In this document: positions 1-30,122 of the stretch, piece by piece
Numbering within the stretch: the stretch's first letter is position 1
Layout: the number at the start of each line of letters is the position of its first letter
IMG/VR virus record: IMGVR_UViG_2690316345_000022
Source: a virus
Taxonomy: Duplodnaviria; Heunggongvirae; Uroviricota; Caudoviricetes
Length of the DNA stretch: 30,122 nt
Direction: 5' to 3' (one strand)
Notes under the pieces: model-generated
Databases searched by the model: none
Seen by the model: the letters and a program-made list of their open reading frames with translations, nothing else
Told to the model about the DNA's origin: nothing
Program-made: the position numbers and the translations under genes

Positions 1-276
1 ATGAGTATTCGTATTGAAATTGGCGAACGTTATGTCGTTACCAGTGACAGCTTCCAGTTTATTCTCCACGAGAAAAAGAGAGCGGAAAGCGGTAAAAACG
101 CCGGTCAGGAATGGCTGGCGGTGGTTGGTTATTACCCGAAATTAAGCCAGCTCGTTTCCGGCCTGATGCATCACGATATTCTGACCGGAAGCGCAAAGTC
201 TTTTGCTGATTTAAACGCGCAGGTTGAGCAACTCAGCAGGCGTTGTTCAGAGGCTTTTGGCTCATATGGCCGTTAA
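1..276 (+). CDS. Small early-operon hypothetical protein upstream of gene A (possibly 5'-truncated by window edge)
   Basis: ORF track 1..276, 91 aa; overlaps start of A as in P2 early operon (orf82/83-like position). Function unknown. Confidence 0.5.
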   Translation: MSIRIEIGERYVVTSDSFQFILHEKKRAESGKNAGQEWLAVVGYYPKLSQLVSGLMHHDILTGSAKSFADLNAQVEQLSRRCSEAFGSYGR

Positions 277-2551
277 AGCCTCCGGGCGTTTTGTCCCTCC
301 GTCAGCATTTGCTGCAGGCACCGGTAAGGCGTTTACCGGTGTTTATGCATGGAACGCGCCACGCGAGGCTGTCGGGCGCGAAAGACCCCTTACACGTGAC
401 GAGATGCGTCAGGTGCAAGGTGTTTTATCCACGATTAACCGCCTGCCTTACTTTTTGCGCTCGCTGTTTACTTCACGCTATGACTACATCCGTCGCAATA
501 AAAGCCCGGTGCACGGGTTTTATTTCCTCACATCCACTTTTCAGCGTCGTTTATGGCCGCGCATTGAGCGTGTGAATCAGCGCCATGAAATGAACACCGA
601 CGCGTCGTTACTGTTTCTGGCAGAGCGTGACCACTATGCGCGCCTGCCGGGAATGAATGACAAGGAGCTGAAAAAGTTTGCCGCCCGTATCTCATCGCAG
701 CTTTTCATGATGTATGAGGAACTCTGCGATGCATGGGTTGATGCGCATGGTGAAAAAGAATCGCTGTTTACGGATGAGGCGCAGGCTCACCTGTATGGTC
801 ATGTTGCTGGCGCTGCACGTGCTTTCAATATTTCCCCGCTCTACTGGAAAAAATACCGTAAAGGACAGATGACCACGAGGCAGGCATATTCTGCCATTGC
901 CCGCCTGTTTAACGATGAGTGGTGGACTCATCAGCTTAAAGGCCAGCGTATGCGCTGGCATGAGGCGTTACTGATTGCTGTCGGGGAGGTCAATAAAGAC
1001 CGTTCTCCTTATGCCAGTAAACATGCCATTCGTGATGTGCGTGCGCGCCGCCAGGCAAATCTGGAATTTCTTAAATCGTGTGACCTCGAAAACAGGGAAA
1101 CCGGCGAACGCATCGACCTTATCAGTAAGGTGATGGGCAGTATTTCTAATCCTGAAATTCGCCGGATGGAGCTGATGAACACCATTGCCGGTATTGAGCG
1201 TTACGCCGCCGCAGAGGGTGATGTGGGGATGTTTATCACGCTGACCGCGCCGTCAAAGTATCACCCGACACGTCAGGTCGGAAAAGGCGAAAGTAAAACC
1301 GTTCAGCTTAATCACGGCTGGAACGATGAGGCATTTAATCCAAAGGATGCGCAGCGTTATCTCTGCCGTATCTGGAGCCTGATGCGCACGGCATTCAAGG
1401 ATAATGATTTACAGGTCTACGGTTTGCGAGTCGTCGAGCCACACCACGACGGAACGCCGCACTGGCATATGATGCTTTTTTGTAATCCACGCCAGCGTAA
1501 CCAGATTATCGAAATCATGCGTCGCTACGCGCTCAAAGAGGATGGCGACGAAAGAGGAGCTGCGCGAAACCGTTTTCAGGCAAAACACCTTAACCGGGGT
1601 GGTGCTGCGGGGTATATCGCTAAATACATCTCAAAAAATATCGACGGCTATGCACTGGATGGTCAGCTCAATAACGATACCGGCAGGCCGCTTAAAGACA
1701 CTGCCGCGGCTGTTACCGCATGGGCGTCAACGTGGCGCATTCCGCAATTTAAAACGGTTGGACTGCCGACAATGGGGGCTTACCGTGAACTACGCAAATT
1801 GCCTCGCGGCGTCAGCATAGCTGATGAGTTTGACGAACGCGTCGAGGCTGCACGCGCTGCCGCAGACAGTGGCGATTTTGCGCTGTATATCAGCGCGCAG
1901 GGTGGGGCAAATGTCCCGCGCGATTGTCAGACTGTCAGGGTCGCCCGTAGCCCGTCGGATGACGTTAACGAGTACGAGGAAGAGGTCGAGAGAGTGGTCG
2001 GTATTTACGCGCCGCATCTCGGCGCGCGTCATATTCATATCACCAGAACCACGGACTGGCGCATTGTGCCGAAAGTGCCGGTCGTTGAGCCTTTGACTTT
2101 AAAAAGCGGCATCGCCGCGCCTCGGAGTCCTGTCAATAACTGTGGAAAGCTCACCGGTGGTGATACTTCGTTACCGGCTCCCACACCTTCTGAACACGCC
2201 GCAGCAGTGCTTAATCTGGTTGATGACGGTGTTATCGAATGGAATGACCCGGAGGTCGTGAGGGCGCTCAGGGGCGCATTAAAACACGACCTGAGAACAC
2301 CAAACCGTCAGCAAAGAAACGGAAGCCCGTTAAAACCACATGAAATTGCACCATCGGCCAGACTGACCCGGTCGGAACGAATGCAAATTACCCGTATCCG
2401 CGTTGACCTTGCTCAGAACGGTATCAGGCCGCAGCGATGGGAGCTTGAGGCGCTGGCGCGTGGCGCGACCGTAAATTACGACGGGAAAAAATTCACGTAT
2501 CCGGTCGCTGATGAGTGGCCGGGATTCTCAACAGTAATGGAGTGGACATGA
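266..2551 (+). CDS. A: Replication initiation protein gpA (rolling-circle nicking endonuclease)
   Basis: ORF 224..2551; internal ATG at 266 gives MAVKASGRFVPP..., 761 aa, the P2 gpA length; the longer TTG/ATG extension in the track is probably not used. Confidence 0.92.
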   Translation: MAVKASGRFVPPSAFAAGTGKAFTGVYAWNAPREAVGRERPLTRDEMRQVQGVLSTINRLPYFLRSLFTSRYDYIRRNKSPVHGFYFLTSTFQRRLWPRIERVNQRHEMNTDASLLFLAERDHYARLPGMNDKELKKFAARISSQLFMMYEELCDAWVDAHGEKESLFTDEAQAHLYGHVAGAARAFNISPLYWKKYRKGQMTTRQAYSAIARLFNDEWWTHQLKGQRMRWHEALLIAVGEVNKDRSPYASKHAIRDVRARRQANLEFLKSCDLENRETGERIDLISKVMGSISNPEIRRMELMNTIAGIERYAAAEGDVGMFITLTAPSKYHPTRQVGKGESKTVQLNHGWNDEAFNPKDAQRYLCRIWSLMRTAFKDNDLQVYGLRVVEPHHDGTPHWHMMLFCNPRQRNQIIEIMRRYALKEDGDERGAARNRFQAKHLNRGGAAGYIAKYISKNIDGYALDGQLNNDTGRPLKDTAAAVTAWASTWRIPQFKTVGLPTMGAYRELRKLPRGVSIADEFDERVEAARAAADSGDFALYISAQGGANVPRDCQTVRVARSPSDDVNEYEEEVERVVGIYAPHLGARHIHITRTTDWRIVPKVPVVEPLTLKSGIAAPRSPVNNCGKLTGGDTSLPAPTPSEHAAAVLNLVDDGVIEWNDPEVVRALRGALKHDLRTPNRQQRNGSPLKPHEIAPSARLTRSERMQITRIRVDLAQNGIRPQRWELEALARGATVNYDGKKFTYPVADEWPGFSTVMEWT

Positions 2552-3003
2552 TGGCAAAAATTCACGAGGTAAAGCTGCACGCAAAATATTTCGACCTTGT
2601 ACTGGAAGGAAAGAAACGCGCAGAGTTTCGGAAAAATGACCGTAATTATGAGCGTGGGGACACGTTGATTTTGCATGAATGGGGGCAGGGTGTGTATACG
2701 GGGCGAAAGGTTGAAGCCCGGATAACAGATGTTACTGACCTGTCAGACTGGCTGGAAGATTATGTCTTGCTAAGTATTGATCTGCTTAATACAGGCGCAT
2801 ATGAGATTGTGAACTGGAAAGAACTTAGTGAGCGTGGGCTGGTATTCAGAATTAATCATGAAATTATGCATCAGCTCGGCCTTGCTGTTATGTATGAACC
2901 AGAGACAGGGATGTCTGGCGGGGCAATGGTTGCCACGGATGGAGCATGGAACTATTCAGATGAACAGATGGAGCGTGCACAGCAAAACGGGTGGCTTGGA
3001 TAA
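2548..3003 (+). CDS. ASCH/PUA-like (DUF3850-like) domain protein
   Basis: ORF 2515..3003; likely start MMAKIHEVKLHAKYFDLVLEGKKRAEFRKNDRNYERGDTLILHEW, which resembles the ASCH/DUF3850 N-terminal signature; overlaps A stop (translational coupling). Confidence 0.6.
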   Translation: MMAKIHEVKLHAKYFDLVLEGKKRAEFRKNDRNYERGDTLILHEWGQGVYTGRKVEARITDVTDLSDWLEDYVLLSIDLLNTGAYEIVNWKELSERGLVFRINHEIMHQLGLAVMYEPETGMSGGAMVATDGAWNYSDEQMERAQQNGWLG

Positions 3004-3209
3004 TGCACAGAATACCAGGCGAGATACCGCAGCATAAAACTAAAAATATCAAGCTGATGGCTATTGTTCAGCGTTTACAGCGGATTATGGTCAACGAAAA
3101 TTTGACGCCCGATGAGCTGGTCGGGTGTGCCGAAATAGTCCGGGATAATTACGGGCGGTTTAACCATATCGGTAAGTCCAGAGTTACGCCACCACCACGC
3201 AGACGATAG
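2991..3209 (+). CDS. Hypothetical small protein
   Basis: ORF track only (72 aa); no recognisable motifs; overlaps end of preceding ORF by 13 nt. Confidence 0.3.
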   Translation: MAWIMHRIPGEIPQHKTKNIKLMAIVQRLQRIMVNENLTPDELVGCAEIVRDNYGRFNHIGKSRVTPPPRRR

Positions 3210-3259
3210 AGAACGCCGCCAGTCATGAAACTTGTTTTCAGGGCTGACGGCGTTGAACA

Positions 3260-3588
3260 ACGAGCGAAGCGAGGCGTTAGTTATGACTATGATGGATTTA
3301 TTATATAAAATACATATGGTTATGTTATTTGGGTTACTTCGGTACTTTGTAAATAATTTGGGTTAATGATGATAAGAATTAAGAATATTAGTAGCATGGT
3401 ATTGAGAGTATTATGTTGTGAACATAAAAGAGTGTATTTGCAGAAAAGCATCAGCTCACTTGGGGTAAAGTTATGCGTACATAAGGTGCAGGAGTTACAT
3501 TCGAAGCACATTCTTATCATTTGCTAAAACGCTCGAGATTTTTGGAAGATGCCGTTATACTCTATCGGAGGATAAATCGGAGACAAAA
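3260..3588. promoter_or_regulatory. Strongly AT-rich non-coding leader upstream of the methyltransferase gene; likely promoter region and left boundary of acquired cargo
   Basis: Abrupt drop in GC after 3210 (long A/T tracts such as ttatataaaatacatatggttatgttattt); GGAG-like RBS (tcggagg) about 25 nt upstream of the ATG at 3589. Confidence 0.35.
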
Positions 3589-4626
3589 ATGGCTGTAAAA
3601 GTTGTTGATCTTTTTTGTGGTGCTGGCGGTCTTACACATGGCCTAAGACAGGCCGGATTAAATGTAGTCGCTGGTATTGATATAGAGAGTGCATGCAGGG
3701 TTGCTTATGAAAGCAATAATAGTGCGCTTTTTATTGAAAAAGATATTTCTCTGGTAACCAAAGACGAGCTTGAAGGTCTATTTGAAGGGGCACAAGTTAA
3801 GGTATTGGCGGGATGTGCACCGTGCCAACCCTTTTCTAGGTATACGCAGGGGCGTGATAAGAAAAATGACAAAAAATGGCCTCTTCTTTACGAATTTGAA
3901 CGTTTAATTCGGGATGTTAATCCAGAGATTGTGACAATGGAAAATGTTCCTGATGTGACGAAGCATTCAGTTTACAGTGATTTCTATAATAGCTTAGAGT
4001 CATTAGGCTATTATGTTTGGGCAGGGACAGTTGAATGTGTAGATTATGGCATTCCACAAAATAGAGTAAGGCATGTATTATTAGCATCTAAATTTGCACC
4101 ACTTTCCTTTGTAAGACCAAAAGTACAAAAAACGGTAACGGTGAAAGAATGCATTGGTGGATTACCTCCATTAGAGGCAGGCCAGACGGATCCAGTTGAC
4201 CCTTTACATAAAGCAAGTAAATTAAGTGACATTAATCTTAAACGTATTGCTTGTTCAAAGCCTGGTGGAACGTGGCGAGATTGGCCGATAGAGTTGGTTG
4301 CGTCATGCCATATAAAGAAAAGTGGGCAAGGTTATGCCAGTGTCTATGGTCGTATGGACTGGGATAAACCAAGTCCTACCATCACCACGCTGTGTTATGG
4401 TTTTGGGAATGGCAGATTTGGCCACCCAGAGCAGAATCGTGCAATTTCTTTGAGAGAGGCAGCCCTGTTACAAACCTTTCCAAGTGATTACATTTTTACT
4501 GCACCTAATGAGAAGATCTCTGTGAAGAACGTTGGCAGGATGATCGGTAATGCCGTGCCGGTAAAATTAGGGAAGGTTATAGGTGAGTCAATTATAACCC
4601 ACCTAAAAGAGAATAATATAATTTAA
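3589..4626 (+). CDS. DNA (cytosine-5)-methyltransferase
   Basis: 345 aa with canonical C5-MTase motifs: I DLFCGAGG, IV GCAPCQPFS (catalytic Cys), VI ENVPDV, VIII QNRVR, X GNAVPVKLG. Target specificity unknown. Confidence 0.9.
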   Translation: MAVKVVDLFCGAGGLTHGLRQAGLNVVAGIDIESACRVAYESNNSALFIEKDISLVTKDELEGLFEGAQVKVLAGCAPCQPFSRYTQGRDKKNDKKWPLLYEFERLIRDVNPEIVTMENVPDVTKHSVYSDFYNSLESLGYYVWAGTVECVDYGIPQNRVRHVLLASKFAPLSFVRPKVQKTVTVKECIGGLPPLEAGQTDPVDPLHKASKLSDINLKRIACSKPGGTWRDWPIELVASCHIKKSGQGYASVYGRMDWDKPSPTITTLCYGFGNGRFGHPEQNRAISLREAALLQTFPSDYIFTAPNEKISVKNVGRMIGNAVPVKLGKVIGESIITHLKENNII

Positions 4627-5354
4627 GCCTGTAAACTTGATGATCGTATGTATAAGCGATCATCAAGATATTTTTGTATATTTTCTAGGATTTCTTCGAG
4701 GTAATAAAACACTTCATTTTTAAGAAGTTCAAGATTATCAATGGAAGTATCTTGGCCCTTGTTCAGAAAGGATTCTGAGCCATGCGCTAAAGCATTTCTG
4801 GCATTTTTTATATTTACTAAATTTCCACCATTATGAGTTTTTAAGCGATTTGTTTGAGAGGAAAATCCATATATATTAGCTACATCTCTAATTTTCTGTG
4901 CATCTACATTTCCAGAAAAAAGAGGGTTTTTATCTGCTTTGACTTGTTTTTTATGCTCCTCTAACCATTTTTTTAATACTAGTTTTGCAACATCGCCTTG
5001 TGAAAAATCCATGTCACTAACCATATGATGATCTAATTTTTTTAAGGCAAGTTTTGTTAAGCTTTCACATATCTTATCAATGCAAAGATCATTACATGAA
5101 TTGAGTTCGTCATGTATATCTTCAATAGCATTAGATATAGTGGCTTCTATTAGGTTATACAATATAATAAACGCATTTGCTTTAAGTATATGCGTCATTT
5201 CGATATCAATGTTACGAAGTTTGTACTCATCAGAATCACGATCTTTATAAGAGAATGATGGCCTCTCATCAATAATGAATTTAACAAAATCAAAATATTT
5301 TTCTATATCTTCTTTTCTTTCAGAGAATAATATTTTGCTGTTCATGGTGACCAC
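4623..5354 (-). CDS. HEPN-like domain protein (predicted nuclease), downstream partner of the DUF262 gene
   Basis: 243-aa ORF; predicted GTG start 6 nt after the DUF262 stop with GAGGAG RBS overlapping that stop; C-terminal ARNALAHG matches the HEPN Rx4-6H motif; very AT-rich. Confidence 0.6.
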   Translation of the reverse strand: MVTMNSKILFSERKEDIEKYFDFVKFIIDERPSFSYKDRDSDEYKLRNIDIEMTHILKANAFIILYNLIEATISNAIEDIHDELNSCNDLCIDKICESLTKLALKKLDHHMVSDMDFSQGDVAKLVLKKWLEEHKKQVKADKNPLFSGNVDAQKIRDVANIYGFSSQTNRLKTHNGGNLVNIKNARNALAHGSESFLNKGQDTSIDNLELLKNEVFYYLEEILENIQKYLDDRLYIRSSSLQA

Positions 5355-5360
5355 GGATAA

Positions 5361-6485
5361 TTACTCCTCACTGTCATCTTGAACAGTATCTTGAGTCTGT
5401 ACACCTAAAAGTTTATCTCTTACATATTCAATTCGTGCTTTAACTTTAGGTTTTGAGTTCGAGGCATCAGATCTAGTATGTTTAATGAACTCTACAGAGT
5501 TAAGCCATTCAGTTACTGGGGCTGGTGTTATGCTTGGATTAGTTTGTAAGGCTAAAGTTGAACCAACAGCCAGTGCTTCAAAACGTATTCTTGGTACAGT
5601 ATTTGCCGTTTCGTTTTTTCTGAAACCATAGGGGAAATTCTGTTTTACAAATCTGCACATATCTTGAAATTGTTTAGCTAATTTGTTTTCTTGTTCAGCG
5701 GAAAATGTATTATTTCTATTATCAAGATATTGAGTTAGGAATGTGTCAACACTTTTTTCAAAGTGGAGATAGTTATCACAATATGCGAAATATCTAAGAA
5801 CTAATTCAGGATATTCTCCTCGATTGATTCGAGCATCGTTTAGGGGACATATTTCTCTAAACAATGGAAGTTCAGACAGACTATTAATGAAATCCAGGAA
5901 AGGACCATCATTGCTGCCTTGTCGCTGCTCCATTGTTGTAAGTCTTATTCCGCCTGTATTTAATCTATCGAAAATCTCTCTCCTTGCTTCTTCATCACAT
6001 AATTCAGTGAGTTCAATCATTCTAATAGTTTTCCTGTCGAATCTAAGCTTACGCGCAGGTGTGAAGTCAGAGTATTTGAATCCGTTAGCTGAAGTTAGTT
6101 TTTTTAATCCAGTAAGAGTAAATTTATCATTTAGGAAATGATAAAGTGTTCTAATCCTCTGGCTGCCATCAACGATTTCCAATCGTCCATCGTCATTTCC
6201 GATATCGGCGACAAATACATATGGAATAGGAATGTTTAGTAAAAGCGATTCAATGAATCTTGATTTTTGTATATTGTTCCAAACAAACTCCCTTTGATAG
6301 TCAGGAATATATAGCTCAGCTTGATCGGTTTCTAATCCTTTCTGAAACTTGTCAACAATAACACTAACAGGAAATTCTCTGATTTGGTGATCGGTTATTT
6401 TTTGCATGGATTTGATCTGGCTATCCAGTTCAATTTTATCTTCTTCTGTGATCACTTGTTCAGGCTGTCTTGGGACTCTTGCCAT
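5361..6485 (-). CDS. DUF262 / ParB-like (GmrSD N-terminal-type) domain protein
   Basis: ORF 5361..6512; likely ATG at 6485 (MARVPRQPEQ...) preceded by AAGGAG RBS; contains IVDGSQRIRTL, a variant of the DGQQR motif of DUF262; no obvious DUF1524/HNH motif seen by eye. Confidence 0.75.
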   Translation of the reverse strand: MARVPRQPEQVITEEDKIELDSQIKSMQKITDHQIREFPVSVIVDKFQKGLETDQAELYIPDYQREFVWNNIQKSRFIESLLLNIPIPYVFVADIGNDDGRLEIVDGSQRIRTLYHFLNDKFTLTGLKKLTSANGFKYSDFTPARKLRFDRKTIRMIELTELCDEEARREIFDRLNTGGIRLTTMEQRQGSNDGPFLDFINSLSELPLFREICPLNDARINRGEYPELVLRYFAYCDNYLHFEKSVDTFLTQYLDNRNNTFSAEQENKLAKQFQDMCRFVKQNFPYGFRKNETANTVPRIRFEALAVGSTLALQTNPSITPAPVTEWLNSVEFIKHTRSDASNSKPKVKARIEYVRDKLLGVQTQDTVQDDSEE

Positions 6486-6628
6486 GTGGTTTCTCCTTAT
6501 GCTTATTTGCAATAAGTTGCATTAGTTTGCATGTGTAATTTTATACTGATTTAATCCCACAAACTCTTTACATGCAAGGGGTTGAAGCTTAAATGCAACT
6601 GCATTAAAACCGTCCCATGAAGCGGGCG

Positions 6629-6647
6629 GGCGAGGCGGGGAAAGCAC
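6629..6647. other. cos: cos site (19-nt cohesive-end sequence of P2-type phages)
   Basis: Exact string GGCGAGGCGGGGAAAGCAC, recalled as the P2 cohesive end, lies between the accessory cargo and the 3' end of Q, the expected position. Confidence 0.7.
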
Positions 6648-6789
6648 TGCGCGCTGGCGGTGGTGCTGATTTTATTTTTTCAGCGTCTGAGCGCGTCGTG
6701 ATGGCGTTTAGATTGTTCGCCGGGGGCGTTGGTGTGTATGCGGGCTGTTTTGCGCGGTGGTGAGCGTGTGAGGGCGTGATGACGGGGTG

Positions 6790-6813
6790 TAAAAAAGCCG
6801 CCCGCAGGCGGCG
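6790..6813 (-). terminator. Rho-independent terminator downstream of Q (minus strand)
   Basis: On the minus strand, directly after the Q stop: GCCGCC-TGCG-GGCGGC hairpin followed by TTTTTTA. Confidence 0.6.
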
Positions 6814-6817
6814 ATGT

Positions 6818-7852
6818 TCAGCCGTTGTCAGTGTCCAGTGAGTAGTTTTTAAAGCGGATGACCTCCTGACCGAGCCAGCCGTTTATTTCCCGAATCCTGT
6901 CCTGTAGCGGGATAAGCTCATTGCGGACAAAGACCTTTGCCACTTTCTCAATATCGCCCAGCGACCCGACGTTCTCCGGCTTGCCGCCCATCAACTGAAA
7001 GGGGATGCGGTGCGCGTCCAGCAGGTCAGCGGCGCTGGCTTTTTTGATATTAAAAAAATCGTCCTTCGTCGCCACTTCACTGAGGGGGATAATTTTAATG
7101 CCGTCGGCTTTCCCCTGCGGGGCATAGAGAAACAGATTTTTAAAGTTGTTGCGGCCTTTCGACTTCACCATGTTTTCGCGGAGCATTTCGATATCGTTGC
7201 GATCCTGCACGGCATCGGTGACGTACATGATGTATCCGGCATGTGCGCCGTTTTCGTAATACTTGCGGCGGAACAGCGTGGCCGACTCATTCAGCCAGGC
7301 AGAGTTAAGGGCGCTGAGATATTCCGGCAGGCCGTACAGCTCCTGATTAATATCCGGCTCCAGCAGGTGAAACACGGAGCCGGGCGCGAAAGGTGTCGGC
7401 TCATGGAAGGACGGCACCCACCAGTAAACATCCTCTTCCACGCCACGGCGGGTATATTTTGCCGGTGAGGTTTCCAGTCTGATGACCTTACCGGTGGTGC
7501 TGTAACGCTTTTCCAGAAACGCATTACCGAACACCAGAAAATCCAGCACAAAGCGGCTGAAATCCTGCTGAGAAAGCCACGGGTGTGGGATAAACGTTGA
7601 GGCCAGAATATTACGTTTGACGTAAATCGGTGAGCTGTGATGCACGGCAGCACGCAGGCTTTTTGCCAGACCGGTAAAGCTGACCGGTGGCTCATACCAT
7701 CTGCCGTTACTGATGCACTCGACGTAATCCAGAATGTCACGGCGGTCGAGTACCGGCACCGGCTCACCAAAGGTGAATGCCTCCATTTTCGGGGCGCTGG
7801 CGGTCATTTTTTTTGCCGCAGGTTGCGGTGTTTTCCCTTTTTTCTTGCTCAT
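6818..7852 (-). CDS. Q: Portal protein gpQ
   Basis: 344 aa, the P2 gpQ length; start overlaps P stop (ATGA). Confidence 0.93.
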   Translation of the reverse strand: MSKKKGKTPQPAAKKMTASAPKMEAFTFGEPVPVLDRRDILDYVECISNGRWYEPPVSFTGLAKSLRAAVHHSSPIYVKRNILASTFIPHPWLSQQDFSRFVLDFLVFGNAFLEKRYSTTGKVIRLETSPAKYTRRGVEEDVYWWVPSFHEPTPFAPGSVFHLLEPDINQELYGLPEYLSALNSAWLNESATLFRRKYYENGAHAGYIMYVTDAVQDRNDIEMLRENMVKSKGRNNFKNLFLYAPQGKADGIKIIPLSEVATKDDFFNIKKASAADLLDAHRIPFQLMGGKPENVGSLGDIEKVAKVFVRNELIPLQDRIREINGWLGQEVIRFKNYSLDTDNG

Positions 7853-9624
7853 CAGTAAAACTCCAGAATGGTGGATGTCAGCGGGGTGCTGATACCGGCG
7901 GTGAGTGGCTCATTTAACAGGGCGTGCATGGTCGCCCAGGCGAGGTCGGCGTGGCTGGCTTCCTCGCTGCGGCTGGCCTCATAGGTGGCGCTGCGTCCGC
8001 TGCTGGTCATGGTCTTGCGGATAGCCATAAACGAGCTGGTGATGTCGGTGGCGCTGACGTCATATTCCAGACAGCCACGGCGGATAACGTCTTTTGCCTT
8101 GAGCACCATTGCAGTTTTCATTTCCGGCGTGTAGCGGATATCGCGCGCGGCGGGATAGAACGAGCGCACGAGCTGGAACACGCCGACACCGAGGCCGGTG
8201 GCATCAATACCGATGTATTCAACGTTATATTTTTCGGTGAGTTTGCGGATGGATTCAGCCTGGGTGGCAAAGTCCATGCCTTTCCACTGGTGACGCTCAA
8301 GTATTCTGAATTTGCCACCGGCCACCACCGGCGGTGCCAGTACCACGCATCCGGCGCTGTCTCCACGGTGTGACGGGTCGTAACCAATCCATACCGGACG
8401 TGAGCCGAACGGATTGGCGGCAAACGGCGCATAGTCTTCCCATTCTTCCAGCGTGTCGACCATGCAGCGTTGCAGCTCCTCGAACGGGAACACCGATGCC
8501 TTGTCGTCAACAAATTCACACATGAACAGGTTTTTAAAATCGTCGGCGCTGTTTTCGCGTTTGAGCTGCTCAATGTCGAACAGCGTGCAGCCGCCTTTCA
8601 GGGCGTCCTCAATGGTGACAATCTGTCGCCACTGGCCGTCCGCACAGAGAAGCCCACCGGCAAGGGCGTTATGACTGACGTCGATTTCCACACGTTCGGC
8701 GGCGCTGGCGCGTCCCCGGTTAAACAGTTCACCCGACCAGAACGGGTAGGCGTCGTGCGCCAGCGTGGACGGGGTGGAGAAATAGGTCGAACGCAGGTGA
8801 CTCTGTGAGGCCATACCTGATGCCACCTTACGCAGTACCTGAAAATTCGGGATCCAGAAAATCTCGTCGACGTACAGGTCGCCGTTATGGCTCTGCGCGG
8901 TGTTGGAGTTGGTGCCGAGAAAAATCAGTTTTGCGCCGTTATTGCCCAGGACAATCGGGTCACCGGTCAGGTCAACGTCAACCAGCCGGGCAAAGGCGAT
9001 GATGTATTCGCGGAACACATACGCCTGCGTTTTACTGGCCGACAGAAAAATCTGGTTATGACCGGTTTTCAGGGCGCGCAGCAGCGCCTCGCGGGAAAAA
9101 TAAAACGTCGCGCCAATCTGGCGGGATTTCAGGATATCGCGGATGCGGTGCTCAAGCCCGGCGCGATACCAGTGCAACTGATATTCGAAAGACTGCTCAA
9201 AGAAAATCTGCTCCAGCTTTTCGATGGCCTCGTCACTGAAAAAATTCTTTTTCGGTTTGCGACGCCCGCCTTTGTTGCGGTTAGCGACGTTCGGATTAAG
9301 GTCTGCCTCGTTGCCGGTCTGACTGTAACGGTTGACCCGTGCCAGCCGTTCAATCTGGCGTCCGAGCAGGTCAATTTCCTTGAAGTCACCGCCGGTTTTC
9401 TGCGGTTTGATGATGAGCTGGGTCAGCCGCGCTTCCAGACTCATTTCGACACGGCTGATGGGGGCAACGCTGTCCCAGCCGTCGCGCTGTTTCCAGCTCT
9501 GCACCGTCGGGCGTTTCATCTGCAACATGGCGGCAATCTGCGGCACGGAAAACCCCTGCCAGTACAGCAGCGCCGCCTGACGACGCGGGTCGTGTAAAAG
9601 AGTGGTGTCTGTGGTGATGGTCAT
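7852..9624 (-). CDS. P: Terminase large (ATPase) subunit gpP
   Basis: ORF 7852..9654; internal ATG at 9624 (MTITTDTTLL...) gives 590 aa as in P2 gpP; GAGG RBS upstream. Confidence 0.92.
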   Translation of the reverse strand: MTITTDTTLLHDPRRQAALLYWQGFSVPQIAAMLQMKRPTVQSWKQRDGWDSVAPISRVEMSLEARLTQLIIKPQKTGGDFKEIDLLGRQIERLARVNRYSQTGNEADLNPNVANRNKGGRRKPKKNFFSDEAIEKLEQIFFEQSFEYQLHWYRAGLEHRIRDILKSRQIGATFYFSREALLRALKTGHNQIFLSASKTQAYVFREYIIAFARLVDVDLTGDPIVLGNNGAKLIFLGTNSNTAQSHNGDLYVDEIFWIPNFQVLRKVASGMASQSHLRSTYFSTPSTLAHDAYPFWSGELFNRGRASAAERVEIDVSHNALAGGLLCADGQWRQIVTIEDALKGGCTLFDIEQLKRENSADDFKNLFMCEFVDDKASVFPFEELQRCMVDTLEEWEDYAPFAANPFGSRPVWIGYDPSHRGDSAGCVVLAPPVVAGGKFRILERHQWKGMDFATQAESIRKLTEKYNVEYIGIDATGLGVGVFQLVRSFYPAARDIRYTPEMKTAMVLKAKDVIRRGCLEYDVSATDITSSFMAIRKTMTSSGRSATYEASRSEEASHADLAWATMHALLNEPLTAGISTPLTSTILEFY

Positions 9625-9797
9625 GAATACCTCGCCGTGATGAATACACGGCAAGGCTACTGAGTCGCGCCCCGCGATTCGCTAAGGTGCTGTTGTGTCA
9701 GTGATAAGCCATCCGGGACTGATGGCGGAGGATGCGCATCGTCGGGAAACTGATGCCGACATGTGACTCCTCTAATCACTATTCAGGACTCCTGACA
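9625..9797. promoter_or_regulatory. Divergent late-promoter region between P (leftward) and O (rightward)
   Basis: Intergenic position between divergent late operons as in P2 (Ogr-dependent PP/PO); specific -10/-35 or activator sites not confidently identified by eye. Confidence 0.4.
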
Positions 9798-10652
9798 ATG
9801 GCAAAAAAAGTCTCAAAATTCTTTCGTATCGGCGTTGAGGGTGACACCTGTGACGGGCGTGTCATCAGTGCGCAGGATATTCAGGAAATGGCTGAAACCT
9901 TTGACCCGCGCGTCTATGGTTGCCGCATTAACCTGGAACATCTGCGCGGCATCCTGCCTGACGGTATTTTTAAACGTTATGGCGATGTGGTTGAACTGAA
10001 GGCCGAAAAGATTGATGACGATTCGGCGCTGAAAGGCAAATGGGCGCTGTTTGCGAAAATCACCCCGACCGATGACCTTATCGCGATGAACAAGGCCGCG
10101 CAGAAGGTCTATACCTCAATGGAAATTCAGCCGAACTTTGCCAATACCGGCAAATGTTATCTGGTGGGTCTGGCCGTCACCGATGACCCGGCAAGCCTCG
10201 GCACGGAATACCTGGAATTCTGCCGCACGGCAAAACACAACCCCCTGAACCGCTTCAAATTAAGCCCTGAAAACCTGATTTCAGTGGCAACGCCTGTTGA
10301 GCTGGAATTTGAAGACCTGCCTGAAACCGTGTTCACCGCCCTGACCGAAAAGGTGAAGTCCATTTTTGGCCGCAAACAGGCCAGCGATGATGCCCGTCTG
10401 AATGACGTGCATGAAGCGGTGACCGCTGTTGCTGAACATGTGCAGGAAAAACTGAGCGCCACTGAGCAGCGCCTCGCTGAGATGGAAACCGCTTTTTCCG
10501 CACTTAAGCAGGATGTGACTGACAGGGCGGATGAAACCAGCCAGGCATTCACCCGCCTGAAAAACAGTCTCGACCACACCGAAAGTCTGACCCAGCAGCG
10601 CCGCAGCAAGGCCACCGGTGGTGGCGGTGACGCCCTGATGACGAACTGCTGA
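9798..10652 (+). CDS. O: Capsid scaffolding protein gpO
   Basis: ORF 9732..10652; ATG at 9798 (MAKKVSKFFRIG...) gives 284 aa as in P2 gpO. Confidence 0.9.
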   Translation: MAKKVSKFFRIGVEGDTCDGRVISAQDIQEMAETFDPRVYGCRINLEHLRGILPDGIFKRYGDVVELKAEKIDDDSALKGKWALFAKITPTDDLIAMNKAAQKVYTSMEIQPNFANTGKCYLVGLAVTDDPASLGTEYLEFCRTAKHNPLNRFKLSPENLISVATPVELEFEDLPETVFTALTEKVKSIFGRKQASDDARLNDVHEAVTAVAEHVQEKLSATEQRLAEMETAFSALKQDVTDRADETSQAFTRLKNSLDHTESLTQQRRSKATGGGGDALMTNC

Positions 10653-10710
10653 CCGACGTCAGTCAGTCCGGGAAAACCTTCACGATTAACCCTTAATTTC
10701 AGGAAAAACT

Positions 10711-11784
10711 ATGCGCCAGGAAACCCGCTTTAAATTTAATGCCTACCTGTCCCGTGTTGCCGAACTGAACGGCATCGACGCCGGTGATGTGTCGAAAAAA
10801 TTCACCGTTGAACCGTCGGTCACCCAGACCCTGATGAACACCATGCAGGAGTCCTCTGACTTTCTGACCCGCATCAATATTGTGCCGGTCAGCGAAATGA
10901 AAGGGGAAAAAATTGGTATCGGTGTCACCGGCTCCATCGCCAGCACCACCGACACAGCCGGTGGCACCGAGCGTCAGCCGAAGGACTTCTCGAAGCTGGC
11001 GTCAAACAAGTACGAATGCGACCAGATTAACTTCGATTTTTATATCCGCTACAAAACGCTGGACCTGTGGGCGCGTTATCAGGATTTCCAGCTCCGTATC
11101 CGTAACGCCATTATCAAACGCCAGTCCCTTGATTTCATCATGGCCGGTTTTAACGGCGTGAAGCGTGCCGAAACCTCTGACCGCAGCAGCAATCCGATGC
11201 TGCAGGATGTGGCGGTCGGCTGGCTGCAGAAATACCGCAATGAAGCCCCGGCGCGCGTGATGAGCAAGGTCACTGACGAGGAAGGGCACACCACCTCTGA
11301 GGTCATCCGCGTGGGTAAGGGCGGTGATTATGCCAGCCTTGATGCACTGGTGATGGATGCGACCAACAACCTGATTGAGCCGTGGTATCAGGAAGACCCT
11401 GACCTTGTGGTGATTGTGGGACGTCAGCTACTGGCGGACAAGTATTTTCCCATCGTCAACAAGGAGCAGGACAACAGCGAAATGCTGGCCGCTGACGTCA
11501 TCATCAGCCAGAAACGCATCGGCAACCTGCCGGCGGTACGCGTCCCGTACTTCCCGGCGGATGCGATGCTCATCACGAAGCTGGAAAACCTGTCCATCTA
11601 CTACATGGATGACAGCCATCGCCGCGTGATTGAGGAAAACCCGAAACTCGACCGCGTGGAGAACTACGAGTCAATGAACATTGATTACGTGGTGGAGGAC
11701 TACGCCGCCGGTTGTCTGGTGGAAAAAATTAAGGTCGGTGATTTCTCCACACCGGCTAAAGCGACCGCAGAGCCGGGAGCGTAA
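10711..11784 (+). CDS. N: Major capsid protein gpN
   Basis: 357 aa; length and position match P2 gpN. Confidence 0.93.
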   Translation: MRQETRFKFNAYLSRVAELNGIDAGDVSKKFTVEPSVTQTLMNTMQESSDFLTRINIVPVSEMKGEKIGIGVTGSIASTTDTAGGTERQPKDFSKLASNKYECDQINFDFYIRYKTLDLWARYQDFQLRIRNAIIKRQSLDFIMAGFNGVKRAETSDRSSNPMLQDVAVGWLQKYRNEAPARVMSKVTDEEGHTTSEVIRVGKGGDYASLDALVMDATNNLIEPWYQEDPDLVVIVGRQLLADKYFPIVNKEQDNSEMLAADVIISQKRIGNLPAVRVPYFPADAMLITKLENLSIYYMDDSHRRVIEENPKLDRVENYESMNIDYVVEDYAAGCLVEKIKVGDFSTPAKATAEPGA

Positions 11785-11787
11785 CCG

Positions 11788-12531
11788 ATGACGAGTCCCG
11801 CACAGCGCCACATGATGCGGGTCTCGGCAGCGATGACCGCGCAGCGGGAAGCCGCCCCGCTGCGACATGCAACTGTCTATGAGCAGATGCTGGTTAAGCT
11901 CGCCGCAGACCAGCGCACACTGAAAGCGATTTATTCAAAAGAGCTTAAGGCCGCGAAAAAACGCGAACTGCTGCCGTTCTGGTTGCCGTGGGTGAACGGC
12001 GTGCTGGAGCAGGGCAAAGGTGCACAGGATGACATTCTGATGACGGTCATGCTGTGGCGTCTGGATACCGGCGATATTGCCGGTGCGCTGGAGATTGCCC
12101 GTTATGCCCTGAAGTACGGTCTGACCATGCCGGGTAAACACCGCCGCACCCCGCCGTACATGTTCACAGAGGAGGTGGCGCTTGCGGCCATGCGCGCTCA
12201 CGCTGCCGGTGAGTCTGTGAATCCCCGCCTGCTGACGGACACCCTTGAACTGACCGCCACGGCTGACATGCCTGATGAAGTGCGCGCAAAGCTGCACAAA
12301 ATCACCGGTCTGTTTCTGCGTGACGCTGGTGATGCCGCCGGTGCGCTGGCGCACCTGCAACGTGCGACACAGCTCGACTGTCAGGCAGGCGTCAAAAAAG
12401 AGATTGAACGACTGGAGCGGGAGCTGAAACCGAAGCCGGAGCCGCAGCCCAAAGCGGCCACCCGTGCCCCGCGTAAGACCCGGAGTGCGACACCGGCAAA
12501 ACGTGGACGCCCGAAAAAGAAAGCCAGTTAA
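11788..12531 (+). CDS. M: Terminase small (endonuclease) subunit gpM
   Basis: 247 aa; basic K/R-rich C-terminus; position after N as in P2. Confidence 0.9.
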   Translation: MTSPAQRHMMRVSAAMTAQREAAPLRHATVYEQMLVKLAADQRTLKAIYSKELKAAKKRELLPFWLPWVNGVLEQGKGAQDDILMTVMLWRLDTGDIAGALEIARYALKYGLTMPGKHRRTPPYMFTEEVALAAMRAHAAGESVNPRLLTDTLELTATADMPDEVRAKLHKITGLFLRDAGDAAGALAHLQRATQLDCQAGVKKEIERLERELKPKPEPQPKAATRAPRKTRSATPAKRGRPKKKAS

Positions 12532-12630
12532 CAACCGAATGCGCCCCGCGCCAGGGCGGCACGCCGGTCAGTGTGGGTGAATCACCTGACATTGTACCGG
12601 CGTCCACCGCCCGACTTTTCTGAGGTAGTC

Positions 12631-13140
12631 ATGATGACGCTGATTATTCCGCGAAAGGAGGCTCCCGTGTCCGGTGAGGGTACGGTGGTCATCCCGCAAC
12701 CGGCAGGCGACGAGCCGGTGATTAAAAACACGTTCTTTTTTCCCGATATCGACCCGAAGCGCGTCCGGGAACGTATGCGCCTTGAGCAGACCGTCGCCCC
12801 CGCCCGTCTGCGTGAGGCCATCAAGTCAGGCATGGCGGAGACGAATGCGGAGCTGTACGAGTACCGCGAACAGAAAATTGCCGCCGGTTTTACGCGTCTG
12901 GCTGACGTCCCGGCGGACGATATCGACGGTGAAAGCATCAAGGTTTTTTACTACGAGCGCGCCGTGTGTGCGATGGCGACCGCGTCGCTTTATGAGCGTT
13001 ATCGCGGCGTGGATGCCAGTGCGAAAGGCGACAAGAAGGCCGACAGCATTGACAGCACTATTGATGAGCTGTGGCGGGATATGCGCTGGGCGGTGGCGCG
13101 TATCCAGGACAAGCCGCGCTGCATCGTGAGTCAAATCTGA
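12631..13140 (+). CDS. L: Head completion/stabilisation protein gpL
   Basis: ORF 12571..13140; ATG at 12631 (MMTLIIPRKEAP...) gives 169 aa as in P2 gpL. Confidence 0.9.
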   Translation: MMTLIIPRKEAPVSGEGTVVIPQPAGDEPVIKNTFFFPDIDPKRVRERMRLEQTVAPARLREAIKSGMAETNAELYEYREQKIAAGFTRLADVPADDIDGESIKVFYYERAVCAMATASLYERYRGVDASAKGDKKADSIDSTIDELWRDMRWAVARIQDKPRCIVSQI

Positions 13141-13343
13141 TGAAGACCTTTGCGCTACAGGGCGACACGCTCGACGCCATCTGTGTCCGGTATTACGGGC
13201 GCACTGAGGGCGTGGTTGAGACCGTGCTCGCCGCAAATCCGGGACTGGCTGAACTGGGTGCGGTGCTGCCACACGGCACCGCCGTCGAACTGCCCGACGT
13301 TCAGACCGCGCCCGTGGCTGAAACTGTCAATCTGTGGGAGTAA
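13140..13343 (+). CDS. X: Tail protein gpX
   Basis: ATG overlapping L stop (ATGA); 67 aa MKTFALQGDTLDAICVRYYGRTEG... as in P2 gpX. Confidence 0.85.
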   Translation: MKTFALQGDTLDAICVRYYGRTEGVVETVLAANPGLAELGAVLPHGTAVELPDVQTAPVAETVNLWE

Positions 13344-13346
13344 CGC

Positions 13347-13628
13347 ATGACAGCAGAAGAAAAAAGCGTCCTGTCGCTTTTCATGATTGGGGTGCTGATT
13401 GTTGTCGGCAAGGTGCTTGCCGGTGGTGAACCCATCACCCCGCGTCTGTTTATCGGGCGCATGTTGCTCGGTGGTTTTGTCTCGATGGTTGCCGGTGTTG
13501 TTCTGGTGCAGTTTCCTGACCTGTCACTGCCTGCGGTGTGCGGCATCGGCTCCATGCTGGGTATCGCCGGTTATCAGGTGATTGAGATTGCCATTCAGCG
13601 CCGCTTTAAGGGCAGGGGGAAACCGTAA
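13347..13628 (+). CDS. Y: Holin gpY
   Basis: 93 aa; hydrophobic transmembrane segments (SVLSLFMIGVLIVVGKVLAGG...); position before endolysin. Confidence 0.85.
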   Translation: MTAEEKSVLSLFMIGVLIVVGKVLAGGEPITPRLFIGRMLLGGFVSMVAGVVLVQFPDLSLPAVCGIGSMLGIAGYQVIEIAIQRRFKGRGKP

Positions 13629-14125
13629 TGCCGGTAATTAACACGCATCAGAATATCGCCGCCTTTCTCGACATGCTGGCCGTGTCCGAAGGGACGGCGA
13701 ATCATCCGCTGACGAAAAACCGGGGCTATGACGTGATAGTCACCGGACTGGACGGAAAGCCGGAAATTTTCACCGACTACAGTGACCACCCGTTCGCGCA
13801 TGGCCGACCGGCGAAGGTGTTTAACCGTCGCGGTGAAAAATCCACGGCCTCCGGTCGCTATCAGCAGCTTTACCTGTTCTGGCCGCATTACCGCAAACAG
13901 CTTGCCCTGCCGGATTTCAGTCCGTTGTCACAGGACAGACTCGCCATTCAGTTGATCCGCGAACGCGATGCGCTGGATGACATCCGGGCGGGACGTATTG
14001 AGCGCGCCATTTCACGCTGTCGCAATATCTGGGCGTCCCTGCCGGGAGCCGGTTACGGTCAGCGTGAGCATTCACTGGAAAAACTGGTCACCGTCTGGCG
14101 TACCGCTGGCGGCGTACCGGCTTAA
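13628..14125 (+). CDS. K: Endolysin gpK (lysozyme-like)
   Basis: 165 aa; start overlaps Y stop; position and length as in P2 gpK. Confidence 0.9.
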   Translation: MPVINTHQNIAAFLDMLAVSEGTANHPLTKNRGYDVIVTGLDGKPEIFTDYSDHPFAHGRPAKVFNRRGEKSTASGRYQQLYLFWPHYRKQLALPDFSPLSQDRLAIQLIRERDALDDIRAGRIERAISRCRNIWASLPGAGYGQREHSLEKLVTVWRTAGGVPA

Positions 14126-14139
14126 ACGGAGTAAACACC

Positions 14140-14565
14140 ATGAAGAAATTATCCCTTTCACTGATGCTGAATGTGTCGCTGGCGCTGATGCTGGCACTGT
14201 CCCTGATTTACCCCCAGAGCGTGGCCGTCAATTTTGTCGCCGCCTGGGCGATTCTGGCGACGGTTATCTGTGTGGTTGCCGGTGGTGTCGGCGTGTATGC
14301 CACTGAGTATGTGCAGGAACGCTACGGGCGGGAGCTGCCGCCGGAATCGCTGGCCGTGAAGATTGTCACGGCGCTGTTTTTGCAGCCGGTGCCGTGGCGC
14401 AGGCGGTCAGTGGCTCTGGTAGTGATGGTGGCGACGTTTATCTCGCTGGTCGCTGCCGGGTGGATTTTTACCGCGCTGATTTATCTCGTGGCATCGGTGT
14501 TCTTCCGGCTGATACGTACGGCCTGCCGTCAGCGTTTTGAGGGGCGGGAACCATGTCAAAGCTGA
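14140..14565 (+). CDS. lysA: Lysis timing protein LysA (membrane protein)
   Basis: 141 aa with several hydrophobic helices; position after K. Confidence 0.8.
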   Translation: MKKLSLSLMLNVSLALMLALSLIYPQSVAVNFVAAWAILATVICVVAGGVGVYATEYVQERYGRELPPESLAVKIVTALFLQPVPWRRRSVALVVMVATFISLVAAGWIFTALIYLVASVFFRLIRTACRQRFEGREPCQS

Positions 14566-14978
14566 TGACTGTGCTGGTTGTGTTGTTATCACTGGCGGTG
14601 GCCGGTCTGTTTCTGGTGAAACATAAAAATGCCAGCCTGCGCGCCTCGCTGGACAGGGCGAACAACGTCGCCAGCGGGCAGCAGACGACCATCACCATGC
14701 TGAAAAATCAGCTTCATGTTGCGCTCACCAGGGCAGACAAAAACGAGCTGGCGCAGGTGGCTCTGCGTCAGGAACTGGAGAACGCCGCGAAGCGTGAAGC
14801 ACAGCGCGAGAAAACCATCACGAGATTACTCAATGAAAACGAAGATTTTCGCCGCTGGTACGGTGCTGACCTGCCTGATGCTGTGCGCCGGTTGCACCAG
14901 CGCCCCGCCTGCACTGACGCCAGTGATTGTCGCCAACGCCTGCCCAAAAGTGAGTCTTTGCCCGATGCCGGGCAGTGA
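14553..14978 (+). CDS. lysB: LysB (i-spanin-like, Rz equivalent)
   Basis: 141 aa; N-terminal TM segment (LMTVLVVLLSLAVAGLFL) followed by charged coiled-coil-like region. Confidence 0.8.
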   Translation: MSKLMTVLVVLLSLAVAGLFLVKHKNASLRASLDRANNVASGQQTTITMLKNQLHVALTRADKNELAQVALRQELENAAKREAQREKTITRLLNENEDFRRWYGADLPDAVRRLHQRPACTDASDCRQRLPKSESLPDAGQ

Positions 14979-15123
14979 CCCGGAGACGAACGGCGAATTA
15001 AGTGCCGATATCCGGCAGCTTGAGAACGCGCTGGCACGCTGTGCCAGCCAGGTAAAAATGATTAAACACTGTCAGGACGAAAACGATGCTCAAACCCGAC
15101 AGCCTGCGCAGGGCACTGACTGA
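14833..15123 (+). CDS. lysC: LysC (o-spanin-like lipoprotein, Rz1 equivalent), overlapping lysB in another frame
   Basis: Within ORF 14716..15123: MKTKIFAAGTVLTCLMLCAGCTS has a lipobox-like signal peptide; 96 aa from this ATG, overlapping the 3' part of lysB and extending past it. Confidence 0.7.
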   Translation: MKTKIFAAGTVLTCLMLCAGCTSAPPALTPVIVANACPKVSLCPMPGSDPETNGELSADIRQLENALARCASQVKMIKHCQDENDAQTRQPAQGTD

Positions 15124-15553
15124 TGCCGTCACGGTGCTGAAAACCAGCCCCGAGATGCTGCGGATATTCGTGGATAACGGGAGTATTGCCTCCACACTGG
15201 CGACGTCGTTGTCATTCGAAAAGCGTTACACGCTCAATGTGATTGTGACCGACTTTACCGGTGATTTTGACCTGCTCATTGTGCCGGTGCTGGCGTGGCT
15301 GCGGGAAAATCAGCCCGACATCATGACCACTGACGAAGGCCAGAAAAAGGGCTTCACGTTTTATGCAGACATCAACAATGACAGCAGCTTTGATATCAGT
15401 ATCAGCCTGATGCTGACCGAGCGCACGCTGGTCAGTGAGGTGGACGGTGCGCTGCATGTGAAGAATATCCCGGAACCCACGCCGCCGGAGCCGGTCACCC
15501 GCCCGATGGAGCTTTATATCAATGGCGAACTGGTGAGCAAGTGGGATGAATGA
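15086..15553 (+). CDS. R: Tail completion protein gpR
   Basis: 155 aa; length and position as in P2. Confidence 0.9.
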   Translation: MLKPDSLRRALTDAVTVLKTSPEMLRIFVDNGSIASTLATSLSFEKRYTLNVIVTDFTGDFDLLIVPVLAWLRENQPDIMTTDEGQKKGFTFYADINNDSSFDISISLMLTERTLVSEVDGALHVKNIPEPTPPEPVTRPMELYINGELVSKWDE

Positions 15554-15998
15554 GTTTAAGCGTTTTGAAGACCGGCTGACCGGACTGACTGAATCGTTGT
15601 CACCGTCAGGGCGTCGGAGACTGAGCGCCGAACTGGCGAAGCGCCTGCGGCAGAGTCAGCAGCGTCGGGTGATGGCACAGCAAGCCCCGGACGGCACACC
15701 CTATGCGCCACGCCAGCAGCAGAGCGCCAGAAAAAAGACTGGCCGTGTTAAGCGAAAAATGTTTGCGAAACTTATCACCAGTCGTTTTTTGCATATCCGC
15801 GCCAGCCCTGAACAGGCATCAATGGAGTTTTACGGCGGGAAGTCACCGAAAATAGCCAGTGTGCATCAGTTCGGTCTGTCGGAAGAAACCCGGAAAGACG
15901 GTAAGAAAATTGATTATCCGGCGCGTCCTCTGCTCGGCTTTACCGGTGAGGATGTGCAGATGATTGAAGAGATTATCCTGGCTCACCTCGACCGTTAG
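15546..15998 (+). CDS. S: Tail completion protein gpS
   Basis: 150 aa; overlaps R end; as in P2. Confidence 0.9.
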   Translation: MNEFKRFEDRLTGLTESLSPSGRRRLSAELAKRLRQSQQRRVMAQQAPDGTPYAPRQQQSARKKTGRVKRKMFAKLITSRFLHIRASPEQASMEFYGGKSPKIASVHQFGLSEETRKDGKKIDYPARPLLGFTGEDVQMIEEIILAHLDR

Positions 15999-16064
15999 TT
16001 GTGCCATTCCCGACACCTCATCGTTACATTGCCGCCGGTATGACCCGGCGGCATCCTTCCCGTT

Positions 16065-16706
16065 ATGAACACTCTCGCAAATATTCAGGAACTCGGGCGC
16101 GTACTGCGCAACATGATACGCCCTGGCATTATCGTCGAAACCGACCTTAAAGCCGGTCGCTGCCGTGTGCAGACCGGTGGCATGTGCACCGACTGGCTTC
16201 AGTGGCTGACCCATCGTGCCGGACGTTCGCGCACATGGTGGGCACCTTCCGTGGGGGAACAGGTGCTGATTCTGGCCGTGGGTGGTGAACTCGACACGGC
16301 GTTCGTTCTGCCGGGGATTTATTCCGGCGATAACCCTCCGCCGTCTGCGTCGGCGGATGCCGTGCATATCCGTTTCCCTGATGGGGCGGTGATTGAGTAT
16401 GAACCCGAAACCAGTGCACTCACGGTAAGCGGAATTAAAACGGCCAGCGTGACGGCTTCTGATTCTGTTACTGCCACGGTGCCGGTGGTCACGGTGAAAG
16501 CATCAACCCGCATCACCCTGAACACACCGGAAGTGGTCTGCACCAACAAGCTGATTACCGGCACGCTGGAAGTGCAGAAGGGCGGGAAGATGCACGGCAA
16601 CATCGCGCATACCGACGGGAAATTCACGTCTAACGGCGTTCAGGTGGATGACCACGGTCACGGTGGTGTTAAGTCAGGAGACAACTGGACACAGGGGACA
16701 AAATGA
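16065..16706 (+). CDS. V: Baseplate central spike protein gpV
   Basis: 213 aa, MNTLANIQELGRVLRNMIRPGIIVETD...; first gene of the V-W-J-I-H-G operon. Confidence 0.9.
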   Translation: MNTLANIQELGRVLRNMIRPGIIVETDLKAGRCRVQTGGMCTDWLQWLTHRAGRSRTWWAPSVGEQVLILAVGGELDTAFVLPGIYSGDNPPPSASADAVHIRFPDGAVIEYEPETSALTVSGIKTASVTASDSVTATVPVVTVKASTRITLNTPEVVCTNKLITGTLEVQKGGKMHGNIAHTDGKFTSNGVQVDDHGHGGVKSGDNWTQGTK

Positions 16707-17050
16707 CAGCGCGTTATCTCGGAATGAATCGCAGTGATGGCCTGACTGTCACTGACCTTGAGCATATCAGCCAGAGTATCGGCGATATCCTGCGCACACC
16801 GGTCGGCTCACGGGTGATGCGTCGTGATTACGGCTCGTTGCTGGCGTCAATGATTGACCAGCCGCAGACCCCGGCGCTTGAGTTGCAGATTAAGGTCGCC
16901 TGTTACATGGCCGTGCTGAAATGGGAACCCCGCGTCACCCTGTCATCCGTCACCACGGCGCGCAGTTTTGACGGGCGAATGACGGTCACGTTAACCGGTC
17001 AGCACAACGACACCGGCCAGCCACTTTCGTTAACCATCCCTGTGAGTTGA
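16703..17050 (+). CDS. W: Baseplate protein gpW
   Basis: 115 aa; position as in P2. Confidence 0.9.
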   Translation: MTARYLGMNRSDGLTVTDLEHISQSIGDILRTPVGSRVMRRDYGSLLASMIDQPQTPALELQIKVACYMAVLKWEPRVTLSSVTTARSFDGRMTVTLTGQHNDTGQPLSLTIPVS

Positions 17051-17054
17051 AATC

Positions 17055-17963
17055 ATGCCGATTATCGACCTGAACCAGCTACCCGCACCGGATGTGGTCG
17101 AGGAGCTGGACTTTGAAACCATTCTTGCCGAACGCAAGGCGACACTGATTTCCCTTTACCCGGAAGACCAGCAGGAGGCGGTCGCCCGTACCCTGACACT
17201 GGAATCTGAGCCTCTCGTCAAACTGCTGGAAGAAAATGCTTATCGTGAGCTTATCTGGCGCCAGCGTGTGAATGAGGCCGCACGGGCGGTGATGCTGGCC
17301 TGTGCTGCCGGTAATGACCTTGATGTGATTGGTGCCAATTACAACACCACACGCCTGATTATCACCCCGGCGGATGATTCGACCATCCCGCCGACACCGG
17401 CAGTGATGGAATCTGACACCGATTATCGTCTGCGTATTCAGCAGGCGTTTGAAGGCTTAAGCGTCGCCGGGTCAGTGGGAGCCTATCAGTATCATGGCCG
17501 CAGTGCCGACGGGCGTGTCGCGGATATCTCTGTCACCAGTCCGTCTCCGGCCTGCGTCACTATCTCTGTGCTGTCACGTGAAAATAACGGCGTCGCATCC
17601 GAAGACCTGCTGGCCGTGGTGCGTAACGCCCTTAATGGCGAGGACGTCAGACCGGTGGCCGACCGCGTGACCGTGCAGTCTGCCGCCATCGTTGAATACC
17701 AGATAAACGCCACGCTGTATCTTTACCCTGGTCCCGAAAGCGAACCCATTCGCGCTGCCGCCGTGAAAAAACTGGAAGCGTATATCACTGCACAGCACCG
17801 GCTGGGGCGCGACATCCGTCTGTCTGCCATTTATGCCGCTTTGCATGTGGAAGGCGTGCAGCGTGTCGAGCTGGCCGCACCACTGGCCGACATCGTGCTC
17901 AACAGTACGCAGGCGTCTTTCTGTACCGAATACCGCGTCGTGACCGGAGGCTCGGATGAGTGA
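17055..17963 (+). CDS. J: Baseplate wedge protein gpJ
   Basis: 302 aa; position as in P2. Confidence 0.9.
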   Translation: MPIIDLNQLPAPDVVEELDFETILAERKATLISLYPEDQQEAVARTLTLESEPLVKLLEENAYRELIWRQRVNEAARAVMLACAAGNDLDVIGANYNTTRLIITPADDSTIPPTPAVMESDTDYRLRIQQAFEGLSVAGSVGAYQYHGRSADGRVADISVTSPSPACVTISVLSRENNGVASEDLLAVVRNALNGEDVRPVADRVTVQSAAIVEYQINATLYLYPGPESEPIRAAAVKKLEAYITAQHRLGRDIRLSAIYAALHVEGVQRVELAAPLADIVLNSTQASFCTEYRVVTGGSDE

Positions 17964-18486
17964 TTCGCGACTGCTGCCGACCGGCTCATCACCGCTTGAA
18001 GTTGCCGCCGCAAAAGCCTGTGCGGAAATTGAAAAAACGCCGGTCAGTATTCGTGAGCTGTGGAACCCGGACACCTGTCCGGCAAATCTGCTGCCTTGGC
18101 TGGCGTGGGCGTTTTCGGTCGACAGATGGGATGAAAAGTGGCCGGAAGCGACCAAACGCGCCGTTATCCGCGATGCGTATTTCATCCACTGTCATAAAGG
18201 CACTATAGGTGCAATCCGACGCGTGGTGGAGCCGCTCGGCTATCTCATCAACGTGACGGAGTGGTGGGAAAACAGTGACCCGCCCGGCACCTTCCGGCTT
18301 GATATTGGTGTACTGGAAAGCGGTATCACAGAGGCAATGTATCAGGAAATGGAACGGCTGATTGCTGATGCCAAACCTGCAAGCCGCCACCTTATTGGCC
18401 TGAACATTACCCGGGACATTCCCGGCTACCTGTTCGCCGGTGGTGTGGCTTATGACGGCGATGTAATTACGGTTTACCCCGGATAA
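17956..18486 (+). CDS. I: Baseplate protein gpI
   Basis: 176 aa; overlaps J end; as in P2. Confidence 0.9.
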   Translation: MSDSRLLPTGSSPLEVAAAKACAEIEKTPVSIRELWNPDTCPANLLPWLAWAFSVDRWDEKWPEATKRAVIRDAYFIHCHKGTIGAIRRVVEPLGYLINVTEWWENSDPPGTFRLDIGVLESGITEAMYQEMERLIADAKPASRHLIGLNITRDIPGYLFAGGVAYDGDVITVYPG

Positions 18487-18496
18487 GTGAGGAATA

Positions 18497-20707
18497 ATGA
18501 GCACAAAATTCAGAACCGTTATCACCACTGCCGGTGCAGCAAAGCTGGCAGCGGCAACCGCACCGGGAGGGCGGAAGGTCAACATTACCACGATGGCCGT
18601 CGGGGATGGCGGTGGTAAATTGCCTGTCCCGGATGCCGGACAGACCGGGCTTATCCACGAAGTCTGGCGACATACGCTGAACAAAATCAGCCAGGACAAA
18701 CGAAACAGTAATTATATTATCGCAGAGCTGGTTATTCCGCCGGAGGTGGGCGGTTTCTGGATGCGTGAGCTTGGCCTGTACGATGATGCGGGAACATTAA
18801 TTGCCGTGGCGAACATGGCCGAAAGTTATAAGCCAGCTCTCGCCGAAGGCTCAGGGCGTTCGCAGACCTGTCGCATGGTCATCATCGTCAGCAGTGTGGC
18901 CTCAGTGGAGCTGACCATTGACACCACAACAGTGATGGCGACGCAGGATTACGTTGATGACAAAATTGCAGAGCACGAACAGTCACGACGTCACCCGGAC
19001 GCCTCGCTGACCGCCAAAGGTTTTACTCAGTTAAGCAGTGCGACCAACAGCACGTCTGAAACACTGGCCGCAACGCCGAAAGCGGTAAAGGCCGCGTATG
19101 ACCTTGCTAACGGGAAATATACTGCGCAGGATGCCACCACAGCGCGAAAAGGTCTTGTCCAGCTCAGTAGTGCCACCAACAGCACGTCTGAAACGCTCGC
19201 TGCAACACCAAAAGCGGTAAAAGCAGCATATGACCTGGCTAACGGGAAATATACCGCACAGGACGCCACCACCGCGCGAAAAGGCCTTGTCCAGCTAAGT
19301 AGCGTCACCAACAGCGATTCTGAAACGCTTGCGGCAACGCCAAAGGCGGTTAAGACAGCGTATGACCTTGCTAACGGGAAATACACTGCACAGGATGCCA
19401 CCACAGCGCGAAAAGGGCTTGTCCAGCTCAGTAGCGCCACCAACAGTGATTCTGAAACCCTCGCGGCAACGCCAAAAGCAGTGAAGTCTGCCTATGACAA
19501 TGCTGAAAAACGTCTTCAGAAAGATCAGAACGGTGCGGATATTCCGGGAAAGGATACCTTCACGAAAAATATCGGTGCCTGTCGTGCTTATAGCGGCGCT
19601 TTGAGCACTGAAGCCGGAAACTGGACAACCGCTCAGTTTATTGACTGGCTAGAGTCTCAGGGAGCCTTTAATCATCCTTACTGGATGTGCAAGTGTTCCT
19701 GGTCATATGGTAATAACAAAATTATTACCGATACTGACTGTGGGACTATTCATCTTGCAGGTTGCGTGATTGAGGTTATGGGCGTTAAAGCAGCAATGAC
19801 CATTCGTGTGACCACTCCGAGTACATCAAGCGGTGGTGGTACCACCAGTGCGCAATTCACGTATATCAATCACGGAGCTGATTATGCGCCGGGCTGGCGA
19901 CGTGACTACAATACGAAAAATAAGCAACCGGCTTTTGCATTAGGGAAAACAGGAAATACGGTTGCAAATAATAAAGCGGTAGGATGGAACTGGGACAGTG
20001 GTGCTTATTGTGCACAGGATGGCGGAGCATCAAAAATGGTGCTGCATTTTTACACGGGTGAGGGAAGTTGTCCGGCAATGCAGTTTCTTGTGGATTATAA
20101 AAACAGGGGGATTTTTTACAGGTCGGCACGTGATGGGTATGGATTTGAGGCTGACTGGTCAGAGTTTTATACCACATCACGAAAGCCAACACCTGCGGAT
20201 ATTCTTGCTCTGGCATTATCAGGCGGAAGCATGTCAGGCAGCATAAAATTTATCAATGATGCCTTCCTGATTTGGGAAAGAAACACTGACTGGGCGAAAA
20301 TTGGATTTAAAAATGATTCAGATGCTGATTCTGACTCATACATGTGGTTTGAAACTGGTGATAATGGCAATGAATATTTTAAATGGCGCATCAGGTCTGG
20401 CAGCACAACAAAAGACCTGATGACGCTTAAGTCTGATGCACTTCGGGTTACCGGGCAGGTGATACCATCAAATTTCAGCAATTTTGACTCCCGCTATGTC
20501 CGGGATATCCGGCTTGGTGGTGCCGCCACATACAAACCTGCGAACAATGGCATGACATGGACACATCAGGCACCGTCCGGGTGTGTATATACCGGCATTA
20601 TTGTTCAGGATACCGGCTCAAACTCTGCCGATAACATTGGTGGCGTATATTACAGACCGGTTCAGAAATACATTAACGGGACGTGGTACAACGTGGCGCA
20701 GGTATAA
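18497..20707 (+). CDS. H: Tail fibre protein gpH (repeat-expanded, divergent C-terminal receptor-binding region)
   Basis: 736 aa; conserved N-terminal region, internal tandem repeats, divergent C-terminal half. Confidence 0.9.
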   Translation: MSTKFRTVITTAGAAKLAAATAPGGRKVNITTMAVGDGGGKLPVPDAGQTGLIHEVWRHTLNKISQDKRNSNYIIAELVIPPEVGGFWMRELGLYDDAGTLIAVANMAESYKPALAEGSGRSQTCRMVIIVSSVASVELTIDTTTVMATQDYVDDKIAEHEQSRRHPDASLTAKGFTQLSSATNSTSETLAATPKAVKAAYDLANGKYTAQDATTARKGLVQLSSATNSTSETLAATPKAVKAAYDLANGKYTAQDATTARKGLVQLSSVTNSDSETLAATPKAVKTAYDLANGKYTAQDATTARKGLVQLSSATNSDSETLAATPKAVKSAYDNAEKRLQKDQNGADIPGKDTFTKNIGACRAYSGALSTEAGNWTTAQFIDWLESQGAFNHPYWMCKCSWSYGNNKIITDTDCGTIHLAGCVIEVMGVKAAMTIRVTTPSTSSGGGTTSAQFTYINHGADYAPGWRRDYNTKNKQPAFALGKTGNTVANNKAVGWNWDSGAYCAQDGGASKMVLHFYTGEGSCPAMQFLVDYKNRGIFYRSARDGYGFEADWSEFYTTSRKPTPADILALALSGGSMSGSIKFINDAFLIWERNTDWAKIGFKNDSDADSDSYMWFETGDNGNEYFKWRIRSGSTTKDLMTLKSDALRVTGQVIPSNFSNFDSRYVRDIRLGGAATYKPANNGMTWTHQAPSGCVYTGIIVQDTGSNSADNIGGVYYRPVQKYINGTWYNVAQV
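19013..19500 (+). repeat. Tandem 132-bp (44-codon) coding repeats inside tail-fibre gene H, about 3.7 copies
   Basis: Protein repeat ARKGLVQLSS(A/V)TNS(T/D)SETLAATPKAVK(A/T/S)AYDLANGKYTAQDATT recurs with period 132 nt (e.g. gcgcgaaaagg at about 19145, 19277 and 19409). Confidence 0.85.
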
Positions 20708-20710
20708 TTT

Positions 20711-21238
20711 ATGCAGCATTTGATAAATATAACGGCAGGTAATCCAAAAACGGTTGAACAATATCAATTGACAAAGGACTTTGATGTTGTCTGGTTTTTT
20801 TCAGAAGATGGTAAGAACTGGTACGAAGAACAAAAGTATTTTGCTGATGACACGATAAAAATAGCGTACGACAAAGATAATATTATCCGCTATGTGGAAA
20901 AGGATGTGACAGCTATCAGACCAGATGGATTAAGTGTTGTTGAAGTGCCGGATATTACTGCTAATCGACGGGCGGACATTTCAGGGAACTGGATGTTTAA
21001 GGATGGTACAGTGATTAAACGAATTTATACGGCAGAGGAATTGCAGCAGCAGGCAGAAAATCGGAAAGCCAGACTTCTTGCAGATGCTGAATCCGTGATT
21101 TTGCCGCTGGAGCGCGCGGTCAGACTGAACATGGCAACAGATGAGGAGCGTAGCCGACTGGAAGCATGGGAACGCTACAGCGTTCTGGTCAGTCGTGTGG
21201 ATCCTGCAAATCCTGAATGGCCGGAAATGCCGCAATAA
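20711..21238 (+). CDS. G: Tail fibre assembly chaperone gpG
   Basis: 175 aa directly after H; position as P2 gpG. Confidence 0.85.
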
Positions 21239-21459
21239 GTTGTATGATCTCTGGAGTGAGCAAACGTATCTATGGCACAGAGTAAAGCCTAATCTGACAG
21301 GCCGCTCTGTGTCTGGAGTAGATTTTAGTAAAGCATTATTTTATTAGTGCAAATTCTAATCAATACATTTTATGTATATGATATCCTGCAGACTTTAATG
21401 ACTTGGTTTAGGCTAACCAGATAACACTGAAGGAATATTTTTGATAATTAAGGTACGGT

Positions 21460-22053
21460 ATGTTTACTAAGCGACGATTAAAAAATATTAACTGGGAGGC
21501 AAGTTCAGTGATTCTTGCTATGGTTCTCTTTGTTGGAAATATATTTTATACAAATCATCGTGATGATATAAGCATGGAGGCTGAGAGGGACAGTATCAGA
21601 ACAATGTTTGCATATGAAATCGCTAATAACCATCGCGCTCTCACTTTTCTTGATAAAACGAGACATATTGGCTTTGACGAAAATTCGGAGCATTTTGTTG
21701 GCGAGCCTTTTGCCATTAATGTCAAATCATTAGGGGGGCCTCGCTTACAGATTGCATTAAACCAGACTGATAAAGTGTTTAAATCCTACTTCAGCGAATT
21801 AAGTAAGCTTGATAAAGAGGATGTTACTCTTCTTATGGACTATTACCATGAGCAAAGCATCCTGCTGGAGCGTGTAAAATCTACGTTACAGAAGATGAAA
21901 AGTGGTAATGATATTAAAGTTGATATTGATGGTTACTTATTAGAAGAACACTTCATGAATGAGCTTAATCTTTCTAATATTTTGCTTAAACGCTATAGCC
22001 ATTTGTTGTCACAATACGCTAAAGAACATAAAACAAAAGATTTACATAATTGA
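21460..22053 (+). CDS. Hypothetical membrane-anchored protein in the G-FI accessory slot (P2 Z/fun position)
   Basis: 197-aa ORF in an AT-rich island; N-terminus MFTKRRLKNINWEASSVILAMVLFVGNIFY is a basic stretch followed by a hydrophobic helix; AAGG RBS upstream; no recognisable catalytic motifs. Confidence 0.6.
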   Translation: MFTKRRLKNINWEASSVILAMVLFVGNIFYTNHRDDISMEAERDSIRTMFAYEIANNHRALTFLDKTRHIGFDENSEHFVGEPFAINVKSLGGPRLQIALNQTDKVFKSYFSELSKLDKEDVTLLMDYYHEQSILLERVKSTLQKMKSGNDIKVDIDGYLLEEHFMNELNLSNILLKRYSHLLSQYAKEHKTKDLHN

Positions 22054-22382
22054 TAATCTGCTAATGGTTATTCATGGGGTAACTATGTTTTATATGTAAT
22101 CCAACTCAGATGAATTATTGATTCTGGATAATAACCGCAGAGCGGCATATACCCTGACAGGCAAATGTCCGCTTCTTGTTCAAAGCAGACTGTCAGATTT
22201 GATAACTTTTGGGCTATGTAAATTGTCAGTCGGAAAATGAGTGAGTTCAAATCAGGACTGGCGGGCGAATTGCCCGCATTTTCTTTATCTGTTGTTTCAT
22301 CCACTGACCAACCAGGTCAAATAGCGTCTCATGCACTGCCCAACAGAAAATAGTTGCACCCATTAACCACGGAGTTAAACGG

Positions 22383-23573
22383 ATGAGTGACTATCATCAC
22401 GGCGTGCAGGTGCTGGAGATTAACGACGGCACCCGCGTCATTTCCACCGTATCCACTGCCATTGTCGGCATGGTCTGCACGGCCAGCGATGCGGATGCGG
22501 AAACCTTCCCCCTCAATAAACCTGTGCTGATTACCAATGTGCAGAGCGCAATTGCAAAGGCCGGTAAAAAAGGCACGCTGGCGGCATCGTTGCAGGCCAT
22601 CGCTGACCAGTCAAAACCGGTCACCGTTGTCGTGCGCGTGGAAGACGGCAGCGGCGACGACGAGGAAACGAAACTCGCGCAGACCGTTTCCAATATCATC
22701 GGCACCACCGACGAAAACGGTCAGTACACCGGACTGAAAGCCCTGCTGGCGGCGGAGTCGGTAACCGGTGTTAAACCGCGCATTCTCGGTGTGCCGGGAC
22801 TGGACACCAAAGAGGTTGCCGTCGCACTGGCATCAGTCTGTCAGAAGCTGCGCGCTTTCGGGTATATCAGCGCATGGGGCTGTAAAACCATTTCCGAGGT
22901 GAAAGCCTACCGCCAGAATTTCAGCCAGCGTGAGCTGATGGTCATCTGGCCGGATTTCCTCGCATGGGATACGGTCACCAGTACCACCGCCACCGCGTAT
23001 GCCACCGCCCGTGCGCTGGGTCTGCGCGCTAAAATCGACCAGGAGCAGGGCTGGCATAAAACGCTGTCCAATGTCGGGGTGAACGGTGTTACCGGCATCA
23101 GCGCCTCTGTATTCTGGGATTTGCAGGAGTCCGGCACTGATGCTGACCTGCTTAACGAGTCAGGCGTCACAACGCTGATTCGCCGTGACGGTTTCCGCTT
23201 CTGGGGTAACCGTACCTGCTCTGATGACCCGCTGTTCCTCTTTGAAAACTACACCCGCACCGCGCAGGTGCTGGCCGATACGATGGCTGAGGCGCACATG
23301 TGGGCGGTGGACAAGCCCATCACCGCAACGCTGATTCGCGACATCGTTGACGGCATCAATGCCAAATTCCGAGAGCTGAAAACAAACGGCTATATCGTGG
23401 ATGCGACCTGCTGGTTCAGCGAAGAATCCAACGATGCGGAAACCCTCAAGGCCGGAAAACTGTATATCGACTACGACTATACACCGGTGCCTCCTCTTGA
23501 AAACCTGACCCTGCGCCAGCGTATTACCGATAAATACCTGGCAAATCTGGTCACTTCGGTTAACAGCAATTAA
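22383..23573 (+). CDS. FI: Contractile tail sheath protein gpFI
   Basis: 396 aa; length and position as in P2. Confidence 0.93.
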   Translation: MSDYHHGVQVLEINDGTRVISTVSTAIVGMVCTASDADAETFPLNKPVLITNVQSAIAKAGKKGTLAASLQAIADQSKPVTVVVRVEDGSGDDEETKLAQTVSNIIGTTDENGQYTGLKALLAAESVTGVKPRILGVPGLDTKEVAVALASVCQKLRAFGYISAWGCKTISEVKAYRQNFSQRELMVIWPDFLAWDTVTSTTATAYATARALGLRAKIDQEQGWHKTLSNVGVNGVTGISASVFWDLQESGTDADLLNESGVTTLIRRDGFRFWGNRTCSDDPLFLFENYTRTAQVLADTMAEAHMWAVDKPITATLIRDIVDGINAKFRELKTNGYIVDATCWFSEESNDAETLKAGKLYIDYDYTPVPPLENLTLRQRITDKYLANLVTSVNSN

Positions 23574-23585
23574 GGAGCCTGACCG

Positions 23586-24104
23586 ATGGCAATGCCGCGC
23601 AAACTCAAGTTAATGAACGTCTTTCTGAACGGCTACAGCTATCAGGGCGTTGCAAAGTCCGTCACGCTGCCAAAACTGACCCGTAAGCTCGAAAACTATC
23701 GCGGTGCGGGGATGAACGGCAGCGCACCGGTAGACCTCGGCCTTGATGACGATGCGCTGTCAATGGAGTGGTCGCTCGGGGGCTTCCCGGATTCGGTTAT
23801 CTGGGAGCTTTACGCCGCAATCGGTGTGGATGCTGTGCCGATTCGTTTTGCAGGCTCTTACCAGCGCGACGATACCGGCGAAACTGTGGCCGTCGAGGTG
23901 GTCATGCGTGGACGTCAGAAAGAAATCGACACCGGCGAGGGGAAACAGGGAGAAGACACCGAGTCGAAAATCTCCGTGGTCTGCACCTATTTCCGGCTGA
24001 CGATGGACGGTAAGGAACTGGTCGAAATCGACACCATCAACATGATTGAGAAGGTGAACGGCGTCGACCGGCTGGAGCAACACCGCCGCAATATCGGCCT
24101 GTAA
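23586..24104 (+). CDS. FII: Tail tube protein gpFII
   Basis: 172 aa; as in P2. Confidence 0.93.
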   Translation: MAMPRKLKLMNVFLNGYSYQGVAKSVTLPKLTRKLENYRGAGMNGSAPVDLGLDDDALSMEWSLGGFPDSVIWELYAAIGVDAVPIRFAGSYQRDDTGETVAVEVVMRGRQKEIDTGEGKQGEDTESKISVVCTYFRLTMDGKELVEIDTINMIEKVNGVDRLEQHRRNIGL

Positions 24105-24160
24105 TTTTCATCCGGTCAGCCTGGCTGACCGGTTAACCCCGATTCAGAAGTGAGAAAACC

Positions 24161-24436
24161 ATGAACAAAGAAAATGTGATTACCCTGGACAATCCGGTCA
24201 GGCGTGGTGAGCAGGTTATCGAACAGGTCACGCTGATGAAACCCAGTGCGGGGACGCTGCGCGGTGTCAGTCTGGCTGCGGTCGCAAACTCAGAAGTCGA
24301 TGCACTGATTAAGGTGCTGCCGCGCATGACGGCACCGATGCTGACCGAGCAGGAAGTCGCCGCGCTGGAACTGCCTGACCTTGTGGCGCTGGCCGGTAAG
24401 GTGGTCGGTTTTTTGTCGCCGAACTCGGTGCAGTGA
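24161..24436 (+). CDS. E: Tail assembly chaperone gpE
   Basis: 91 aa; contains slippery TTTTTTG near its 3' end. Confidence 0.85.
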   Translation: MNKENVITLDNPVRRGEQVIEQVTLMKPSAGTLRGVSLAAVANSEVDALIKVLPRMTAPMLTEQEVAALELPDLVALAGKVVGFLSPNSVQ

Positions 24437-24588
24437 CGTTCCCGAAAAATCTGTCGGTCGATGACCTGATGGCGGATGTGGCAGTGATATTTCACTGGCC
24501 GCCATCAGAACTGTATCCCATGAGCCTGACCGAACTCATCACATGGCGCGAAAAGGCGCTCCGGCGAAGCGGAAACACGAATGAGTAA
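24161..24588 (+). CDS. E+E': gpE+E' fusion produced by programmed -1 ribosomal frameshift at TTTTTTG (24409-24415)
   Basis: The -1 frame after the slippery heptamer is open to a TAA at 24586-24588, overlapping the T start; mirrors the known P2 E/E' arrangement. Confidence 0.7.
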
Positions 24589-27028
24589 CAATGTAAAATT
24601 ACAGGTATTGCTCAGGGCTGTTGACCAGGCATCCCGCCCGTTTAAATCCATCCGCACAGCGAGCAAGTCGCTGTCGGGGGATATCCGGGAAACACAAAAA
24701 TCACTGCGCGAGCTGAACGGTCACGCATCCCGTATTGAGGGATTTCGCAAGACCAGCGCACAGCTCGCCGTGACTGGTCATGCACTTGAAAAGGCACGGC
24801 AGGAGGCCGAAGCACTTGCCACACAGTTTAAAAACACTGAACGTCCGACCCGTGCTCAGGCGAAAGTGCTGGAATCCGCAAAGCGTGCGGCGGAGGACTT
24901 ACAGGCGAAATATAACCGCCTGACGGATTCCGTTAAACGCCAGCAGCGGGAACTGGCCGCTGTGGGAATTAATACCCGCAATCTTGCACATGATGAGCAG
25001 GGGCTGAAAAACCGTATCAGTGAAACCACCGCACAGCTTAACCGGCAGCGTGACGCGCTGGCGCGTGTCAGTGCACAACAGGCAAAACTTAACGCAGTCA
25101 AACAGCGTTATCAGGCAGGAAAAGAACTTGCCGGAAATATGGCCTCAGTGGGCGCTGCCGGTGTGGGGATTGCGGCGGCGGGAACGATGGCCGGAGTTAA
25201 GCTGCTGATGCCCGGTTATGAGTTTGCGCAGAAAAACTCAGAATTGCAGGCCGTGCTCGGTGTGGCAAAAGATTCCGCCGAAATGGCCGCGCTCCGCAAA
25301 CAGGCGCGCCAGCTCGGCGACAATACCGCCGCCTCAGCGGATGATGCGGCCGGTGCGCAGATTATCATTGCGAAAGCGGGTGGAGATGCTGCGGCTATTC
25401 AGGCGGCAACGCCGGTCACGCTGAATATGGCACTGGCGAATCAGCGGTCGATGGAAGAAAACGCGCAACTGTTGCTGGGGACTAAGGCATCCTTTCAACT
25501 GTCAAATGATGATGTCAGCCATGTGGGCGACGTGTTGTCGGCAACGATGAATAAGTCGGCGGCTGATTTTCAGGGACTCAGTGATGCACTGACTTACCTC
25601 GGTCCGGTTGCGAGGACGGCAGGTGTAAGTCTTGAACAGGCAGCGGCCATGACAGGTGTGCTGCATGACAATAACATCAGGGGGTCAATGGCGGGTACGG
25701 GTGGCAGTGCCGTTGTCACCCGATTACAGGCACCGACTGGAAAAGCATGGGATGCACTCAAAGAGCTTGGCGTTAAAACCTCGGACAAAAAGGGAAATAT
25801 GCGTCCGTTGTTCACCATTCTGAAAGAGATTCAGGCCAGCTTTGATAAACACAAGCTGGGAACGTCTCAGAAGGGGGAATACCTTAAAACCATTTTTGGT
25901 GAGGAAGCCCTGAAATCAGCGAACGTTTTACTGGCAGCGGCTGCAAGCGGAAAACTGGATAAGCTGACCGCCACACTGAAAGCCTCAGACGGTAAAACGG
26001 AAGAGCTGGTTAAAATCATGCAGGACAACCTCGGCGGTGACTTTAAGGAGTTTCAGTCCGCTTATGAAGCGGTGGGGACTGACCTGTTTGACCAGCAGGA
26101 AGGCGCACTGCGTAAGCTCACGCAGACGGCCACAAAGTATGTGTTAAAACTCGACGGCTGGATCCAGAAAAACAAATCACTGGCGTCAACCATTGGCCTA
26201 ATTGCCGGTGGCGCGCTGGCGCTTACTGGCATCATCGGTGCCATTGGTCTTGTAGCCTGGCCGGTTATCACCGGCATCAATGCCATCATCGCGGCAGCAG
26301 GCGCAATGGGGGCAATCTTCACGACGGTTGGCAGTGCTGTTATGACCGCCATCGGGGCGATTAGCTGGCCGGTTGTGGCCGTGGTGGCCGCCATTGTCGC
26401 CGGGGCGTTGCTTATCCGTAAATACTGGGAGCCTGTCAGCGCATTCTTTGGCGGTGTGATGGAAGGGCTGAAAGCGGCATTTGCGCCGGTGGGGGAACTG
26501 TTCACGCCACTTAAGCCGGTGTTTGACTGGCTGGGCGAAAAGTTACAGGCCGCGTGGCAGTGGTTTAAAAACCTGATTGCCCCGGTCAAAGCCACCCAGG
26601 ACACCCTGAACCGTTGCCGTGATACTGGCGTCATGTTCGGGCAGGCACTGGCTGACGCGCTGATGCTGCCGCTTAATGCGTTCAACAAACTGCGCAGCGG
26701 AATTGACTGGGTACTGGAAAAACTCGGTGTTATCAACAAAGAGTCAGACACACTTGACCAGACCGACGCCAGAACTCAAGCCGCCACGTATGGCAGCGGT
26801 GGTTATATTCCGGCGACCAGCTCTTATGCAGGCTATCAGGCTTATCAGCCGGTTACGGCACCGGCTGGCCGCTCTTATGTGGACCAGAGTAAAAACGAAT
26901 ATCACATCAGCCTGACGGGTGGTACTGCGCCGGGGACACAGCTTGACCGCCAGTTACAGGATGCGCTCGAAAAATACGAGCGGGATAAACGTGCGCGCGC
27001 CCGTGCCAGCATGATGCATGACGGTTAA
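24581..27028 (+). CDS. T: Tail tape measure protein gpT
   Basis: 815 aa, the P2 gpT length; coiled-coil N-terminal region and glycine/alanine-rich hydrophobic segment. Confidence 0.93.
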   Translation: MSNNVKLQVLLRAVDQASRPFKSIRTASKSLSGDIRETQKSLRELNGHASRIEGFRKTSAQLAVTGHALEKARQEAEALATQFKNTERPTRAQAKVLESAKRAAEDLQAKYNRLTDSVKRQQRELAAVGINTRNLAHDEQGLKNRISETTAQLNRQRDALARVSAQQAKLNAVKQRYQAGKELAGNMASVGAAGVGIAAAGTMAGVKLLMPGYEFAQKNSELQAVLGVAKDSAEMAALRKQARQLGDNTAASADDAAGAQIIIAKAGGDAAAIQAATPVTLNMALANQRSMEENAQLLLGTKASFQLSNDDVSHVGDVLSATMNKSAADFQGLSDALTYLGPVARTAGVSLEQAAAMTGVLHDNNIRGSMAGTGGSAVVTRLQAPTGKAWDALKELGVKTSDKKGNMRPLFTILKEIQASFDKHKLGTSQKGEYLKTIFGEEALKSANVLLAAAASGKLDKLTATLKASDGKTEELVKIMQDNLGGDFKEFQSAYEAVGTDLFDQQEGALRKLTQTATKYVLKLDGWIQKNKSLASTIGLIAGGALALTGIIGAIGLVAWPVITGINAIIAAAGAMGAIFTTVGSAVMTAIGAISWPVVAVVAAIVAGALLIRKYWEPVSAFFGGVMEGLKAAFAPVGELFTPLKPVFDWLGEKLQAAWQWFKNLIAPVKATQDTLNRCRDTGVMFGQALADALMLPLNAFNKLRSGIDWVLEKLGVINKESDTLDQTDARTQAATYGSGGYIPATSSYAGYQAYQPVTAPAGRSYVDQSKNEYHISLTGGTAPGTQLDRQLQDALEKYERDKRARARASMMHDG

Positions 27029-27042
27029 GGAGGTGACGAAAA

Positions 27043-27522
27043 ATGATGCTCGCGTTAGGTATGTTTGTTTTTAGGCGCCAGACGCTGCCACACCAGACCA
27101 TGCAGCGTGAATCAGATTATCGCTGGCCGTCAAATTCCCGTATCGGTAAACGGGATGCCTTTCAGTTTCTCGGTGTGGGTGAGGAAAACATCACACTTGC
27201 CGGCGTGCTTTATCCCGAACTGACCGGCGGGAAGCTGACGATGACCACGCTCAGGCTGATGGCAGAGGAAGGCCGGGCGTGGCCGTTGCTGGATGGCACC
27301 GGCATGATTTACGGCATGTATGTCATCAGCAAGGTGAGTGAAACAGGGAGTATTTTCTTTGCAGATGGCACACCCCGAAAAATTGATTTTACGCTGTCGC
27401 TCACCCGCGTTGATGAATCACTGGCCGCGCTTTATGGCGATATCGGTAAACAGGCGGAATCGCTCATCGGTAAGGCTGGCAGTATGGCGACTAAATTCAC
27501 GGGTATGACGGGGGCGGGATAA
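27043..27522 (+). CDS. U: Tail protein gpU
   Basis: 159 aa; as in P2. Confidence 0.9.
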   Translation: MMLALGMFVFRRQTLPHQTMQRESDYRWPSNSRIGKRDAFQFLGVGEENITLAGVLYPELTGGKLTMTTLRLMAEEGRAWPLLDGTGMIYGMYVISKVSETGSIFFADGTPRKIDFTLSLTRVDESLAALYGDIGKQAESLIGKAGSMATKFTGMTGAG

Positions 27523-28684
27523 TGCTGGATGCGCTGACATTTGATGCAGGCAGTACGCTGACGCCGGATTACATGCTGATGCTCGACAGCAGGGATATTA
27601 CCGGCAATATCAGCGACCGTCTGATGAACATGACCCTGACGGATAACCGGGGCTTTGAGGCTGACCAGCTTGATATTGAACTGAACGATGCCGACGGGCA
27701 GGTCGGGCTGCCGGTTCGTGGCGCTGTCCTGACGGTGTATATCGGCTGGAAAGGTTTTGCCCTGGTATGCAAAGGGAAATTTACCGTTGATGAGGTTGAA
27801 CACCGGGGCGCACCGGATGTGGTCACCATCCGCGCCCGGAGTGCAGATTTTCGCGGGACGCTCAATTCCCGCCGTGAAGGCTCCTGGCATGACACCACGC
27901 TCGGTGCGATTGTTGAGGCGATAGCCTCCCGTAACAGGCTGGAAGCCAGTGTCGTTCCATCACTGGCCGGAATTAAAATCCCGCACATCGACCAGTCGCA
28001 GGAGTCTGATGCAAAATTCCTGACCCGCCTTGCTGAACGCAACGGCGGTGAGGTGTCGGTAAAAATGGGAAAACTGTTGTTTCTCAAGCGGGGCAGGGGG
28101 TGACGGCCAGCGGTAAAAAAGTCCCGCAGGTCACCATAACCCGCAGCGACGGCGACCGCCATCATTTTGCGATTGCTGACCGTGGAGCCTATACCGGCGT
28201 AACGGCAAAGTGGTTACACACCAAAGACCCGAAGCCGCAAAAGCAGAAGGTAAAACTGAAACGCAAAAAGAAAGAGAAACACCTGCGCGCACTGGAGCAC
28301 CCGAAAGCGAAACCAGTCACGCAGAAGAAAGCGCCAAAAGTACCGGAAGCGCGCGAAGGTGAATACATGGCCGGTGAGGCTGACAACGTTTTTGCACTGA
28401 CCACGGTATATGCCACGAAAGCACAGGCCATGCGCGCCGCTCAGGCGAAGTGGGATAAACTGCAACGGGGTGTGGCGGAGTTCTCCATCAGCCTGGCTAC
28501 CGGTCGGGCAGATATTTACACGGAAACACCGGTTAAAGTGTCAGGCTTTAAGCGCGTCATAGACGAGCAGGACTGGACAATCACTAAGGTGACACATTTT
28601 CTGAATAATAGCGGCTTCACGACGTCCTTAGAGCTTGAGGTCAGGCTTTCTGATGTGGAGTACGAAACCGAAGATGATGAGTGA
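27522..28684 (+). pseudogene. D: Tail protein gene D interrupted by an apparent 1-bp deletion (-1 frameshift near 28088); possible sequencing error
   Basis: Two abutting ORFs (27522..28103, 193 aa; 28100..28684, 194 aa) total the expected 387 aa of gpD; the second frame is open upstream and reads ...AGQGVTASGKK across the break. Confidence 0.6.
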
Positions 28685-28765
28685 TGTTTTTATTTTATCT
28701 ATTTGTTTTATAAGGATAAATTAACTAAAATGGCACCATCAACAAAACCGGAAGAGGTGCTCGCG

Positions 28766-28984
28766 ATGTTTCATTGTCCTTTATGCCAGCATGCCGCACA
28801 TGCGCGTACAAGCCGCTATATCACTGACACGACAAAAGAGCGTTATCACCAGTGTCAGAACGTGAATTGCAGCGCCACGTTCATCACTTATGAGTCGGTA
28901 CAGCGATACATCGTGAAGCCGGGAGAAGTCCACGCCGTAAGGCCGCACCCGTTACCATCAGGACAGCAAATTATGTGGATGTGA
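28766..28984 (+). CDS. ogr: Late gene transcriptional activator Ogr (zinc-finger)
   Basis: ORF 28703..28984; ATG at 28766 gives 72 aa MFHCPLCQHAAHARTSRYITDTTKERYHQCQNVNC... with the C-x2-C...C-x4-C zinc motif of Ogr/Delta. Confidence 0.9.
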   Translation: MFHCPLCQHAAHARTSRYITDTTKERYHQCQNVNCSATFITYESVQRYIVKPGEVHAVRPHPLPSGQQIMWM

Positions 28985-28994
28985 TCACAAAAAT

Positions 28995-29020
28995 AGCCCC
29001 TCAGTTGAGGGGCTTATTTA
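28995..29020 (+). terminator. Rho-independent terminator after ogr
   Basis: AGCCCCTCA-GT-TGAGGGGCT hairpin followed by TTATTTA; flanked by A-run on the other side (could act bidirectionally). Confidence 0.6.
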
Positions 29021-29110
29021 TGGTCGATGTGGACGCTATGTGGACAGTGCTTGATATAAATCCATTTATATCATCAGGTTAGGTGCTTTTTTGTGACACC
29101 ATCCCTGTCT
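29021..29110. other. attR: Probable attR junction region (prophage/host boundary); exact core not determinable without attL
   Basis: Lies between ogr, the last phage gene before attP in P2, and host-like sequence; contains a perfect 10-bp inverted repeat at 29052-29073. Confidence 0.4.
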
Positions 29111-29111
29111 T

Positions 29112-29138
29112 CCCCCACATGATGTGGGGGTTTTTTTT
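29112..29138 (+). terminator. Host rho-independent terminator upstream of fieF, resembling the cpxP 3'UTR / CpxQ sRNA terminator
   Basis: CCCCCACATGATGTGGGGG stem-loop followed by TTTTTTTT; preceding GACACCATCCCTGTCTTCCCCCACAT resembles my recollection of CpxQ. Confidence 0.5.
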
Positions 29139-29219
29139 ATCCTCAATTTGCCTGCTGCTTAATGCATTGCAGATGATTTGCTTCCGTTATACTAGCGTCA
29201 GTTGATAGCGGGAGTATTT

Positions 29220-30122
29220 ATGAATCAATCTTATGGACGGCTGGTCAGTCGGGCGGCGATTGCTGCGACGGCGATGGCTTCGCTGCTATTGCTGATTAAA
29301 ATTTTTGCATGGTGGTATACCGGGTCGGTGAGTATTCTCGCCGCGCTGGTGGATTCGCTGGTGGATATCGGCGCGTCGTTGACGAATTTATTGGTGGTGC
29401 GATATTCCCTGCAACCTGCCGACGATAATCACTCGTTTGGTCACGGTAAAGCTGAGTCCCTCGCGGCGCTGGCGCAAAGTATGTTTATCTCCGGTTCGGC
29501 ACTATTCCTGTTTTTGACGGGTATTCAACATCTGATATCTCCAACACCGATGACAGATCCAGGCGTCGGGGTTATCGTGACAATTGTGGCGCTAATTTGT
29601 ACGATTATCCTTGTCTCGTTTCAGCGTTGGGTGGTGCGGCGGACGCAAAGCCAGGCGGTGCGGGCTGATATGCTACATTACCAGTCTGATGTTATGATGA
29701 ACGGCGCAATTCTGCTGGCGCTGGGGTTGTCCTGGTACGGCTGGCATCGCGCCGATGCTCTGTTTGCATTGGGAATCGGCATCTATATTTTATATAGCGC
29801 GTTACGCATGGGATATGAGGCGGTACAGTCATTACTGGATCGCGCATTGCCTGATGAGGAACGGCAAGAAATTATTGATATCGTGACTTCCTGGCCGGGT
29901 GTTAGCGGCGCTCACGATCTTCGCACGCGGCAGTCAGGGCCGACCCGCTTTATTCAGATTCATTTGGAAATGGAAGACTCTCTGCCTTTGGTTCAGGCAC
30001 ATATGGTGGCGGATCAGGTAGAGCAGGCTATTTTACGGCGTTTTCCGGGATCGGATGTAATTATCCATCAGGACCCCTGTTCCGTCGTACCCAGGGAGGG
30101 TAAACGGTCTATGCTTTCATAA
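29220..30122 (+). CDS. fieF: Cation diffusion facilitator family ferrous-iron/zinc efflux transporter FieF (YiiP), host chromosomal gene
   Basis: ORF 29202..30122; ATG at 29220 gives 300 aa [53 protein letters not shown]..., matching E. coli FieF from memory; six TM helices plus C-terminal cytoplasmic domain. Confidence 0.93.

Follow-up and report, generated by a model that had tools for sequence, protein, structure and literature searches.

Operons that join a HEPN protein of the MAE_28990 family to a ParB (DUF262) protein and a DNA methylase were predicted by Anantharaman, Makarova, Burroughs, Koonin, and Aravind in 2013, whose comparative genomics placed this operon type among the HEPN systems linked to restriction-modification (R-M) (PMC3710099). 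Rousset et al. (2022) recorded the Pfam combination among the genes carried in the gpA-gpQ hotspot of P2 (PMC9122126, Table S5A) and labeled a Vibrio locus of the composition “DUF262 + DUF262/DndB + HEPN_MAE_28990” as “Type-IV restriction” (PMC9122126). The hotspot itself is an established defense site (PMC9122126, PMC9519451), in agreement with an earlier sequence-only reading of the present locus, which had taken P2-family accessory slots to be carriers of anti-phage systems. Two validated relatives that follow the same logic, PD-T4-2 and PD-lambda-5, both protect E. coli (PMC9519451). We found no experimental test of the DUF262-HEPN-methyltransferase family in the literature, and the tested-systems table of Rousset et al. 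holds no DUF262 entry.

The locus described here lies in a stretch of 30,122 nucleotides from a P2-like prophage, the whole of which we call the window. It has the same three components as the 2013 operon and the same HEPN family (PF18737): a MAE_28990 HEPN protein with an Rx4-6H motif, a ParB-DUF262 protein in the same operon, and an adjacent methylase. WP_000124986 and WP_000279422 appear together in one Table S5A entry; they are encoded by E. coli locus L002, which is ~88% identical in DNA to the window's copy. Identity to the E. coli complete-genome copies is about 88% in DNA, and among the listed cluster representatives the nearest share 91% protein identity; the window's copy is a diverged allele with no structural difference from the kind described. 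The earlier reading was uncertain whether this gene combination was known; it had been described already (PMC3710099; PMC9122126, Table S5A). Both the set of genes and its place in the hotspot are thus known, in silico and unnamed, and the finding is incremental. What this analysis adds is the split of the family into two subfamilies, the adjacency of the methyltransferase in every readable locus of the window's clade (33/33), and the evidence of purifying selection.

Judging from sequence, predicted folds, and analogy with characterized systems, we lean modestly toward the view that the island is a self-contained, horizontally mobile, R-M-like anti-phage cassette carried as “moron” cargo, in which a DNA mark, a sensor, and a HEPN effector would act in turn.

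A foreign island in the gpA-gpQ hotspot

The island and its backbone flanks are as follows.

224-2551, + strand: gpA replication endonuclease, left backbone flank (open reading frame; PF05840 Phage_GPA on the identical gene in loci L082-L086)
2548-3209, + strand: two small backbone ORFs in the interval between gpA and the island (PF12961, PF04266, PF24187; phrog_1812, phrog_11386)
2548-3003, + strand: the first of these, a DUF3850/ASCH protein
2991-3209, + strand: the second, of 72 aa
3283-6592, no strand: the complete foreign island, carried in the P2 gpA-gpQ (tin-old) hotspot and delimited by GC content and the limits of backbone identity
6629-6647, + strand: cos, the 19-nt P2-type cohesive-end sequence GGCGAGGCGGGGAAAGCAC, in the flank outside the cassette
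6818-7852, - strand: gpQ portal protein, right backbone flank (open reading frame; PF04860 on the identical gene; portal annotation in relatives)

The island comprises 3.3 kb and three genes. Its GC content is 0.361, compared with 0.539 in the remaining window, which places it 4.7 SD under same-sized windows elsewhere (mean, 0.543; SD, 0.039) and under every one of them (minimum, 0.437). DNA identity to the P2 backbone ends at 3282 and is back from 6593. The sequence-only reading had proposed a compositionally foreign island between gene A and cos at 3210-6600; both composition and backbone identity uphold it, and the left edge was placed within about 70 bp of the true one at 3283. No repeats were found flanking the island or at its boundaries, no Rfam family matched within it, and no transposase accounting for the insertion was found.

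The gpA gene is annotated “replication endonuclease” in loci L001 and L002. Comparison with other P2-like prophages showed both small ORFs conserved there beside different cargo. On the right, the terminase P gene also lies downstream of the island, beside portal gene Q. The cos region is 96-97% identical to P2-family phages, and it contains GGCGAGGCGGGGAAAGCAC, which we take to be the P2 cohesive end. The variable genes therefore occupy the interval that separates replication gene A from cos/portal gene Q, the place of tin and old in phage P2, as is characteristic of gpA-gpQ hotspot cargo.

Gene layout and putative control regions

Six features were assigned within the island.

3283-3588, + strand: AT-rich intergenic region 5' of the methyltransferase gene, presumed to hold its promoter and ribosome-binding site
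3589-4626, + strand: C5 cytosine DNA methyltransferase, 345 aa (PF00145, E=1.2e-55; TIGR00675 above cut-off)
4636-4667, + strand: hairpin with a 12-bp stem followed by a T-run, a possible methyltransferase terminator (consensus match in a scan for terminator-like sites)
4623-5354, - strand: MAE_28990-family HEPN protein, 243 aa (PF18737 HEPN_MAE_28990, E=3.9e-20; PF18735, E=3.4e-7)
5361-6485, - strand: NsnA-like DUF262/GmrSD_N protein, 374 aa (PF03235, E=2.3e-28)
6486-6592, - strand: island-specific upstream region of the DUF262-HEPN operon, presumed promoter/operator

The methyltransferase and HEPN genes are convergent, with stop codons that overlap by 4 bp. On the minus strand, 6 bp separate the DUF262 stop from the HEPN start, and this order of DUF262 before HEPN is kept in essentially all 79 genome loci. 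The profile matches and the stop-codon overlap bear out the earlier description of a C5 methyltransferase converging on a DUF262-HEPN operon. All three genes have Pfam matches, those of the HEPN protein to PF18737 and PF18735 both exceeding the Pfam cut-offs; PADLOC would call no system at the locus.

The hairpin lies just past the methyltransferase stop, within the 3' coding end of the HEPN gene. Promoter-like sites in the island are at consensus level only and are no commoner than by chance or in shuffled sequence. The region at 6486-6592 contains an AT-rich stretch with repeated TTGCAT/ATGCAA words, and it includes a ribosome-binding site, AAGGAG, at 6498-6493 on the minus strand. A mechanical call of the DUF262 ORF reaches a TTG at 6512. 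The ATG at 6485 is the favored start, because it is chosen by gene callers and has AAGGAG 7 nt upstream.

The C5 methyltransferase

Alignment to M.HaeIII, DNMT1, and M.HhaI showed all the catalytic motifs to be intact (FCGAGG, PC79Q, E118NV, QNRVR, and GNAVP), and by the measure used for type II R-M systems the enzyme is predicted to be an active DNA methyltransferase. Its orthologues are 52-80% identical, have a conserved target-recognition region, and adjoin DUF262-HEPN across phyla. The recognition motif could not be inferred, as solved homologues align over the catalytic core only. The best PADLOC profile is DrmMII of DISARM (E=3.5e-94). DISARM was rejected, as no other Drm genes occur in or near the island, where the DrmA helicase, DrmB (DUF1998), and DrmC (PLD) are all absent; the DrmMII match reflects generic C5-methyltransferase similarity.

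In the favored reading, this enzyme would label the DNA of host and prophage as “self” by methylating it at a short, fixed motif, a step suggested by the enzyme's intact catalytic motifs and its strict linkage with the other two genes.

The DUF262 sensor candidate and the HEPN protein

The DUF262 protein consists of a ParB/Srx-fold NTPase domain and a C-terminal domain of ParBDB-like type. It carries the motifs QRxxxW (Q64R65..W69), DGxQR (D106-R110), and FxxxN (F172-N176). Structure prediction gives an entirely helical C-terminal half, in which a TRSDASNS(K/R)PK motif is conserved. Among PADLOC profiles, NsnA (E=3.7e-55; profile positions 34-376 of 385) outscores PD-T4-2_A (PDLC04027, E=2.4e-34; profile positions 56-355 of 363). 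We predict that the protein is a sensor of DNA or of its modification. If it works like its closest neighbors in structure, SspE, GmrSD/BrxU, and DndI, it would use its NTPase and helical DNA-binding domains to read DNA modification, coupled to NTP binding or hydrolysis. Known DUF262 sensors mostly recognize modified DNA and not unmodified DNA. Here, unmarked incoming DNA would cause the DUF262 protein to release or activate its operon partner.

That partner, the HEPN protein, has an invariant R186-N-x-L-A-H191-G (Rx4H) motif and is the predicted RNase effector; no PADLOC profile matches it (E<=0.1). Because of this motif and the HEPN fold, we propose that it would cleave RNA and thereby arrest translation or phage gene expression, by abortive infection or direct inhibition.

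A different division of labor was put forward by Anantharaman et al. (2013): a classical type II-like R-M system with a back-up suicide arm. The ParB-like DUF262 protein would then be a DNase that cuts unmethylated DNA, and the HEPN RNase a second-line abortive-infection effector, held inactive by the R-M proteins and freed when restriction is inhibited or overwhelmed, as in PrrC and EcoprrI. Those authors name the partner a “ParB nuclease” and argue for a multi-pronged R-M and HEPN defense (PMC3710099), and the DUF262 domain has a weak match to the PADLOC “REase_II” profile (E=1.9e-8, with values as strong as 6e-12 in relatives). Linkage to a methyltransferase is shared equally with the self-mark explanation. 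GmrSD, BrxU, and SspE, however, cleave by means of DUF1524, their DUF262 domain being the NTPase and sensor (PMC10952713, PMC12065111), and the helical C-terminal half corresponds to a DNA-binding module according to Li et al. (PMC12065111). Pfam searches of the window proteins revealed no PD-(D/E)xK, HNH, or GIY-YIG domain, and DUF1524 has no match in the DUF262 protein at E<=0.1. We consider this arrangement unlikely. No DNase domain is apparent, so the term “restriction” may not apply strictly to the cassette.

Linkage, distribution, and selection

The HEPN protein has 478 relatives in species-representative genomes, and a neighbor-joining tree of DUF262 plus HEPN from species-representative genomes divides the pairs into two subfamilies, the window's clade with the methyltransferase and a separate clade without it. 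An orthologous C5 methyltransferase (E<=1e-118) is directly adjacent in 33/33 readable loci of the window's clade, so that within this clade linkage is obligate. Members of the clade come from Pseudomonadota, Cyanobacteriota, Bacteroidota, and Desulfuromonadales and are found on four or more kinds of mobile element. The methyltransferase is mostly convergent with its neighbors, with the 4-bp overlap in many loci, and heads the operon in three. Reciprocally, relatives of this methyltransferase are encoded on 65 IMG/VR contigs, of which 53 have the full convergent trio; only 24 of the 53 are P2-like. The same trio occurs in a Tn7-like transposon, a Polaromonas plasmid/ICE, Moraxella phages, and Peduovirus P24B2, and thus travels on phages, plasmids, and transposons. 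All three genes are under purifying selection (dN/dS, 0.10-0.17; about 0.17 for the methyltransferase). Identity to the window's proteins is about 37% for HEPN, 50% for DUF262, and 56% for the methyltransferase, the effector being the fastest evolving.

Pairs without a methyltransferase are found in the cyanobacterial duo clade, on the E. coli IncF plasmid pVE155, and in PD-T4-2, and the cyanobacterial duo-clade DUF262 has a dN/dS of about 0.2. Since pairs are maintained without an adjacent methyltransferase, the sensor-effector pair does not intrinsically need a methyl mark. On cyanobacterial chromosomes such pairs sit beside housekeeping genes. They are patchily distributed and often decaying, and for that reason are not housekeeping genes themselves; the possibility, raised earlier, that the three-gene block is an ordinary housekeeping set found outside mobile elements is not borne out. 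DUF262 is truncated in 16/34 loci lacking the methyltransferase, compared with 2/37 loci with it. We rejected this decay as proof of an R-M-type dependence: nearly all the truncations belong to one Microcoleus lineage and the methyltransferase-less loci form one clade, so that they are not independent evidence.

The existence of such pairs bears on the possibility that two independent cargos travel together, namely a PD-T4-2-like, modification-dependent (type IV-like) DUF262-HEPN pair that senses hypermodified phage DNA and a phage “orphan” C5 methyltransferase that either shields the genome of the P2-like phage against restriction by the host or changes the expression of host genes. PD-T4-2 protects against T4 with no methyltransferase; the duo clade and the plasmid duo have none either; a ~60%-identical methyltransferase stands alone on 12 viral contigs in IMG/VR; and the Vibrio HEPN_MAE_28990 locus of Rousset et al. 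bears its type IV label. The P24B2 record has a frameshifted methyltransferase beside an intact DUF262-HEPN pair, although an assembly error is possible there. Against this, the adjacency in the window's clade holds across phyla and mobile-element kinds and survives two gene orders, the stop-codon overlap is conserved in many loci, and the methyltransferase has diverged in step with its partners, whereas in a recombination hotspot independent genes would be expected to be shuffled apart. Fortuitous company of this kind seems to us quite unlikely.

An addiction or stabilization module, in which a stable HEPN toxin and methyltransferase-dependent protection would bring about post-segregational killing with phage defense incidental, is highly improbable. 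An integrated prophage has little need of post-segregational killing, the closest validated relatives are anti-phage systems, and the trio also occurs in chromosomal defense contexts, such as a Shewanella island where it lies beside an MvaI/BcnI R-M system and an AAA_21 ATPase. Homology, conserved motifs, predicted folds, mobility, and the nature of the hotspot all lend good support to the choice of this island as the prime defense candidate in the window.

A possible self mark that licenses an RNase

Within the favored mark-sensor-effector reading, we tentatively suggest a more specific possibility, to which we give well under an even chance: the trio may be an R-M system that has no restriction DNase, the DUF262 NTPase detecting missing m5C and switching on the HEPN RNase, so that a self mark licenses an effector of abortive-infection type. 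Were this logic true, the cassette would be a further example, after SspE and Dnd, of a DUF262 sensor wired to a DNA-modification module, and the combination of ordinary m5C with an RNA-targeting effector would make the boundary between R-M and abortive infection less sharp. The methyltransferase-less sister clade and PD-T4-2 would be the same pair switched to modification-dependent or other triggers, a natural series for how DUF262 sensors change what is read. The cassette is compact, resides in an E. coli-type P2 prophage, and offers clear targets for point mutants, which makes it easily testable. The trio and duo clades could also aid annotation, as PADLOC-style tools are blank there and the trio occurs in at least 53 IMG/VR viral contigs.

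Comparison with named systems

The sequence-only reading allowed for a match to a characterized defense system, and this holds in part: the architecture is like that of the validated PD-T4-2, distantly, and the full set of three genes corresponds to no named system. PD-T4-2 (Vassallo et al. 2022, PMC9519451) is a two-gene DUF262 and HEPN system from ECOR65, validated against T4. It shares the sensor-effector architecture, PD-T4-2A being DUF262/ParB/DndB-like, and the match between the window's DUF262 protein and the PD-T4-2_A profile is almost full-length. By HHpred, PD-T4-2B matches PF18735 (97.8%) and PF18737 (96.9%). It differs in having no methyltransferase and in that PD-T4-2B has about 165 aa, compared to 243 for the window's HEPN protein. 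The PADLOC PD-T4-2_B profile does not match the window's HEPN protein (E<=0.1), the duo-clade HEPNs, or the plasmid HEPNs, so that neither the cyanobacterial clade nor the IncF plasmid duo was assigned to PD-T4-2. The two effectors are alike at the superfamily level only, through common Pfam families, and PD-T4-2 is a distant relative of the cassette.

PD-lambda-5 (Vassallo et al. 2022) pairs a ParB/HEPN protein with a methyltransferase and gives broad protection. It has in common with the cassette a ParB-fold domain, a HEPN-like region, and a DNA methyltransferase, but its ParB and HEPN parts are fused and its methyltransferase is of the D12 class (Dam-like N6-adenine), whereas that of the window is a C5 enzyme. 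The PADLOC PD-Lambda-5 profile matches no window protein.

The window's DUF262 protein is NsnA-like from end to end, sharing with Menshen (NsnABC; Millman et al. 2022; Li et al. 2025, PMC12065111) the ParB-DUF262 domain, the helical C-terminal domain, and the QRxxxW, DGxQR, and FxxxN motifs. Membership in Menshen was nonetheless rejected. NsnB (ABC ATPase and DUF3696) and NsnC (inPIN and nuclease) are absent, with HEPN and the methyltransferase in their place, and the three island proteins give no ATPase, DUF3696, or inPIN match. Other candidates set aside were WonAB of the V. cholerae WASA-1 prophage, an unrelated OLD-ABC ATPase and PD-(D/E)xK nuclease, and the Hma-embedded HEC-05, HEC-06, and HEC-08, which are GmrSD-like or other HEPN proteins and not the trio.

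GmrSD, BrxU, and SspE have in common with the window's protein a DUF262 NTPase domain with DGxQR. Together with DndI they are DUF262-DUF1524 modification-sensing enzymes, and the lack of the DUF1524 His-Me nuclease in the window's protein excludes a GmrSD-type type IV enzyme. Compared with these systems, the effector of the cassette is a separate HEPN protein, and the modification linked to it is m5C rather than phosphorothioate.

The island between gpA and gpQ

The slot between gpA and cos/portal Q, which in P2 holds tin and old, carries three genes at the positions assigned to them by the sequence-only reading, as confirmed by the ORF list and Pfam:

3589-4626, + strand: C5-MTase, 345 aa (DNA_methylase PF00145, E=1.2e-55)
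4623-5354, - strand: HEPN protein, 243 aa (HEPN_MAE_28990 PF18737, E=3.9e-20, with a second match to PF18735)
5361-6512, - strand: DUF262 protein, 383-aa ORF (GmrSD_N/DUF262 PF03235, E=2.3e-28)

The DUF262 gene starts at the ATG at 6485, as set by gene callers on identical contigs, which gives a protein of 374 aa, and AAGGAG can be read in the sequence 7 nt upstream of this codon. The MTase and HEPN genes are convergent, with a 4-bp overlap of their stop codons, and 6 bp separate the DUF262 and HEPN genes. The GC profile drops to 0.29-0.44 over this region. DNA identity with other P2-family phages ends at 3282 and restarts at 6593, and the GC content of the stretch between (3283-6592) is 0.361, compared to 0.539 in the remaining window, a value 4.7 SD under that of same-sized windows elsewhere in the window (minimum, 0.437). 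The island is real and foreign, as had been claimed from its composition. P2 backbone lies on both flanks:

224-2551: gpA, upstream P2 backbone
2548-3209: DUF3850/ASCH plus DUF7415 protein, then a 72-aa ORF (phrog_1812 and phrog_11386)
6629-6647: 19-mer GGCGAGGCGGGGAAAGCAC, from reading of the sequence
6818-7852: portal Q, downstream P2 backbone, with terminase P

We take the 19-mer to be the P2 cohesive end. The ORF pair at 2548-3209 is kept in P2-like prophages bearing other cargo, and we therefore count it as backbone and not as part of the island.

Several TTGCAT/ATGCAA-like words (gttgcatt, tttgcatg, acatgcaa, and aaatgcaactgcatt) occur ahead of the DUF262 start, in the AT-rich stretch 6500-6612, and one of them is paired with 5534-5555 in a weak direct repeat. 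These words could be operator sites of some regulator.

The Z/fun slot at 21239-22382, which is the other P2 hotspot, likewise has a low GC content, of about 0.36. It is bounded, and occupied, as follows:

20711-21238: tail-fibre assembly gene G
21460-22053, + strand: sole ORF of the slot, 197 aa
22383-23573: sheath gene FI

The 197-aa ORF is a cargo candidate, with no match in Pfam or PADLOC.

Protein families and selection

The MTase has the complete C5 motif set (FCGAGG, P-C79-Q, E118-N-V, QNRVR, and GNAVP), and its catalytic core can be aligned with those of M.HaeIII, DNMT1, and M.HhaI. Its PADLOC matches were to general C5-MTase profiles, among which DrmMII and MTase_II ranked first, and it alone of the three proteins received a name from NCBIfam. 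The DUF262 protein matched NsnA of the Menshen system over nearly its full length (E=3.7e-55), followed by PD-T4-2_A (E=2.4e-34); the HEPN protein had no PADLOC match at E<=0.1. Both minus-strand proteins belong to full-length PHROGs families, phrog_3846 and phrog_2598, labelled "unknown function." PADLOC calls no system at the cassette.

Purifying selection acts on each of the three genes (dN/dS, 0.10 to 0.17). Cyanobacterial orthologues of the MTase share about 56% identity with the window's protein, and the target-recognition region is equally conserved; DUF262 and HEPN are less similar, at about 50% and about 37%, respectively. The parts that determine specificity are thus conserved, and the HEPN protein, the predicted effector, is the fastest evolving.

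Trio and duo loci

The HEPN protein of the window is found in identical form on 22 contigs, with the same P2 context in all six of the places listed. A profile scan for HEPN relatives, with one genome per species, gave 478 proteins, and 79 loci were fetched. Essentially all 79 have a DUF262 gene immediately upstream, in the same orientation. Of the fetched loci, 33 have an orthologous C5-MTase (E<=1e-118) as a neighbor, mostly convergent and frequently with a 4-bp overlap like that of the window; it heads the operon in 3 of them. At 2 loci an N4/N6 MTase takes the place of the C5-MTase, and 34 loci are without an adjacent MTase and have housekeeping genes, such as those for ClpB and aconitase, as neighbors.

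A neighbor-joining tree built on concatenated DUF262 and HEPN sequences places the MTase-less loci in essentially one clade. The window's clade spans enterobacteria, Thalassotalea, Cytophagales, relatives of Beggiatoa, Desulfuromonadales, and a large cyanobacterial group, and every locus in it with readable flanks (33/33) has the orthologous MTase. The DUF262-HEPN loci thus fall into an obligate "trio" and a "duo" subfamily, a division that is new in this analysis. A relative of the window's MTase is encoded on 65 IMG/VR contigs, of which 53 carry the full convergent trio, only 24 of these being P2-like; the MTase stands alone on the other 12 and is more distant there, at about 60% identity.

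Other carriers of the trio include a Tn7-like transposon in Pseudomonas, a Polaromonas plasmid/ICE, a Shewanella island in which the trio adjoins an MvaI/BcnI R-M system, phages of Moraxella catarrhalis, and Peduovirus P24B2. The Tn7-like cargo, of the Pseudomonas protegens type (L090, 6978-8927), is a variant downstream of TnsC/TnsD/TnsE genes, with a 649-aa GHKL/HATPase_c (MORC-like) gene between HEPN and the C5-MTase, which suggests that this ATPase is an optional fourth component. In P24B2 (L094, NC_049387), the C5-MTase orthologue at about 2018-3041 of the locus (75 to 84% identical) has one frameshift near residue 228, with both neighbors, DUF262 (71%) and HEPN (59%), intact; the frameshift is either a real inactivation that the pair tolerates or an assembly error.

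Microcoleus and its relatives have the MTase-less pair at a fixed chromosomal site beside clpB (loci L015, L026, L032, L034, L040, L043, L048-L050, L054, L057, L060, L067, L070, L072, L077, L079, and L080). In about half of these species DUF262 is shortened to about 177 aa with HEPN at full length, and the pair looks like a vertically inherited copy in ongoing decay. On the conjugative E. coli IncFIA plasmid pVE155 (NZ_AP018354; L161, 2415-4115), a more distant duo with no MTase, made up of a DUF262 gene (38% identical) and a MAE_28990 HEPN gene (27%), adjoins the parM partition genes. The pVE155 HEPN, which like the window's has no PADLOC match, is found on five further Escherichia/Salmonella plasmids (H41-H43, H45, and H46).

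Proposed function

The island is very probably a defence cassette, and the best-supported reading is that it is R-M-like. Anatomy, conservation, linkage, and selection are observed here, and the activities of the three proteins are predicted. The MTase would place a mark on self DNA, and the NsnA-like DUF262 NTPase would read DNA status; SspE, GmrSD/BrxU, and DndI, to which it is closest in structure, sense phosphorothioate or hypermodified cytosine. The HEPN protein, a putative RNase, would be the effector. In the window's clade the MTase stays strictly linked to the pair from phylum to phylum and carrier to carrier, in either of two gene orders, which speaks for its being an integral part of the system. 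The alternative reading, in which a type IV-like pair and an orphan MTase are independent modules, would be favored by the MTase frameshift beside the intact pair of P24B2, if that frameshift is real.

Since the duo clade, the pVE155 duo, and the validated pair PD-T4-2 exist, the sensor-effector core can also work with other triggers. For the trio itself, we consider it possible, if doubtful, that the cassette is an R-M system licensed by m5C, with no DNase and with an RNase doing the work. A rival model from 2013 makes the ParB-like protein the restriction DNase itself, with HEPN as a back-up suicide arm, and a role in maintenance or addiction is a further alternative.

Comparison with described systems

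The defence role proposed from the sequence alone stands as very probable, and the gene combination is already present, in silico, in papers from 2013 and 2022. Anantharaman et al. (2013) read R-M-linked HEPN proteins as part of a multi-pronged defence. The survey of the E. coli gpA-gpQ hotspot by Rousset et al. (2022) counted 18,150 loci and 1,650 arrangements, and two of its accessions belong to annotated proteins of E. coli 1002W03 (L002), which is among the 4 of 5,426 complete E. coli genomes with an ~88%-identical copy of the island in the same slot. The tested-systems table of that survey has no DUF262 entry, and full-text literature searches found no experimental study of the cassette's family. 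We conclude that the cassette represents a diverged version of a gene set described computationally in 2013 and catalogued at this hotspot in 2022.

Supplementary file 7 of the same survey lists, for Vibrio parahaemolyticus J-C2-34, a hotspot locus "DUF262 + DUF262/DndB + HEPN_MAE_28990," labelled "Type-IV restriction." This is another partner arrangement for the MAE_28990 HEPN, with DUF262 split or duplicated and without an MTase.

All three cassette genes together are matched by no named system in PADLOC or in the literature comparison. Menshen requires the ABC ATPase NsnB and the effector NsnC in addition to NsnA; the island has neither, and membership was rejected despite the NsnA-like DUF262 protein. 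PD-T4-2, from ECOR65, is a validated "DUF262, HEPN" pair without an MTase, and its B protein matches PF18735 and PF18737 by HHpred (Vassallo et al., 2022); it therefore has an architecture in common with the DUF262-HEPN pair of the cassette, though it is only a distant relative. PD-lambda-5, a "ParB/HEPN, methyltransferase" system from the same study, differs in having ParB and HEPN fused in one protein and an MTase of the D12 class. PD-T4-2 and PD-lambda-5 are validated architectural relatives of the cassette gene set.

Follow-up and report, generated by a model that had tools for sequence, protein, structure and literature searches.

A methyltransferase, DUF262 and HEPN gene cassette of a catalogued kind in the P2 hotspot of an Escherichia coli prophage

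Organization of the cassette

We analyzed a stretch of DNA of 30,122 nucleotides (IMG/VR record IMGVR_UViG_2690316345_000022; hereafter the window) carrying a gene cassette whose host element is a P2-like prophage of E. coli. The cassette lies precisely in the P2 hotspot that separates the replication gene region from cos/portal. It is a unit of three genes, and not of two, combining a C5 cytosine methyltransferase (MTase), a predicted DUF262 NTPase and a HEPN protein. Its low GC content (31-42%, vs 52-57% for the phage backbone) indicates a foreign origin. The features of the locus are the following:

3589..4626, plus strand: C5 DNA cytosine methyltransferase, 345 aa (PF00145, TIGR00675 and motifs)
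4623..5354, minus strand: HEPN protein of the MAE_28990 family, 243 aa, predicted RNase with R186-x4-H191 (Pfam PF18737)
4636..4677, plus strand: terminator-like hairpin, 12-bp stem and T-run (terminator scan and sequence)
5352..5369, minus strand: translational-coupling junction, with GAGGAG (5369-5364), TAA (5363-5361), a 6-nt spacer and GTG (5354-5352) (direct reading)
5361..6485, minus strand: predicted DUF262/ParB-like NTPase protein, 374 aa (Pfam PF03235 and motifs)
6486..6606, minus strand: upstream region of the DUF262-HEPN operon (Shine-Dalgarno sequence, tandem motif and palindrome)

The DUF262 gene runs from an ATG (6485-6483), preceded at 7 nt by the Shine-Dalgarno sequence AAGGAG (6498-6493), to the TAA of the junction, and the HEPN gene from the GTG of the junction to a stop at 4625-4623. 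The initial annotation had placed both genes on the minus strand within 4623-6485, and these coordinates hold. The junction reads AGT GAG GAG TAA TTATCC GTG on the minus strand, the GAGGAG being the final two DUF262 codons and ending 9 nt upstream of the GTG. The TAA, 6 nt and GTG with GAGGAG had thus been described correctly, except that the GAGGAG abuts the stop codon and does not span it. With this arrangement the two genes are translationally coupled in one operon. On the downstream side, the MTase gene is convergent with the pair and overlaps the HEPN gene at the stop codons (4623-4626), and the terminator-like hairpin lies just past the MTase stop, within the 3' end of the HEPN gene.

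Upstream of the operon, we observed a tandem ATGCAA-N4-ATGCAA at 6532-6517 and the palindrome TAATGCAGTTGCATT at 6606-6592. Together with the Shine-Dalgarno sequence, both motifs are kept in P2-borne variants of the cassette with proteins just 55-71% identical to those of the window. The window contains one copy of the tandem motif, where 0.02 would be expected, and the non-P2 loci lack this motif. A generic promoter scan performed no better than chance (12 found vs 11.7 expected).

Since homologues were found down to E=3.5e-139 for the HEPN protein and 1.2e-222 for the DUF262 protein, and since tight DUF262-HEPN junctions recur across phyla, with stop and start codons overlapping or abutting in the homologous pairs, the genes are genuine and not chance ORFs. 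Among 5,426 complete E. coli genomes, the nearest match to the window's allele reached about 88% DNA identity, and this version was present in only 4 of the genomes.

Predicted functions of the three proteins

The DUF262 protein consists of a GmrSD_N domain (approximately residues 50-190; Pfam PF03235, E=2.1e-28, 100 bits for a cut-off of 33), followed by a C-terminal helical domain. The motifs DYQREFVW, DGSQR (within IVDGSQRIRTL) and FDRLN were all found and are invariant in 28 homologues; they correspond to the NTPase motifs of the GmrSD/BrxU/SspE type (QR, DGQQR-type and FxxxN). The protein is a predicted NTPase with a ParB/sulfiredoxin fold. DUF1524/HNH gave no match at E<=1, whether the whole protein or its C-terminal half alone was searched, and no nuclease fold was recognised, C-terminal domain included. 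We rejected an enzyme of the GmrSD/BrxU/SspE type for this locus, as the DUF1524 His-Me (HNH) domain is lacking and the effector is a separate HEPN protein. In PADLOC, the best-ranked model was NsnA (4.6e-55, full length, profile positions 34-376 of 385) and the second PD-T4-2_A (E=2.2e-34, profile positions 56-355 of 363). The REBASE-derived REase_II model of PADLOC (PDLC03418) weakly matched the N-terminal domain (1.8e-08) and hits this domain in 24 of the 28 family members. A PDB sequence search returned marginal matches only.

The HEPN protein matched Pfam PF18737 (HEPN_MAE_28990) over residues 10-235 (E=3.9e-20, 73.4 bits for a cut-off of 26.8), and PF18735 also scored above its cut-off. 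It contains ARNALAHG, in which R186, N187, L189, A190, H191 and G192 do not vary among 30 homologues, i.e., the Rx4-6H motif on a HEPN fold. The PDB sequence search gave no match for this protein, and a fold search was needed; the closest fold matches of its structure model include HEPN toxins of HEPN-MNT toxin-antitoxin systems. PADLOC returned no match for it, and its PD-T4-2_B model matched none of the 30 family members, even at E<=10. NCBIfam has no model for either the DUF262 or the HEPN protein, and the PHROGs families of both are annotated as of unknown function. Overall, the profile searches found DUF262 and HEPN well above the Pfam cut-offs, and the initial annotation was right in its reading of the upstream gene as DUF262 with IVDGSQRIRTL and no HNH/DUF1524 partner domain, and of the downstream gene as HEPN-like with ARNALAHG.

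The MTase carries FCGAGG (motif I), PCQ with the catalytic Cys79, ENV and QNRVR, and matches PF00145 (1.2e-55) and TIGR00675 (1.4e-37); by these motifs and PF00145 it is predicted to be an active DNA methyltransferase. Its PADLOC matches were DrmMII (3.5e-94) and MTase_II (3.3e-89), the resemblance to DrmMII being a possible lead and not a specificity call. The target-recognition region is conserved across 44 cassette-linked MTases of the same subfamily, which fits one shared DNA target. The target sequence itself is not inferable from the PDB relatives, since M.HaeIII, M.HhaI and DNMT1 align over the catalytic core only.

Co-inheritance of the three genes

We observed the DUF262 gene directly upstream of the HEPN gene in 79 of 80 species-level loci. 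A C5 MTase was adjacent in 39 of the 80, including 37 cases of the window's subfamily (phmmer E<1e-90), and no adjacent MTase was present in the other 41. In a tree of the DUF262 proteins, the pairs with an MTase and those without group into clades of their own. The non-cyanobacterial members (Proteobacteria, Bacteroidota and other lineages) all have the MTase, whereas a whole cyanobacterial clade keeps the DUF262-HEPN pair without an adjacent MTase. The initial annotation had treated the two-gene operon as the full unit and the MTase as an optional neighbour; this does not stand, as all of the non-cyanobacterial loci examined have inherited the window's MTase subfamily along with the pair.

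As an inherited unit, the same trio of genes recurs in several phyla and on several kinds of mobile element. The contexts comprised the P2 hotspot in E. coli, the Vibrio cholerae chromosome, a same-strand Vsr-MTase-DUF262-HEPN operon in Mucilaginibacter, a Tn7-like element in a metagenome assembly (protein cluster named Pseudomonas protegens by the source), a metagenomic contig resembling a plasmid or an ICE (cluster named Polaromonas), Moraxella phages, and Peduovirus P24B2. Against distant members, the HEPN protein is less conserved (median identity 37%) than the MTase (56%) and the DUF262 protein (49%).

In the MTase-free clade, one lineage has a DUF262 protein truncated to residues 10-176, a sign of decay. 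The recurring neighbours of the MTase-free pairs resemble ordinary chromosomal genes (for instance aconitase-like, confirmed by Pfam, and ClpB-like), and no other methylase was evident among them. Fixed or relaxed differences between the MTase-linked and MTase-free DUF262 proteins all fall in the C-terminal domain, a distribution that could reflect phylogeny alone, and the NTPase motifs are unchanged between the two clades.

Comparison with known systems

The association has been published before: Anantharaman et al. (2013, Biol Direct 8:15, Table 1) placed MAE_28990 HEPN together with a DNA methylase and a ParB nuclease, in a purely computational description. The window locus is a member of this group, with the same HEPN family, a conserved Rx4H and no structural difference; here, as in the homologous loci, DUF262 lies directly upstream of HEPN, and in the window the C5 MTase is convergent downstream. 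The same cassette type is included among the P2 hotspot loci of Rousset et al. (2022, Table S5), agreeing with the window in all three domains, in phage family and in its place in the hotspot, and the part of their text consulted bears no sign of the cassette having been tested. An E. coli P2 variant (L002/L096) shows 59-71% protein identity to the window for HEPN and DUF262. Our literature search found no paper testing the triad.

PD-T4-2 of E. coli ECOR65 is a DUF262 and HEPN system validated against T4, also in its native strain (Vassallo et al. 2022); its proteins PD-T4-2A/B correspond to RCO39066.1 and an unannotated ORF in QOYX01000002 (338334-339873). The window pair resembles it in its two-gene operon, DUF262 then HEPN, and in the full-length match to the PD-T4-2_A model. 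PD-T4-2B was assigned by its authors' HHpred to PF18735 and PF18737, the two families that the window's HEPN protein matches in Pfam; the kinship of the two proteins is one at the Pfam/HHpred level only. The two differ in that PD-T4-2 has no methyltransferase whereas the window cassette has a C5 MTase, and in the length of the HEPN protein (about 165 aa vs 243 aa). In addition, the window's HEPN protein is not recognised by the PADLOC PD-T4-2_B model, and its DUF262 protein scores higher as NsnA than as PD-T4-2_A. An e14-like E. coli phage locus (DUF262 plus a 216-aa ORF, L097) was likewise rejected as PD-T4-2, with only 49 bits against PD-T4-2_A and a partner without PADLOC match.

Menshen (NsnABC; Millman et al. 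2022; Nucleic Acids Res 2025, gkaf357) is similar in its NsnA-like DUF262 protein, which shares the layout of a ParB-DUF262 domain followed by helices at the C-terminus as well as the proposed role as a sensor. We rejected it, because neither an NsnB ABC ATPase nor an NsnC inPIN-effector protein is present and only the HEPN gene follows DUF262; no ATPase ORF was found between 3200 and 6800 on either strand. Unlike Menshen, the window has a directly coupled HEPN protein as its presumed effector and a C5 MTase as part of the unit. PD-lambda-5, a ParB/HEPN fusion with an MTase described as a compact 'RM+Abi' system (Vassallo et al. 2022), brings together ParB-like, HEPN-like and DNA methyltransferase functions and is also prophage-borne. 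In contrast to the window, its ParB and HEPN parts make up a single fusion protein of about 500 aa, and its MTase is a D12-class N6-adenine enzyme; the PADLOC matches of the cassette included no PD-lambda-5 model.

With no NsnB/NsnC and a HEPN partner lacking a PADLOC match, the cassette qualifies strictly as neither Menshen nor PD-T4-2 (PADLOC v2.0.0 models) and fits no existing system definition. It is real, but its kind is already described and catalogued, and so it is not new. The suggestion in the initial annotation of a distinct two-component effector was thus anticipated by the association published in 2013 and, in 2022, by PD-T4-2 and by Table S5 of Rousset et al. What the window contributes is a divergent allele only.

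Proposed mechanism and alternative explanations

The tested cargo of the P2 hotspot is overwhelmingly anti-phage. Because the cassette is low-GC cargo of this hotspot and PD-T4-2, also DUF262 and HEPN, is validated against T4, a defence role is plausible. As the most likely reading, we give an even chance to a restriction-modification-like cassette in which the methylase marks self, the DUF262 protein reads the mark and the HEPN RNase is the effector. In detail, the MTase would mark one fixed target sequence in the DNA of host and prophage. Once bound to DNA, the DUF262 protein would read the mark, probably with its C-terminal domain, by binding and hydrolysing NTP in the manner of its relatives BrxU and SspE. 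On meeting non-self DNA, it would release or activate the HEPN protein, a putative dimeric RNase, which would cut tRNA, rRNA or mRNA; translation would then shut down and the competing phage could not replicate. The outcome may be restriction-like or abortive, and the prophage would gain the exclusion of rival phages.

Counted for this mechanism are the domains and folds, the invariant catalytic motifs, the linkage, the phylogeny, the variety of contexts with all three genes, the co-conservation of MTase and DUF262 with the conserved target-recognition region, the clade differences in the DUF262 C-terminal domain, the low GC, PD-T4-2 and PD-lambda-5. On the other side, the characterised GmrSD, BrxU and SspE respond to modified, not unmodified, DNA, and PD-T4-2 functions, and its host tolerates it, in the absence of a methylase. 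This last observation, with the MTase-free cyanobacterial clade, implies that the pair is not intrinsically methylation-dependent. More tentatively, and with a smaller chance of being correct, the cassette may be a restriction-modification system with an RNA-cleaving 'R' arm, in which the ParB-like NTPase reads a 5-methylcytosine self-mark and unmarked DNA turns on the HEPN RNase while itself staying uncut, an epigenetically gated abortive infection extending from E. coli phages to cyanobacteria.

A PrrC-like arrangement in two tiers appears unlikely. The DUF262 protein would here be a DNase or nickase acting on unmethylated DNA, and would keep the HEPN RNase inactive, freeing it only as a suicidal back-up when the first tier is overcome by an anti-restriction factor of a phage. 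Anantharaman et al. proposed such a model for HEPN genes linked to restriction-modification systems, and their Table 1 labels the partner a 'ParB nuclease'; the PDLC03418 matches and the MTase linkage of the pair are also in its favour. However, the DUF262 protein shows no recognised nuclease fold or HNH motif, and in BrxU, GmrSD and SspE DUF262 is the NTPase or sensor, cleavage coming from DUF1524.

We consider it quite improbable that the pair is Type IV-like or MTase-independent in the manner of PD-T4-2, the DUF262 protein activating HEPN when it senses modified phage DNA or some other sign of infection, with the MTase as a separate passenger such as an orphan or anti-restriction phage methylase. 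PD-T4-2 does without an MTase and targets T4 and generally T-even phages, with modified cytosines, as do other T4-selected systems, and modified DNA is what characterised DUF262 enzymes recognise. Moreover, a Vibrio DUF262 and HEPN_MAE_28990 locus was labelled 'Type-IV restriction' by Rousset et al., the 41 loci of 80 without adjacent MTase point the same way, and in one Tn7-borne locus the partners of the MTase could be Vsr and a HATPase_c_3 'REase_II' protein instead. Yet the MTase-free pairs make up one clade with signs of decay, seen in one lineage as the truncated DUF262, and an unrelated passenger is hard to reconcile with an MTase whose target-recognition region is conserved and which, as a single subfamily, goes with the pair throughout the non-cyanobacterial lineages and on five kinds of genetic element, a same-strand operon of overlapping genes among them.

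Restriction-modification modules are known to act as addiction modules. A toxin-antitoxin-like module of this kind with no real anti-phage role, in which a HEPN toxin, a DUF262 antitoxin or regulator and the MTase would keep the cassette in the prophage by post-segregational killing, is nonetheless very improbable: the HEPN-MNT toxins among the fold matches and the spread over many kinds of mobile element would suit it, but the tested cargo of the hotspot and the nearest validated relative, a bona fide defence system shown as such in its native strain, argue against it, and addiction and defence are not mutually exclusive.

We know of no characterised system in which a methylation self-mark is passed through a ParB-fold NTPase to an RNase. 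If the logic of methylase mark, DUF262 reader and HEPN effector were true, an RNase effector would be tied to a DNA methylation self-mark via a ParB-fold NTPase, and the way in which PD-T4-2-type systems sense infection would be explained. As current PADLOC models miss the HEPN partner, cassettes of this type will probably be left uncalled or be mis-called. The locus would add a further example of the P2 hotspot as a reliable source of defence cargo.

The DUF262-HEPN operon encodes intact catalytic motifs

The cassette comprises three genes of the window:

3589-4626 (+), C5 DNA methyltransferase gene, convergent with the DUF262-HEPN operon
4623-5354 (-), HEPN gene (243 aa), second gene of the operon, GTG start at 5354
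5361-6485 (-), DUF262 gene (374 aa), first gene of the operon, ATG at 6485

The DUF262 protein matched Pfam GmrSD_N (E = 2.1e-28) and carries the motifs DYQREFVW, DGSQR and FDRLN, which were invariant in 28 homologues. No further Pfam family, DUF1524 and HNH included, was matched by the full-length protein or by its C-terminal half alone. These results agree with the initial annotation, which had recognized a DUF262 gene by its DGSQR motif and had seen no DUF1524/HNH partner domain in it. Its reading of a C-terminal ARNALAHG motif as HEPN-type was likewise confirmed: the downstream protein matched HEPN_MAE_28990 (E = 3.9e-20) and RiboL-PSP-HEPN (3.4e-7), and R186-N-A-L-A-H191-G was invariant among 30 homologues, as were the SGNVDA motif and E70. 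The structure prediction that it had proposed (pLDDT 91.5, pTM 0.87) gave a model whose ten best PDB matches were all HEPN domains, among them toxins of HEPN-MNT systems, with Csm6 lower in the list. The MAE_28990 HEPN family is of moderate size (1,812 clusters at 50% identity).

The minus-strand junction reads GAG GAG TAA TTATCC GTG, that is, the DUF262 stop TAA, 6 nt and the HEPN GTG, as originally described, and an AAGGAG sits 7 nt 5' of the DUF262 ATG. The two genes also overlap or abut in Vibrio, cyanobacteria, Bacteroidota and two metagenome contigs. Overall, DUF262 and HEPN are translationally coupled, with their catalytic motifs intact.

Upstream of the DUF262 start, we observed a tandem ATGCAA-N4-ATGCAA (6517-6532) and a palindrome, TAATGCAGTTGCATT (6592-6606), both on the minus strand. 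Both were kept in P2-borne cassette variants with proteins only 55-71% identical to those of the window, and the tandem motif was absent from the non-P2 loci. They may serve as promoter or operator elements. The DUF262-family protein DndB regulates its own expression; a comparable autoregulation through these motifs is speculative.

A C5 methyltransferase is co-inherited as third gene

Relatives of the HEPN protein were sought in one genome per species; 250 were found, and the best 80 loci were kept. Among these 80, DUF262 was located directly 5' of HEPN in 79, the exception being a contig edge, and a C5 methyltransferase was adjacent in 39, mostly convergent as in the window. Of these 39 methyltransferases, 37 are of the same subfamily as that of the window (phmmer E < 1e-90). 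When the DUF262 proteins were placed in a neighbour-joining tree, methyltransferase-linked and methyltransferase-free pairs fell into separate clades: the methyltransferase was present with every non-cyanobacterial member, and one monophyletic cyanobacterial clade was devoid of it. No methyltransferase was evident among the recurring neighbours of the pairs in that clade, which were apparently ordinary chromosomal genes when the sequences were read by eye (e.g., ClpB-like), an aconitase being confirmed by Pfam. The two-gene operon first proposed stands as an operon, but the unit has three genes, one methyltransferase subfamily being inherited along with the pair.

Median identity to distant members was 56% for the methyltransferase, 49% for DUF262 and 37% for HEPN, and the target-recognition region of the methyltransferase was conserved to the same degree as its catalytic core. 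Between the methyltransferase-linked and methyltransferase-free DUF262 clades, 5 fixed differences and 6 relaxed positions were found, all in the C-terminal helical domain, with unchanged NTPase motifs; these differences are suggestive only, because they are confounded with phylogeny.

In one methyltransferase-free cyanobacterial lineage (Microcoleus/Oscillatoriales; loci L028, L030, L034, L043, L053, L056, L057, L067, L072 and L080), a full-length HEPN gene is consistently accompanied by a DUF262 ORF of ~190 aa that is limited to the NTPase domain (residues 10-176); this ORF is either in decay or a true short form of the gene. At 4623-4677 of the window, the methylase and HEPN genes run towards each other and overlap at their stop codons, and the 3' end of the HEPN coding sequence contains a terminator-like hairpin (12-bp stem) that would end the methylase transcript. 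This convergent arrangement might set the timing of methylase relative to effector expression.

Distribution of the cassette and relation to described systems

We found the three genes in E. coli P2 prophages, in Peduovirus P24B2 and nine Moraxella phages, on the V. cholerae chromosome, and in Mucilaginibacter as a same-strand Vsr-MTase-DUF262-HEPN operon. Two metagenome assemblies carry them on a Tn7-like element (protein cluster named Pseudomonas protegens) and on a plasmid- or ICE-like contig (protein cluster named Polaromonas). The window allele is rare: a version ~88% identical occurred in only 4 of 5,426 complete E. coli genomes. At the protein level, the best matches reached 91% identity.

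On the Tn7-like element (L092, 6978-9331), a 649-aa HATPase_c_3 protein matching the PADLOC model REase_II (PDLC03419, 1e-112) and a Vsr homologue lie between the pair and the C5 methylase, which suggests that the R-M unit there is composite or has been extended. In the sequenced P2-like phage Peduovirus P24B2 (L096, LR595873), the methylase is annotated as two pieces of 114 and 705 nt in place of one gene of ~1040 nt, as a possible result of a frameshift, pseudogene formation or faulty annotation.

The Pfam profile, the motif, the fold and the gene context all place the locus in the MAE_28990 HEPN/ParB/methylase operon family, an association described by Anantharaman et al. (2013). RefSeq names its E. 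coli homologues 'DUF262 domain-containing protein' and 'MAE_28990/MAE_18760 family HEPN-like nuclease'. Although NsnA was the best PADLOC model for the DUF262 protein (4.6e-55), identity with Menshen (NsnABC) was rejected, NsnB and NsnC being absent. A GmrSD-type enzyme was rejected because the DUF262 protein has no DUF1524 domain. PD-T4-2, the DUF262+HEPN pair of ECOR65, has been validated against T4, including by deletion in the native strain (Vassallo et al., 2022). Its PD-T4-2_A profile matched the window DUF262 over the full length (2.2e-34); in contrast, PD-T4-2B has about 165 aa against 243 aa for the window HEPN, the PD-T4-2_B model matched none of 30 members of the window's HEPN family even at E ≤ 10, and PD-T4-2 is without the methylase of the window cassette. 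Compared through profiles and published description, the cassette resembles PD-T4-2 in kind without being a strict member of that system. PD-lambda-5, a ParB/HEPN fusion with an adenine methylase, has also been validated and was termed a compact RM+Abi system (Vassallo et al., 2022). Rousset et al. (2022) catalogue the cassette type in the P2 hotspot and label a Vibrio DUF262+HEPN_MAE_28990 locus 'Type-IV restriction'; we saw no indication that they had tested one or the other. The initial proposal of a distinct two-component effector was not upheld as a new system, since the architecture is published and the cassette type catalogued; the window adds a rare allele.

Possible mode of action

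We infer, with about even confidence, a methylation-gated effector: the methyltransferase would mark self DNA, the DUF262 NTPase would read the modification state, probably via its C-terminal domain, and would then gate the predicted HEPN RNase, whose activity would halt translation and hence phage growth. The 2025 Menshen study treats ParB-DUF262 as a DNA sensor and suggests that DUF262 domains associated with methylases might be directed at non-modified DNA. Against methylation gating, the DUF262 enzymes so far characterised act in response to modified DNA, and both PD-T4-2 and the whole cyanobacterial clade do without a linked methylase. It is unlikely, though conceivable, that the DNase is DUF262 itself, with HEPN as a back-up, following the PrrC-like model proposed for R-M-linked HEPN genes by Anantharaman et al. 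Somewhat less probable still is a modification-dependent or methyltransferase-independent sensor of the PD-T4-2 type, with the methyltransferase as a passenger. An addiction module seems highly improbable.

The cassette occupies a P2 defence hotspot

The window represents a P2-like E. coli prophage and ends on the right with the host gene fieF (99.9% identity to E. coli). The cassette region is bordered as follows:

224-2551 (+), replication endonuclease gene, one flank
6818-7852 (-), portal gene, other flank, beyond cos
7852-9654 (-), terminase gene, beyond the portal gene

We take GGCGAGGCGGGGAAAGCAC, at about 6629-6647, to be the cos of P2. The interval from the replication-gene region to cos includes a 3.3-kb block of 31-42% GC, against 52-57% for the phage backbone, and this block holds the cassette. 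It coincides with the classical old/tin hotspot of P2, a known site of anti-phage cargo. The low-GC cassette is of foreign origin and lies inside a defence hotspot.

Between the replication gene and the methylase (2515-3209, +), a DUF3850/ASCH + DUF7415 protein (162 aa) is encoded together with an overlapping 72-aa ORF (phrog_11386); 'DUF3850/ASCH + hypothetical' cassettes are listed for the same P2 hotspot by Rousset et al. (Table S5). A second low-GC island (21000-22200; 36-42% GC against about 55%) is flanked by the tail-fibre assembly and tail sheath genes, which is the P2 Z/fun hotspot, and contains an ORF:

21460-22053 (+), 197-aa ORF, without match in Pfam or PADLOC

This ORF is a candidate cargo or defence gene.

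Follow-up and report, generated by a model that had tools for sequence, protein, structure and literature searches.

Is a C5-cytosine methyltransferase (MTase) without a recognizable restriction endonuclease (REase) beside it an orphan enzyme, or does it belong to a larger defense system? The question is raised by a 30,122-nt stretch of DNA from a tailed phage (IMG/VR virus record IMGVR_UViG_2690316345_000022, Caudoviricetes), hereafter the window. An initial annotation, made from the letters alone, noted an MTase gene next to a DUF262 gene and a HEPN gene and left two options: an orphan, anti-restriction type of MTase, or the self-protection component of a restriction-like module formed with its neighbors. 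From comparisons of gene content, linkage and promoter motifs, we conclude that the MTase is probably not an orphan, but supplies the self-mark in a three-gene defense cassette that is widespread.

The methyltransferase and its cassette

The MTase gene (positions 3589-4626, + strand, ATG start) encodes 345 amino acids. Its product matches Pfam PF00145 (C-5 cytosine DNA methylase) at E = 1.2e-55 and 189.6 bits (cutoff 22), covering model positions 2-323 of 324, and TIGR00675 (dcm) at 130.1 bits (cutoff 100.65). The C5-MTase motifs listed in the initial annotation were all located, namely motif I (FxGxG; FCGAGG, residues 9-14, positions 3613-3630), motif IV with the nucleophilic Cys (PCQ, residues 78-80, positions 3820-3828; catalytic Cys79), motif VI (ENV, residues 118-120, positions 3940-3948), motif VIII (QxRxR; QNRVR, residues 157-161, positions 4057-4071) and motif X (GNAVP; GNAVPV, residues 320-325, positions 4546-4563). 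Each of the five is conserved in at least 95% of 64 orthologues, and the TRD spans approximately residues 166-283. As judged from its sequence, the ORF is an intact C5-cytosine methyltransferase. The initial annotation called the enzyme compact, but 345 amino acids is a normal size for a monospecific C5-MTase and is unremarkable. The nearest PDB relatives are generic C5-MTases and DNMT1 only, and none of the database homologues carries an informative name for specificity. The PADLOC label DrmMII was rejected as a guide to specificity, as it denotes a merely related family and scores ~290-310 bits for all classes of this MTase. Phase variation was likewise rejected; the homopolymers that are frameshifted in the Neisseria weixii and phage P24B2 MTase genes are absent from the window gene.

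The gene lies in a low-GC, three-gene cassette (a moron; positions 3210-6800, no strand assigned) at P2 defense hotspot #1, between the gpA/DUF3850 genes and cos/portal Q. GC content is 37.7% in the cassette versus 53.9% in the remainder of the window, and the flanks are the P2 replication endonuclease gpA (224-2551) and portal Q (6818-7852). P2-like prophages of E. coli and Shigella carry the same cassette at the same position, and the hotspot itself has been described (PMC9519451, PMC9122126). The cassette consists of the C5-MTase, HEPN and DUF262 genes. In agreement with the initial annotation, the latter two are the MTase's only cassette neighbors, and domain profile searches found no restriction-endonuclease domain in any cassette ORF.

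The HEPN gene (4623-5354, - strand) encodes a MAE_28990/RiboL-PSP-type nuclease; its ORF opens with GTG at 5354, with ATG at 5345 as the likely start of a 240-amino-acid protein. The product matches the Pfam MAE_28990 family at E = 3.9e-20 and also PF18735. Assignment to the MAE_28990 HEPN family is based on the above-threshold Pfam match, an R-x4-6-H motif (here R-x4-H; RNALAH, 4782-4799) and the HEPN fold, and the structure model matches HEPN RNase toxins. No PADLOC model, including PD-T4-2_B, matched this protein even at E <= 10.

The DUF262 gene (5361-6485, - strand; ATG at 6485 with AAGGAG upstream) encodes 374 amino acids comprising a ParB-like NTPase domain (GmrSD_N) and a C-terminal helical domain; in the AF2 model, the C-terminal half is all-helical. 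The protein matches Pfam PF03235 at E = 2.3e-28 as well as phrog_2598. Its motifs YQREFVW (6279-6299), DGSQR (6156-6170) and FDRLNTGG (5949-5972) are invariant among the orthologues compared. The best PDB match of the AF2 model is BrxU (7P9K), followed by ParB/Noc CTPases. In PADLOC, the best match is NsnA (3.7e-55); the PD-T4-2_A model (PDLC04027; 2.4e-34, 117 bits) scores lower.

None of the known systems that these matches bring to mind has the same composition. NsnA, with a ParB-DUF262 plus ParBDB architecture, belongs to Menshen (NsnABC), of which ~28% of loci adjoin R-M-type systems or methylases; Menshen was rejected as an identity for the pair, as the cassette has neither the NsnB ABC-ATPase nor the NsnC inPIN-nuclease. 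PD-T4-2 of E. coli ECOR65 is a two-gene operon of DUF262 and a RiboL-PSP-type HEPN gene, shown to protect both its native strain and K-12 from T-even phages (Vassallo et al. 2022). The window pair resembles it in the PD-T4-2_A match and in the PF18735 match of the HEPN protein. Unlike PD-T4-2, which has no MTase, the window has an integral MTase neighbor and a DUF262 protein that scores higher on NsnA; this identity was also rejected, given the missing PD-T4-2_B match and the presence of the MTase. The DUF262 protein shares the ParB-type NTPase sensor motifs QRxxxW, DGxQR and FxxxN with GmrSD, BrxU and SspE. Unlike GmrSD and BrxU, it gave no Pfam match to DUF1524 and has no HNH nuclease domain, the nuclease being the separate HEPN protein, and those type IV enzymes lack a cognate MTase, in contrast to the window cassette. 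GmrSD and SspE were rejected as identities, each having a defining feature that is missing here.

The MTase is transcribed convergently to the HEPN-DUF262 pair from a separate promoter. The MTase and HEPN genes meet at TTAA (4623-4626), where the stop codon of one overlaps that of the other on the opposite strand, as in 77 of 115 convergent loci, and a terminator-like hairpin (4636-4667, + strand) lies just past the MTase stop, within the 3' end of the HEPN gene. The initial annotation thought that such a module would be an unusual R-M architecture. The gene set turns out to have been recorded before: the in silico description of the HEPN MAE_28990 family (Anantharaman et al. 2013) includes an operon with a ParB-like protein and a DNA methylase, a feature that the window cassette displays, and Rousset et al. 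(2022) list the exact gene set in their P2-hotspot table. The searched literature yielded no experiment on the MTase-DUF262-HEPN triad, a combination that has been catalogued only, nor any paper devoted to the triad or to PD-T4-2.

Linkage of the three genes and exchange of partners

An MTase of the same family adjoins DUF262-HEPN in 67 of 75 DUF262-anchored loci (89%) from ~10 phyla, and the linked MTases are orthologous (E of 1e-100 to 1e-196). Three gene orders are represented among the triads, whose genes often overlap, and the more distant Actinomycetota and Alphaproteobacteria clades retain the triad. Among the eight exceptions, six are embedded in class-1 DISARM operons. The DrmD proteins of these six are 88-96% identical to DrmD where the MTase sits just upstream, and the layout MT-Vsr-DrmD-DrmMI-[slot]-DrmA is present on one contig; adjacency reaches up to ~97% if this inferred upstream MTase is counted. 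The distance matrices of the three proteins also co-vary (Mantel r 0.62-0.80, 0 of 2000 permutations).

The association is incomplete in both directions. Two cyanobacterial loci have pairs with intact motifs and no nearby MTase, and at least six IncF plasmids of E. coli/Salmonella carry a clade of MTase-less pairs in which the HEPN stop directly borders on IS elements. In Neisseria weixii and phage P24B2, the MTase is frameshifted in a homopolymer run next to intact partners; these frameshifts may be sequencing errors. Approximately one third of MTase-anchored loci (41 loci) have no DUF262-HEPN pair.

Such exceptions are what would be expected if two independent functions shared one hotspot, with the MTase as an orphan or anti-restriction enzyme that shields P2 and host DNA against MTCGAK-specific GHKL REases and DISARM in the population, and DUF262-HEPN as a self-contained PD-T4-2-like or type-IV-like system. 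Convergent transcription from separate promoters and the autonomy of PD-T4-2 fit this explanation as well, and the supplementary tables of Rousset et al. file the DUF262+HEPN_MAE_28990 set under 'Type-IV restriction'. We nevertheless consider it quite unlikely in view of the adjacency in 89% of loci across ~10 phyla in three orders, the overlapping stops, the correlated divergence, and the observation that a pair-less MTase nearly always has another restriction partner and is only rarely a true orphan. The 67/75 linkage, together with the restriction partners of the clade elsewhere, makes the orphan option of the initial annotation unlikely.

Those partners are diverse. Members of the same MTase clade have, as further partners, a REBASE-type GHKL-ATPase Type II REase (PADLOC REase_II, 1e-96), DISARM and a third module, often accompanied by Vsr. 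MTase identity across these classes is up to 86-87%, 44 of 45 conserved TRD positions are common to the partner classes, and turnover of the R module is visible in composite loci. Since the same clade and TRD stand alongside both the GHKL REase and DISARM, the MTase behaves like an "M" gene whose "R" modules can be exchanged. We suggest that at least four effector modules obtain their self-mark from a single MTase clade, which probably has a single motif (MTCGAK). A shared self-mark would account for the context-dependent annotation of these enzymes as DrmMII, 'type II MTase' or 'orphan', and would help to read the puzzling methylase results of class-1 DISARM.

Predicted specificity and the methyltransferase promoter

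The specificity of the MTase is likely MT(5mC)GAK, as suggested by the probable relatives KcmA and Serratia DrmMII, by TRD conservation and by a motif in the gene's own promoter. KcmA of K. pneumoniae (M.KpnK2044IV) has been cloned and makes MT(5mC)GAK, and DrmMII of the Serratia sp. SCBI class-1 DISARM produces 5mC at MTCGAK/YMTCGAKR. KcmA was placed in the window clade only by gene neighborhood and order and by primer-derived termini, so its membership is presumptive; the KcmA primers were not found in the retrieved loci or viral contigs. As for Serratia, MTases of the window clade head class-1 DISARM operons orthologous to the SCBI system (DrmB ~85% identical by eye over 405 aligned residues; DrmA 2,488 bits over ~1,320 residues), and such operons sometimes enclose the DUF262-HEPN pair. 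The window differs from DISARM in that the DrmA/B/C/D genes are absent.

Upstream of the MTase gene, the sequence CTCGAG (3532-3537, + strand), an MTCGAK site and predicted MTase target, overlaps the -35 box of a candidate sigma-70 promoter. This promoter (3533-3561, + strand) was identified by consensus scan and consists of a -35 TCGAGA, a 17-nt spacer and a -10 TATACT (3556-3561), followed by the RBS GGAG. Only three MTCGAK sites occur in the whole window, one of them being that at the -35 box. The same placement was found in 76 of 111 convergent triad loci, corresponding to 20 of 35 independent MTase clusters, and in 7 of 15 GHKL-REase clusters. TCGA cores bear the M..K flanks in 24 of 35 cases at the -35 position versus 22 of 124 elsewhere (P = 7e-8), and the geometry of -35 site and -10 box recurs amid unrelated upstream sequences. 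No MTCGAK enrichment was seen upstream of DUF262, at the promoter of the DUF262-HEPN pair.

In CfrBI-type R-M systems, autoregulation is based on a site within the -35 region of the MTase promoter that the MTase itself recognizes, and an own site in the promoter is the design of C-protein-less R-M systems that need M before R. By analogy, we infer that the MTase promoter is under R-M-style autoregulation with M-before-R control. Unlike the CfrBI type, the window genes are convergent, so that the site lies in the M promoter only. The closest parallel is the GHKL-ATPase (MORC-like) Type II R-M system with Vsr, which has the same MTase family and TRD and the same own-site-at-minus-35 promoter; the difference is that in the window the R position is held by DUF262 and HEPN, with no REase-like gene. 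Classical Type II R-M was therefore rejected as an identity for want of a cognate REase in the window, while the promoter site presumed to serve M-before-R control is present.

In the phage backbone, one MTCGAK site is observed versus 10.1 expected, and the host chromosome is less depleted. This avoidance would also suit an MTase acting as an independent shield, but it is unspecific. In P2-like phages, stronger avoidance is seen for many palindromic hexamers, with ATCGAT/CTCGAG ranking only 15-32 of 64, and we downgraded it to weak support.

A proposed mechanism and its competitors

On balance, we favor the interpretation that the product of ORF 3589-4626 is an active C5-MTase that supplies the modification function in a conserved three-gene system, part R-M and part abortive infection, although this preference, drawn from sequence comparison, is a measured one. 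The MTase would methylate host and prophage DNA to 5mC at one fixed motif, in all likelihood MTCGAK. It would limit its own synthesis through the target site in its -35 box, such that the gene is strongly expressed at establishment, when the DNA is unmethylated, and less so after the site is methylated. The DUF262 protein, with its ParB-type NTPase and helical DNA-binding domain and its kinship to the GmrSD/BrxU/SspE sensor, would read the methylation state of DNA. Unmarked DNA would license the HEPN partner, most likely an RNase, whereupon phage development is stopped or the cell is killed. DUF262 is thus hypothesized to be the methylation-state sensor, HEPN the effector that cleaves RNA, and the MTase the preventer of self-activation. 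Membership of the MTase in a module, the second option of the initial annotation, is favored by the linkage, co-variation, partner swapping and promoter, and the persistence of the whole triad in decayed prophages also speaks for it; its self-protection role is presumed, and exceptions to it exist.

A validated analogue is PD-lambda-5 from an E. coli ECOR7 prophage, which gives broad protection and was termed a compacted 'RM+Abi' by its authors; its cloning needed a delta-mrr host because of methylation (Vassallo et al. 2022). Like the window cassette, it is prophage-borne and unites a DNA methyltransferase with a ParB-like domain and a HEPN-like region. In contrast to its ParBc-HEPN fusion and Dam-like D12 N6-adenine MTase, the window genes are separate and encode a DUF262 sensor and a C5 MTase. 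No PD-lambda-5 model is among the 10 PADLOC matches of the DUF262 protein or the best 25 MTase matches listed, and we regard the architecture as analogous only.

In its full form, the proposal is an R-M system with an RNA-acting restriction arm: the DUF262 NTPase would meet unmarked MTCGAK and switch on the HEPN RNase, leading to translation arrest or abortive infection, with one 5mC mark serving interchangeable GHKL REase, DISARM and DUF262-HEPN modules. We put this forward tentatively, as a possibility with the chances somewhat against it. Several observations run counter to self-marking: pairs with intact motifs lacking an MTase, frameshifted MTases beside intact partners, convergent transcription from separate promoters, the ~1/3 of MTase-anchored loci without the pair, and the ability of PD-T4-2 to defend without an MTase. 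In addition, class-1 DISARM causes no autoimmunity when its MTases are missing, with only ~44-67% of MTCGAK sites methylated in vivo, and the characterized DUF262 sensors all bind modified, not unmodified, DNA.

The last point invites a reversed logic as in SspE, in which DUF262 would bind 5mC on self DNA and thereby license, position or restrain the NTPase/HEPN effector, making the mark a required cofactor of defense and more than a shield, so that MTase loss would abolish defense without being lethal. In the Ssp system (SspABCD-SspE), too, a DNA-modification module is linked with a DUF262 effector; the Ssp system differs in using phosphorothioation, the window mark being 5mC that is predicted to be made by a single MTase. 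GmrSD, BrxU and SspE sense modified DNA, and SspE requires the host's phosphorothioate marks; loci with absent or frameshifted MTases are viable, MTCGAK methylation is merely partial in vivo, and the linkage data fit reversed logic as well as they fit self-marking. We hold it to be unlikely on three grounds. The M-first autoregulated promoter, common to true R-M loci, speaks for a danger posed by unmethylated DNA; a classical REase or DISARM, the latter reportedly stronger on DNA with unmethylated sites, can stand in for the pair beside the same MTase; and PD-T4-2 functions without any MTase.

If the coupling of mark and effector is real, this small, easily cloned cassette would be a model for how a DUF262/ParB-type NTPase reads DNA modification and how a DNA-level self-mark controls an RNase effector. 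The analysis also predicts a 5mC motif for the prophage MTases of E. coli, Shigella sonnei and Klebsiella, a methylation-sensitive promoter design, and the use of cloning hosts deficient in mcrA, mcrBC, mrr and dcm.

The triad is still intact in decayed P2 prophage remnants and is frequently carried by plasmids and prophages. With its R-M-like regulation, this would suit a selfish addiction module, in which loss of the cassette dilutes methylation, unleashes HEPN toxicity and so stabilizes the prophage or plasmid with little anti-phage benefit. Triad loci coincide with places where validated defense systems cluster, and phage protection is known for its analogues PD-T4-2 and PD-lambda-5, which makes addiction as the main role highly improbable. 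Addiction and defense are not mutually exclusive.

A three-gene cassette at a P2 hotspot

The window is a P2-like prophage, with the replication endonuclease gene gpA (224-2551), the portal gene Q (6818-7852) and a terminase gene (7852-9654); capsid and tail genes come next, then ogr and host fieF. A 3.6-kb insert of three genes separates gpA from Q, with a GC content of 37.7% versus a window background of 53.9%. This position is P2 'hotspot #1', the site of tin/old and of many further defence systems (PMC9519451, PMC9122126). The insert encodes a full-length C5-cytosine methyltransferase (MTase) on the plus strand (3589-4626; PF00145, 189.6 bits; TIGR00675 over cutoff), and every catalytic motif listed for it in the initial annotation was found in this reading frame. 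On the minus strand are a HEPN gene (4623-5354) and a gene for a DUF262 (GmrSD_N) protein (5361-6485), the latter with intact QREFVW, DGSQR and FDRLNTGG motifs. No restriction-endonuclease domain was found in the cassette, which bears out the earlier claim that the MTase has no recognisable cognate endonuclease.

In structure comparison, the predicted model of the DUF262 protein lies nearest to BrxU and ParB/Noc CTPases. PADLOC ranks Menshen NsnA first and PD-T4-2_A second for this protein; NsnB/C, DUF1524 and the Ssp genes are all absent, and the HEPN protein matches no PADLOC 2.0 model. PD-T4-2, a validated system, combines DUF262 and HEPN as in the window, but without an MTase, and the validated PD-lambda-5 is listed as 'ParB/HEPN, methyltransferase' and was described as a compacted RM+Abi system, with a delta-mrr cloning host (Vassallo et al. 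2022). No experimental study of the triad of MTase, DUF262 and HEPN, or of the PD-T4-2 mechanism, was found in the literature searched. The triad is a real, conserved system that has been catalogued before and has validated analogues: Anantharaman et al. (2013) described the architecture in silico, and Rousset et al. (2022) include this gene set in a table of the P2 hotspot.

Linkage of the MTase to the DUF262-HEPN pair

DUF262-anchored retrieval from one-genome-per-species contigs gave 80 loci at 45-70% identity from Gamma-, Beta- and Alphaproteobacteria, Bacteroidota, Acidobacteriota, Planctomycetota, Verrucomicrobiota, Cyanobacteria, Armatimonadota and one CPR bacterium. The HEPN gene follows DUF262 in essentially all 80. 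Of the 75 loci whose flanks were long enough, 67 have an adjacent orthologue of the window MTase (E 1e-100 to 1e-196): 40 are convergent, as in the window, 25 have the order MTase>DUF262>HEPN and two have DUF262>HEPN>MTase. The 3' ends of MTase and HEPN overlap in 77/115 convergent loci, and the window itself has both stop codons in one TTAA. Distance matrices of the three proteins are correlated (Mantel r 0.80, 0.65 and 0.62; 0/2000 permutations as high), which shows co-inheritance, not necessarily physical interaction. Distant clades (DUF262 identity ~38%) on Rhodococcus and Phaeobacter plasmids retain DUF262>HEPN>MTase with overlapping genes. In many assemblies of Shigella/E. coli the same P2 hotspot holds a second allele (MTase identity 72%), which is intact even in decayed prophage remnants; both alleles are rare in complete E. 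coli genomes (4 and 9 of 5,426). Independent co-location of the MTase and the DUF262-HEPN pair is among the less likely readings, and we regard it as improbable.

In six of the eight MTase-less loci, the pair sits inside a class-1 DISARM operon (DrmD-DrmMI-pair-DrmA-DrmB). DrmD of these six shares 88-96% identity with DrmD from metagenomic loci that have this same C5-MTase directly upstream, with or without Vsr, and one contig, a Microvirga plasmid, reads HTH>C5-MTase>Vsr>DrmD>DrmMI>other cassette>DrmA. Because of this identity and layout, the cognate MTase of the six embedded pairs, placed by stitching, probably lies ~7 kb upstream. Pairs truly without an MTase are of two kinds: the two cyanobacterial loci, and a clade with intact motifs on IncF plasmids of E. 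coli/Salmonella (at least six), in which the HEPN stop is immediately followed by IS21/IS66 fragments. One such plasmid (L243, E. coli, NZ_CP137740.1) carries at 4989-6689 a divergent pair of ~39% identity with intact motifs; pairs of this type on resistance plasmids are bordered by Tn3, IS21 and IS66 fragments, with no MTase within 5 kb.

The MTase is frameshifted beside intact DUF262 and HEPN genes in N. weixii (L011, ~8070, in a C-run) and in phage P24B2 (L255, NC_049387, 1997-3179, in a G-run), which may be errors of sequencing in the homopolymers or else a loss of the MTase that is tolerated; conversely, DUF262 is split beside an intact MTase in two loci. That the cassette is a purely selfish addiction module, the other of the less likely readings, seems to us very improbable.

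In Serratia-type class-1 DISARM operons the content of the DrmMI-DrmA slot varies: the pair fills it in five species (L027, L028, L030, L032, L075; ~5800-7850), and on the Microvirga plasmid (L252) it holds an ATP-binding protein and an O-methyltransferase. Because slot content varies, relatives of the studied Serratia DISARM may carry extra embedded effectors, which could confound gene-deletion phenotypes.

MTase partners, predicted specificity and mechanism

An MTase-anchored search of metagenomes and viral contigs gave 160 loci. The pair accompanies the MTase in 58 of 74 informative viral loci, and among informative loci from metagenomes its share is about one half. MTases without the pair adjoin a GHKL protein, DrmD or a three-gene module, and are not orphans. 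The GHKL partner, of ~660 aa with an N-terminal GHKL ATPase, matches a PADLOC Type II restriction enzyme (1e-96), and this pairing was found as well in haloarchaea and Campylobacter. A Vsr mismatch nickase frequently lies between MTase and partner. Mean MTase identity across contexts is 55-58%, versus 57% within the triad class, with a cross-class maximum of 86-87%. In the target-recognition domain, 45 positions are at least 90% conserved among triad MTases; at 44 of them the DISARM and GHKL classes each have the triad residue, and conservation of this domain is at least that of the catalytic core. Composite loci (GHKL REase, split DUF262, HEPN, MTase and Vsr; c8-c7 and triad) show module turnover. 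This pattern is as expected for a single 'M' gene whose 'R' modules can be exchanged.

A third recurrent partner is a convergent trio downstream of the MTase (L091, L096, L213, L226), with proteins of ~220, ~400-430 and ~730 aa; the two smaller proteins had no Pfam or PADLOC match, and the largest has two GHKL ATPase domains.

Database names of MTase relatives were uninformative on specificity. In the class-1 DISARM of Serratia sp. SCBI, DrmMII makes 5mC at MTCGAK/YMTCGAKR, and the pair-embedding operons are orthologous to this system (DrmA 2,488 bits over ~1,320 residues; DrmB ~85% identical by eye). KcmA of K. pneumoniae NTUH-K2044, cloned in ER2796, makes MT(5mC)GAK; a non-palindromic 6mA enzyme is encoded two genes away, the MTase-DrmD-DrmMI layout, and the primer-derived termini of KcmA (MKKVSCV.../...LVATK) fit DISARM-class clade members (VKKISCVDLFCGAGG...).

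An MTCGAK hexamer precedes the MTase start by 35-75 nt, with a clear -10 box 17 nt away, in 76/111 convergent triad loci, or 20/35 clusters (<75% MTase identity), and in 7/15 GHKL-REase clusters, in upstream sequences that are otherwise unrelated. With one representative per cluster, 24/35 TCGA cores at the promoter position have M..K flanks, versus 22/124 at other upstream positions (binomial test against 25%, P=7e-8). In the window the site is CTCGAG (3532-3537), overlapping the -35 TCGAGA of the candidate MTase promoter, with -10 TATACT at 3556-3561. There is no enrichment of MTCGAK upstream of DUF262, and MTase-first triads and DISARM loci have no such promoter site. The probable relatives DrmMII and KcmA and the promoter sites together make MTCGAK the likely specificity of the window MTase.

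Site counts add weak support. The window has 3 MTCGAK sites, versus 25.9 +/- 4.4 in dinucleotide shuffles, with same-core control motifs near expectation; under a third-order Markov model the counts are 1 versus 10.1 expected in the phage backbone, 6 versus 13.2 in another P2-like phage and 64 versus 77.6 in 100 kb of E. coli chromosome. We rate this depletion as weak support because many other palindromic hexamers are avoided far more strongly in P2-like genomes, where ATCGAT/CTCGAG rank 15-32 of 64.

An own site in the MTase -35 box is a known means by which R-M systems without a C protein give M a head start and later curb its synthesis. Since the -35 site is common to triad and true R-M loci, it speaks for a partner that endangers unmethylated DNA. 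Our best reading, held with moderate confidence, is an R-M/abortive-infection hybrid whose functions we infer as follows. The MTase would write MT(5mC)GAK and regulate itself through its own promoter site, the DUF262 protein (NTPase plus helical DNA-binding domain) would read methylation state, and HEPN would be the effector, probably an RNase, with self-activation prevented by the MTase. The main rival couples the genes with reversed, SspE-like logic, 5mC on self-DNA being the licensing ligand. It fits the preference of all characterised DUF262 sensors for modified DNA, the viability of MTase-less loci and partial methylation in vivo; we consider it unlikely beside the hybrid.

Other features of the prophage

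Between gpA and the cassette, a DUF3850/ASCH and DUF7415 protein (2515-3003) and a 72-aa ORF (2991-3209) both fall in PHROG families of unknown function and are kept in the E. coli relatives. At the other end (28703-30122), the host cation-efflux gene fieF comes after ogr, and the integration neighbourhood (cpxA-fieF) matches E. coli/Shigella remnants in L249. The MTase of a metagenome contig (L083, OJJG01000063.1) has 100% protein identity to that of the window. Tail gene D is split into ORFs at 27522-28103 and 28100-28684, versus 387 aa in relatives such as L249; the frameshift near 28100 reflects either a defective prophage or an assembly indel.

P2 hotspot #2 holds a second low-GC island (~40% GC) between the tail-fibre assembly gene G (20711-21238) and the sheath gene FI (from 22383). 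Its 197-aa ORF (21460-22053), at the position of fun(Z), has an N-terminal transmembrane helix and no PADLOC match; we list it as a candidate moron or exclusion gene. Several GC-rich palindromic hexamers are nearly absent from P2-like backbones generally (window; L257), in the window GCCGGC (2 versus 29 expected), CAGCTG (0 versus 21) and GGCGCC (2 versus 23); this is general restriction-site avoidance, exceeding that of MTCGAK.

Follow-up and report, generated by a model that had tools for sequence, protein, structure and literature searches.

Restriction-modification gene pairs are known in convergent arrangements that have a shared or bidirectional terminator. A different trio, in which a ParB (DUF262) gene and a gene for a HEPN protein of the MAE_28990 family neighbour a DNA methylase gene, was listed by Anantharaman et al. 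(2013; PMC3710099, Table 1), in a computational description that is silent on gene orientation, on the junction and on transcription signals. PD-T4-2 (Vassallo et al. 2022, as summarised in PMC10952713) joins DUF262 and a PF18735-type HEPN in two genes, and no report was found in which a methylase is linked to it. Menshen, or NsnABC, has an ATPase (NsnB) and an effector (NsnC) directly downstream (PMC12065111). Among the places where such genes may reside, the gpA-gpQ defence hotspot of P2 is the old/tin locus (Rousset et al. 2022, PMC9122126); the main text of that paper contains neither "methyltransferase" nor "DUF262". As for genes that meet tail to tail, the length distribution of their overlaps jumps at four bases, owing to overlaps that read CTAA, TTAA, CTAG or TTAG, and [CT]TA[AG] is the modal class (Lillo & Krakauer 2007, PMC2174442). 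In E. coli K-12 there are 58 convergent overlaps, and terminators are embedded at 21 of these (PMC2174442).

The window, by which is meant the whole stretch of viral DNA that was analysed (30,122 nucleotides of a member of the Caudoviricetes, IMG/VR record IMGVR_UViG_2690316345_000022), contains an overlap of this kind between a methylase gene and a facing DUF262-HEPN operon. The reading favoured here, at a probability of roughly 0.68, takes the shared TTAA for an inherited 4-bp overlap of an ordinary sort between two independently transcribed units, the 3' ends of which are set by embedded hairpins. The methylase gene would be one unit and the DUF262-HEPN operon the other, and together they would form a compact defence cassette in the P2 gpA-gpQ hotspot.

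The cassette and its setting

The cassette lies between gpA (224-2551) and the portal gene Q (6818-7852) of a P2-like prophage, and its flanks match P2-like phages. It is rare, being present in 4 of 5426 complete E. coli genomes at a coverage of at least 80%. Directly after the portal gene Q, a terminator scan found a GC-rich terminator on the minus strand (GCCGCC-TGCG-GGCGGC and then TTTTTT, 6797..6812), which is predicted to insulate the cassette from P2 late transcription.

The methylase gene (3589..4626, plus strand) encodes a C5 cytosine DNA methyltransferase of 345 aa. It is matched by PF00145 (C-5 methylase, E 1e-55, residues 4-336), by the PADLOC type II MTase and DrmMII models (E 1e-89 to 1e-94), by TIGR00675 (dcm) and, in the PDB, by M.HaeIII and M.HhaI, and its translation shows the motifs FCGAGG, PCQ, ENV, QNR and GNAVP. 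The AT-rich non-coding stretch 5' of the gene has a promoter-like site on the plus strand in a consensus scan (TCGAGA-17-TATACT, 3533..3561); this putative methylase promoter is weak, and the number of sites in the scan was not above that in shuffles.

The facing unit, on the minus strand, is an operon of the DUF262 and HEPN genes with a gap of 6-15 nt between them. The HEPN protein (4623..5354), which is of the MAE_28990 / RiboL-PSP type, has 243 aa from a GTG start at 5354, or 240 aa from an alternative, PGAP-style ATG at 5345. Matches were obtained to PF18737 (HEPN_MAE_28990, E 4e-20, residues 10-235), PF18735 (E 3e-7) and phrog_3846, and R186, N187 and H191 of the RNxLAH (Rx4H) motif are invariant in an alignment of 17 homologues. 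The DUF262 / GmrSD_N protein (ParB-like NTPase, 5361..6485) has 374 aa if it starts where PGAP places the start in relatives; the longest ORF reaches a TTG at 6512. Pfam places it in PF03235 (E 2e-28). Among the PADLOC models, NsnA (PDLC03877, E 4e-55) outscores PD-T4-2_A (PDLC04027, E 2e-34, profile positions 56-355 of 363), and the matches to HEC-05/06, SspE and BrxU-like models are weak and confined to the N-terminus. A sequence search of solved structures gave no match for the HEPN or the DUF262 protein.

Two stop codons in four bases

The window reads aatTTAAgcc at 4620-4629. The methylase ORF and the HEPN ORF end tail to tail in the TTAA at 4623-4626, which supplies a TAA on the plus strand (4624-4626) and another on the minus strand (4625-4623), giving a 4-bp overlap. 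In the ORF list of the window both frames stay open up to these stops, and the PGAP annotation at NCBI has the same 4-bp overlap in cassettes about 90% identical to this one in three E. coli genomes (for example, 2516..3553 on the plus strand facing 3550..4272 on the minus strand). The claim of the earlier note that a single TTAA provides both convergent stop codons is thereby confirmed. Both ORFs are genuine coding genes, with Pfam matches, hundreds of homologues and PGAP calls in relatives. The C-terminal tails of the two proteins are short and poorly conserved, the last 6-7 residues varying in both, and it is because of these tails that the overlap is confined to the two stop codons.

Why do the two genes end on the same four bases? 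As a class, 4-bp shared-stop overlaps are not more than chance and are no special device; the overlap itself is routine, matters little and needs no special explanation. The TTAA would be a mutationally sticky end-point, probably with no signalling role of its own. Where the stop of the partner is TAA or TAG, an ORF growing towards it would be halted at -4 in one frame; in-frame insertions or deletions in either tail would preserve the overlap, and changes in the middle two bases would break both stops together.

Hairpins within the coding sequences

It had also been claimed that there was no room for a terminator between the convergent genes. This is wrong, since a hairpin and a U-rich run lie within the coding tail of the HEPN gene, and the hairpin is maintained by compensatory changes in P2-prophage relatives. 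The lack of intergenic space does not amount to the lack of a terminator: the signals would be written in the codons of the partner gene, and the non-conserved HEPN tail covaries with a conserved motif so that a hairpin is preserved.

Hairpin 1 (CTTGATGATCG-N10-CGATCATCAAG, 4636..4667, plus strand), which was found by the terminator scan, as a perfect inverted repeat and by RNA folding, begins 10 nt past the methylase stop, within the HEPN codons LDDRLYIRSSS. It has a stem of 11-12 bp with G-C in 5 of 12 pairs and a loop of 8-10 nt; the RNA has a dG of -17.6 kcal/mol (z -4.8), and none of 200 shuffles was as stable. The 30 kb window has only two perfect inverted repeats of 10 bp or more, hairpin 1 among them, where 0.33 would be expected. 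Directly 3' of the hairpin is a U-rich tract (ATATTTTTGTATATTTT, 4668..4684, plus strand), encoded by the HEPN codons ENIQKY, in which the terminator scan took AUAUUUUUGU as the U-tract that adjoins the stem on its 3' side; more distant relatives have a weaker tract, and it decays in some, such as L097 (AUACUGCUG). The evidence for covariation comes from 12 related sequences, in which 91% of cells are paired and two pairs are compensatory (G-C/A-U and U-A/C-G swaps), and the hairpin is kept down to 64% HEPN identity. No Rfam family matches anywhere in the window. Hairpin 1 is predicted to act on rightward transcripts, those of the methylase and of the P2 early genes, as an intrinsic terminator or as a 3' stabiliser; given its five G-C pairs and decaying U-tract, stabilisation may be its main function, or it may have a different one. 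As a terminator, the hairpin with its U-run (4636-4684) would stop rightward transcripts, those of the methylase and of the early operon, after about 50 nt of the HEPN gene.

On the other strand, RNA folding gave hairpin 2 (UAGGUGGGUUA-UAAU-UGACUCACCUA, 4580..4605, minus strand), which lies 17 nt past the HEPN stop, within the methylase codons GESIITHL, and has no U-tract. Its dG is -14.2 kcal/mol in the HEPN sense, compared with -7.1 in the methylase sense, and each of the two hairpins folds better on the strand of the gene that it follows. Across 6 relatives 98% of cells are paired, with one-sided G.U changes only and no double compensatory change. Hairpin 2 is a candidate for stabilising the 3' end of the mRNA of DUF262-HEPN. 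Neither the window nor its relatives have a canonical intrinsic terminator past the HEPN stop, and for this reason Rho together with hairpin 2 is proposed to form the leftward 3' end. The leftward DUF262-HEPN transcripts would enter the C-rich, G-poor antisense of the methylase gene (the HEPN-sense RNA has a C/G ratio of 1.6-2.9 over the first 120 nt past the stop), where Rho would probably terminate them and trimming would bring their ends back to hairpin 2.

With hairpins 1 and 2 as the 3' ends, the methylase and DUF262-HEPN mRNAs are predicted to share complementary 3' sequence, and they probably overlap by about 100 nt. The statement in the earlier note that the transcripts must read into each other thus stands in part: there is no intergenic DNA and a 3' overlap is very probable, but a terminator is not excluded by this, hairpin 1 being embedded in the HEPN gene.

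Junction designs among relatives

Scans with the single HEPN protein gave one metagenomic locus and two viral loci, and profile-based scans gave more. Among 138 related loci, the trio of DUF262, HEPN and methylase genes is found in 93; the other 45 have no homologous methylase near DUF262-HEPN, and in loci without it the downstream ORFs resemble unrelated housekeeping genes, as judged by eye from the sequences only. The trio is convergent in 82 loci and has the methylase co-directional and upstream in 11. The -4 state occurs in 38 of the convergent loci (21 of 48 clusters at 90% identity), as TTAA in 29, TTAG in 5, CTAG in 2 and CTAA in 2; other convergent junctions have longer overlaps (11), spacers of 0-39 nt (31) or, once each, spacers of +90 and +414. 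It is kept across enterobacterial and cyanobacterial clades, in which the HEPN proteins are about 37% identical, and selection for a tight 3' overlap is therefore possible. Within the gene family, the -4 state is inherited and frequent but not obligatory.

The earlier note raised a coupling of expression by transcriptional interference or antisense RNA, and the sequence by itself speaks neither for nor against it. Could the overlapping 3' ends be a selected device that couples methylase and effector, through polymerase collision or through the roughly 100 nt of complementary RNA and RNase III? High rightward transcription, from the methylase promoter or from the lytic early operon of P2, would then lower DUF262-HEPN expression, or the reverse would hold. 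Such a device would fit the strong preference for the convergent order, but co-directional variants exist, and so do the loci in which DUF262-HEPN has no homologous methylase nearby. It would also fit the tightness of the junctions, 80 of 82 lying between -89 and +39, and the retention of the -4 state in two deep clades. However, sister P2 cassettes in the same hotspot separate the two stops by a spacer of 21-39 nt that holds a canonical bidirectional terminator (AAAAAAAGCCTGC-loop-GCAGGCTTTTTTTT), an arrangement that would keep collision and antisense overlap to a minimum. The overlap of the mRNAs is predicted even with the embedded hairpins, and the HEPN transcript has no predicted intrinsic terminator; hairpin 1, on the other hand, looks designed to stop read-through rather than to allow it. 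Taken together, these points make a selected coupling device unlikely. It is a little harder still to believe that the tail-to-tail packing and the reciprocal hairpins together were selected to give the two mRNAs about 100 nt of complementary and structured 3' sequence, and with it a post-transcriptional coupling, for example by RNase III cleavage of the duplex, or that read-through from the P2 early operon would shut off the effector while the phage itself goes through its lytic cycle.

Comparison with relatives argues that the TTAA as such can be dispensed with, since sisters have a spacer with a terminator, longer overlaps or a co-directional methylase. That one putative defence trio tolerates overlapped stops, spacers with bidirectional terminators and co-directional order is useful for cloning and re-engineering.

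Is hairpin 1 a transcription signal?

A further reading takes hairpin 1 for a coding by-product, a protein-binding palindrome or a recombination seam where the methylase and effector modules join, and leaves the junction with no defined terminator. The right arm does encode a conserved HEPN motif (YLDxQ/R, LD(D/G)(R/Q)), and the codons for NIQKY supply the U-run, which is degraded in relatives; the left arm, however, lies in the non-conserved HEPN tail and nevertheless changes with the right arm (D to G plus S to P). A palindrome that acted at the DNA level would not need the G.U pairs seen in relatives, which favour the methylase-sense RNA and would be C.A on the opposite strand; wherever a relative has hairpin 1, the methylase-sense fold is the more stable. 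Chance would supply a perfect 11-bp inverted repeat only about 0.3 times per 30 kb. Module exchange near the junction is suggested by the sister P2 cassettes, in which a methylase about 70% identical to that of the window accompanies a HEPN protein about 33% and a DUF262 protein about 45% identical, but P2 contexts have the hairpin, and the non-phage relatives L086/87 and L089 lack it. Past the methylase stop, the best hairpin has a median dG of -15.1 kcal/mol where the context is P2 (15 clusters), against -8.5 in the other 33 clusters; host phylum and G+C content confound this contrast (Mann-Whitney p 6e-6). On balance, it seems rather doubtful that hairpin 1 is something other than a transcription signal.

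An annotation artefact, in which one ORF ends elsewhere or is unexpressed and the overlap is unreal, is very improbable: the last residues of both proteins are unconserved, but the frames are open to the stops, homologues in many genera have ends that lie no more than a few residues apart, and independent gene callers agree on the overlap.

Comparison with known systems

Two independently transcribed units that happen to end on one TTAA, as preferred here, can be set beside several described systems. The cassette has the same three domains as the neighbourhood of Anantharaman et al. (PMC3710099), and the Pfam family that was derived from their study has a match in its HEPN protein; a MAE_28990 HEPN with an Rx4-6H motif is adjacent to ParB/DUF262 and methylase genes, as in their description. 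With PD-T4-2 (PMC10952713) it has the two-gene DUF262 and PF18735-type HEPN architecture in common. Its DUF262 protein matches PD-T4-2_A near full length, but the HEPN protein, though matched by PF18735, has no match among the PADLOC models at E up to 10, PD-T4-2_B included.

Other candidates were set aside for want of partner genes. For Menshen, an NsnA-like DUF262 protein is present, but the sole downstream gene is that for HEPN, and there is no ATPase gene within 2551-6818. For the type IV enzymes GmrSD, BrxU and SspE, in which DUF262 is joined to or accompanied by a DUF1524 His-Me nuclease, GmrSD_N was found, but Pfam shows no DUF1524 in the cassette. The V. cholerae WASA paper, considered as a match for the Vibrio homologue, deals with other systems. 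The cassette fits no PADLOC system. It occupies the same site as the cargo of the P2 hotspot (PMC9122126), from replication gene A to portal gene Q and next to cos, and as uncharacterised cargo that goes unrecognised by PADLOC it is a reasonable candidate for defence assays.

As in convergent restriction-modification pairs, the gene for modification is set opposite a unit whose effector may be toxic, both presumably having promoters of their own, and the sister cassettes carry a classic bidirectional terminator like that of such pairs. The cassette in the window differs in that its effector consists of DUF262 and HEPN proteins, with no recognised restriction endonuclease, and in that the predicted terminator is embedded in codons.

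Compared with known 4-bp convergent overlaps (PMC2174442), the geometry is identical, with two stops in one [CT]TA[AG], and in both cases terminator signals, if any, lie within the coding sequence of the partner. Unlike the general class, this junction can be traced through one candidate defence-gene family, in four tetranucleotides and with many departures, and it has a reciprocal pair of embedded hairpins.

The cassette and its prophage

The window is a P2-like (Peduovirus) prophage adjoining fieF (ORF from 29202), with replication gene A at 224-2551 (+), the portal gene Q and terminase gene P at 6818-9654 (-), a strong terminator 3' of gene Q at 6797-6812, and the capsid, lysis and tail genes of the usual P2-like set. 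Between gpA and gpQ lies the cos-proximal defense hotspot, the home of old and tin in P2 itself (Rousset et al. 2022, PMC9122126). In DNA searches, the flanks of 2500-6850 matched P2-like phages, but the middle did not, and G+C here is 0.32-0.44, versus about 0.55 elsewhere in the window. Four genes occupy the hotspot. Two are on the plus strand, for an ASCH/DUF3850 protein (2515-3003) and a C5 cytosine methyltransferase (3589-4626); the minus strand carries those for a MAE_28990 / RiboL-PSP-type HEPN protein (4623-5354) and a DUF262 / GmrSD_N protein (5361-6485). The last three form a cassette that is rare in E. coli: of 5426 complete genomes, only 4 carry it, each in this hotspot and with some 90% identity. 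Above about 90% identity, no complete E. coli genome of the collection carries it; on metagenome contig OJJG01000063.1, HEPN is 100% identical to the window's protein and the methylase 99.7%, so that the exact lineage of the window is seen here only in a metagenome.

Elsewhere in the prophage, a second low-G+C island (about 0.40; 21238-22383) lies between the genes for tail-fiber assembly and tail sheath, where we take the Z/fun locus of P2 to be situated. Its single 197-aa ORF (21460-22053, +), with an apparently hydrophobic N-terminus, matches phrog_3829 (unknown function; E 7e-137), had no match in Pfam or PADLOC, and may be another prophage exclusion gene. In the tail-fiber gene (18497-20707), a 132-nt unit coding for a repeated ...LSSATNS(T/D)SETLAATPKAVKAAYDLANGKYTAQDATTARKGLVQ... 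segment is present in 3.5 tandem copies (19043-19498, 86% matches).

The shared stop codons

The methylase and HEPN genes converge on aatTTAAgcc (4620-4629), in which the plus-strand stop, TAA, occupies 4624-4626 and the minus-strand TAA runs from 4625 down to 4623. That TTAA supplies both stops, as the earlier note had it, is borne out by the sequence and the ORF ends: the related E. coli cassettes are annotated by PGAP with the identical overlap of 4 bp, and genes called independently on contigs from Logan, ENA and NCBI agree. The overlap is limited to the stop codons, and the tails of the methylase (...THLKENNII-stop) and of HEPN (...YIRSSSLQA-stop) are both short and poorly conserved.

Why is such an overlap so common? 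Convergent overlaps show a jump at length 4 that is due to CTAA, TTAA, CTAG and TTAG (Lillo & Krakauer 2007, PMC2174442). An ORF growing towards its partner's TAA or TAG would be stopped at -4 (a 4-bp overlap) in one of three frames, given a purine next. In-frame indels in either tail would leave the overlap unaffected, and mutation of either middle base of the tetranucleotide would destroy both stops together. A neutral cause could thereby account for the abundance of the 4-bp class.

A profile of HEPN homologues yielded 79 related loci from one-genome-per-species contigs and 44 from IMG/VR; further loci came from exact-protein look-ups, and trio composition was established by tblastn with the window's three proteins. 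The trio recurs widely. In 82 loci, including the window, DUF262 precedes HEPN and the methylase is convergent; in 11, methylase, DUF262 and HEPN are co-directional; 45 have DUF262-HEPN without a homologous methylase nearby. The convergent junctions comprise 38 overlaps of -4 (TTAA 29, TTAG 5, CTAG 2, CTAA 2), 11 longer overlaps (-12 to -89), 31 spacers of 0 to +39 nt, and single cases of +90 and +414 nt. Grouping at 90% identity gives 48 clusters: 21 are purely -4 and one is mixed, the overlap is longer in eight, and spacers measure 0-40 nt in 16 and more in two. Tight tail-to-tail packing is thus typical of the trio's gene family. Two deep clades are mostly -4, the window's enterobacterial clade and a large cyanobacterial one (HEPN about 37% identical), and both contain departures in both directions. 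The -4 junction is frequent, persists over time and is clearly dispensable. The shared stop of the window is an ordinary case of an overlap class that is well known, and it has been inherited within a family of defense genes.

Many cyanobacterial loci, mostly Microcoleus, lack a homologous methylase nearby (L016, L025, L033, L041, L048-L050, L055, L060, L065, L068, L069, L074, L076, L082); their tblastn match to DUF262 covers only about residues 21-186, and they may be decaying copies or carry a shorter DUF262 variant.

A terminator-like hairpin inside the HEPN gene

The earlier note saw no room for a terminator between the genes. This does not hold, since a perfect 11-bp inverted repeat, CTTGATGATCG-N10-CGATCATCAAG (hairpin 1, 4636-4667), followed directly by ATATTTTTGTATATTTT, begins 10 nt after the methylase stop, inside the HEPN gene. 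Its RNA folds at -17.6 kcal/mol (z -4.8; equalled by 0 of 200 shuffles). The 30-kb window has a single further perfect inverted repeat of at least 10 bp with a short loop, TTTATCATTT-AGG-AAATGATAAA (6123-6145), within the DUF262 gene; first-order random sequences lead one to expect 0.33 such repeats per window.

In hairpin 1, the right arm codes for LDDR, a conserved part of the YLDxQ/R motif, and the left arm for the non-conserved HEPN tail RSSS. The hairpin is kept down to 64% HEPN identity with both arms altered (L001, L083/84, L088, L090, L091, L092, L093, L097). Where LDDR/RSS has become LDGQ/RPP, one A-U pair is swapped for G-C and one U-A for C-G, with several G.U pairs besides. Across the alignment, 91% of cells are paired, with double changes at two pairs; the covariation score and paired fraction exceed those of all 500 shuffles, and slid controls are 11-47% paired. 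Because each G.U becomes a C.A mismatch on the opposite strand, the methylase-sense RNA is always the stabler, by 3 to 7.5 kcal/mol. From this asymmetry, we read hairpin 1 as a probable terminator or 3' stabilizer of rightward transcripts, set within the HEPN coding tail. The window and its nearest relatives have a good U-tract and more distant ones a weaker one, so terminator efficiency is uncertain. Each arm also holds a GATC (Dam) site (4642-4645, 4658-4661); these are probably incidental, since relatives' arms have GGTC, GGCC or GACC instead.

Hairpin 1 is present in P2-hotspot cassettes and absent from the non-phage relatives (L086/87, L089) and the cyanobacterial loci. A third clade with the same trio in the P2 hotspot (L101, L105-L126, L137, L138; IMG/VR P2-like prophages) has instead a 21-39 nt spacer with a canonical bidirectional terminator, e.g., AAAAAAAGCCTGCTCAGCAGGCTTTTTTTT. 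Its proteins are about 70% (methylase), 45% (DUF262) and 33% (HEPN) identical to the window's, which would reflect either very unequal rates or module exchange at the convergent junction. In the 48 cluster representatives, the 100 nt that follow the methylase stop were searched for their best hairpin; median dG was -15.1 kcal/mol in 15 P2 contexts versus -8.5 in 33 others (p 6e-6), a difference confounded with host phylum. In P2, the methylase lies downstream of the early operon (cox-B-A), and a terminator at the junction would block rightward antisense transcription of DUF262-HEPN, cos and the late genes. Shielding from early-operon transcription is a plausible reason for the hairpin in P2 contexts.

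The end of the HEPN transcript

Neither the window nor its relatives have a canonical terminator 3' of the HEPN stop. Beginning 17 nt past that stop, within methylase codons GESIITHL, lies UAGGUGGGUUA-UAAU-UGACUCACCUA (hairpin 2, 4605 down to 4580), which is without a U-tract. It is retained across the enterobacterial clade, non-phage members included, and is equally or more stable in the HEPN sense (-14.2 versus -7.1 kcal/mol in the window). Variation among relatives is one-sided, with G.U pairing preserved and no double compensation. In one sub-clade (L086, L088, L092, L093, L097), the methylase tail differs (LGEIIGKS versus LGKVIGES) and another GGTGAG serves to rebuild the hairpin. The C-terminal motif, LGKVIGESIITHL in the window and LGEIIGKSILSHL in that sub-clade, has Glu and Lys exchanged; in both versions, a GGTGAG pairs with the His-Leu codons at (C/T)CACCT, and the hairpin is thereby kept via a different arm.

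Past its stop, the HEPN-sense RNA is untranslated and C-rich (C/G 1.6-2.9 over the first 120 nt), which, against the established background on Rho, suggests that the transcript would undergo Rho-dependent termination and then be trimmed back to hairpin 2. With ends at hairpins 1 and 2, the region common to both mRNAs would extend from about 4575 to about 4675.

Does the junction couple the two genes?

The earlier note proposed that convergent transcripts, reading into each other, could couple methylase and HEPN expression by interference or antisense RNA. Part of the premise survives, as the 3' ends of the two transcripts probably overlap; the terminator-like hairpin 1 embedded in the HEPN gene suggests selection to stop read-through, not to exploit it. 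A role of the TTAA itself is made less likely by sister cassettes with bidirectional-terminator spacers, by the co-directional variants and by DUF262-HEPN pairs without a methylase. We consider coupling unlikely, and the earlier interpretation only partly right.

Comparison with known systems

Among the 58 convergent overlaps of E. coli, a Rho-independent terminator lies within the partner's coding sequence for one gene in 19 and for both in two (PMC2174442). The co-varying hairpins embedded at the present junction add a small but neat detail. A third way to combine stops with a stem-loop is seen in L005, a Thalassotalea MAG locus with junction GGAGCCTGATCAGCTCC (gap 0), where a short G+C-rich stem encloses the two TGA stops (TGA and TCA) as its loop.

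Catalytic motifs are intact in the translations of all three proteins. By analogy, the likeliest working model of the trio is restriction-modification-like, in which the methylase would act as the marker of self DNA, the DUF262 NTPase as the sensor of nucleic-acid status and HEPN as the nuclease effector. Menshen was rejected, as the cassette lacks the NsnB ATPase and NsnC (PMC12065111), and a GmrSD-type system was rejected for lack of DUF1524. Of the PADLOC models, none matches the HEPN protein; PD-T4-2_A matches the DUF262 protein. The trio matches the neighborhood described by Anantharaman et al. (PMC3710099), and its DUF262 and HEPN pair shares the architecture reported for PD-T4-2, DUF262 plus a PF18735 HEPN (PMC10952713).

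Follow-up and report, generated by a model that had tools for sequence, protein, structure and literature searches.

The Phage_fiber_2 (Pf2) repeat, collected in Pfam family PF03406, was first recognised in the stf gene of phage lambda and is a module of trimeric fibres (PMC3368898). Lambda Stf, stfR and the collagen-like fibres of EHEC prophages belong to the same family as the tail fibre H analysed here. Stf-type proteins, however, serve siphoviruses as side tail fibres and have different N-terminal domains (PF08400), and their units are often single or mixed with collagen or coiled-coil segments, whereas those of H stand in tandem. The fibres S (G+) and S' (G-) of phage Mu (PDB entries 5yvq, 9ki1 and 8ju3) have one Pf2 unit, and their variable part lies on the invertible G segment (PMC11915804). 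Two units, one full and one truncated, are present in gpH of phage P2 (AF063097, AAD03286; 669 aa), and engineering of the P2 fibre has been described (PMC9594776). The repeats as such are already known: they make up a curated Pfam family, and the four-unit allele described below is found as a tail fibre in public phage and E. coli records. Among the papers covered by a literature search on copy-number variation of the gpH repeats, none describes it; those on the family are PMC3368898 and PMC8078820.

The stretch of DNA analysed here, called the window, comprises 30,122 nucleotides of a tailed phage (Caudoviricetes; IMG/VR record IMGVR_UViG_2690316345_000022), and its features around gene H are collected in the table below. 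H encodes 736 residues, and the length of about 669 residues that the first-pass annotation gave for P2 gpH is correct as well. Pfam searches match H to PF12571 over the full profile (E 3.1e-58), PF03406, PF12604 and PF21446, and its top PHROG is phrog_381, tail fiber protein (E 8e-261). The gene order J-I-H-G is that of P2 and fiAA91-ss, with the assembly gene immediately downstream of H. The N-terminal segment of H is matched in 1324 of 5426 complete E. coli genomes. Judged by its sequence, H is a P2-type tail fibre, and it is predicted to form a receptor-binding trimer on the baseplate. The open reading frame that follows G (21460-22053) has no Pfam match, and no non-coding RNA came up anywhere in the window in Rfam or tRNA scans.

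Table. Coordinates of gene H, its parts and its neighbours in the window.
Feature	Coordinates	Strand	Residues and remarks
Baseplate gene I, 176 aa	17956..18486	+	PF09684 Tail_P2_I, E 6e-56; directly upstream of H
Tail-fibre gene H, 736 aa, of a P2-like prophage	18497..20707	+	Pfam, PHROG, synteny
N-terminal baseplate-attachment (collar) domain, conserved	18497..19015	+	aa 1-173; PF12571 Phage_tail_fib at aa 1-151
Repeat unit 1 (KGFTQLSS...DATTAR)	19016..19147	+	aa 174-217
Repeat unit 2	19148..19279	+	aa 218-261; 95% to OU784750 unit 2; no fiAA91-ss counterpart
Repeat unit 3	19280..19411	+	aa 262-305; 100% to fiAA91-ss unit 2; 95% to OU784750 unit 3
Repeat unit 4, truncated, about 30 codons	19412..19501	+	aa 306-335; its end is the junction with the distal module
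Antisense shadow ORF, 138 aa, TTG start	19027..19443	-	judged not to be a gene; no internal Met
Distal receptor-binding region like Mu G(-) fibre S'	19496..20209	+	aa 334-571; phmmer against PDB
C-terminal part common to Mu S / P2 H type fibres	20210..20707	+	aa 572-736
Tail-fibre assembly gene G, 175 aa	20711..21238	+	PF02413 Caudo_TAP, E 1e-34; same position as G in P2 and fiAA91-ss

A 132-bp (44-codon) tandem array of about 3.7 units, three full and one truncated, occupies 19016-19501 in frame with H. This agrees with the first-pass annotation, which had placed about 3.7 in-frame units at 19013-19500; in a sliding comparison the periodicity extends over about 19010-19500. Self-comparison of 19016-19501 gives identities of 0.845, 0.815 and 0.722 at lags of 132, 264 and 396, respectively, while the remaining lags give a mean of 0.26 +/- 0.035 and a maximum of 0.34. 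Tandem Repeats Finder reports a single array at 19043-19498 (period 132, 3.5 copies, 86% matches, 0% indels, score 653), and a repeat search finds three 219-nt copies at 132-nt spacing, the first starting at 19016. The units had also been described as near-identical. This is true of the protein (89-100% identity), where the three full units differ pairwise in 2-5 of 44 residues, but not of the DNA, where they are only 83-85% identical. At this level 20-23 of 132 nt differ, mostly at third codon positions, and the exact runs common to unit pairs are 14-26 nt long, with 26 nt as the longest.

The PF03406 profile matches H in four stretches with 264.6 bits against a gathering threshold of 22 (E 1.9e-80); the best stretch, aa 170-210, covers profile positions 1-41 of 42. 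Successive units are exactly 44 residues apart in the window, and likewise in all of the best 120 homologues. The array very probably represents four tandem Phage_fiber_2 units in the proximal shaft of a trimeric P2-type fibre. A PDB search with the array alone returned only chains of Mu S and S', each of which has a single unit, and a PBP5 match at E > 0.3, which is noise. An AlphaFold2 monomer model of aa 151-386, built from an 18-sequence alignment, is of unusable quality, with a mean pLDDT of 49.6 and a pTM of 0.29.

A comparison with related phages shows that the H gene of OU784750.1 / NC_070905.1 ('Peduovirus P2', 736 aa) carries effectively the same allele. It matches the window with 98.1% DNA identity over all 2211 nt in a single collinear piece, with the same four units, junction and distal module. 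Only point differences are found, for example a Val/Ala substitution in unit 4, not unit 3. P2 gpH has the same N-terminal domain, and its unit 1 is identical to that of the window as protein and 97% identical as DNA. The P2 DNA is 94% identical over the first 860 nt, and the similarity stops at query position 860. The P2 junction reads ...TPKAVKTVMDETNKKAP and is followed by a distal module unlike that of the window, the middle parts of the two being unrelated. The 67-residue excess of H over P2 gpH is accounted for by two extra units (+88 aa) and a distal module that is 21 aa shorter. H of fiAA91-ss (KF322032, 692 aa) shares the distal module of the window and is 97% identical. Its second unit equals unit 3 of the window and a counterpart of unit 2 is missing, an exact in-register difference of 132 bp. 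For the hybrid unit that an unequal crossover would leave in fiAA91-ss, only one diagnostic site is present, and we claim no mapped crossover. Four sites separate unit 1 of fiAA91-ss from unit 1 of the window; three of them are common to P2 unit 1 and two to OU784750 unit 1.

The final unit ends right after a TPKAVK motif in every relative examined, and there the differing distal sequences begin. At least five mutually unrelated distal types follow the truncated unit. The junction ...AVKxAxDNAxxRLxKDxNGADIP is also present in Mu S and S'. The distal region of H resembles the S' fibre: a phmmer search against PDB matches 8ju3_A (Tail fiber protein S / S' chimera) with a whole-sequence E of 6e-140, and H aa 334-571 align with chain residues 177-416 at 399 bits, almost residue for residue with the S' part. 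The C-terminal part corresponds to Mu S, with PDB entry 5yvq_A matching H aa 572-656 and aa 652-735 (E 9e-65). Pfam Gp34_trimer scores 25.5 bits on aa 599-654, below its cut-off of 27. GC is 0.55 in the N-terminal part of the gene and drops to 0.44-0.45 in the distal region. The breakpoints of mosaic similarity to other phages lie in or just past the array, at query positions 860 and 1049. Mu fibres differ from H in the N-terminal baseplate-binding part and in having a single unit instead of four. An invertible fibre segment of the Mu type was considered and, judged by repeats, open reading frames and Pfam matches, rejected, as neither flanking inverted repeats nor an alternative cassette accompany H, and nothing like the invertible G segment of Mu is seen around it. 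A repeat search of 18400-20800 gives a single inverted repeat, two 23-nt arms of 78% complementarity, and the list of open reading frames contains no second fibre or assembly gene on the opposite strand.

The divergence between the units is informative about the age of the array. Between units of the window dS is 0.71-0.85 and dN is 0.04-0.08. The N-terminal domain, compared with its P2, OU784750 and fiAA91-ss orthologues, gives a dS of 0.03-0.09, so the dS between units is about 10x that between orthologous alleles. With a dN/dS of about 0.05-0.1 in every unit, the repeat units are under strong purifying selection. In DNA, unit 1 of the window matches the first units of OU784750, fiAA91-ss and P2 at 95-97% but units 2 and 3 of its own array at only 83-84%. 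In general a unit is 95-100% identical to its positional equivalent in other phages, whereas paralogous units are 81-89% identical to each other. By these sequence comparisons the four units are old paralogues; the orthologue of each is the correspondingly placed unit of related phages. The array is considered old and selected, and not recently expanded, because its units are only 83-85% identical in DNA, are separated by a dS of 0.7-0.85 and are closer to their positional counterparts than to their neighbours.

Unit number does vary among relatives, in exact steps of 132 bp (44 aa) and from 1 to 6, in line with the earlier suggestion that such repeats expand and contract. P2 has two units, fiAA91-ss three and the window four; other E. 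coli alleles have five or six, and some have one. Among the best 120 protein clusters, which were ranked by score and are thus biased toward more units, 34 have 3 units, 68 have 4, 13 have 5 and 5 have 6. Twenty-two species-level loci have 1-4 units, and 10 systematically sampled complete E. coli genomes have 4, 1, 5, 5, 4, 2, 1, 5, 3 and 1. Within the distal type of the window, 3 units (22), 4 (54), 5 (2) and 6 (5) are found. The modal number is 4 for this type, 5 for the type with the ...IPDKRL junction and 1-2 for the P2 reference type. Young duplicates also exist: units 2 and 3 of one relative are 98% identical, and units 3 and 4 of another 95-96%; NZ_CP040269.1 is a record whose allele has 98% identical neighbours. 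The four-unit allele of the window recurs in NZ_AP042510.1 with a 99.9% match. An 851-nt query that spans the array is at least 80% covered in 346 complete E. coli genomes, and its top sampled matches are single collinear pieces of equal length. Genomes with any match have it at a median of 2 places and at up to 13; in stfR-type prophage fibre genes the repeat DNA is about 85% identical.

Several other explanations for the copy number and the role of the array have to be weighed. Tandem repeats are a classic source of assembly error and many public H homologues are labelled 'partial', but an expanded or collapsed repeat is scarcely credible here, because differences at 20-23 of 132 nt and exact runs of at most 26 nt ensure that ordinary reads and k-mers can tell each unit from the others. 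The independent records OU784750.1, NZ_AP042510.1, NZ_CP027366.1 and NZ_CP173249.1 also have these four units in unchanged order, at 95-100% identity per unit. Moreover, 118 of the best 120 homologues, many of them partial, reach at least 45 residues beyond the array, which shows that the distal part, and not the repeat, is where contigs break. It is also very unlikely that the array is a fast contingency locus, in which frequent RecA- or slippage-mediated gain and loss of units would yield mixed fibre lengths. Close relatives do differ by exact 132-bp steps, and the 95-98% identical neighbouring units of some alleles would fit such a locus. The units of the window, however, do not have near-identical DNA, and their exact runs of 14-26 nt are no longer than the tract that efficient RecA recombination usually requires. 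The tenfold excess of dS between units over that between orthologous alleles stands against frequent exchange, as does the positional identity of the units, whose preservation across phages means that unit changes are rare on the timescale of allele divergence. A diverged array of this kind is a poor substrate for frequent recombination. The array of the window is a stable four-unit allele, neither a hypervariable locus nor an assembly artefact.

Another reading takes the repeats mainly as conserved DNA linkers for the exchange of distal modules, with unit number as a neutral by-product. The truncation after TPKAVK in all relatives, followed by at least five unrelated distal types, speaks for it, as do the unit and junction common to Mu S and S', the roughly 85% identical repeat DNA of lambdoid stf-type genes in the same genomes, the fall in GC past the array and the mosaic breakpoints at or near it. 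We regard it as possible but rather unlikely to be the main role, since the low dN/dS of each unit indicates selection on the protein and not on the DNA alone; a linker would also need no more than one unit, but arrays of several units are common and old. A linker role is compatible with the explanation as a Pf2 shaft and does not exclude it. Unit number might, on the other hand, be an adaptive 'reach' setting, selected to fit the thickness of host O-antigen or capsule for each distal module. The synonymous divergence between units would then be kept because it guards the favoured length against recombinational loss. We consider such a setting doubtful, and shared ancestry explains the differences in modal number between distal types equally well.

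On the opposite strand, the array contains the open reading frame that the first-pass annotation had dismissed as an artefact. The frame exists as described and behaves as a shadow of H, with stops in relatives and without an ATG. In the window it comprises 154 stop-free codons inside the array, while the same frame has 2-4 stops inside the array in six relatives, and in many relatives another antisense frame is open instead. From the coordinates, its third codon positions fall on those of H, and an antisense stop requires a Tyr, Gln or His codon of H with T or C as the last letter of the codon before it. That the frame encodes a genuine repeat protein of 138 aa finds next to no credence on this evidence, despite the 138-codon stop-free run and weak matches, all to PHROGs of unknown function, among them phrog_26766 (E 7e-23) and phrog_24241 (E 8e-11). 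Besides the stops in relatives and the missing ATG, the sole Shine-Dalgarno-like GAGGG sits 14 nt before the TTG, and the PHROG matches are most simply explained as miscalled open reading frames on the same conserved repeat DNA. Elsewhere, antisense frames on the Pf2 repeat have probably been annotated as genes and entered PHROG families of unknown function.

For the array as a Pf2 shaft, the following mechanism can be proposed. The Pf2 units sit between the N-terminal domain that docks to the baseplate and a horizontally exchanged distal module of the Mu S' type. Units would be gained or lost by unequal homologous recombination between units, within one phage or between co-resident prophages with the same repeat. 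Each unit would add a fixed increment to the length of the shaft, and a link between unit number and fibre length is plausible. The conserved repeat DNA could double as the crossover site for swaps of distal modules.

The feature is real but ordinary, and its value as a discovery is small. The 736-residue H is a genuine protein and not a misassembly. In P2-type fibres the Pf2 count ranges from 1 to 6, independent of the receptor-binding module. A natural fusion point is offered by the truncated last unit, which may aid the engineering of chimeric P2 or tailocin fibres.

The tandem units in H are assigned by Pfam to PF03406 (Phage_fiber_2, 'phage tail fibre repeat'), in four stretches with 264.6 bits at a cut-off of 22 bits. 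The same H protein carries an N-terminal PF12571 domain (Phage_tail_fib) at aa 1-151, and weaker matches to gp37_C and Gp34_trimer are found in its distal half. H is flanked by a Tail_P2_I gene upstream and a Caudo_TAP tail-fibre assembly gene downstream, matching P2 with its J-I-H-G order. The remainder of the window is likewise a P2-like prophage, with a gpA replication protein and, at the right end, a host cation-efflux gene. Knowledge of this repeat family goes back to lambda stf; it is called the 'Pf2' module of prophage fibres, and its structure is little known (PMC3368898). This tail-fibre repeat is a textbook case that has already been catalogued, and the allele is already in public records.

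Within 18000-21000, Tandem Repeats Finder detects one array only, at 19043-19498 (period 132, 3.5 copies, 86% matches, no indels, score 653). A repeat search finds three 219-nt copies in register, starting at 19016, 19148 and 19280. When 19016-19501 is compared with itself, identity reaches 0.845 (lag 132), 0.815 (lag 264) and 0.722 (lag 396), against a mean of 0.26 +/- 0.035 at the remaining lags; in a sliding comparison, the periodicity spans ~19010-19500. The array is read in the frame of H. Its three full units and a fourth of ~30 residues make up the 3.7 units claimed in the first-pass annotation, whose observation is confirmed and whose overall interpretation is essentially right.

Features of the H gene, its repeat units and other parts of the window
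Feature	Position	Strand	Remarks
gpA replication protein	224-2551		
C-5 cytosine DNA methylase	3589-4626	+	PF00145; PADLOC DrmMII/MTase_II
HEPN protein	4623-5354	-	PF18737
GmrSD_N/DUF262 protein	5361-6512	-	PADLOC NsnA E 4e-55, PD-T4-2_A E 2e-34
H	18497..20707	+	736 aa
Unit 1	aa 174-217	+	full
Unit 2	aa 218-261	+	full
Unit 3	aa 262-305	+	full
Unit 4	aa 306-335	+	~30 residues match, then diverges
Antisense ORF	19027..19443	-	genuine open frame
ORF	21460-22053	+	197 aa
Cation-efflux family gene	29202-30122	+	PF01545 + ZT_dimer; reaches window end

An assembly artefact as the source of the copy number is very unlikely, since the units are distinguishable and the same four units occur elsewhere. 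The phage record OU784750.1 / NC_070905.1 has them in the same order in one collinear 2211-nt piece of 98.1% identity, E. coli NZ_AP042510.1 matches at 99.9%, and NZ_CP027366.1 and NZ_CP173249.1 also carry the four ordered units. An 851-nt query of the array with both flanks is covered to at least 80% in 346 complete E. coli genomes. Many homologous H proteins are partial and come from draft assemblies; 118 of 120 homologues listed run well beyond the array, so that contig breaks fall in the distal region and not in the repeat.

The units had been described as near-identical. This holds for the protein, where the full units differ pairwise at 2-5 of 44 positions, but not for the DNA, which is 83-85% identical, with 15-17 of the 20-23 differences at third codon positions and a longest exact run common to any two units of 26 nt. 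Between units dS is 0.71-0.85 and dN 0.04-0.08 (Nei-Gojobori); dS in the adjacent N-terminal domain is 0.03-0.09 against P2, OU784750 and fiAA91-ss. Each unit is 95-100% identical to the same-position unit in other phages versus 81-89% to its neighbours in the window, so the duplications are older than the divergence of these alleles. The units are under strong purifying selection without homogenisation, and the window's array bears the marks of no recent event.

Copy number in relatives varies from 1 to 6 in whole 44-residue steps. P2 (AF063097) has two units, fiAA91-ss (H of 692 aa) has three and lacks exactly the counterpart of the window's unit 2, and OU784750 has four, as in the window. 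The best 120 protein clusters, ranked by score and hence biased to more units, contain 3 (34), 4 (68), 5 (13) or 6 (5) units, with a spacing of always 44 residues. From 1 to 4 units are found in 22 loci of one-genome-per-species data, whose genera include Escherichia, Citrobacter, Salmonella, Scandinavium and Buttiauxella. Ten complete E. coli genomes, sampled systematically, have 4, 1, 5, 5, 4, 2, 1, 5, 3 and 1 units. The window's distal type alone has 3 (22), 4 (54), 5 (2) or 6 (5) units, the P2 reference type 1-3 and the 'NANGRVP' type 1-6. Young duplicates are seen in NZ_CP040269.1 (units 2 and 3, 98% identical) and in another related H locus, L028 (units 3 and 4, 95-96%). This variation within one distal type, together with the young duplicates, makes whole-unit gain and loss real on an evolutionary scale. 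Enterobacterial P2-type H genes are also carried by records with a Firmicute label (NZ_JBQPOM010000032.1, 'Vagococcus sp. WN89Y') and a Bacteroidete label (CACSKA010000005.1, 'Chryseobacterium sp. 18061'). Their N-terminal domains share 74-79% protein identity with that of the window, and the contigs are 180-420 kb long; contamination or mislabelling of the assemblies seems a likelier explanation than true host jumps.

H is longer than P2 gpH (669 aa in AF063097), as had been noted. The two units beyond P2's number contribute 88 aa; past the array, H has 400 aa and P2 gpH 421 aa, and the net difference is +67 aa. The distal half of H (19496-20707) combines sequence of the Mu G(-) fibre S' with that of Mu S, and its middle does not resemble P2. 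Within it, aa 334-571 align almost residue for residue with the S' portion of 8ju3, a Mu S/S' chimera (whole-sequence E 6e-140), and aa 572-735 align with Mu S (5yvq); a receptor specificity other than that of reference P2 is suggested. GC falls across the distal part from 0.55 to 0.44-0.45. DNA similarity to other P2-like phages stops variously, at query positions 860, 1049, 1411 and 1680, and H is a mosaic of the kind usual for fibre genes. The last unit ends directly behind the motif TPKAVK in all relatives examined and is succeeded by unrelated distal sequences. Both the unit and this junction are also present in Mu S and S', and lambdoid stfR-type fibre genes hold repeat DNA of ~85% identity. 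Genomes with any repeat match have it at a median of 2 places (maximum 13). In two more distant P2-like prophages (E. coli EC958, NZ_HG941718.1, and NZ_CP077479.1), a second tail-fibre assembly gene lies directly after G on the opposite strand (locus 4261-5299). Such an arrangement resembles that of alternative or invertible fibre cassettes; nothing comparable is found in the window.

The antisense ORF, earlier called an artefact, is likewise judged a shadow of H. Its third codon positions are those of H. A stop in this frame requires a Tyr, Gln or His codon of H preceded by a codon that ends in T or C. There is no ATG in the ORF, and its TTG start lacks a well-spaced ribosome-binding site in front of it. 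In relatives the same frame is broken by 2-4 stops within the array, and in many another antisense frame is open. It does match phrog_26766, phrog_24241 and phrog_10142 (all of unknown function, E down to 7e-23); the simplest reading is that antisense ORFs of this spurious kind, lying on Pf2 repeat DNA, were annotated as genes in other phages and then clustered into families.

Two low-GC islands are also observed. The one at 3000-6600, between gpA and the portal gene (0.30-0.41 versus ~0.55-0.59 for the prophage), encodes the methylase, HEPN and GmrSD_N proteins and looks like anti-phage cargo in the known P2 old/tin variable hotspot. The other, at 21000-22200 with a GC of 0.36, separates G from the sheath gene and holds the 197-aa ORF, which has no match in Pfam or PADLOC and a full-length match to phrog_3829 (unknown function, E 7e-137). 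P2 has fun(Z) at this ORF's position; the island site has orf20 on the opposite strand in fiAA91-ss, two small minus-strand genes in OU784750 and a Shedu nuclease in E. coli 1579. The cation-efflux gene probably marks host chromosome, so that the right prophage boundary should be at ~28.7-29.2 kb. No tRNA genes are found in the window.

The PDB contains no multi-unit Pf2 structure, only the N-terminus was modelled in the Mu virion fibre (PMC11915804), and our AlphaFold2 monomer model is of low confidence (pLDDT 49.6). The present analysis excludes an artefact, splits the length difference from P2 in two and documents the polymorphism of 1-6 units. The array consists of conserved, selected protein modules which lie between the baseplate-attachment domain and an exchangeable receptor-binding module, and their number is polymorphic in whole units. 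Units would be gained and lost via unequal homologous recombination, each adding a fixed increment of shaft length, and the repeat may also supply homology for exchange of the distal module.

Follow-up and report, generated by a model that had tools for sequence, protein, structure and literature searches.

Layout of the G–FI interval

The window, by which we mean the whole stretch of 30,122 nucleotides that was analysed, carries a P2-like (Peduovirus) prophage, and a host cation-efflux (fieF-like) gene at 29202-30122, following the last phage genes, denotes its right end. The tail-fibre assembly gene G and the tail-sheath gene FI are separated by 1144 bp, and the genes in and around this interval are arranged as follows:

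18497-20707, tail-fibre gene H
20711-21238, tail-fibre assembly gene G (Caudo_TAP match), with its stop at 21238
21312-22163, plus strand, variable AT-rich cassette of ~850 bp that fills the G–FI (Z/fun) slot, delineated by low GC content and by the match limits of other phages
21460-22053, plus strand, gene for a 197-aa protein (PHROG 3829; RefSeq 'lysogenic conversion protein'), supported by dN/dS, a conserved start and the family match
22383-23573, tail-sheath gene FI (Phage_sheath domain matches), with its start at 22383

The 197-aa frame is the sole sizeable ORF between the G stop and the FI start, and the GC content amounts to 0.32-0.41 over 21150-22350 as opposed to 0.55-0.59 in FI and the later genes. 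A first-pass annotation of this DNA had described an AT-rich island with a single 197-aa ORF between G and FI, and both the ORF list and the GC profile bear this out. The limits of the cassette are placed at ~21312 and ~22163 because other P2-like phages match the window solely outside them. Further upstream, in G and the part of H that encodes its C-terminal half (19500-21238), the GC content is already down to 0.37-0.50. The assignment of the slot to the variable Z/fun hotspot of P2-like phages likewise holds, in agreement with the alignment to P2 and with published descriptions in which Z/fun is a documented P2 hotspot (PMC9519451; bioRxiv 10.1101/2024.10.15.618418; PMC13586616).

The main P2 hotspot of the same prophage, located between gpA and the portal gene Q, is occupied by three genes within 3589-6512:

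3589-4626, plus strand, C5 cytosine DNA methylase
4623-5354, minus strand, HEPN MAE_28990-like protein
5361-6512, minus strand, GmrSD_N/DUF262 protein, matching PADLOC NsnA and PD-T4-2_A

This three-gene cargo appears to be of a known defence type.

Repeats, terminator and late promoter flanking the cassette

The ~330 bp before FI had initially been regarded as holding only a weak 73-aa antisense ORF. The ORF is present, but the sequence is not otherwise empty: it includes a repeat, a terminator and the pF promoter, the positions of which were set by alignment with the annotated records of P2 (AF063097) and of the P2-EC31 Z-region (AJ512677). The flanking features are:

21211-21323, no strand assigned, Z-region left inverted repeat, from alignment with the 'left inverted repeat' of AJ512677
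22054-22166, plus strand, 3' untranslated flank of the cassette (~110 bp), which travels with the gene in non-P2 elements
22083-22304, minus strand, 73-aa antisense ORF, not a gene, overlying the right repeat, the terminator and the activator site
22167-22257, no strand assigned, Z-region right inverted repeat, aligned with the 'Right inverted repeat' of AJ512677 and with P2
22259-22288, plus strand, intrinsic terminator GCGGGCGAATTGCCCGC followed by a T run (stem 22261-22277), found by a terminator scan and kept in P2 and P2-EC31
22290-22359, plus strand, pF late promoter from the activator (Ogr-type) binding site to the start of the F operon, transferred from AF063097 at 89% identity
22290-22315, pF activator-binding site, by alignment
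~22357-22359, transcription start of the F operon, by alignment

The repeats of the Z-region were reportedly described by Nilsson et al. in 2004. In the window the left repeat overlaps the final 28 bp of G; the sequence common to P2-like phages with other cargo stops at ~21311-21327, and flank-only matches in 81 other phage records span 21239 to ~21311. The right repeat is kept in P2-like phages regardless of their cargo, and a motif search located within it a palindromic core, TCCGCT-N10-AGCAGA, at 22168-22189. The core of the inverted repeat I1 at 21291-21309 pairs with 22181-22199. Nucleotide homology to the copies of the gene in Pantoea and Enterobacter extends to ~22196. The flanking hairpins were also considered as stable structures in the window and this was rejected, as they have decayed (z about 0); they are stable in the plasmid copy and in the right copy of P2-EC31. 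A search for RNA families in the non-coding parts of the interval found none.

The terminator directly before pF would end both the transcripts of the cassette gene and any read-through from the V-W-J-I-H-G operon. No exact TGT-N12-ACA activator site was found ahead of FI; the site of pF is imperfect (TGT-N12-CCA) in the window as it is in P2, and was located by alignment. The antisense frame is also open in P2 and P2-EC31, with other ends and with frame-shifting indels, and most of its substitutions relative to these two phages alter the amino acid. For these reasons we reject it as a gene, and the conservation of the region appears to operate at the level of the DNA, that is of the repeat, the terminator and the promoter. 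The record of PhiR44_1 annotates a 38-aa CDS over this region.

The cassette gene and its upstream region

Compared to orthologues from a Pantoea island and an Enterobacter plasmid (67-68% identity), the gene has a dN/dS of 0.14, which shows that it is real and under purifying selection. Its start position is kept in both, as GTG in Pantoea and TTG in Enterobacter, and the arrangement of TTTTTGATAATTAAGG, 6 nucleotides and the start codon is conserved in both elements. The following upstream features can be distinguished:

21352-21459, plus strand, conserved 5' region of the gene, with blocks common to the Pantoea island and Enterobacter plasmid copies
21352-21387, first conserved block
21438-21453, second conserved block, TTTTTGATAATTAAGG, including a -10-like GATAAT at 21443-21448
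21450-21453, Shine-Dalgarno sequence AAGG

On this sequence evidence, 21352-21459 is a candidate for a promoter of the gene's own together with its ribosome-binding site. The stretch 21421-21448 is promoter-like, but such sites occur no more often in this region than in shuffled sequence. The terminator scan identified no terminator-like site between G and the ORF, and late transcripts of the tail-fibre operon should therefore run through the gene up to the terminator at 22261.

The records of SIDE7 and AC1 (L014 1770-2315 and L015 1770-2315, respectively) begin the gene at the codon of V17, giving a protein of 181 aa; a version of this length also makes up a cluster of 149 members (P0002). 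This shorter version cuts the hydrophobic helix described below and loses half of the transmembrane segment. The 197-aa form is favoured because its start and the sequence upstream of it are conserved in other elements.

A predicted membrane-anchored four-helix bundle

Searches of Pfam and NCBIfam with the 197-aa protein returned no match, and a sequence search of the PDB nothing meaningful. The comparison with defence databases proposed in the first-pass annotation gave no support either, since none of the 5027 models of PADLOC-DB v2.0.0 matched the protein at E values up to 10. The statement that the protein has no recognisable motifs is thus correct for Pfam, NCBIfam and PADLOC, but PHROG 3829, a family labelled 'unknown function', matches it over its full length (residues 1-197 of 197, E 7.1e-137). 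RefSeq and phage copies share 94-99% identity with it (the WP_097756061-like cluster). The name 'lysogenic conversion protein' in RefSeq appears to derive from the positional Z-region label 'putative lysogenic conversion protein'. The family is small: clustering at 90% identity yields 38 clusters, and a set of 1.8 billion proteins contributes 28 representatives at 50% identity. Wherever the source names an organism it belongs to the Enterobacterales. No functional study came up in a literature search that covered the identifiers of the family and its carrier phages.

Two segments of the protein are discernible:

21493-21552, plus strand, transmembrane helix, residues 12-31, the most conserved part of the protein
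21553-22014, plus strand, four-helix bundle, residues 32-185, predicted to be periplasmic

The structure model (pLDDT 83) portrays an N-terminal transmembrane helix that continues into the first helix of a generic four-helix bundle. The N-terminal signal-anchor helix anticipated in the first-pass annotation is thereby corroborated as a predicted topology, by the model together with the charge bias; the structure prediction it had called for was obtained, but a generic bundle says nothing on function. The hydrophobic segment itself covers residues 14-30 (ASSVILAMVLFVGNIFY) and is moderate, with a Kyte-Doolittle 19-residue maximum of 1.54. Across the family it is flanked by a net positive charge on its N-terminal side and a net negative charge on its C-terminal side. 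For this marginally hydrophobic segment the charge bias speaks for an N-terminus in the cytoplasm and a bundle in the periplasm. In three distant members a C-x4-C pair lies at the C-terminal end, a weak hint that they may form a periplasmic disulphide loop.

Among 21 sequences N11, W12, E13, A14, S16, V17, A20, M21 and F24 are invariant, and the mean pairwise identity is 0.81 in the transmembrane helix versus 0.63-0.76 in the other folded segments. Being the most conserved segment, the helix is likely to be more than a passive anchor, which suggests specific contacts within the membrane. In the bundle, R47, N57 and L117 do not vary throughout the wider family, and E53 hardly does.

The bundle invites comparison with the periplasmic sensor bundles of chemoreceptors and histidine kinases (Tar, Tsr, PcaY, PilJ; 4HB_MCP), to which the protein has no Pfam match. 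Unlike the 4HB_MCP sensors it possesses no second transmembrane helix, HAMP or signalling domain and ends directly after the bundle; the likeness is considered generic because de novo designed bundles score higher.

Distribution and mobility of the cassette

Thirteen phage records match the entire island at 97% identity or more, among them P24B2, P24E6b, P22H1, PhiR44_1, D8, 12W, SIDE7 and AC1, and so do 201 of 5426 complete E. coli genomes (3.7%). The same 201 genomes correspond to ~20% of the 1015 complete E. coli genomes that match the conserved flanks. One of the matches, in NZ_CP090319.1 (hit H46), is split into two pieces with an IS1 transposase annotated under the island, which shows that it is open to disruption. 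The 29 copies in IMG/VR with 93% identity or more all reside in the G–FI slot. The adjoining H alleles range from 37 to 99% in identity and the G alleles from 71 to 100%, and because these neighbours vary so widely the cassette is not tied to one receptor type. The same variation implies that the receptor-binding module, which shares one variable region with the cassette, is exchanged independently of it. The family is rare outside the P2-like prophages of E. coli, given that a scan of species-representative genomes revealed two loci only and a plasmid collection one convincing copy only.

A palindromic element, TCYGCT-N10-AGCRGA, flanks the gene on the Enterobacter IncFII plasmid and, in a decayed form, in the Pantoea island. 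In P2-EC31 the element borders a 362-aa cargo gene that is unrelated. Chance would provide ~0.15 matches per 30 kb. The window contains copies at 21291-21325 and 22164-22199, of which the right one is intact and the left one degenerate, and other records hold them at 5785-5806 and 6607-6628 (L005) and at 93-114 and 1617-1638 (L002). Nucleotide homology between phage and non-phage copies stops inside these elements, which, judged by sequence, look like recombination sites for cassette exchange.

The distribution bears directly on the question of whether the gene might serve the phage itself, as an accessory of its life cycle such as a tail-fibre or spanin-like lysis helper produced late together with the tail-fibre operon. 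The gene has the same orientation as G without a terminator-like site in between, and the modelled topology of an N-terminal transmembrane helix followed by a helical periplasmic domain resembles that of i-spanins. However, ~80% of the P2-like prophages do without it, many different H and G alleles are found next to it, and copies are known from a satellite, a plasmid, a tra region and chromosomal islands that have no tail or lysis genes. The resemblance to i-spanins (Rz/LysB-like) goes no further, as the ORFs within and beside the gene have no lipobox and thus offer no embedded or adjacent lipoprotein partner, the gene is not part of the lysis region, and the model shows a compact bundle rather than an extended coiled coil. 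We regard a role in the phage life cycle as very unlikely.

Genomic contexts of distant homologues

None of the homologues of 69% identity or less is situated in the G–FI slot. The Pantoea homologue resides in an AlpA-type island and the Enterobacter homologue on an IncFII plasmid. One further copy shares a plasmid-like contig with genes for a resolvase and ParB, another follows the primase gene of a Kosakonia P4-like satellite, and a third lies inside a tra region, where it adjoins a PDC-M14A-like gene. The position behind the primase corresponds to a minor hotspot of P4 satellites (PMC13586616). In another P2-like phage the gene follows the portal gene and a KAP NTPase (PDC-S49), i.e. at the portal-side hotspot. 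Elsewhere it adjoins a Lamassu LmuA/LmuB pair, a putAbiC protein (in Proteus mirabilis), or lies directly after a TIR gene, matching PADLOC PDC-S66 and ThsB, beside an integrase. In every context examined the gene is solitary and without a conserved partner.

Six distant homologues were compared with PADLOC-DB at E values up to 0.1 and gave no meaningful match; that of P0054 to a Cas8b model (E 0.006) was taken as chance. A dedicated role as a TIR effector was considered and rejected, since the association is limited to one locus type, the TIR protein there matches the single-gene candidate family PDC-S66, and no relationship exists between the 197-aa family and the transmembrane proteins in the TIR system of AC1.

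The repeated placement in defence hotspots and next to defence genes points to a role in the competition between mobile elements. The designation of the gene as a candidate for exclusion or defence stands as far as location and neighbours are concerned, but it finds no backing in homology to known defence or exclusion proteins. Our searches detected neither sequence nor fold likeness to any of these.

One form that such a role could take is that of an abortive-infection effector, which would sense infection and, by oligomerisation of its transmembrane helix, depolarise or permeabilise the inner membrane and kill the cell before phage release. Homologues adjoin TIR, Lamassu, KAP-NTPase and AbiC-like genes and occupy hotspots where abortive systems are common, which speaks for it, and so do the polar and small residues (N11, E13, S15, S16, G26, N27) within the best-conserved helix; transmembrane proteins of known systems are, moreover, generally considered to be suicide effectors (PMC9122126). 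Against it, the charge bias sets the large domain in the periplasm, far from cytoplasmic phage cues, there is just a single hydrophobic segment of modest hydrophobicity, and no conserved partner could act as the sensor. In addition, PADLOC including its candidate families holds no match, and the transmembrane proteins of the AC1 TIR system are unrelated. We therefore judge this improbable, although by no means as improbable as a role in the phage life cycle.

Lysogens, hotspot cargo and a possible role in lysogenic conversion

AC1 and SIDE7 carry the gene at 95% and 98.5% identity, respectively, and both were among the four P2-like phages whose E. coli C lysogens were studied by Rousset et al. 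(2022; PMC9122126). The lysogens were challenged with lambda, T4, P1, 186cIts, CLB_P2, LF82_P8, AL505_P2 and T7, T5 being outside the panel. The only lysogen reported to be protective was that of AC1, which resisted lambda and LF82_P8; the TIR system of this phage, which is separate from the gene, reproduced the protection when cloned (PMC9122126). As indirect evidence, the AC1 and SIDE7 lysogens thus provide no protection attributable to the gene against this eight-phage panel, which does not include T5. Nor did the gene turn up in the selection that Vassallo et al. carried out with T4, lambda-vir and T7, a screen that was not exhaustive.

These observations bring into view a lysogenic-conversion or fitness factor that acts apart from phages, either as an immunity protein against periplasmic toxins (bacteriocin, type VI) or as an envelope modifier (LPS/O-antigen, stress signalling). 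Membrane-anchored periplasmic proteins are typical immunity proteins, which counts in its favour, as do the absence of phage protection attributable to the gene in the two lysogens and the RefSeq name, even if that label is positional. The hotspots of P2 are known to accommodate non-defence cargo as well, namely cytolethal distending toxin and partition genes. Yet no cognate toxin or envelope-modifying gene is linked to the family in the contexts examined, where the direct neighbours are repeatedly defence or candidate-defence genes. The one Rhs toxin locus near the Pantoea copy starts ~3.5 kb downstream of it, with immunity and toxin-domain genes that belong to the locus itself. A function of this kind is in our estimate unlikely, though slightly less so than an abortive effector.

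Comparison with known systems

The prototype occupant of the slot is Fun(Z) of P2 (AAD03288), a non-essential cargo gene that is annotated as blocking T5 when cloned. It shares with the 197-aa gene the same G–FI slot, the conserved flanks, the terminator and the pF promoter. In contrast to the 197-aa protein, Fun(Z) comprises 528 aa, is encoded on the opposite strand and is itself without a Pfam domain. Homology between the two was rejected (best BLASTP E 3.3, over 19 residues). Other cargo of P2 hotspots, including old, tin, the PD-T4/PD-lambda systems, DprA-PRTase and the AC1 TIR system, is comparable in that it occupies the same kind of hotspot and is subject to the same rapid swapping of cassettes. 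The AC1 TIR system includes proteins with two and one transmembrane segments (2TM and 1TM) that are unrelated to the family, as the family HMM scored at most -1.1 bits against the four AC1 hotspot proteins.

A further comparison is with the classical exclusion proteins. The lactococcal Sie2009, T4 Sp and Imm, and HK97 gp15 are small products of prophage or phage accessory genes in which a membrane anchor at the N-terminus precedes an extracytoplasmic domain; each works alone and against a narrow spectrum. The 197-aa protein would resemble them if it adopts the modelled transmembrane helix and bundle in the N-in/C-out orientation that the charge bias suggests. Whereas classical exclusion proteins mostly stay in phages, members of this family are also carried by a plasmid, a tra region and satellites.

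A tentative model of action

The best explanation of the island is that of a self-contained accessory ('moron') cassette encoding a single autonomous inner-membrane protein. Of the conceivable mechanisms, a block at the envelope that keeps phage genomes from entering is the most plausible, because the domain is predicted to be periplasmic, the spectrum is narrow or undetected and the membrane helix is conserved. We put forward superinfection exclusion of this narrow type as a tentative proposal that stands at rather less than an even chance, with location and context constituting the support for defence.

According to this model the short basic N-terminus would lie in the cytoplasm, the transmembrane helix would span the inner membrane and the four-helix bundle would project into the periplasm. 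The protein would be expressed in the lysogen from its own promoter and, late in infection, additionally by read-through from the tail-fibre operon. Acting at the envelope, it could halt the genome entry of a narrow set of competing phages, and its target might be either the ejection or tape-measure apparatus of the incoming phage or a host inner-membrane protein that those phages need, with the conserved transmembrane helix perhaps supplying an intramembrane contact. The outcome would be superinfection exclusion akin to that of Sie2009, T4 Sp/Imm and HK97 gp15, brought about by an unrelated protein. The negative result with the eight phages in the AC1 and SIDE7 lysogens fits a narrow spectrum.

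The slot as such is already known as a hotspot, and the uncharacterised part is the protein family. The 197-aa protein is possibly, with the balance of probability still tilted against it, the founding member of an uncharacterised single-gene family of envelope-acting exclusion proteins directed against phages or other mobile elements, built from a transmembrane anchor and a periplasmic four-helix bundle. Such a family would have spread as a repeat-bounded cassette among the P2-like phages, P4-like satellites, plasmids and islands of the Enterobacterales, the palindromic TCYGCT-N10-AGCRGA cores serving as swap sites for the tail-gene slot of P2.

Implications

Should no phage phenotype emerge, the gene would be a reminder that location in a hotspot does not by itself establish a function in defence. 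The repeats, which flank this and unrelated cargo alike, could help to explain how cassettes are exchanged at the hotspot. If the block to genome entry proves true, a common envelope-level resistance determinant that PADLOC-DB v2.0.0 misses would be added to the defence repertoire of E. coli, with relevance to the prediction of phage host range and to phage therapy, and the protein would make a compact subject for studying how phage DNA passes across the inner membrane.

Follow-up and report, generated by a model that had tools for sequence, protein, structure and literature searches.

A very recent one-base deletion most likely splits the baseplate hub gene D of an otherwise intact P2-like prophage of Escherichia coli

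Results

Organization of the tail gene locus

The window, by which the whole analysed stretch of 30,122 nt is meant, carries a P2-like prophage that is located between cpxP and fieF in the E. coli draft genome GCA_001285045.1. Comparison with the P2 proteins by tblastn placed the last genes of the tail operon, T (24581-27025), U (27043-27519) and D (27522-28681), upstream of ogr (28766-28981). In detail, the following features were found in and around gene D:

27043..27522, plus strand: gene U (tube initiator), directly 5′ of D in the F operon; 159/159 residues aligned with P2 gpU, 98% identity, gapless
27522..28684, plus strand: gene D of the P2-like prophage (baseplate hub, gp27-like); pseudogene of 1163 nt compared with 1164 nt
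27522..28103, plus strand: ORF1, 193 aa with an ATG start; 189 native N-terminal gpD residues, then RGRG out of frame and a premature TGA
28052..28099, plus strand: native downstream frame, open 5′ of the GTG and overlapping ORF1 (from translation)
28086..28087, plus strand: deletion site, AA compared with AAA (Lys189 codon, followed by GCG) in all intact relatives
28100..28684, plus strand: ORF2, 194 aa; last 194 codons of D, native frame retained; the GTG corresponds to the native Val194 codon
28101..28103, plus strand: premature TGA stop of ORF1, overlapping the GTG of ORF2 as GTGA and out of frame in the intact gene (direct reading)
28766..28984, plus strand: ogr (late-gene activator), intact, 3′ of D; 72/72 residues identical to P2 Ogr

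The P2 gpD protein (387 aa) matches the window in two frames with 96-97% identity, residues 1-193 corresponding to positions 27522-28100 and residues 181-387 to positions 28061-28681 in the other frame. ORF1 and ORF2 share the tetranucleotide GTGA, and the second frame, which is open from 28052, yields ...GVGKNGKTVVSQAGQGVTASGKK ahead of the GTG and ...VVSQAGQGVTASGKK across the junction. The sequence-only reading that preceded this analysis had described two abutting half-length ORFs of 193 and 194 aa in place of one 387-aa gpD, a second frame open upstream of its GTG and a peptide reading across the junction. The arrangement of the ORFs is borne out by the ORF calls and by tblastn, the open frame and its peptide by translation. 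Translation that starts at the GTG of ORF2, a native Val194 codon, is only hypothetical.

Both ORFs exceed the gathering cut-off (30.1 bits) of the Pfam family PF05954 (Phage_GPD), ORF1 at model positions 11-145 of 305 (45.9 bits, E=5.7e-12) and ORF2 at model positions 166-304 of 305 (37.4 bits, E=2.2e-09). Since the two ORFs cover complementary halves of a single model, a chance pattern can be ruled out. The gene fits the gpD family by its profile, by its operon position after T and U and before ogr, and by hub homology. A single uninterrupted hub ORF of about 387 codons is not found in D of the window, where two ORFs of 193 and 194 codons take its place. The gene is a pseudogene of the PF05954 family and, as written, no functional member of it.

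Identity of the missing base

The junction was aligned with the corresponding regions of L001 (chromosome of an ETEC strain), L002 (a further E. coli chromosome), the Logan records L006 and L008, the sibling prophages L011, L012 and L014, and phage P2. All intact relatives read CTCAAAGCGGGG where the window reads CTCAAGCGGGG; written in codons, CTC AAA GCG GGG CAG GGG GTG ACG stands against CTC AAG CGG GGC AGG GGG TGA. As judged from this alignment, the lost base is one A of the AAA run that forms the Lys189 codon. The deletion context is a run of three A and no long homopolymer. P2 likewise shows AAA at the deletion site, and its flanking G-run is GGGAG and not GGGGG.

The sequence-only reading had attributed the split to a single G missing around 28088-28089. 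The loss of one base stands, its identity does not, as the relatives reveal a missing A and the window has AA at 28086-28087. Insertion of a G indeed restores the frame and even the same protein (AAG GCG encodes Lys-Ala), but it does not restore the sequence of the relatives. With the A put back, an ORF of 1164 nt encoding 387 aa is obtained. This restored gene differs from D of ETEC 602687 by one nucleotide and 1 aa, and its product differs from P2 gpD (NP_046784.1) by 6 substitutions. The exact restored 387-aa protein was found on 10 public contigs.

Length variation was also observed in a G5 run about 10 nt downstream of the deletion site (equivalent to 28095-28100), with a change from G5 to G4 in L006 (SRR5831611) and from G5 to G6 in L008 (ERR14839597). 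The G5 to G4 variant of SRR5831611 likewise yields ORFs of 193 and 194 aa.

Occurrence of the deletion in genomes, phages and sibling prophages

A 66-nt query spanning the junction matched 1482 records among complete E. coli genomes, and none was found to share the deletion. The full-length E. coli matches listed all have 67-nt targets and therefore one extra base; a single record fell into the band of at least 99% identity, is absent among the matches listed and is probably only a partial match. Among phages, all 69 records matched by the same query show less than 99% identity, those listed carry the extra base, and 0 of the 69 share the deletion. The length of D is 1164 nt in all 30 full-length phage matches listed. 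The exact 37-nt junction string had no match in IMG/VR or among JGI metagenome contigs. An exact copy of the 193-aa product has been recorded from two assemblies only, GCA_001285045.1 (CYCA01000016.1, from which the window is taken) and the one of run ERR137800 in Logan. A split arrangement shared by related functional phages, which the sequence-only reading had named as evidence against a deletion, was thus looked for and encountered in 0 of 69 phage records and 0 of about 1480 E. coli records.

Sibling prophages were reached through exact matches of the tape-measure and cargo proteins, the capsid protein being too unspecific as a probe. The exact 815-aa tape measure occurs on 21 contigs, and the arrangement of 193 plus 194 aa occurs only on the contig of the window itself. 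Three other arrangements are listed among these 21 contigs, all with a 387-aa D, and the remaining contigs were assigned to them on the basis of common neighbouring genes. In the siblings L012 and L014 (GCA_048049695.1 and ERZ1743082), comparison over 9543 and 8678 nt, respectively, revealed one SNP, at 24550, and the gap in D as the only differences from the window. Siblings found through a cargo protein show 1 and 4 SNPs and no gap against positions 1-16512; for L030, one SNP and 0 gaps were counted over 16512 nt. When near-identical prophages at this chromosomal position are compared over roughly 26 kb, no length difference other than the missing A in D is seen. Siblings that are only 1-4 SNPs away keep an intact D, so the defect should post-date a very recent common ancestor. 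On this comparative evidence, the deletion is private to one isolate and very recent.

Mutation or sequencing artefact

The restriction of the AA allele to one isolate also fits a different explanation, namely that D of this isolate is intact and that the missing A is an error of the reads or of the assembly. The missing base sits in a short homopolymer (AAA), and the siblings are identical to the window apart from the D gap and the SNP. The length variants of the Logan records L006 and L008 in the G5 run lie within 10 nt and could themselves be platform errors. A second assembly exists in Logan contig ERR137800_190, which equals the window over 4603 nt with the deletion included; position 24550 is G in this contig, as in the window, but A in the siblings L012 and L014. 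The run ERR137800 is tied to the NCBI assembly through sequence identity only, and both assemblies probably go back to one read set, by which a systematic error at the level of the reads could have entered both.

Against an artefact, however, stands the fact that two independent assemblers (those of the NCBI draft and of Logan on ERR137800) yield the same string over these 4603 nt. Furthermore, comparison with near-identical siblings over about 26 kb revealed no second indel (0 gaps in the 16512 nt aligned with L030 and only the gap in D in the 9543 nt aligned with L012), so the assembly does not appear to be prone to indels. A run of three bases is an atypical error site for a short-read consensus. 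From these comparisons, an artefact of the assembler appears very unlikely and a read-level error unlikely. Taken together, an intact D hidden behind a sequencing or consensus error is an improbable explanation. The homopolymer error that the sequence-only reading had offered as its alternative has become weak, given a run of only AAA, an agreeing Logan assembly and no other indel over about 26 kb.

We infer that the deletion was present in the sequenced DNA itself. It is possible that the AA allele is a mutation picked up in laboratory culture. From the sequences compared, we consider it most likely, with a probability of roughly 0.8, that one base was truly and very recently deleted and that this loss inactivates D in a P2-like prophage that is intact in other respects.

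Potential function of the split gene

A split gene might be tolerated if enough working hub were still made, and two routes are conceivable. In the first, the P-site tRNA-Gly would slip by -1 on GGGGG ahead of a slow UGA within the 52-nt overlap and the native frame would be regained. The native frame is open from 28052 to 28100, across ORF1, and a -1 slip within this stretch would yield the complete protein; by direct inspection, AGG GGG TGA permits perfect -1 re-pairing by a GGG-reading tRNA. In the second route, termination and reinitiation at GTGA would give two half-proteins that associate, and the GTGA overlap is accompanied by a weak, G-rich Shine-Dalgarno-like stretch (28090-28093) located 6 nt upstream. 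As the hub needs only three copies of gpD per virion, low-level frameshift suppression could make the defect leaky.

The evidence against such a leaky split is broader. Conservation of the two-ORF arrangement was not observed, as it recurs in 0 of about 1480 genome records and 0 of 69 phage records, and the siblings have one ORF of 387 aa. No slippery heptamer of the type X XXY YYZ occurs in the overlap (28052-28103), which contains only A4-A5 runs and one G5 run, all of them suited to single-tRNA slips. A stimulatory RNA structure was not detected in the region 28050-28190 either, where the folding energy of -48 kcal/mol is close to the mean of shuffled sequences (-46.1 kcal/mol, z = -0.49); the lack of both heptamer and stimulatory fold in the overlap region counts against this explanation. 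The break interrupts one continuous Pfam hub model, lies in a gapless part of the alignment with the pyocin R2 hub and does not coincide with an evident linker; the surroundings of the junction are plain wild-type coding sequence.

A programmed frameshift was rejected, as the arrangement does not recur in relatives and both a slippery heptamer and an RNA structure are lacking. That the split is tolerated through slippage or reinitiation is very unlikely. That the split D functions, be it by GTGA-coupled reinitiation and assembly of the halves or by a -1 slip, seems more doubtful still. If it did, the prophage would still be plaque-forming and a gp27-type hub would tolerate a cut at mid-length.

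State of the remaining prophage and its cargo

Apart from D, the late region of the prophage is well preserved. Full-length and gapless matches to P2 were obtained by tblastn for Q, P, O, N, M, L, X, Y, K, lysA, lysB and lysC, and also for R, S, W, J, I, G, FI, FII, E, T, U, ogr and A. V is gapless over the first 205 of 211 residues. The tail fibre gene H (18497-20707) is an open, mosaic ORF of 736 aa with 251 P2-like residues at its start (96% identity). The E/E′ slippery sequence is kept in the window as GGTTTTTTG at 24407-24420. D is the only broken gene inside the window. Loss of several essential phage genes, as in a decayed prophage, is not found within the window, and int, C, cox and B lie on another contig. 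The early region is complete in the siblings, which are likewise located between cpxP and fieF.

Two differences from P2 in gene content were observed in the late region. P2 orf30 is missing between S and V (window positions 15998-16065), and an ORF of 197 aa (21460-22053) lies between G and the sheath gene FI at the place of P2 fun(Z). This ORF has no match in Pfam or PADLOC; the siblings have kept it, with a called length of 181 or 197 aa.

Both assemblies break in the early region, ahead of the first base of the window: the source contig CYCA01000016.1 begins 281 nt before it, and the Logan contig ends at a distance of about 180 nt. That both assemblers break at nearly the same point suggests a repeat, possibly a second P2-like prophage that would be able to complement D.

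The P2 attP core is absent between ogr and fieF (28985-29200), where only the ogr terminator region matches P2. From the absence of this core and the location between cpxP and fieF, it follows that the attachment site differs from that of P2 itself. The integrase of the siblings is called at 326 aa. In the prophage of ETEC 602687 (L001/L009), whose D gene matches most closely, the space from ogr to fieF contains an insertion of ISEc22 (IS66 family), and the tail fibre gene is truncated and annotated as a pseudogene. At least one complete E. coli chromosome in RefSeq, NZ_CP189657.1 (L009), has the ATG of the P2-like gene A, a replication gene, as its very first codon. Several other E. coli records have D about 25-30 kb from the start of the record, which suggests the same start at gene A. 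Probably, genome-rotation software takes the phage replication gene for the chromosomal start gene.

At the place where P2 carries tin/old, with A/orf91 on one side and the portal gene on the other, lies a cargo island (3589-6512) of three genes:

3589..4626, plus strand: C5 DNA methylase (PADLOC DrmMII, 3.5e-94; MTase_II)
4623..5354, minus strand: HEPN_MAE_28990 protein of the cargo island
5361..6512, minus strand: GmrSD_N/DUF262 protein (PADLOC NsnA, 3.7e-55; PD-T4-2_A, 2.4e-34)

Based on these matches, the island is probably a defence module with its own methylase. The presence of a methylase/HEPN/GmrSD_N island at the tin/old hotspot together with a broken D in the same prophage is what would be expected of a long-domesticated, defective element that lost its tail function some time ago and was kept by selection for its defence and methylase cargo. 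The sequence-only reading had raised this idea of a defective element retained for its cargo. However, D is the sole lesion, the other P2 late genes being of full length or nearly so and the slippery site of E/E′ preserved; siblings that carry this cargo and occupy this chromosomal site keep an intact D at a distance of 1-4 SNPs, the nearest only one SNP away. The idea is therefore unsupported, and the lesion in D is too young for retention by selection to be deduced from it. Long domestication is a very unlikely history of this element, and a single broken gene does not justify the label "retained for cargo".

Discussion

Expected consequences for the hub and the tail

The lesion most probably arose as a very recent one-base deletion, and a simple course of events can be proposed. 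The Lys189 codon AAA would have lost one A through ordinary replication slippage. Translation of D would then run into four wrong residues (RGRG) and stop at the TGA at 28101-28103, with 189 of 387 residues being native. The truncation removes the last 198 residues and, with them, the second of the conserved blocks that can be aligned with the hub of pyocin R2.

By established P2 genetics, mutants in gene D make no functional tails. The hub is seated on the gpV spike and bears the six gpU tube initiators, and in its absence tail assembly cannot begin. The P2 record annotates D as a tail protein (tail formation). In the P2 baseplate, the central hub consists of three gpD copies located under six gpU (P2 cryo-EM preprint 10.64898/2026.09.14.750843). 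An induced prophage would still be expected to replicate, to package heads and to lyse the cell, but the particles would be tail-less and non-infectious. A prophage of this kind could presumably not act as a helper for P4-type satellites. Loss of tail assembly, which had already been proposed from the sequence, is thus a likely consequence of the split hub gene, and a tail-less phenotype is what we infer for this prophage. A co-resident P2-like prophage could provide gpD in trans. A polar effect on ogr is not expected, since ogr is intact and has its own promoter in P2, where -35 and -10 signals are annotated between D and ogr.

For the host, the mutation would probably be neutral; it would represent a first step of prophage decay that is neither selected nor regulated. 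The case illustrates this first step with a private lesion in an element that is otherwise intact and has whole siblings. For practical purposes, the "phage protein D" entries CTV11038.1 and CTV11078.1 of the draft genome should be read as one frameshifted pseudogene. In assessments of prophage completeness or of P4-like helper capacity, the element should be scored as probably tail-defective.

Comparison with known systems

Gene D of P2 is the obvious reference for the gene described here. Both occupy the same slot of the F operon (FI-FII-E/E′-T-U-D, then ogr) and share 96-97% amino acid identity in both halves, whereas D of the window is one A short in codon 189 and split. In agreement with the sequence-only reading, gene D of a P2-like prophage is split through a one-base deletion where an intact hub gene is expected and is present in all relatives.

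The closest solved relative of the restored D is the hub of pyocin R2 (PDB 6U5H chain C, E=1.6e-45). The hub is present as three chains in this entry, and the region of the break in D aligns to it without gaps. In contrast to gpD, this protein belongs to a Pseudomonas tailocin, comprises 329 aa, lacks the lysine-rich insertion and is one uninterrupted chain.

Overlapping ORFs in a -1 relation are known from the same operon, where the tail assembly chaperones E/E′ of P2 are produced by programmed -1 frameshifting. The E/E′ arrangement is conserved in all relatives and uses a slippery T-run, whereas the split of D is private and has neither a heptamer nor a stimulatory structure. There is no sign of a new mechanism in the split of D.

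The cryptic P2 remnant of E. coli K-12 likewise carries a fragment of D beside its ogr gene (ogrK). This fragment matches only nucleotides 949-1163 of the query. In K-12, the last approximately 215 nt of D are left in a heavily deleted remnant, whereas the window has the whole late region with one base missing.

Counterparts of the lesion are genes annotated in RefSeq as "phage late control D family protein, frameshifted". They represent the same gene in P2-like prophages of E. coli with a single-base indel in a short G/A run:

NZ_CP148363.1: D pseudogene WHU05_RS00160
NZ_CP043295.1: D pseudogene FYK54_RS03645
NZ_CP148426.1: D pseudogene WHU39_RS01845

Their frameshifts are located at D nucleotides 28, 284 and 587, compared with 565-567 in the window, and each represents an independent event. 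The junction as a hotspot of indels was considered and rejected, as these frameshifts in complete genomes are scattered along the gene. The G5 variants are no evidence for a hotspot either, since the look-up with the exact 194-aa ORF2 selects for indels within about 20-50 nt of the GTG. Among about 86 close full-length D matches listed for complete E. coli genomes, a net length change is present in 3, all of which are annotated as frameshifted. Frameshifts in D occur in a few percent of related prophages; the split of D matters little beyond annotation, and the lesion in the window is of an ordinary, already known kind.

Follow-up and report, generated by a model that had tools for sequence, protein, structure and literature searches.

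Long phage attachment cores are known to keep tRNA or tmRNA genes intact upon integration (PMC3448106), and P2-like prophages are tabulated for Escherichia coli W at the small RNA (sRNA) genes rybB and cyaR, in a table that also places prophage Wphi1 (P2) of the same strain between cpxP and fieF (PMC3032704). The latter position is likewise occupied in O157:H7, by a prophage of 31 kb (PMC7609406). The attP of P2 is flanked by ogr and int, served by a tyrosine integrase and equipped with two TGTGGAC-type repeats per arm (PMC3448106). The 3'UTR of cpxP is in turn the source of CpxQ, an sRNA of 58 nt (PMC6755755), which is released by RNase E (PMC6755755; PMC9438474) and the 5' end of which constitutes the seed for nhaB and cfa (PMC6755755). 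The cpxP-fieF site of phage Wphi is, hence, already published, and the overlap with CpxQ described here is a re-annotation, not a new mechanism; the literature on CpxQ together with prophage or integrase yielded no statement that the Wphi core corresponds to the 3' part of CpxQ.

The DNA analysed (IMG/VR record IMGVR_UViG_2690316345_000022; 30,122 nt in total, referred to as the window) contains a P2-like prophage, as evident from P2 gene order and homology (A, Q, P, O, N ... T, U, D, ogr). Outside two cargo spots, the window is 95.5-97% identical to the prophage of O91 strain RM7190, for which the annotation lists the complete set of P2 genes. About 3.4 kb separate the window from its own attL, and int lies outside as well; all evidence on attL is taken from related lysogens. 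At the variable spot known as tin/old in P2, the accessory cargo (2515-6512) comprises genes for a DUF3850/ASCH protein (2515-3003, + strand), a C5 cytosine methylase (3589-4626, + strand) and the members of a convergent pair, a HEPN_MAE_28990 protein (4623-5354, - strand) and a GmrSD_N/DUF262 protein (5361-6512, - strand). The latter matches PADLOC NsnA (3.7e-55) and PD-T4-2_A (2.4e-34), so the pair likely constitutes an anti-phage defence system. No match above about 94% identity to the cargo region was found among the complete RefSeq E. coli genomes. The RM7190 prophage carries cdtABC (Cdt-V) at the tin/old spot instead, and prophages at cpxP-fieF often bear virulence or defence cargo, e.g. 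cdt-V in RM7190 and fiAA91-ss. The second variable spot, located between the tail-fibre assembly and tail-sheath genes, harbours an ORF of 197 aa (21460-22053, + strand) without Pfam or PADLOC match; in RM7190 this spot is taken by a DUF3800 gene.

The final gene of the prophage is ogr (28766-28984, + strand), coding for the late-gene activator of 72 aa (Pfam Ogr_Delta, E = 1.1e-21; its orthologue in RM7190 is named ogrK by RefSeq). It is followed by an intrinsic terminator (28995-29022) predicted on both strands, the stem (28995-29014) being succeeded by a T-rich tail on the + as well as on the - strand. The T tract of this terminator is interrupted (TTATTTAT), whereas that of the CpxQ terminator forms an uninterrupted U8. 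The region 28985-29094 represents the phage P' arm of attR, since it matches the attP of Wphi and of fiAA91-ss with isolated differences only and is absent from attB. Its part distal to the terminator, ~72 bp of A/T-rich phage DNA (29023-29094), carries two predicted direct arm-type integrase-binding repeats, ATGTGGAC (29027-29046, + strand; 29027-29034 and 29038-29045, 11 bp apart), which are of the TGTGGAC type, fit the P2-type arm consensus tgTGGaCa (PMC3448106) and are kept in the diverged IMG/VR attP variants L008-L010. Further towards the core, a perfect A/T-rich palindrome of 10+10 bp, TGATATAAAT-cc-ATTTATATCA (29052-29073), is read from the sequence. It would fold into a hairpin if transcribed and is retained with changes in the diverged P' arms of L008-L010, palindromy being full in L009 and partial in L010. 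Possible roles of this palindrome are protein binding and contribution of the A/T element to a site for IHF, the consensus of which is WATCARNNNNTTR. A putative IHF-like site, TATCATCAGGTTA (29069-29081, + strand), deviates from this consensus by one mismatch, and variant L008 has a perfect match at the equivalent position. Ahead of the core lies a U-rich stretch, GCUUUUUUGU. A simple promoter/terminator scan of 28650-29300 predicted no sigma-70-like promoter, and a promoter within the P' arm was dropped as a candidate on this basis.

The extent of host DNA at this junction was delimited with a 271-bp query (28990-29260), which found a match in all 5426 complete E. coli genomes. In unlysogenised genomes the match begins at query position 106, i.e. 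window position 29095, and continues into fieF, with nothing matched left of 29095. The first-pass annotation, which had placed the prophage-host junction inside the cpxP 3'UTR/CpxQ region and had proposed alignment to the unlysogenised cpxP-fieF spacer as a check, is borne out by this result. It had also noted a resemblance to CpxQ and its terminator in the string GACACCATCCCTGTCTTCCCCCACATGATGTGGGGGTTTTTTTT; this string is located at 29095-29138 and matches E. coli CpxQ (58 nt) exactly from nt 15 to nt 58, terminator included. Its statement that the segment directly follows the ogr terminator did not hold, since the P'-arm DNA intervenes; the interval given, 29021-29140, accordingly takes in about 74 bp of phage arm besides the core. 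In the K-12-like strain, cpxP (up to L001:1477) is confirmed to lie just upstream of fieF (from 1626); the spacer of 148 bp reads ...CCCTG TTTTCCTTGCCATA GACACCATCCCTGTCTTCCCCCACATGATGTGGGGG TTTTTTTT ATCC.... The 58 nt of this spacer that end at the T8 run (L001:1487-1544) read UUUUCCUUGCCAUAGACACC...U8, and counting back 58 nt from the T8 end gives the start UUUUCCUUGCCAUA..., consistent with a CpxQ of 58 nt.

Five sequences were aligned to define the core: attB of the K-12-like strain, attL of RM7190 (the attR junction of which is 100% identical over the 271-bp query), attR of the window, and attP of Wphi and fiAA91-ss. A block of 47 bp, GACACC...TTTTTTTTATC (29095-29141, + strand), is invariant in all five (47/47), occurs once within the window and represents the common core of the Wphi-type attachment site, composed of CpxQ nt 15-58 plus ATC. 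Around it, attR combines the left side of attP with the right side of attB, and attL the left side of attB with the right side of attP; such mirror-image flanks around an invariant core are the signature of Campbell-type site-specific integration. The comparison of attL with its duplicate, likewise proposed earlier as a check, revealed identical 47-bp cores at attL and attR of the RM7190 lysogen. On the B' side, the 78 bp preceding fieF (29142-29219, + strand) are identical to the K-12-like attB and represent unaltered host DNA; fieF itself (29220-30122, + strand) codes for a CDF cation-efflux transporter (Pfam Cation_efflux and ZT_dimer; RefSeq annotation of matching genomes).

We infer that strand exchange took place somewhere within the 47-bp core (29095-29141). 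The cores of attB, attL, attR and attP in E. coli are all identical, i.e. these natural variants provide no positional information for mapping the crossover. A G4T9 variant in a Salmonella attL was rejected as a crossover marker, since it is shared by unoccupied sites in further species. A Klebsiella-type attB is identical to attP only as far as the T8 run, and two attP variants share identity from CACC onward only; these two limits point to a minimal common core of about 42 bp, located entirely within CpxQ.

The region 28985-29141 can with high confidence be assigned as the attR of a P2-like (Peduovirus) prophage that attaches with the specificity of coliphage Wphi: neither Wphi attP nor the cpxP-fieF attB differs from it in the core, and its P' arm is homologous to that of Wphi attP, adjoins ogr and bears direct arm repeats of the P2 type. 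P2 itself has a core and chromosomal sites different from those of the Wphi type. A 442-bp query extending from ogr to the core is 97.7% identical to Wphi. Among 94 matching phage records, 73 (Wphi included) contain core and P' arm at a coverage of at least 80%; in the other 21, ogr is matched, but less than 80% of the ogr-to-core query is covered.

In the proposed integration model, attP of the phage is ordered ogr, P' arm, 47-bp core, P arm and int, its core being identical to the last 44 nt of host CpxQ (cpxP 3'UTR plus terminator) and 3 additional nt. The phage tyrosine integrase would exchange strands inside this shared core, as in standard Campbell integration, and thereby generate an attL composed of cpxP, complete CpxQ and the P arm adjoining int, and an attR in which ogr and the P' arm are followed by CpxQ nt 15-58 and fieF. 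A sequence-intact cpxP-CpxQ transcription unit would accordingly be retained by the host at attL, and the attR copy would come to lie behind the ogr terminator, deprived of cpxP promoter, RNase E site and 5' seed.

The 5'-truncated CpxQ copy at attR (nt 15-58; 29095-29138, + strand) lacks the 14-nt 5' seed as well as the RNase E processing site and ends with the Rho-independent terminator of CpxQ/cpxP (29112-29138, + strand; predicted stem of 8 pairs, loop of 3, then U8). The phage sequence GGTGCTTTTTTGT stands in place of the CpxQ 5' part, and the copy is preceded by ogr and the P' arm, not by cpxP. In common with CpxQ (equivalent to Hrs1 of Erwinia, RF02628), the copy has the conserved internal region as well as the terminator with its hairpin and U8 tail (Hfq module), and the predicted fold resembles that of the native CpxQ 3' part. 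In contrast, nt 1-14, the cpxP promoter and the cpxP context are missing along with the RNase E site. Judged by its sequence, the attR copy is not a CpxQ gene; most likely it is a silent by-product that would also terminate read-through ahead of fieF. Such a second, partial CpxQ copy in lysogens can confuse read mapping and sRNA annotation.

Screening of the window against Rfam yielded no match at the gathering threshold. At the E-value threshold, the only meaningful match was antisense Hrs1 (RF02628; 29072-29138, - strand), the other, weak matches being to unrelated terminator-containing sRNAs. The antisense score of RF02628 amounts to 44.5 bits for intact E. coli CpxQ (L001 1472-1544) versus 31.8 bits at attR, with a gathering score of 56.4. 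Rfam contains no sense-strand CpxQ family. RF02628 represents Hrs1, the Erwinia homologue of CpxQ, and hrs1 is described as located in the cpxP-fieF interval and co-oriented with the two genes (Zeng & Sundin 2014). In Erwinia and Pantoea (L061, L022, L070), in contrast, the RF02628 model finds its match on the strand opposite cpxP, with 63-74 bits, and thus appears to be reverse-complemented. Rfam scans would miss CpxQ because of this apparent reversal of the model and because E. coli CpxQ scores below the gathering threshold.

The left-hand junction was read in three E. coli lysogens (RM7190, PMV-1 and strain 19-5; both P-arm classes represented) as well as in IMG/VR attL contigs, about 10 in number, whose hosts are E. 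coli-like or Klebsiella-like; CpxQ proved intact at every one of these junctions. In the lysogens read, attL is identical to attB from the cpxP stop through the RNase E site region and the full 58 nt of CpxQ to the terminator, and the integrases next to attL in RM7190 and PMV-1 are 99% identical to Wphi Int. As judged from these relatives, attL rebuilds the complete cpxP-CpxQ unit with the whole cpxP 3'UTR, because the phage attP brings the 47-bp segment itself. Across the 5426 complete E. coli genomes, the attR junction (ogr-attR-fieF) was detected in 790 and the attL junction (cpxP-CpxQ-P arm) in 789, i.e. about 14.5% of these genomes (about one in seven) harbour such a prophage. With a 231-bp junction query, the P arms of E. 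coli lysogens fall into two classes, about 260 matching the RM7190/Wphi type with 99% identity or more and 528 showing 80-90% identity. The two classes hardly differ in their integrases, and both keep the arm repeats; P-arm spacer DNA, therefore, tolerates much divergence.

An influence of the prophage on CpxQ, in trans or in cis, could arise from convergent transcription, with C-int transcripts running antisense over CpxQ and cpxP at attL once integration has relocated their natural terminator, the bidirectional one of ogr, to attR. In RM7190, int at attL converges on cpxP, and no int-sense terminator was predicted between the int stop and the core (L002 32771-32960). Antisense transcription over CpxQ in lysogens is conceivable because no such terminator is predicted at attL, whereas the transcript of the attP form would meet the ogr terminator, predicted on both strands; the C-int transcript may, hence, acquire a different 3' end upon integration and extend into CpxQ and cpxP. 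The topology resembles that of lambda sib. If true, the fate of int mRNA and the levels of CpxQ/CpxP would be coupled to envelope stress. The terminator predictions stem, however, from a simple pattern scan, and the presence of the prophage in one out of seven genomes makes a large cost unlikely, so that convergent transcription is regarded as rather improbable. Slightly lower still is the probability assigned to a jointly regulatory placement, in which antisense C-int transcription over CpxQ/cpxP and/or lytic ogr read-through giving a partial CpxQ mimic would operate. The significance of the locus is mainly one of annotation, and no new question arises unless these antisense or read-through effects are real.

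Expression of the phage-borne CpxQ fragment, taken by itself, is quite doubtful. Lytic read-through from ogr, in attP or attR, would in this case pass the weaker ogr terminator, stop at the strong one of CpxQ and produce an Hfq-binding ogr 3'UTR RNA that contains the internal CpxQ region and acts as CpxQ mimic or sponge. The interrupted T tract of the ogr terminator as compared to U8 at the CpxQ terminator, the U-rich stretch before the core and the preserved Hfq-binding module (terminator hairpin and U tail) with its native-like fold would agree with such an RNA. The presence of the fragment is, however, fully explained by the identity required between attP and attB, the 5' seed for nhaB and cfa is absent (PMC6755755), and the P' arm is devoid of a predicted promoter.

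Disruption of CpxQ by the integration event is even less probable and was deemed very unlikely. The first-pass annotation had suspected that the element was separated from cpxP, about 30 kb away at attL, and that CpxQ production could be altered unless attL rebuilds the 3'UTR. In its full form, this reading would leave the host with its only CpxQ/terminator 30 kb from cpxP and with CpxQ production lost or changed through loss of sequence. The distance was correctly perceived, cpxP being located about 31-33 kb from the attR copy, which moreover lacks CpxQ nt 1-14. This copy is, however, a partial duplicate brought by the phage and not the only one of the host. The reservation about attL was well placed: complete CpxQ was found at attL in every congeneric lysogen read, from the cpxP stop to the terminator as in attB, and the contiguous cpxP-CpxQ-P arm junction recurs in 789 genomes. 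Altered CpxQ production has no sequence evidence in its favour. With cpxP-CpxQ unchanged at attL and the DNA 5' of fieF unaltered, the concern that CpxQ is lost in lysogens is not supported at the sequence level, on the basis of related lysogens. That a generic GC-rich terminator resembles CpxQ by chance, in favour of which only the generic hairpin shape and the weak Rfam matches to unrelated terminator-containing sRNAs could be put forward, is discarded, since the 47/47 identity runs on into fieF and all 5426 genomes match from 29095 on.

Beyond E. coli, a 22-nt internal word of CpxQ is present in at least 120 Enterobacterales species genomes, and the host-type CpxQ 5' part precedes it in every case among the matches listed. 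A Wphi Int homologue (60-88% identity) or a fragment thereof is encoded immediately 3' of CpxQ, in antiparallel orientation, in at least 13 of the 120 genomes listed, the genera including Salmonella, Yokenella, Kosakonia, Pseudocitrobacter, Serratia, Rosenbergiella and Tatumella. In several of these genomes, fieF follows a few kb beyond the Int homologue, which points to decayed prophages. Other sequence types were observed after the CpxQ terminator in other genera, e.g. ATCAGGCACTTAGAAAAAATCCCTTATAAAT (L025, L028, L029, L088, L108, L137 and others), and the Int homologues at these loci share just 60-72% identity or are represented by int fragments. The varied sequence types and diverged Int homologues 3' of CpxQ thus mark its 3' end as a multi-lineage integration hotspot, with many apparently decayed remnants between CpxQ and fieF. 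An sRNA derived from a 3'UTR can be a phage attachment site just as tRNA, tmRNA and free-standing sRNA genes are, and this across many genera of Enterobacterales.

The closest known counterpart is Wphi (Peduovirus Wphi, AY135739; attB cpxP-fieF (yiiP)), with which the window shares an identical core, a P' arm with isolated differences and the same order ogr-P'-core, and with which the congeneric lysogens share 99% identical Int and the same host neighbours. The prophage of the window differs from Wphi in its cargo, i.e. the methylase and the DUF262/HEPN pair. The architecture described above for P2 attP is found here as well. As in 186 in tRNA-Ile, Fels-2/SopEPhi in ssrA and the P2-like prophages at rybB/cyaR, the RNA-gene 3' end carried by the phage keeps the gene intact, with a partial duplicate remaining at the opposite junction (PMC3448106, PMC3032704). 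The Wphi-type case is, in this respect, ordinary integration into the 3' end of an RNA gene. Unlike in those cases, the target here is an sRNA processed from the 3'UTR of an mRNA, and the segment shared between phage and host doubles as the terminator of cpxP.
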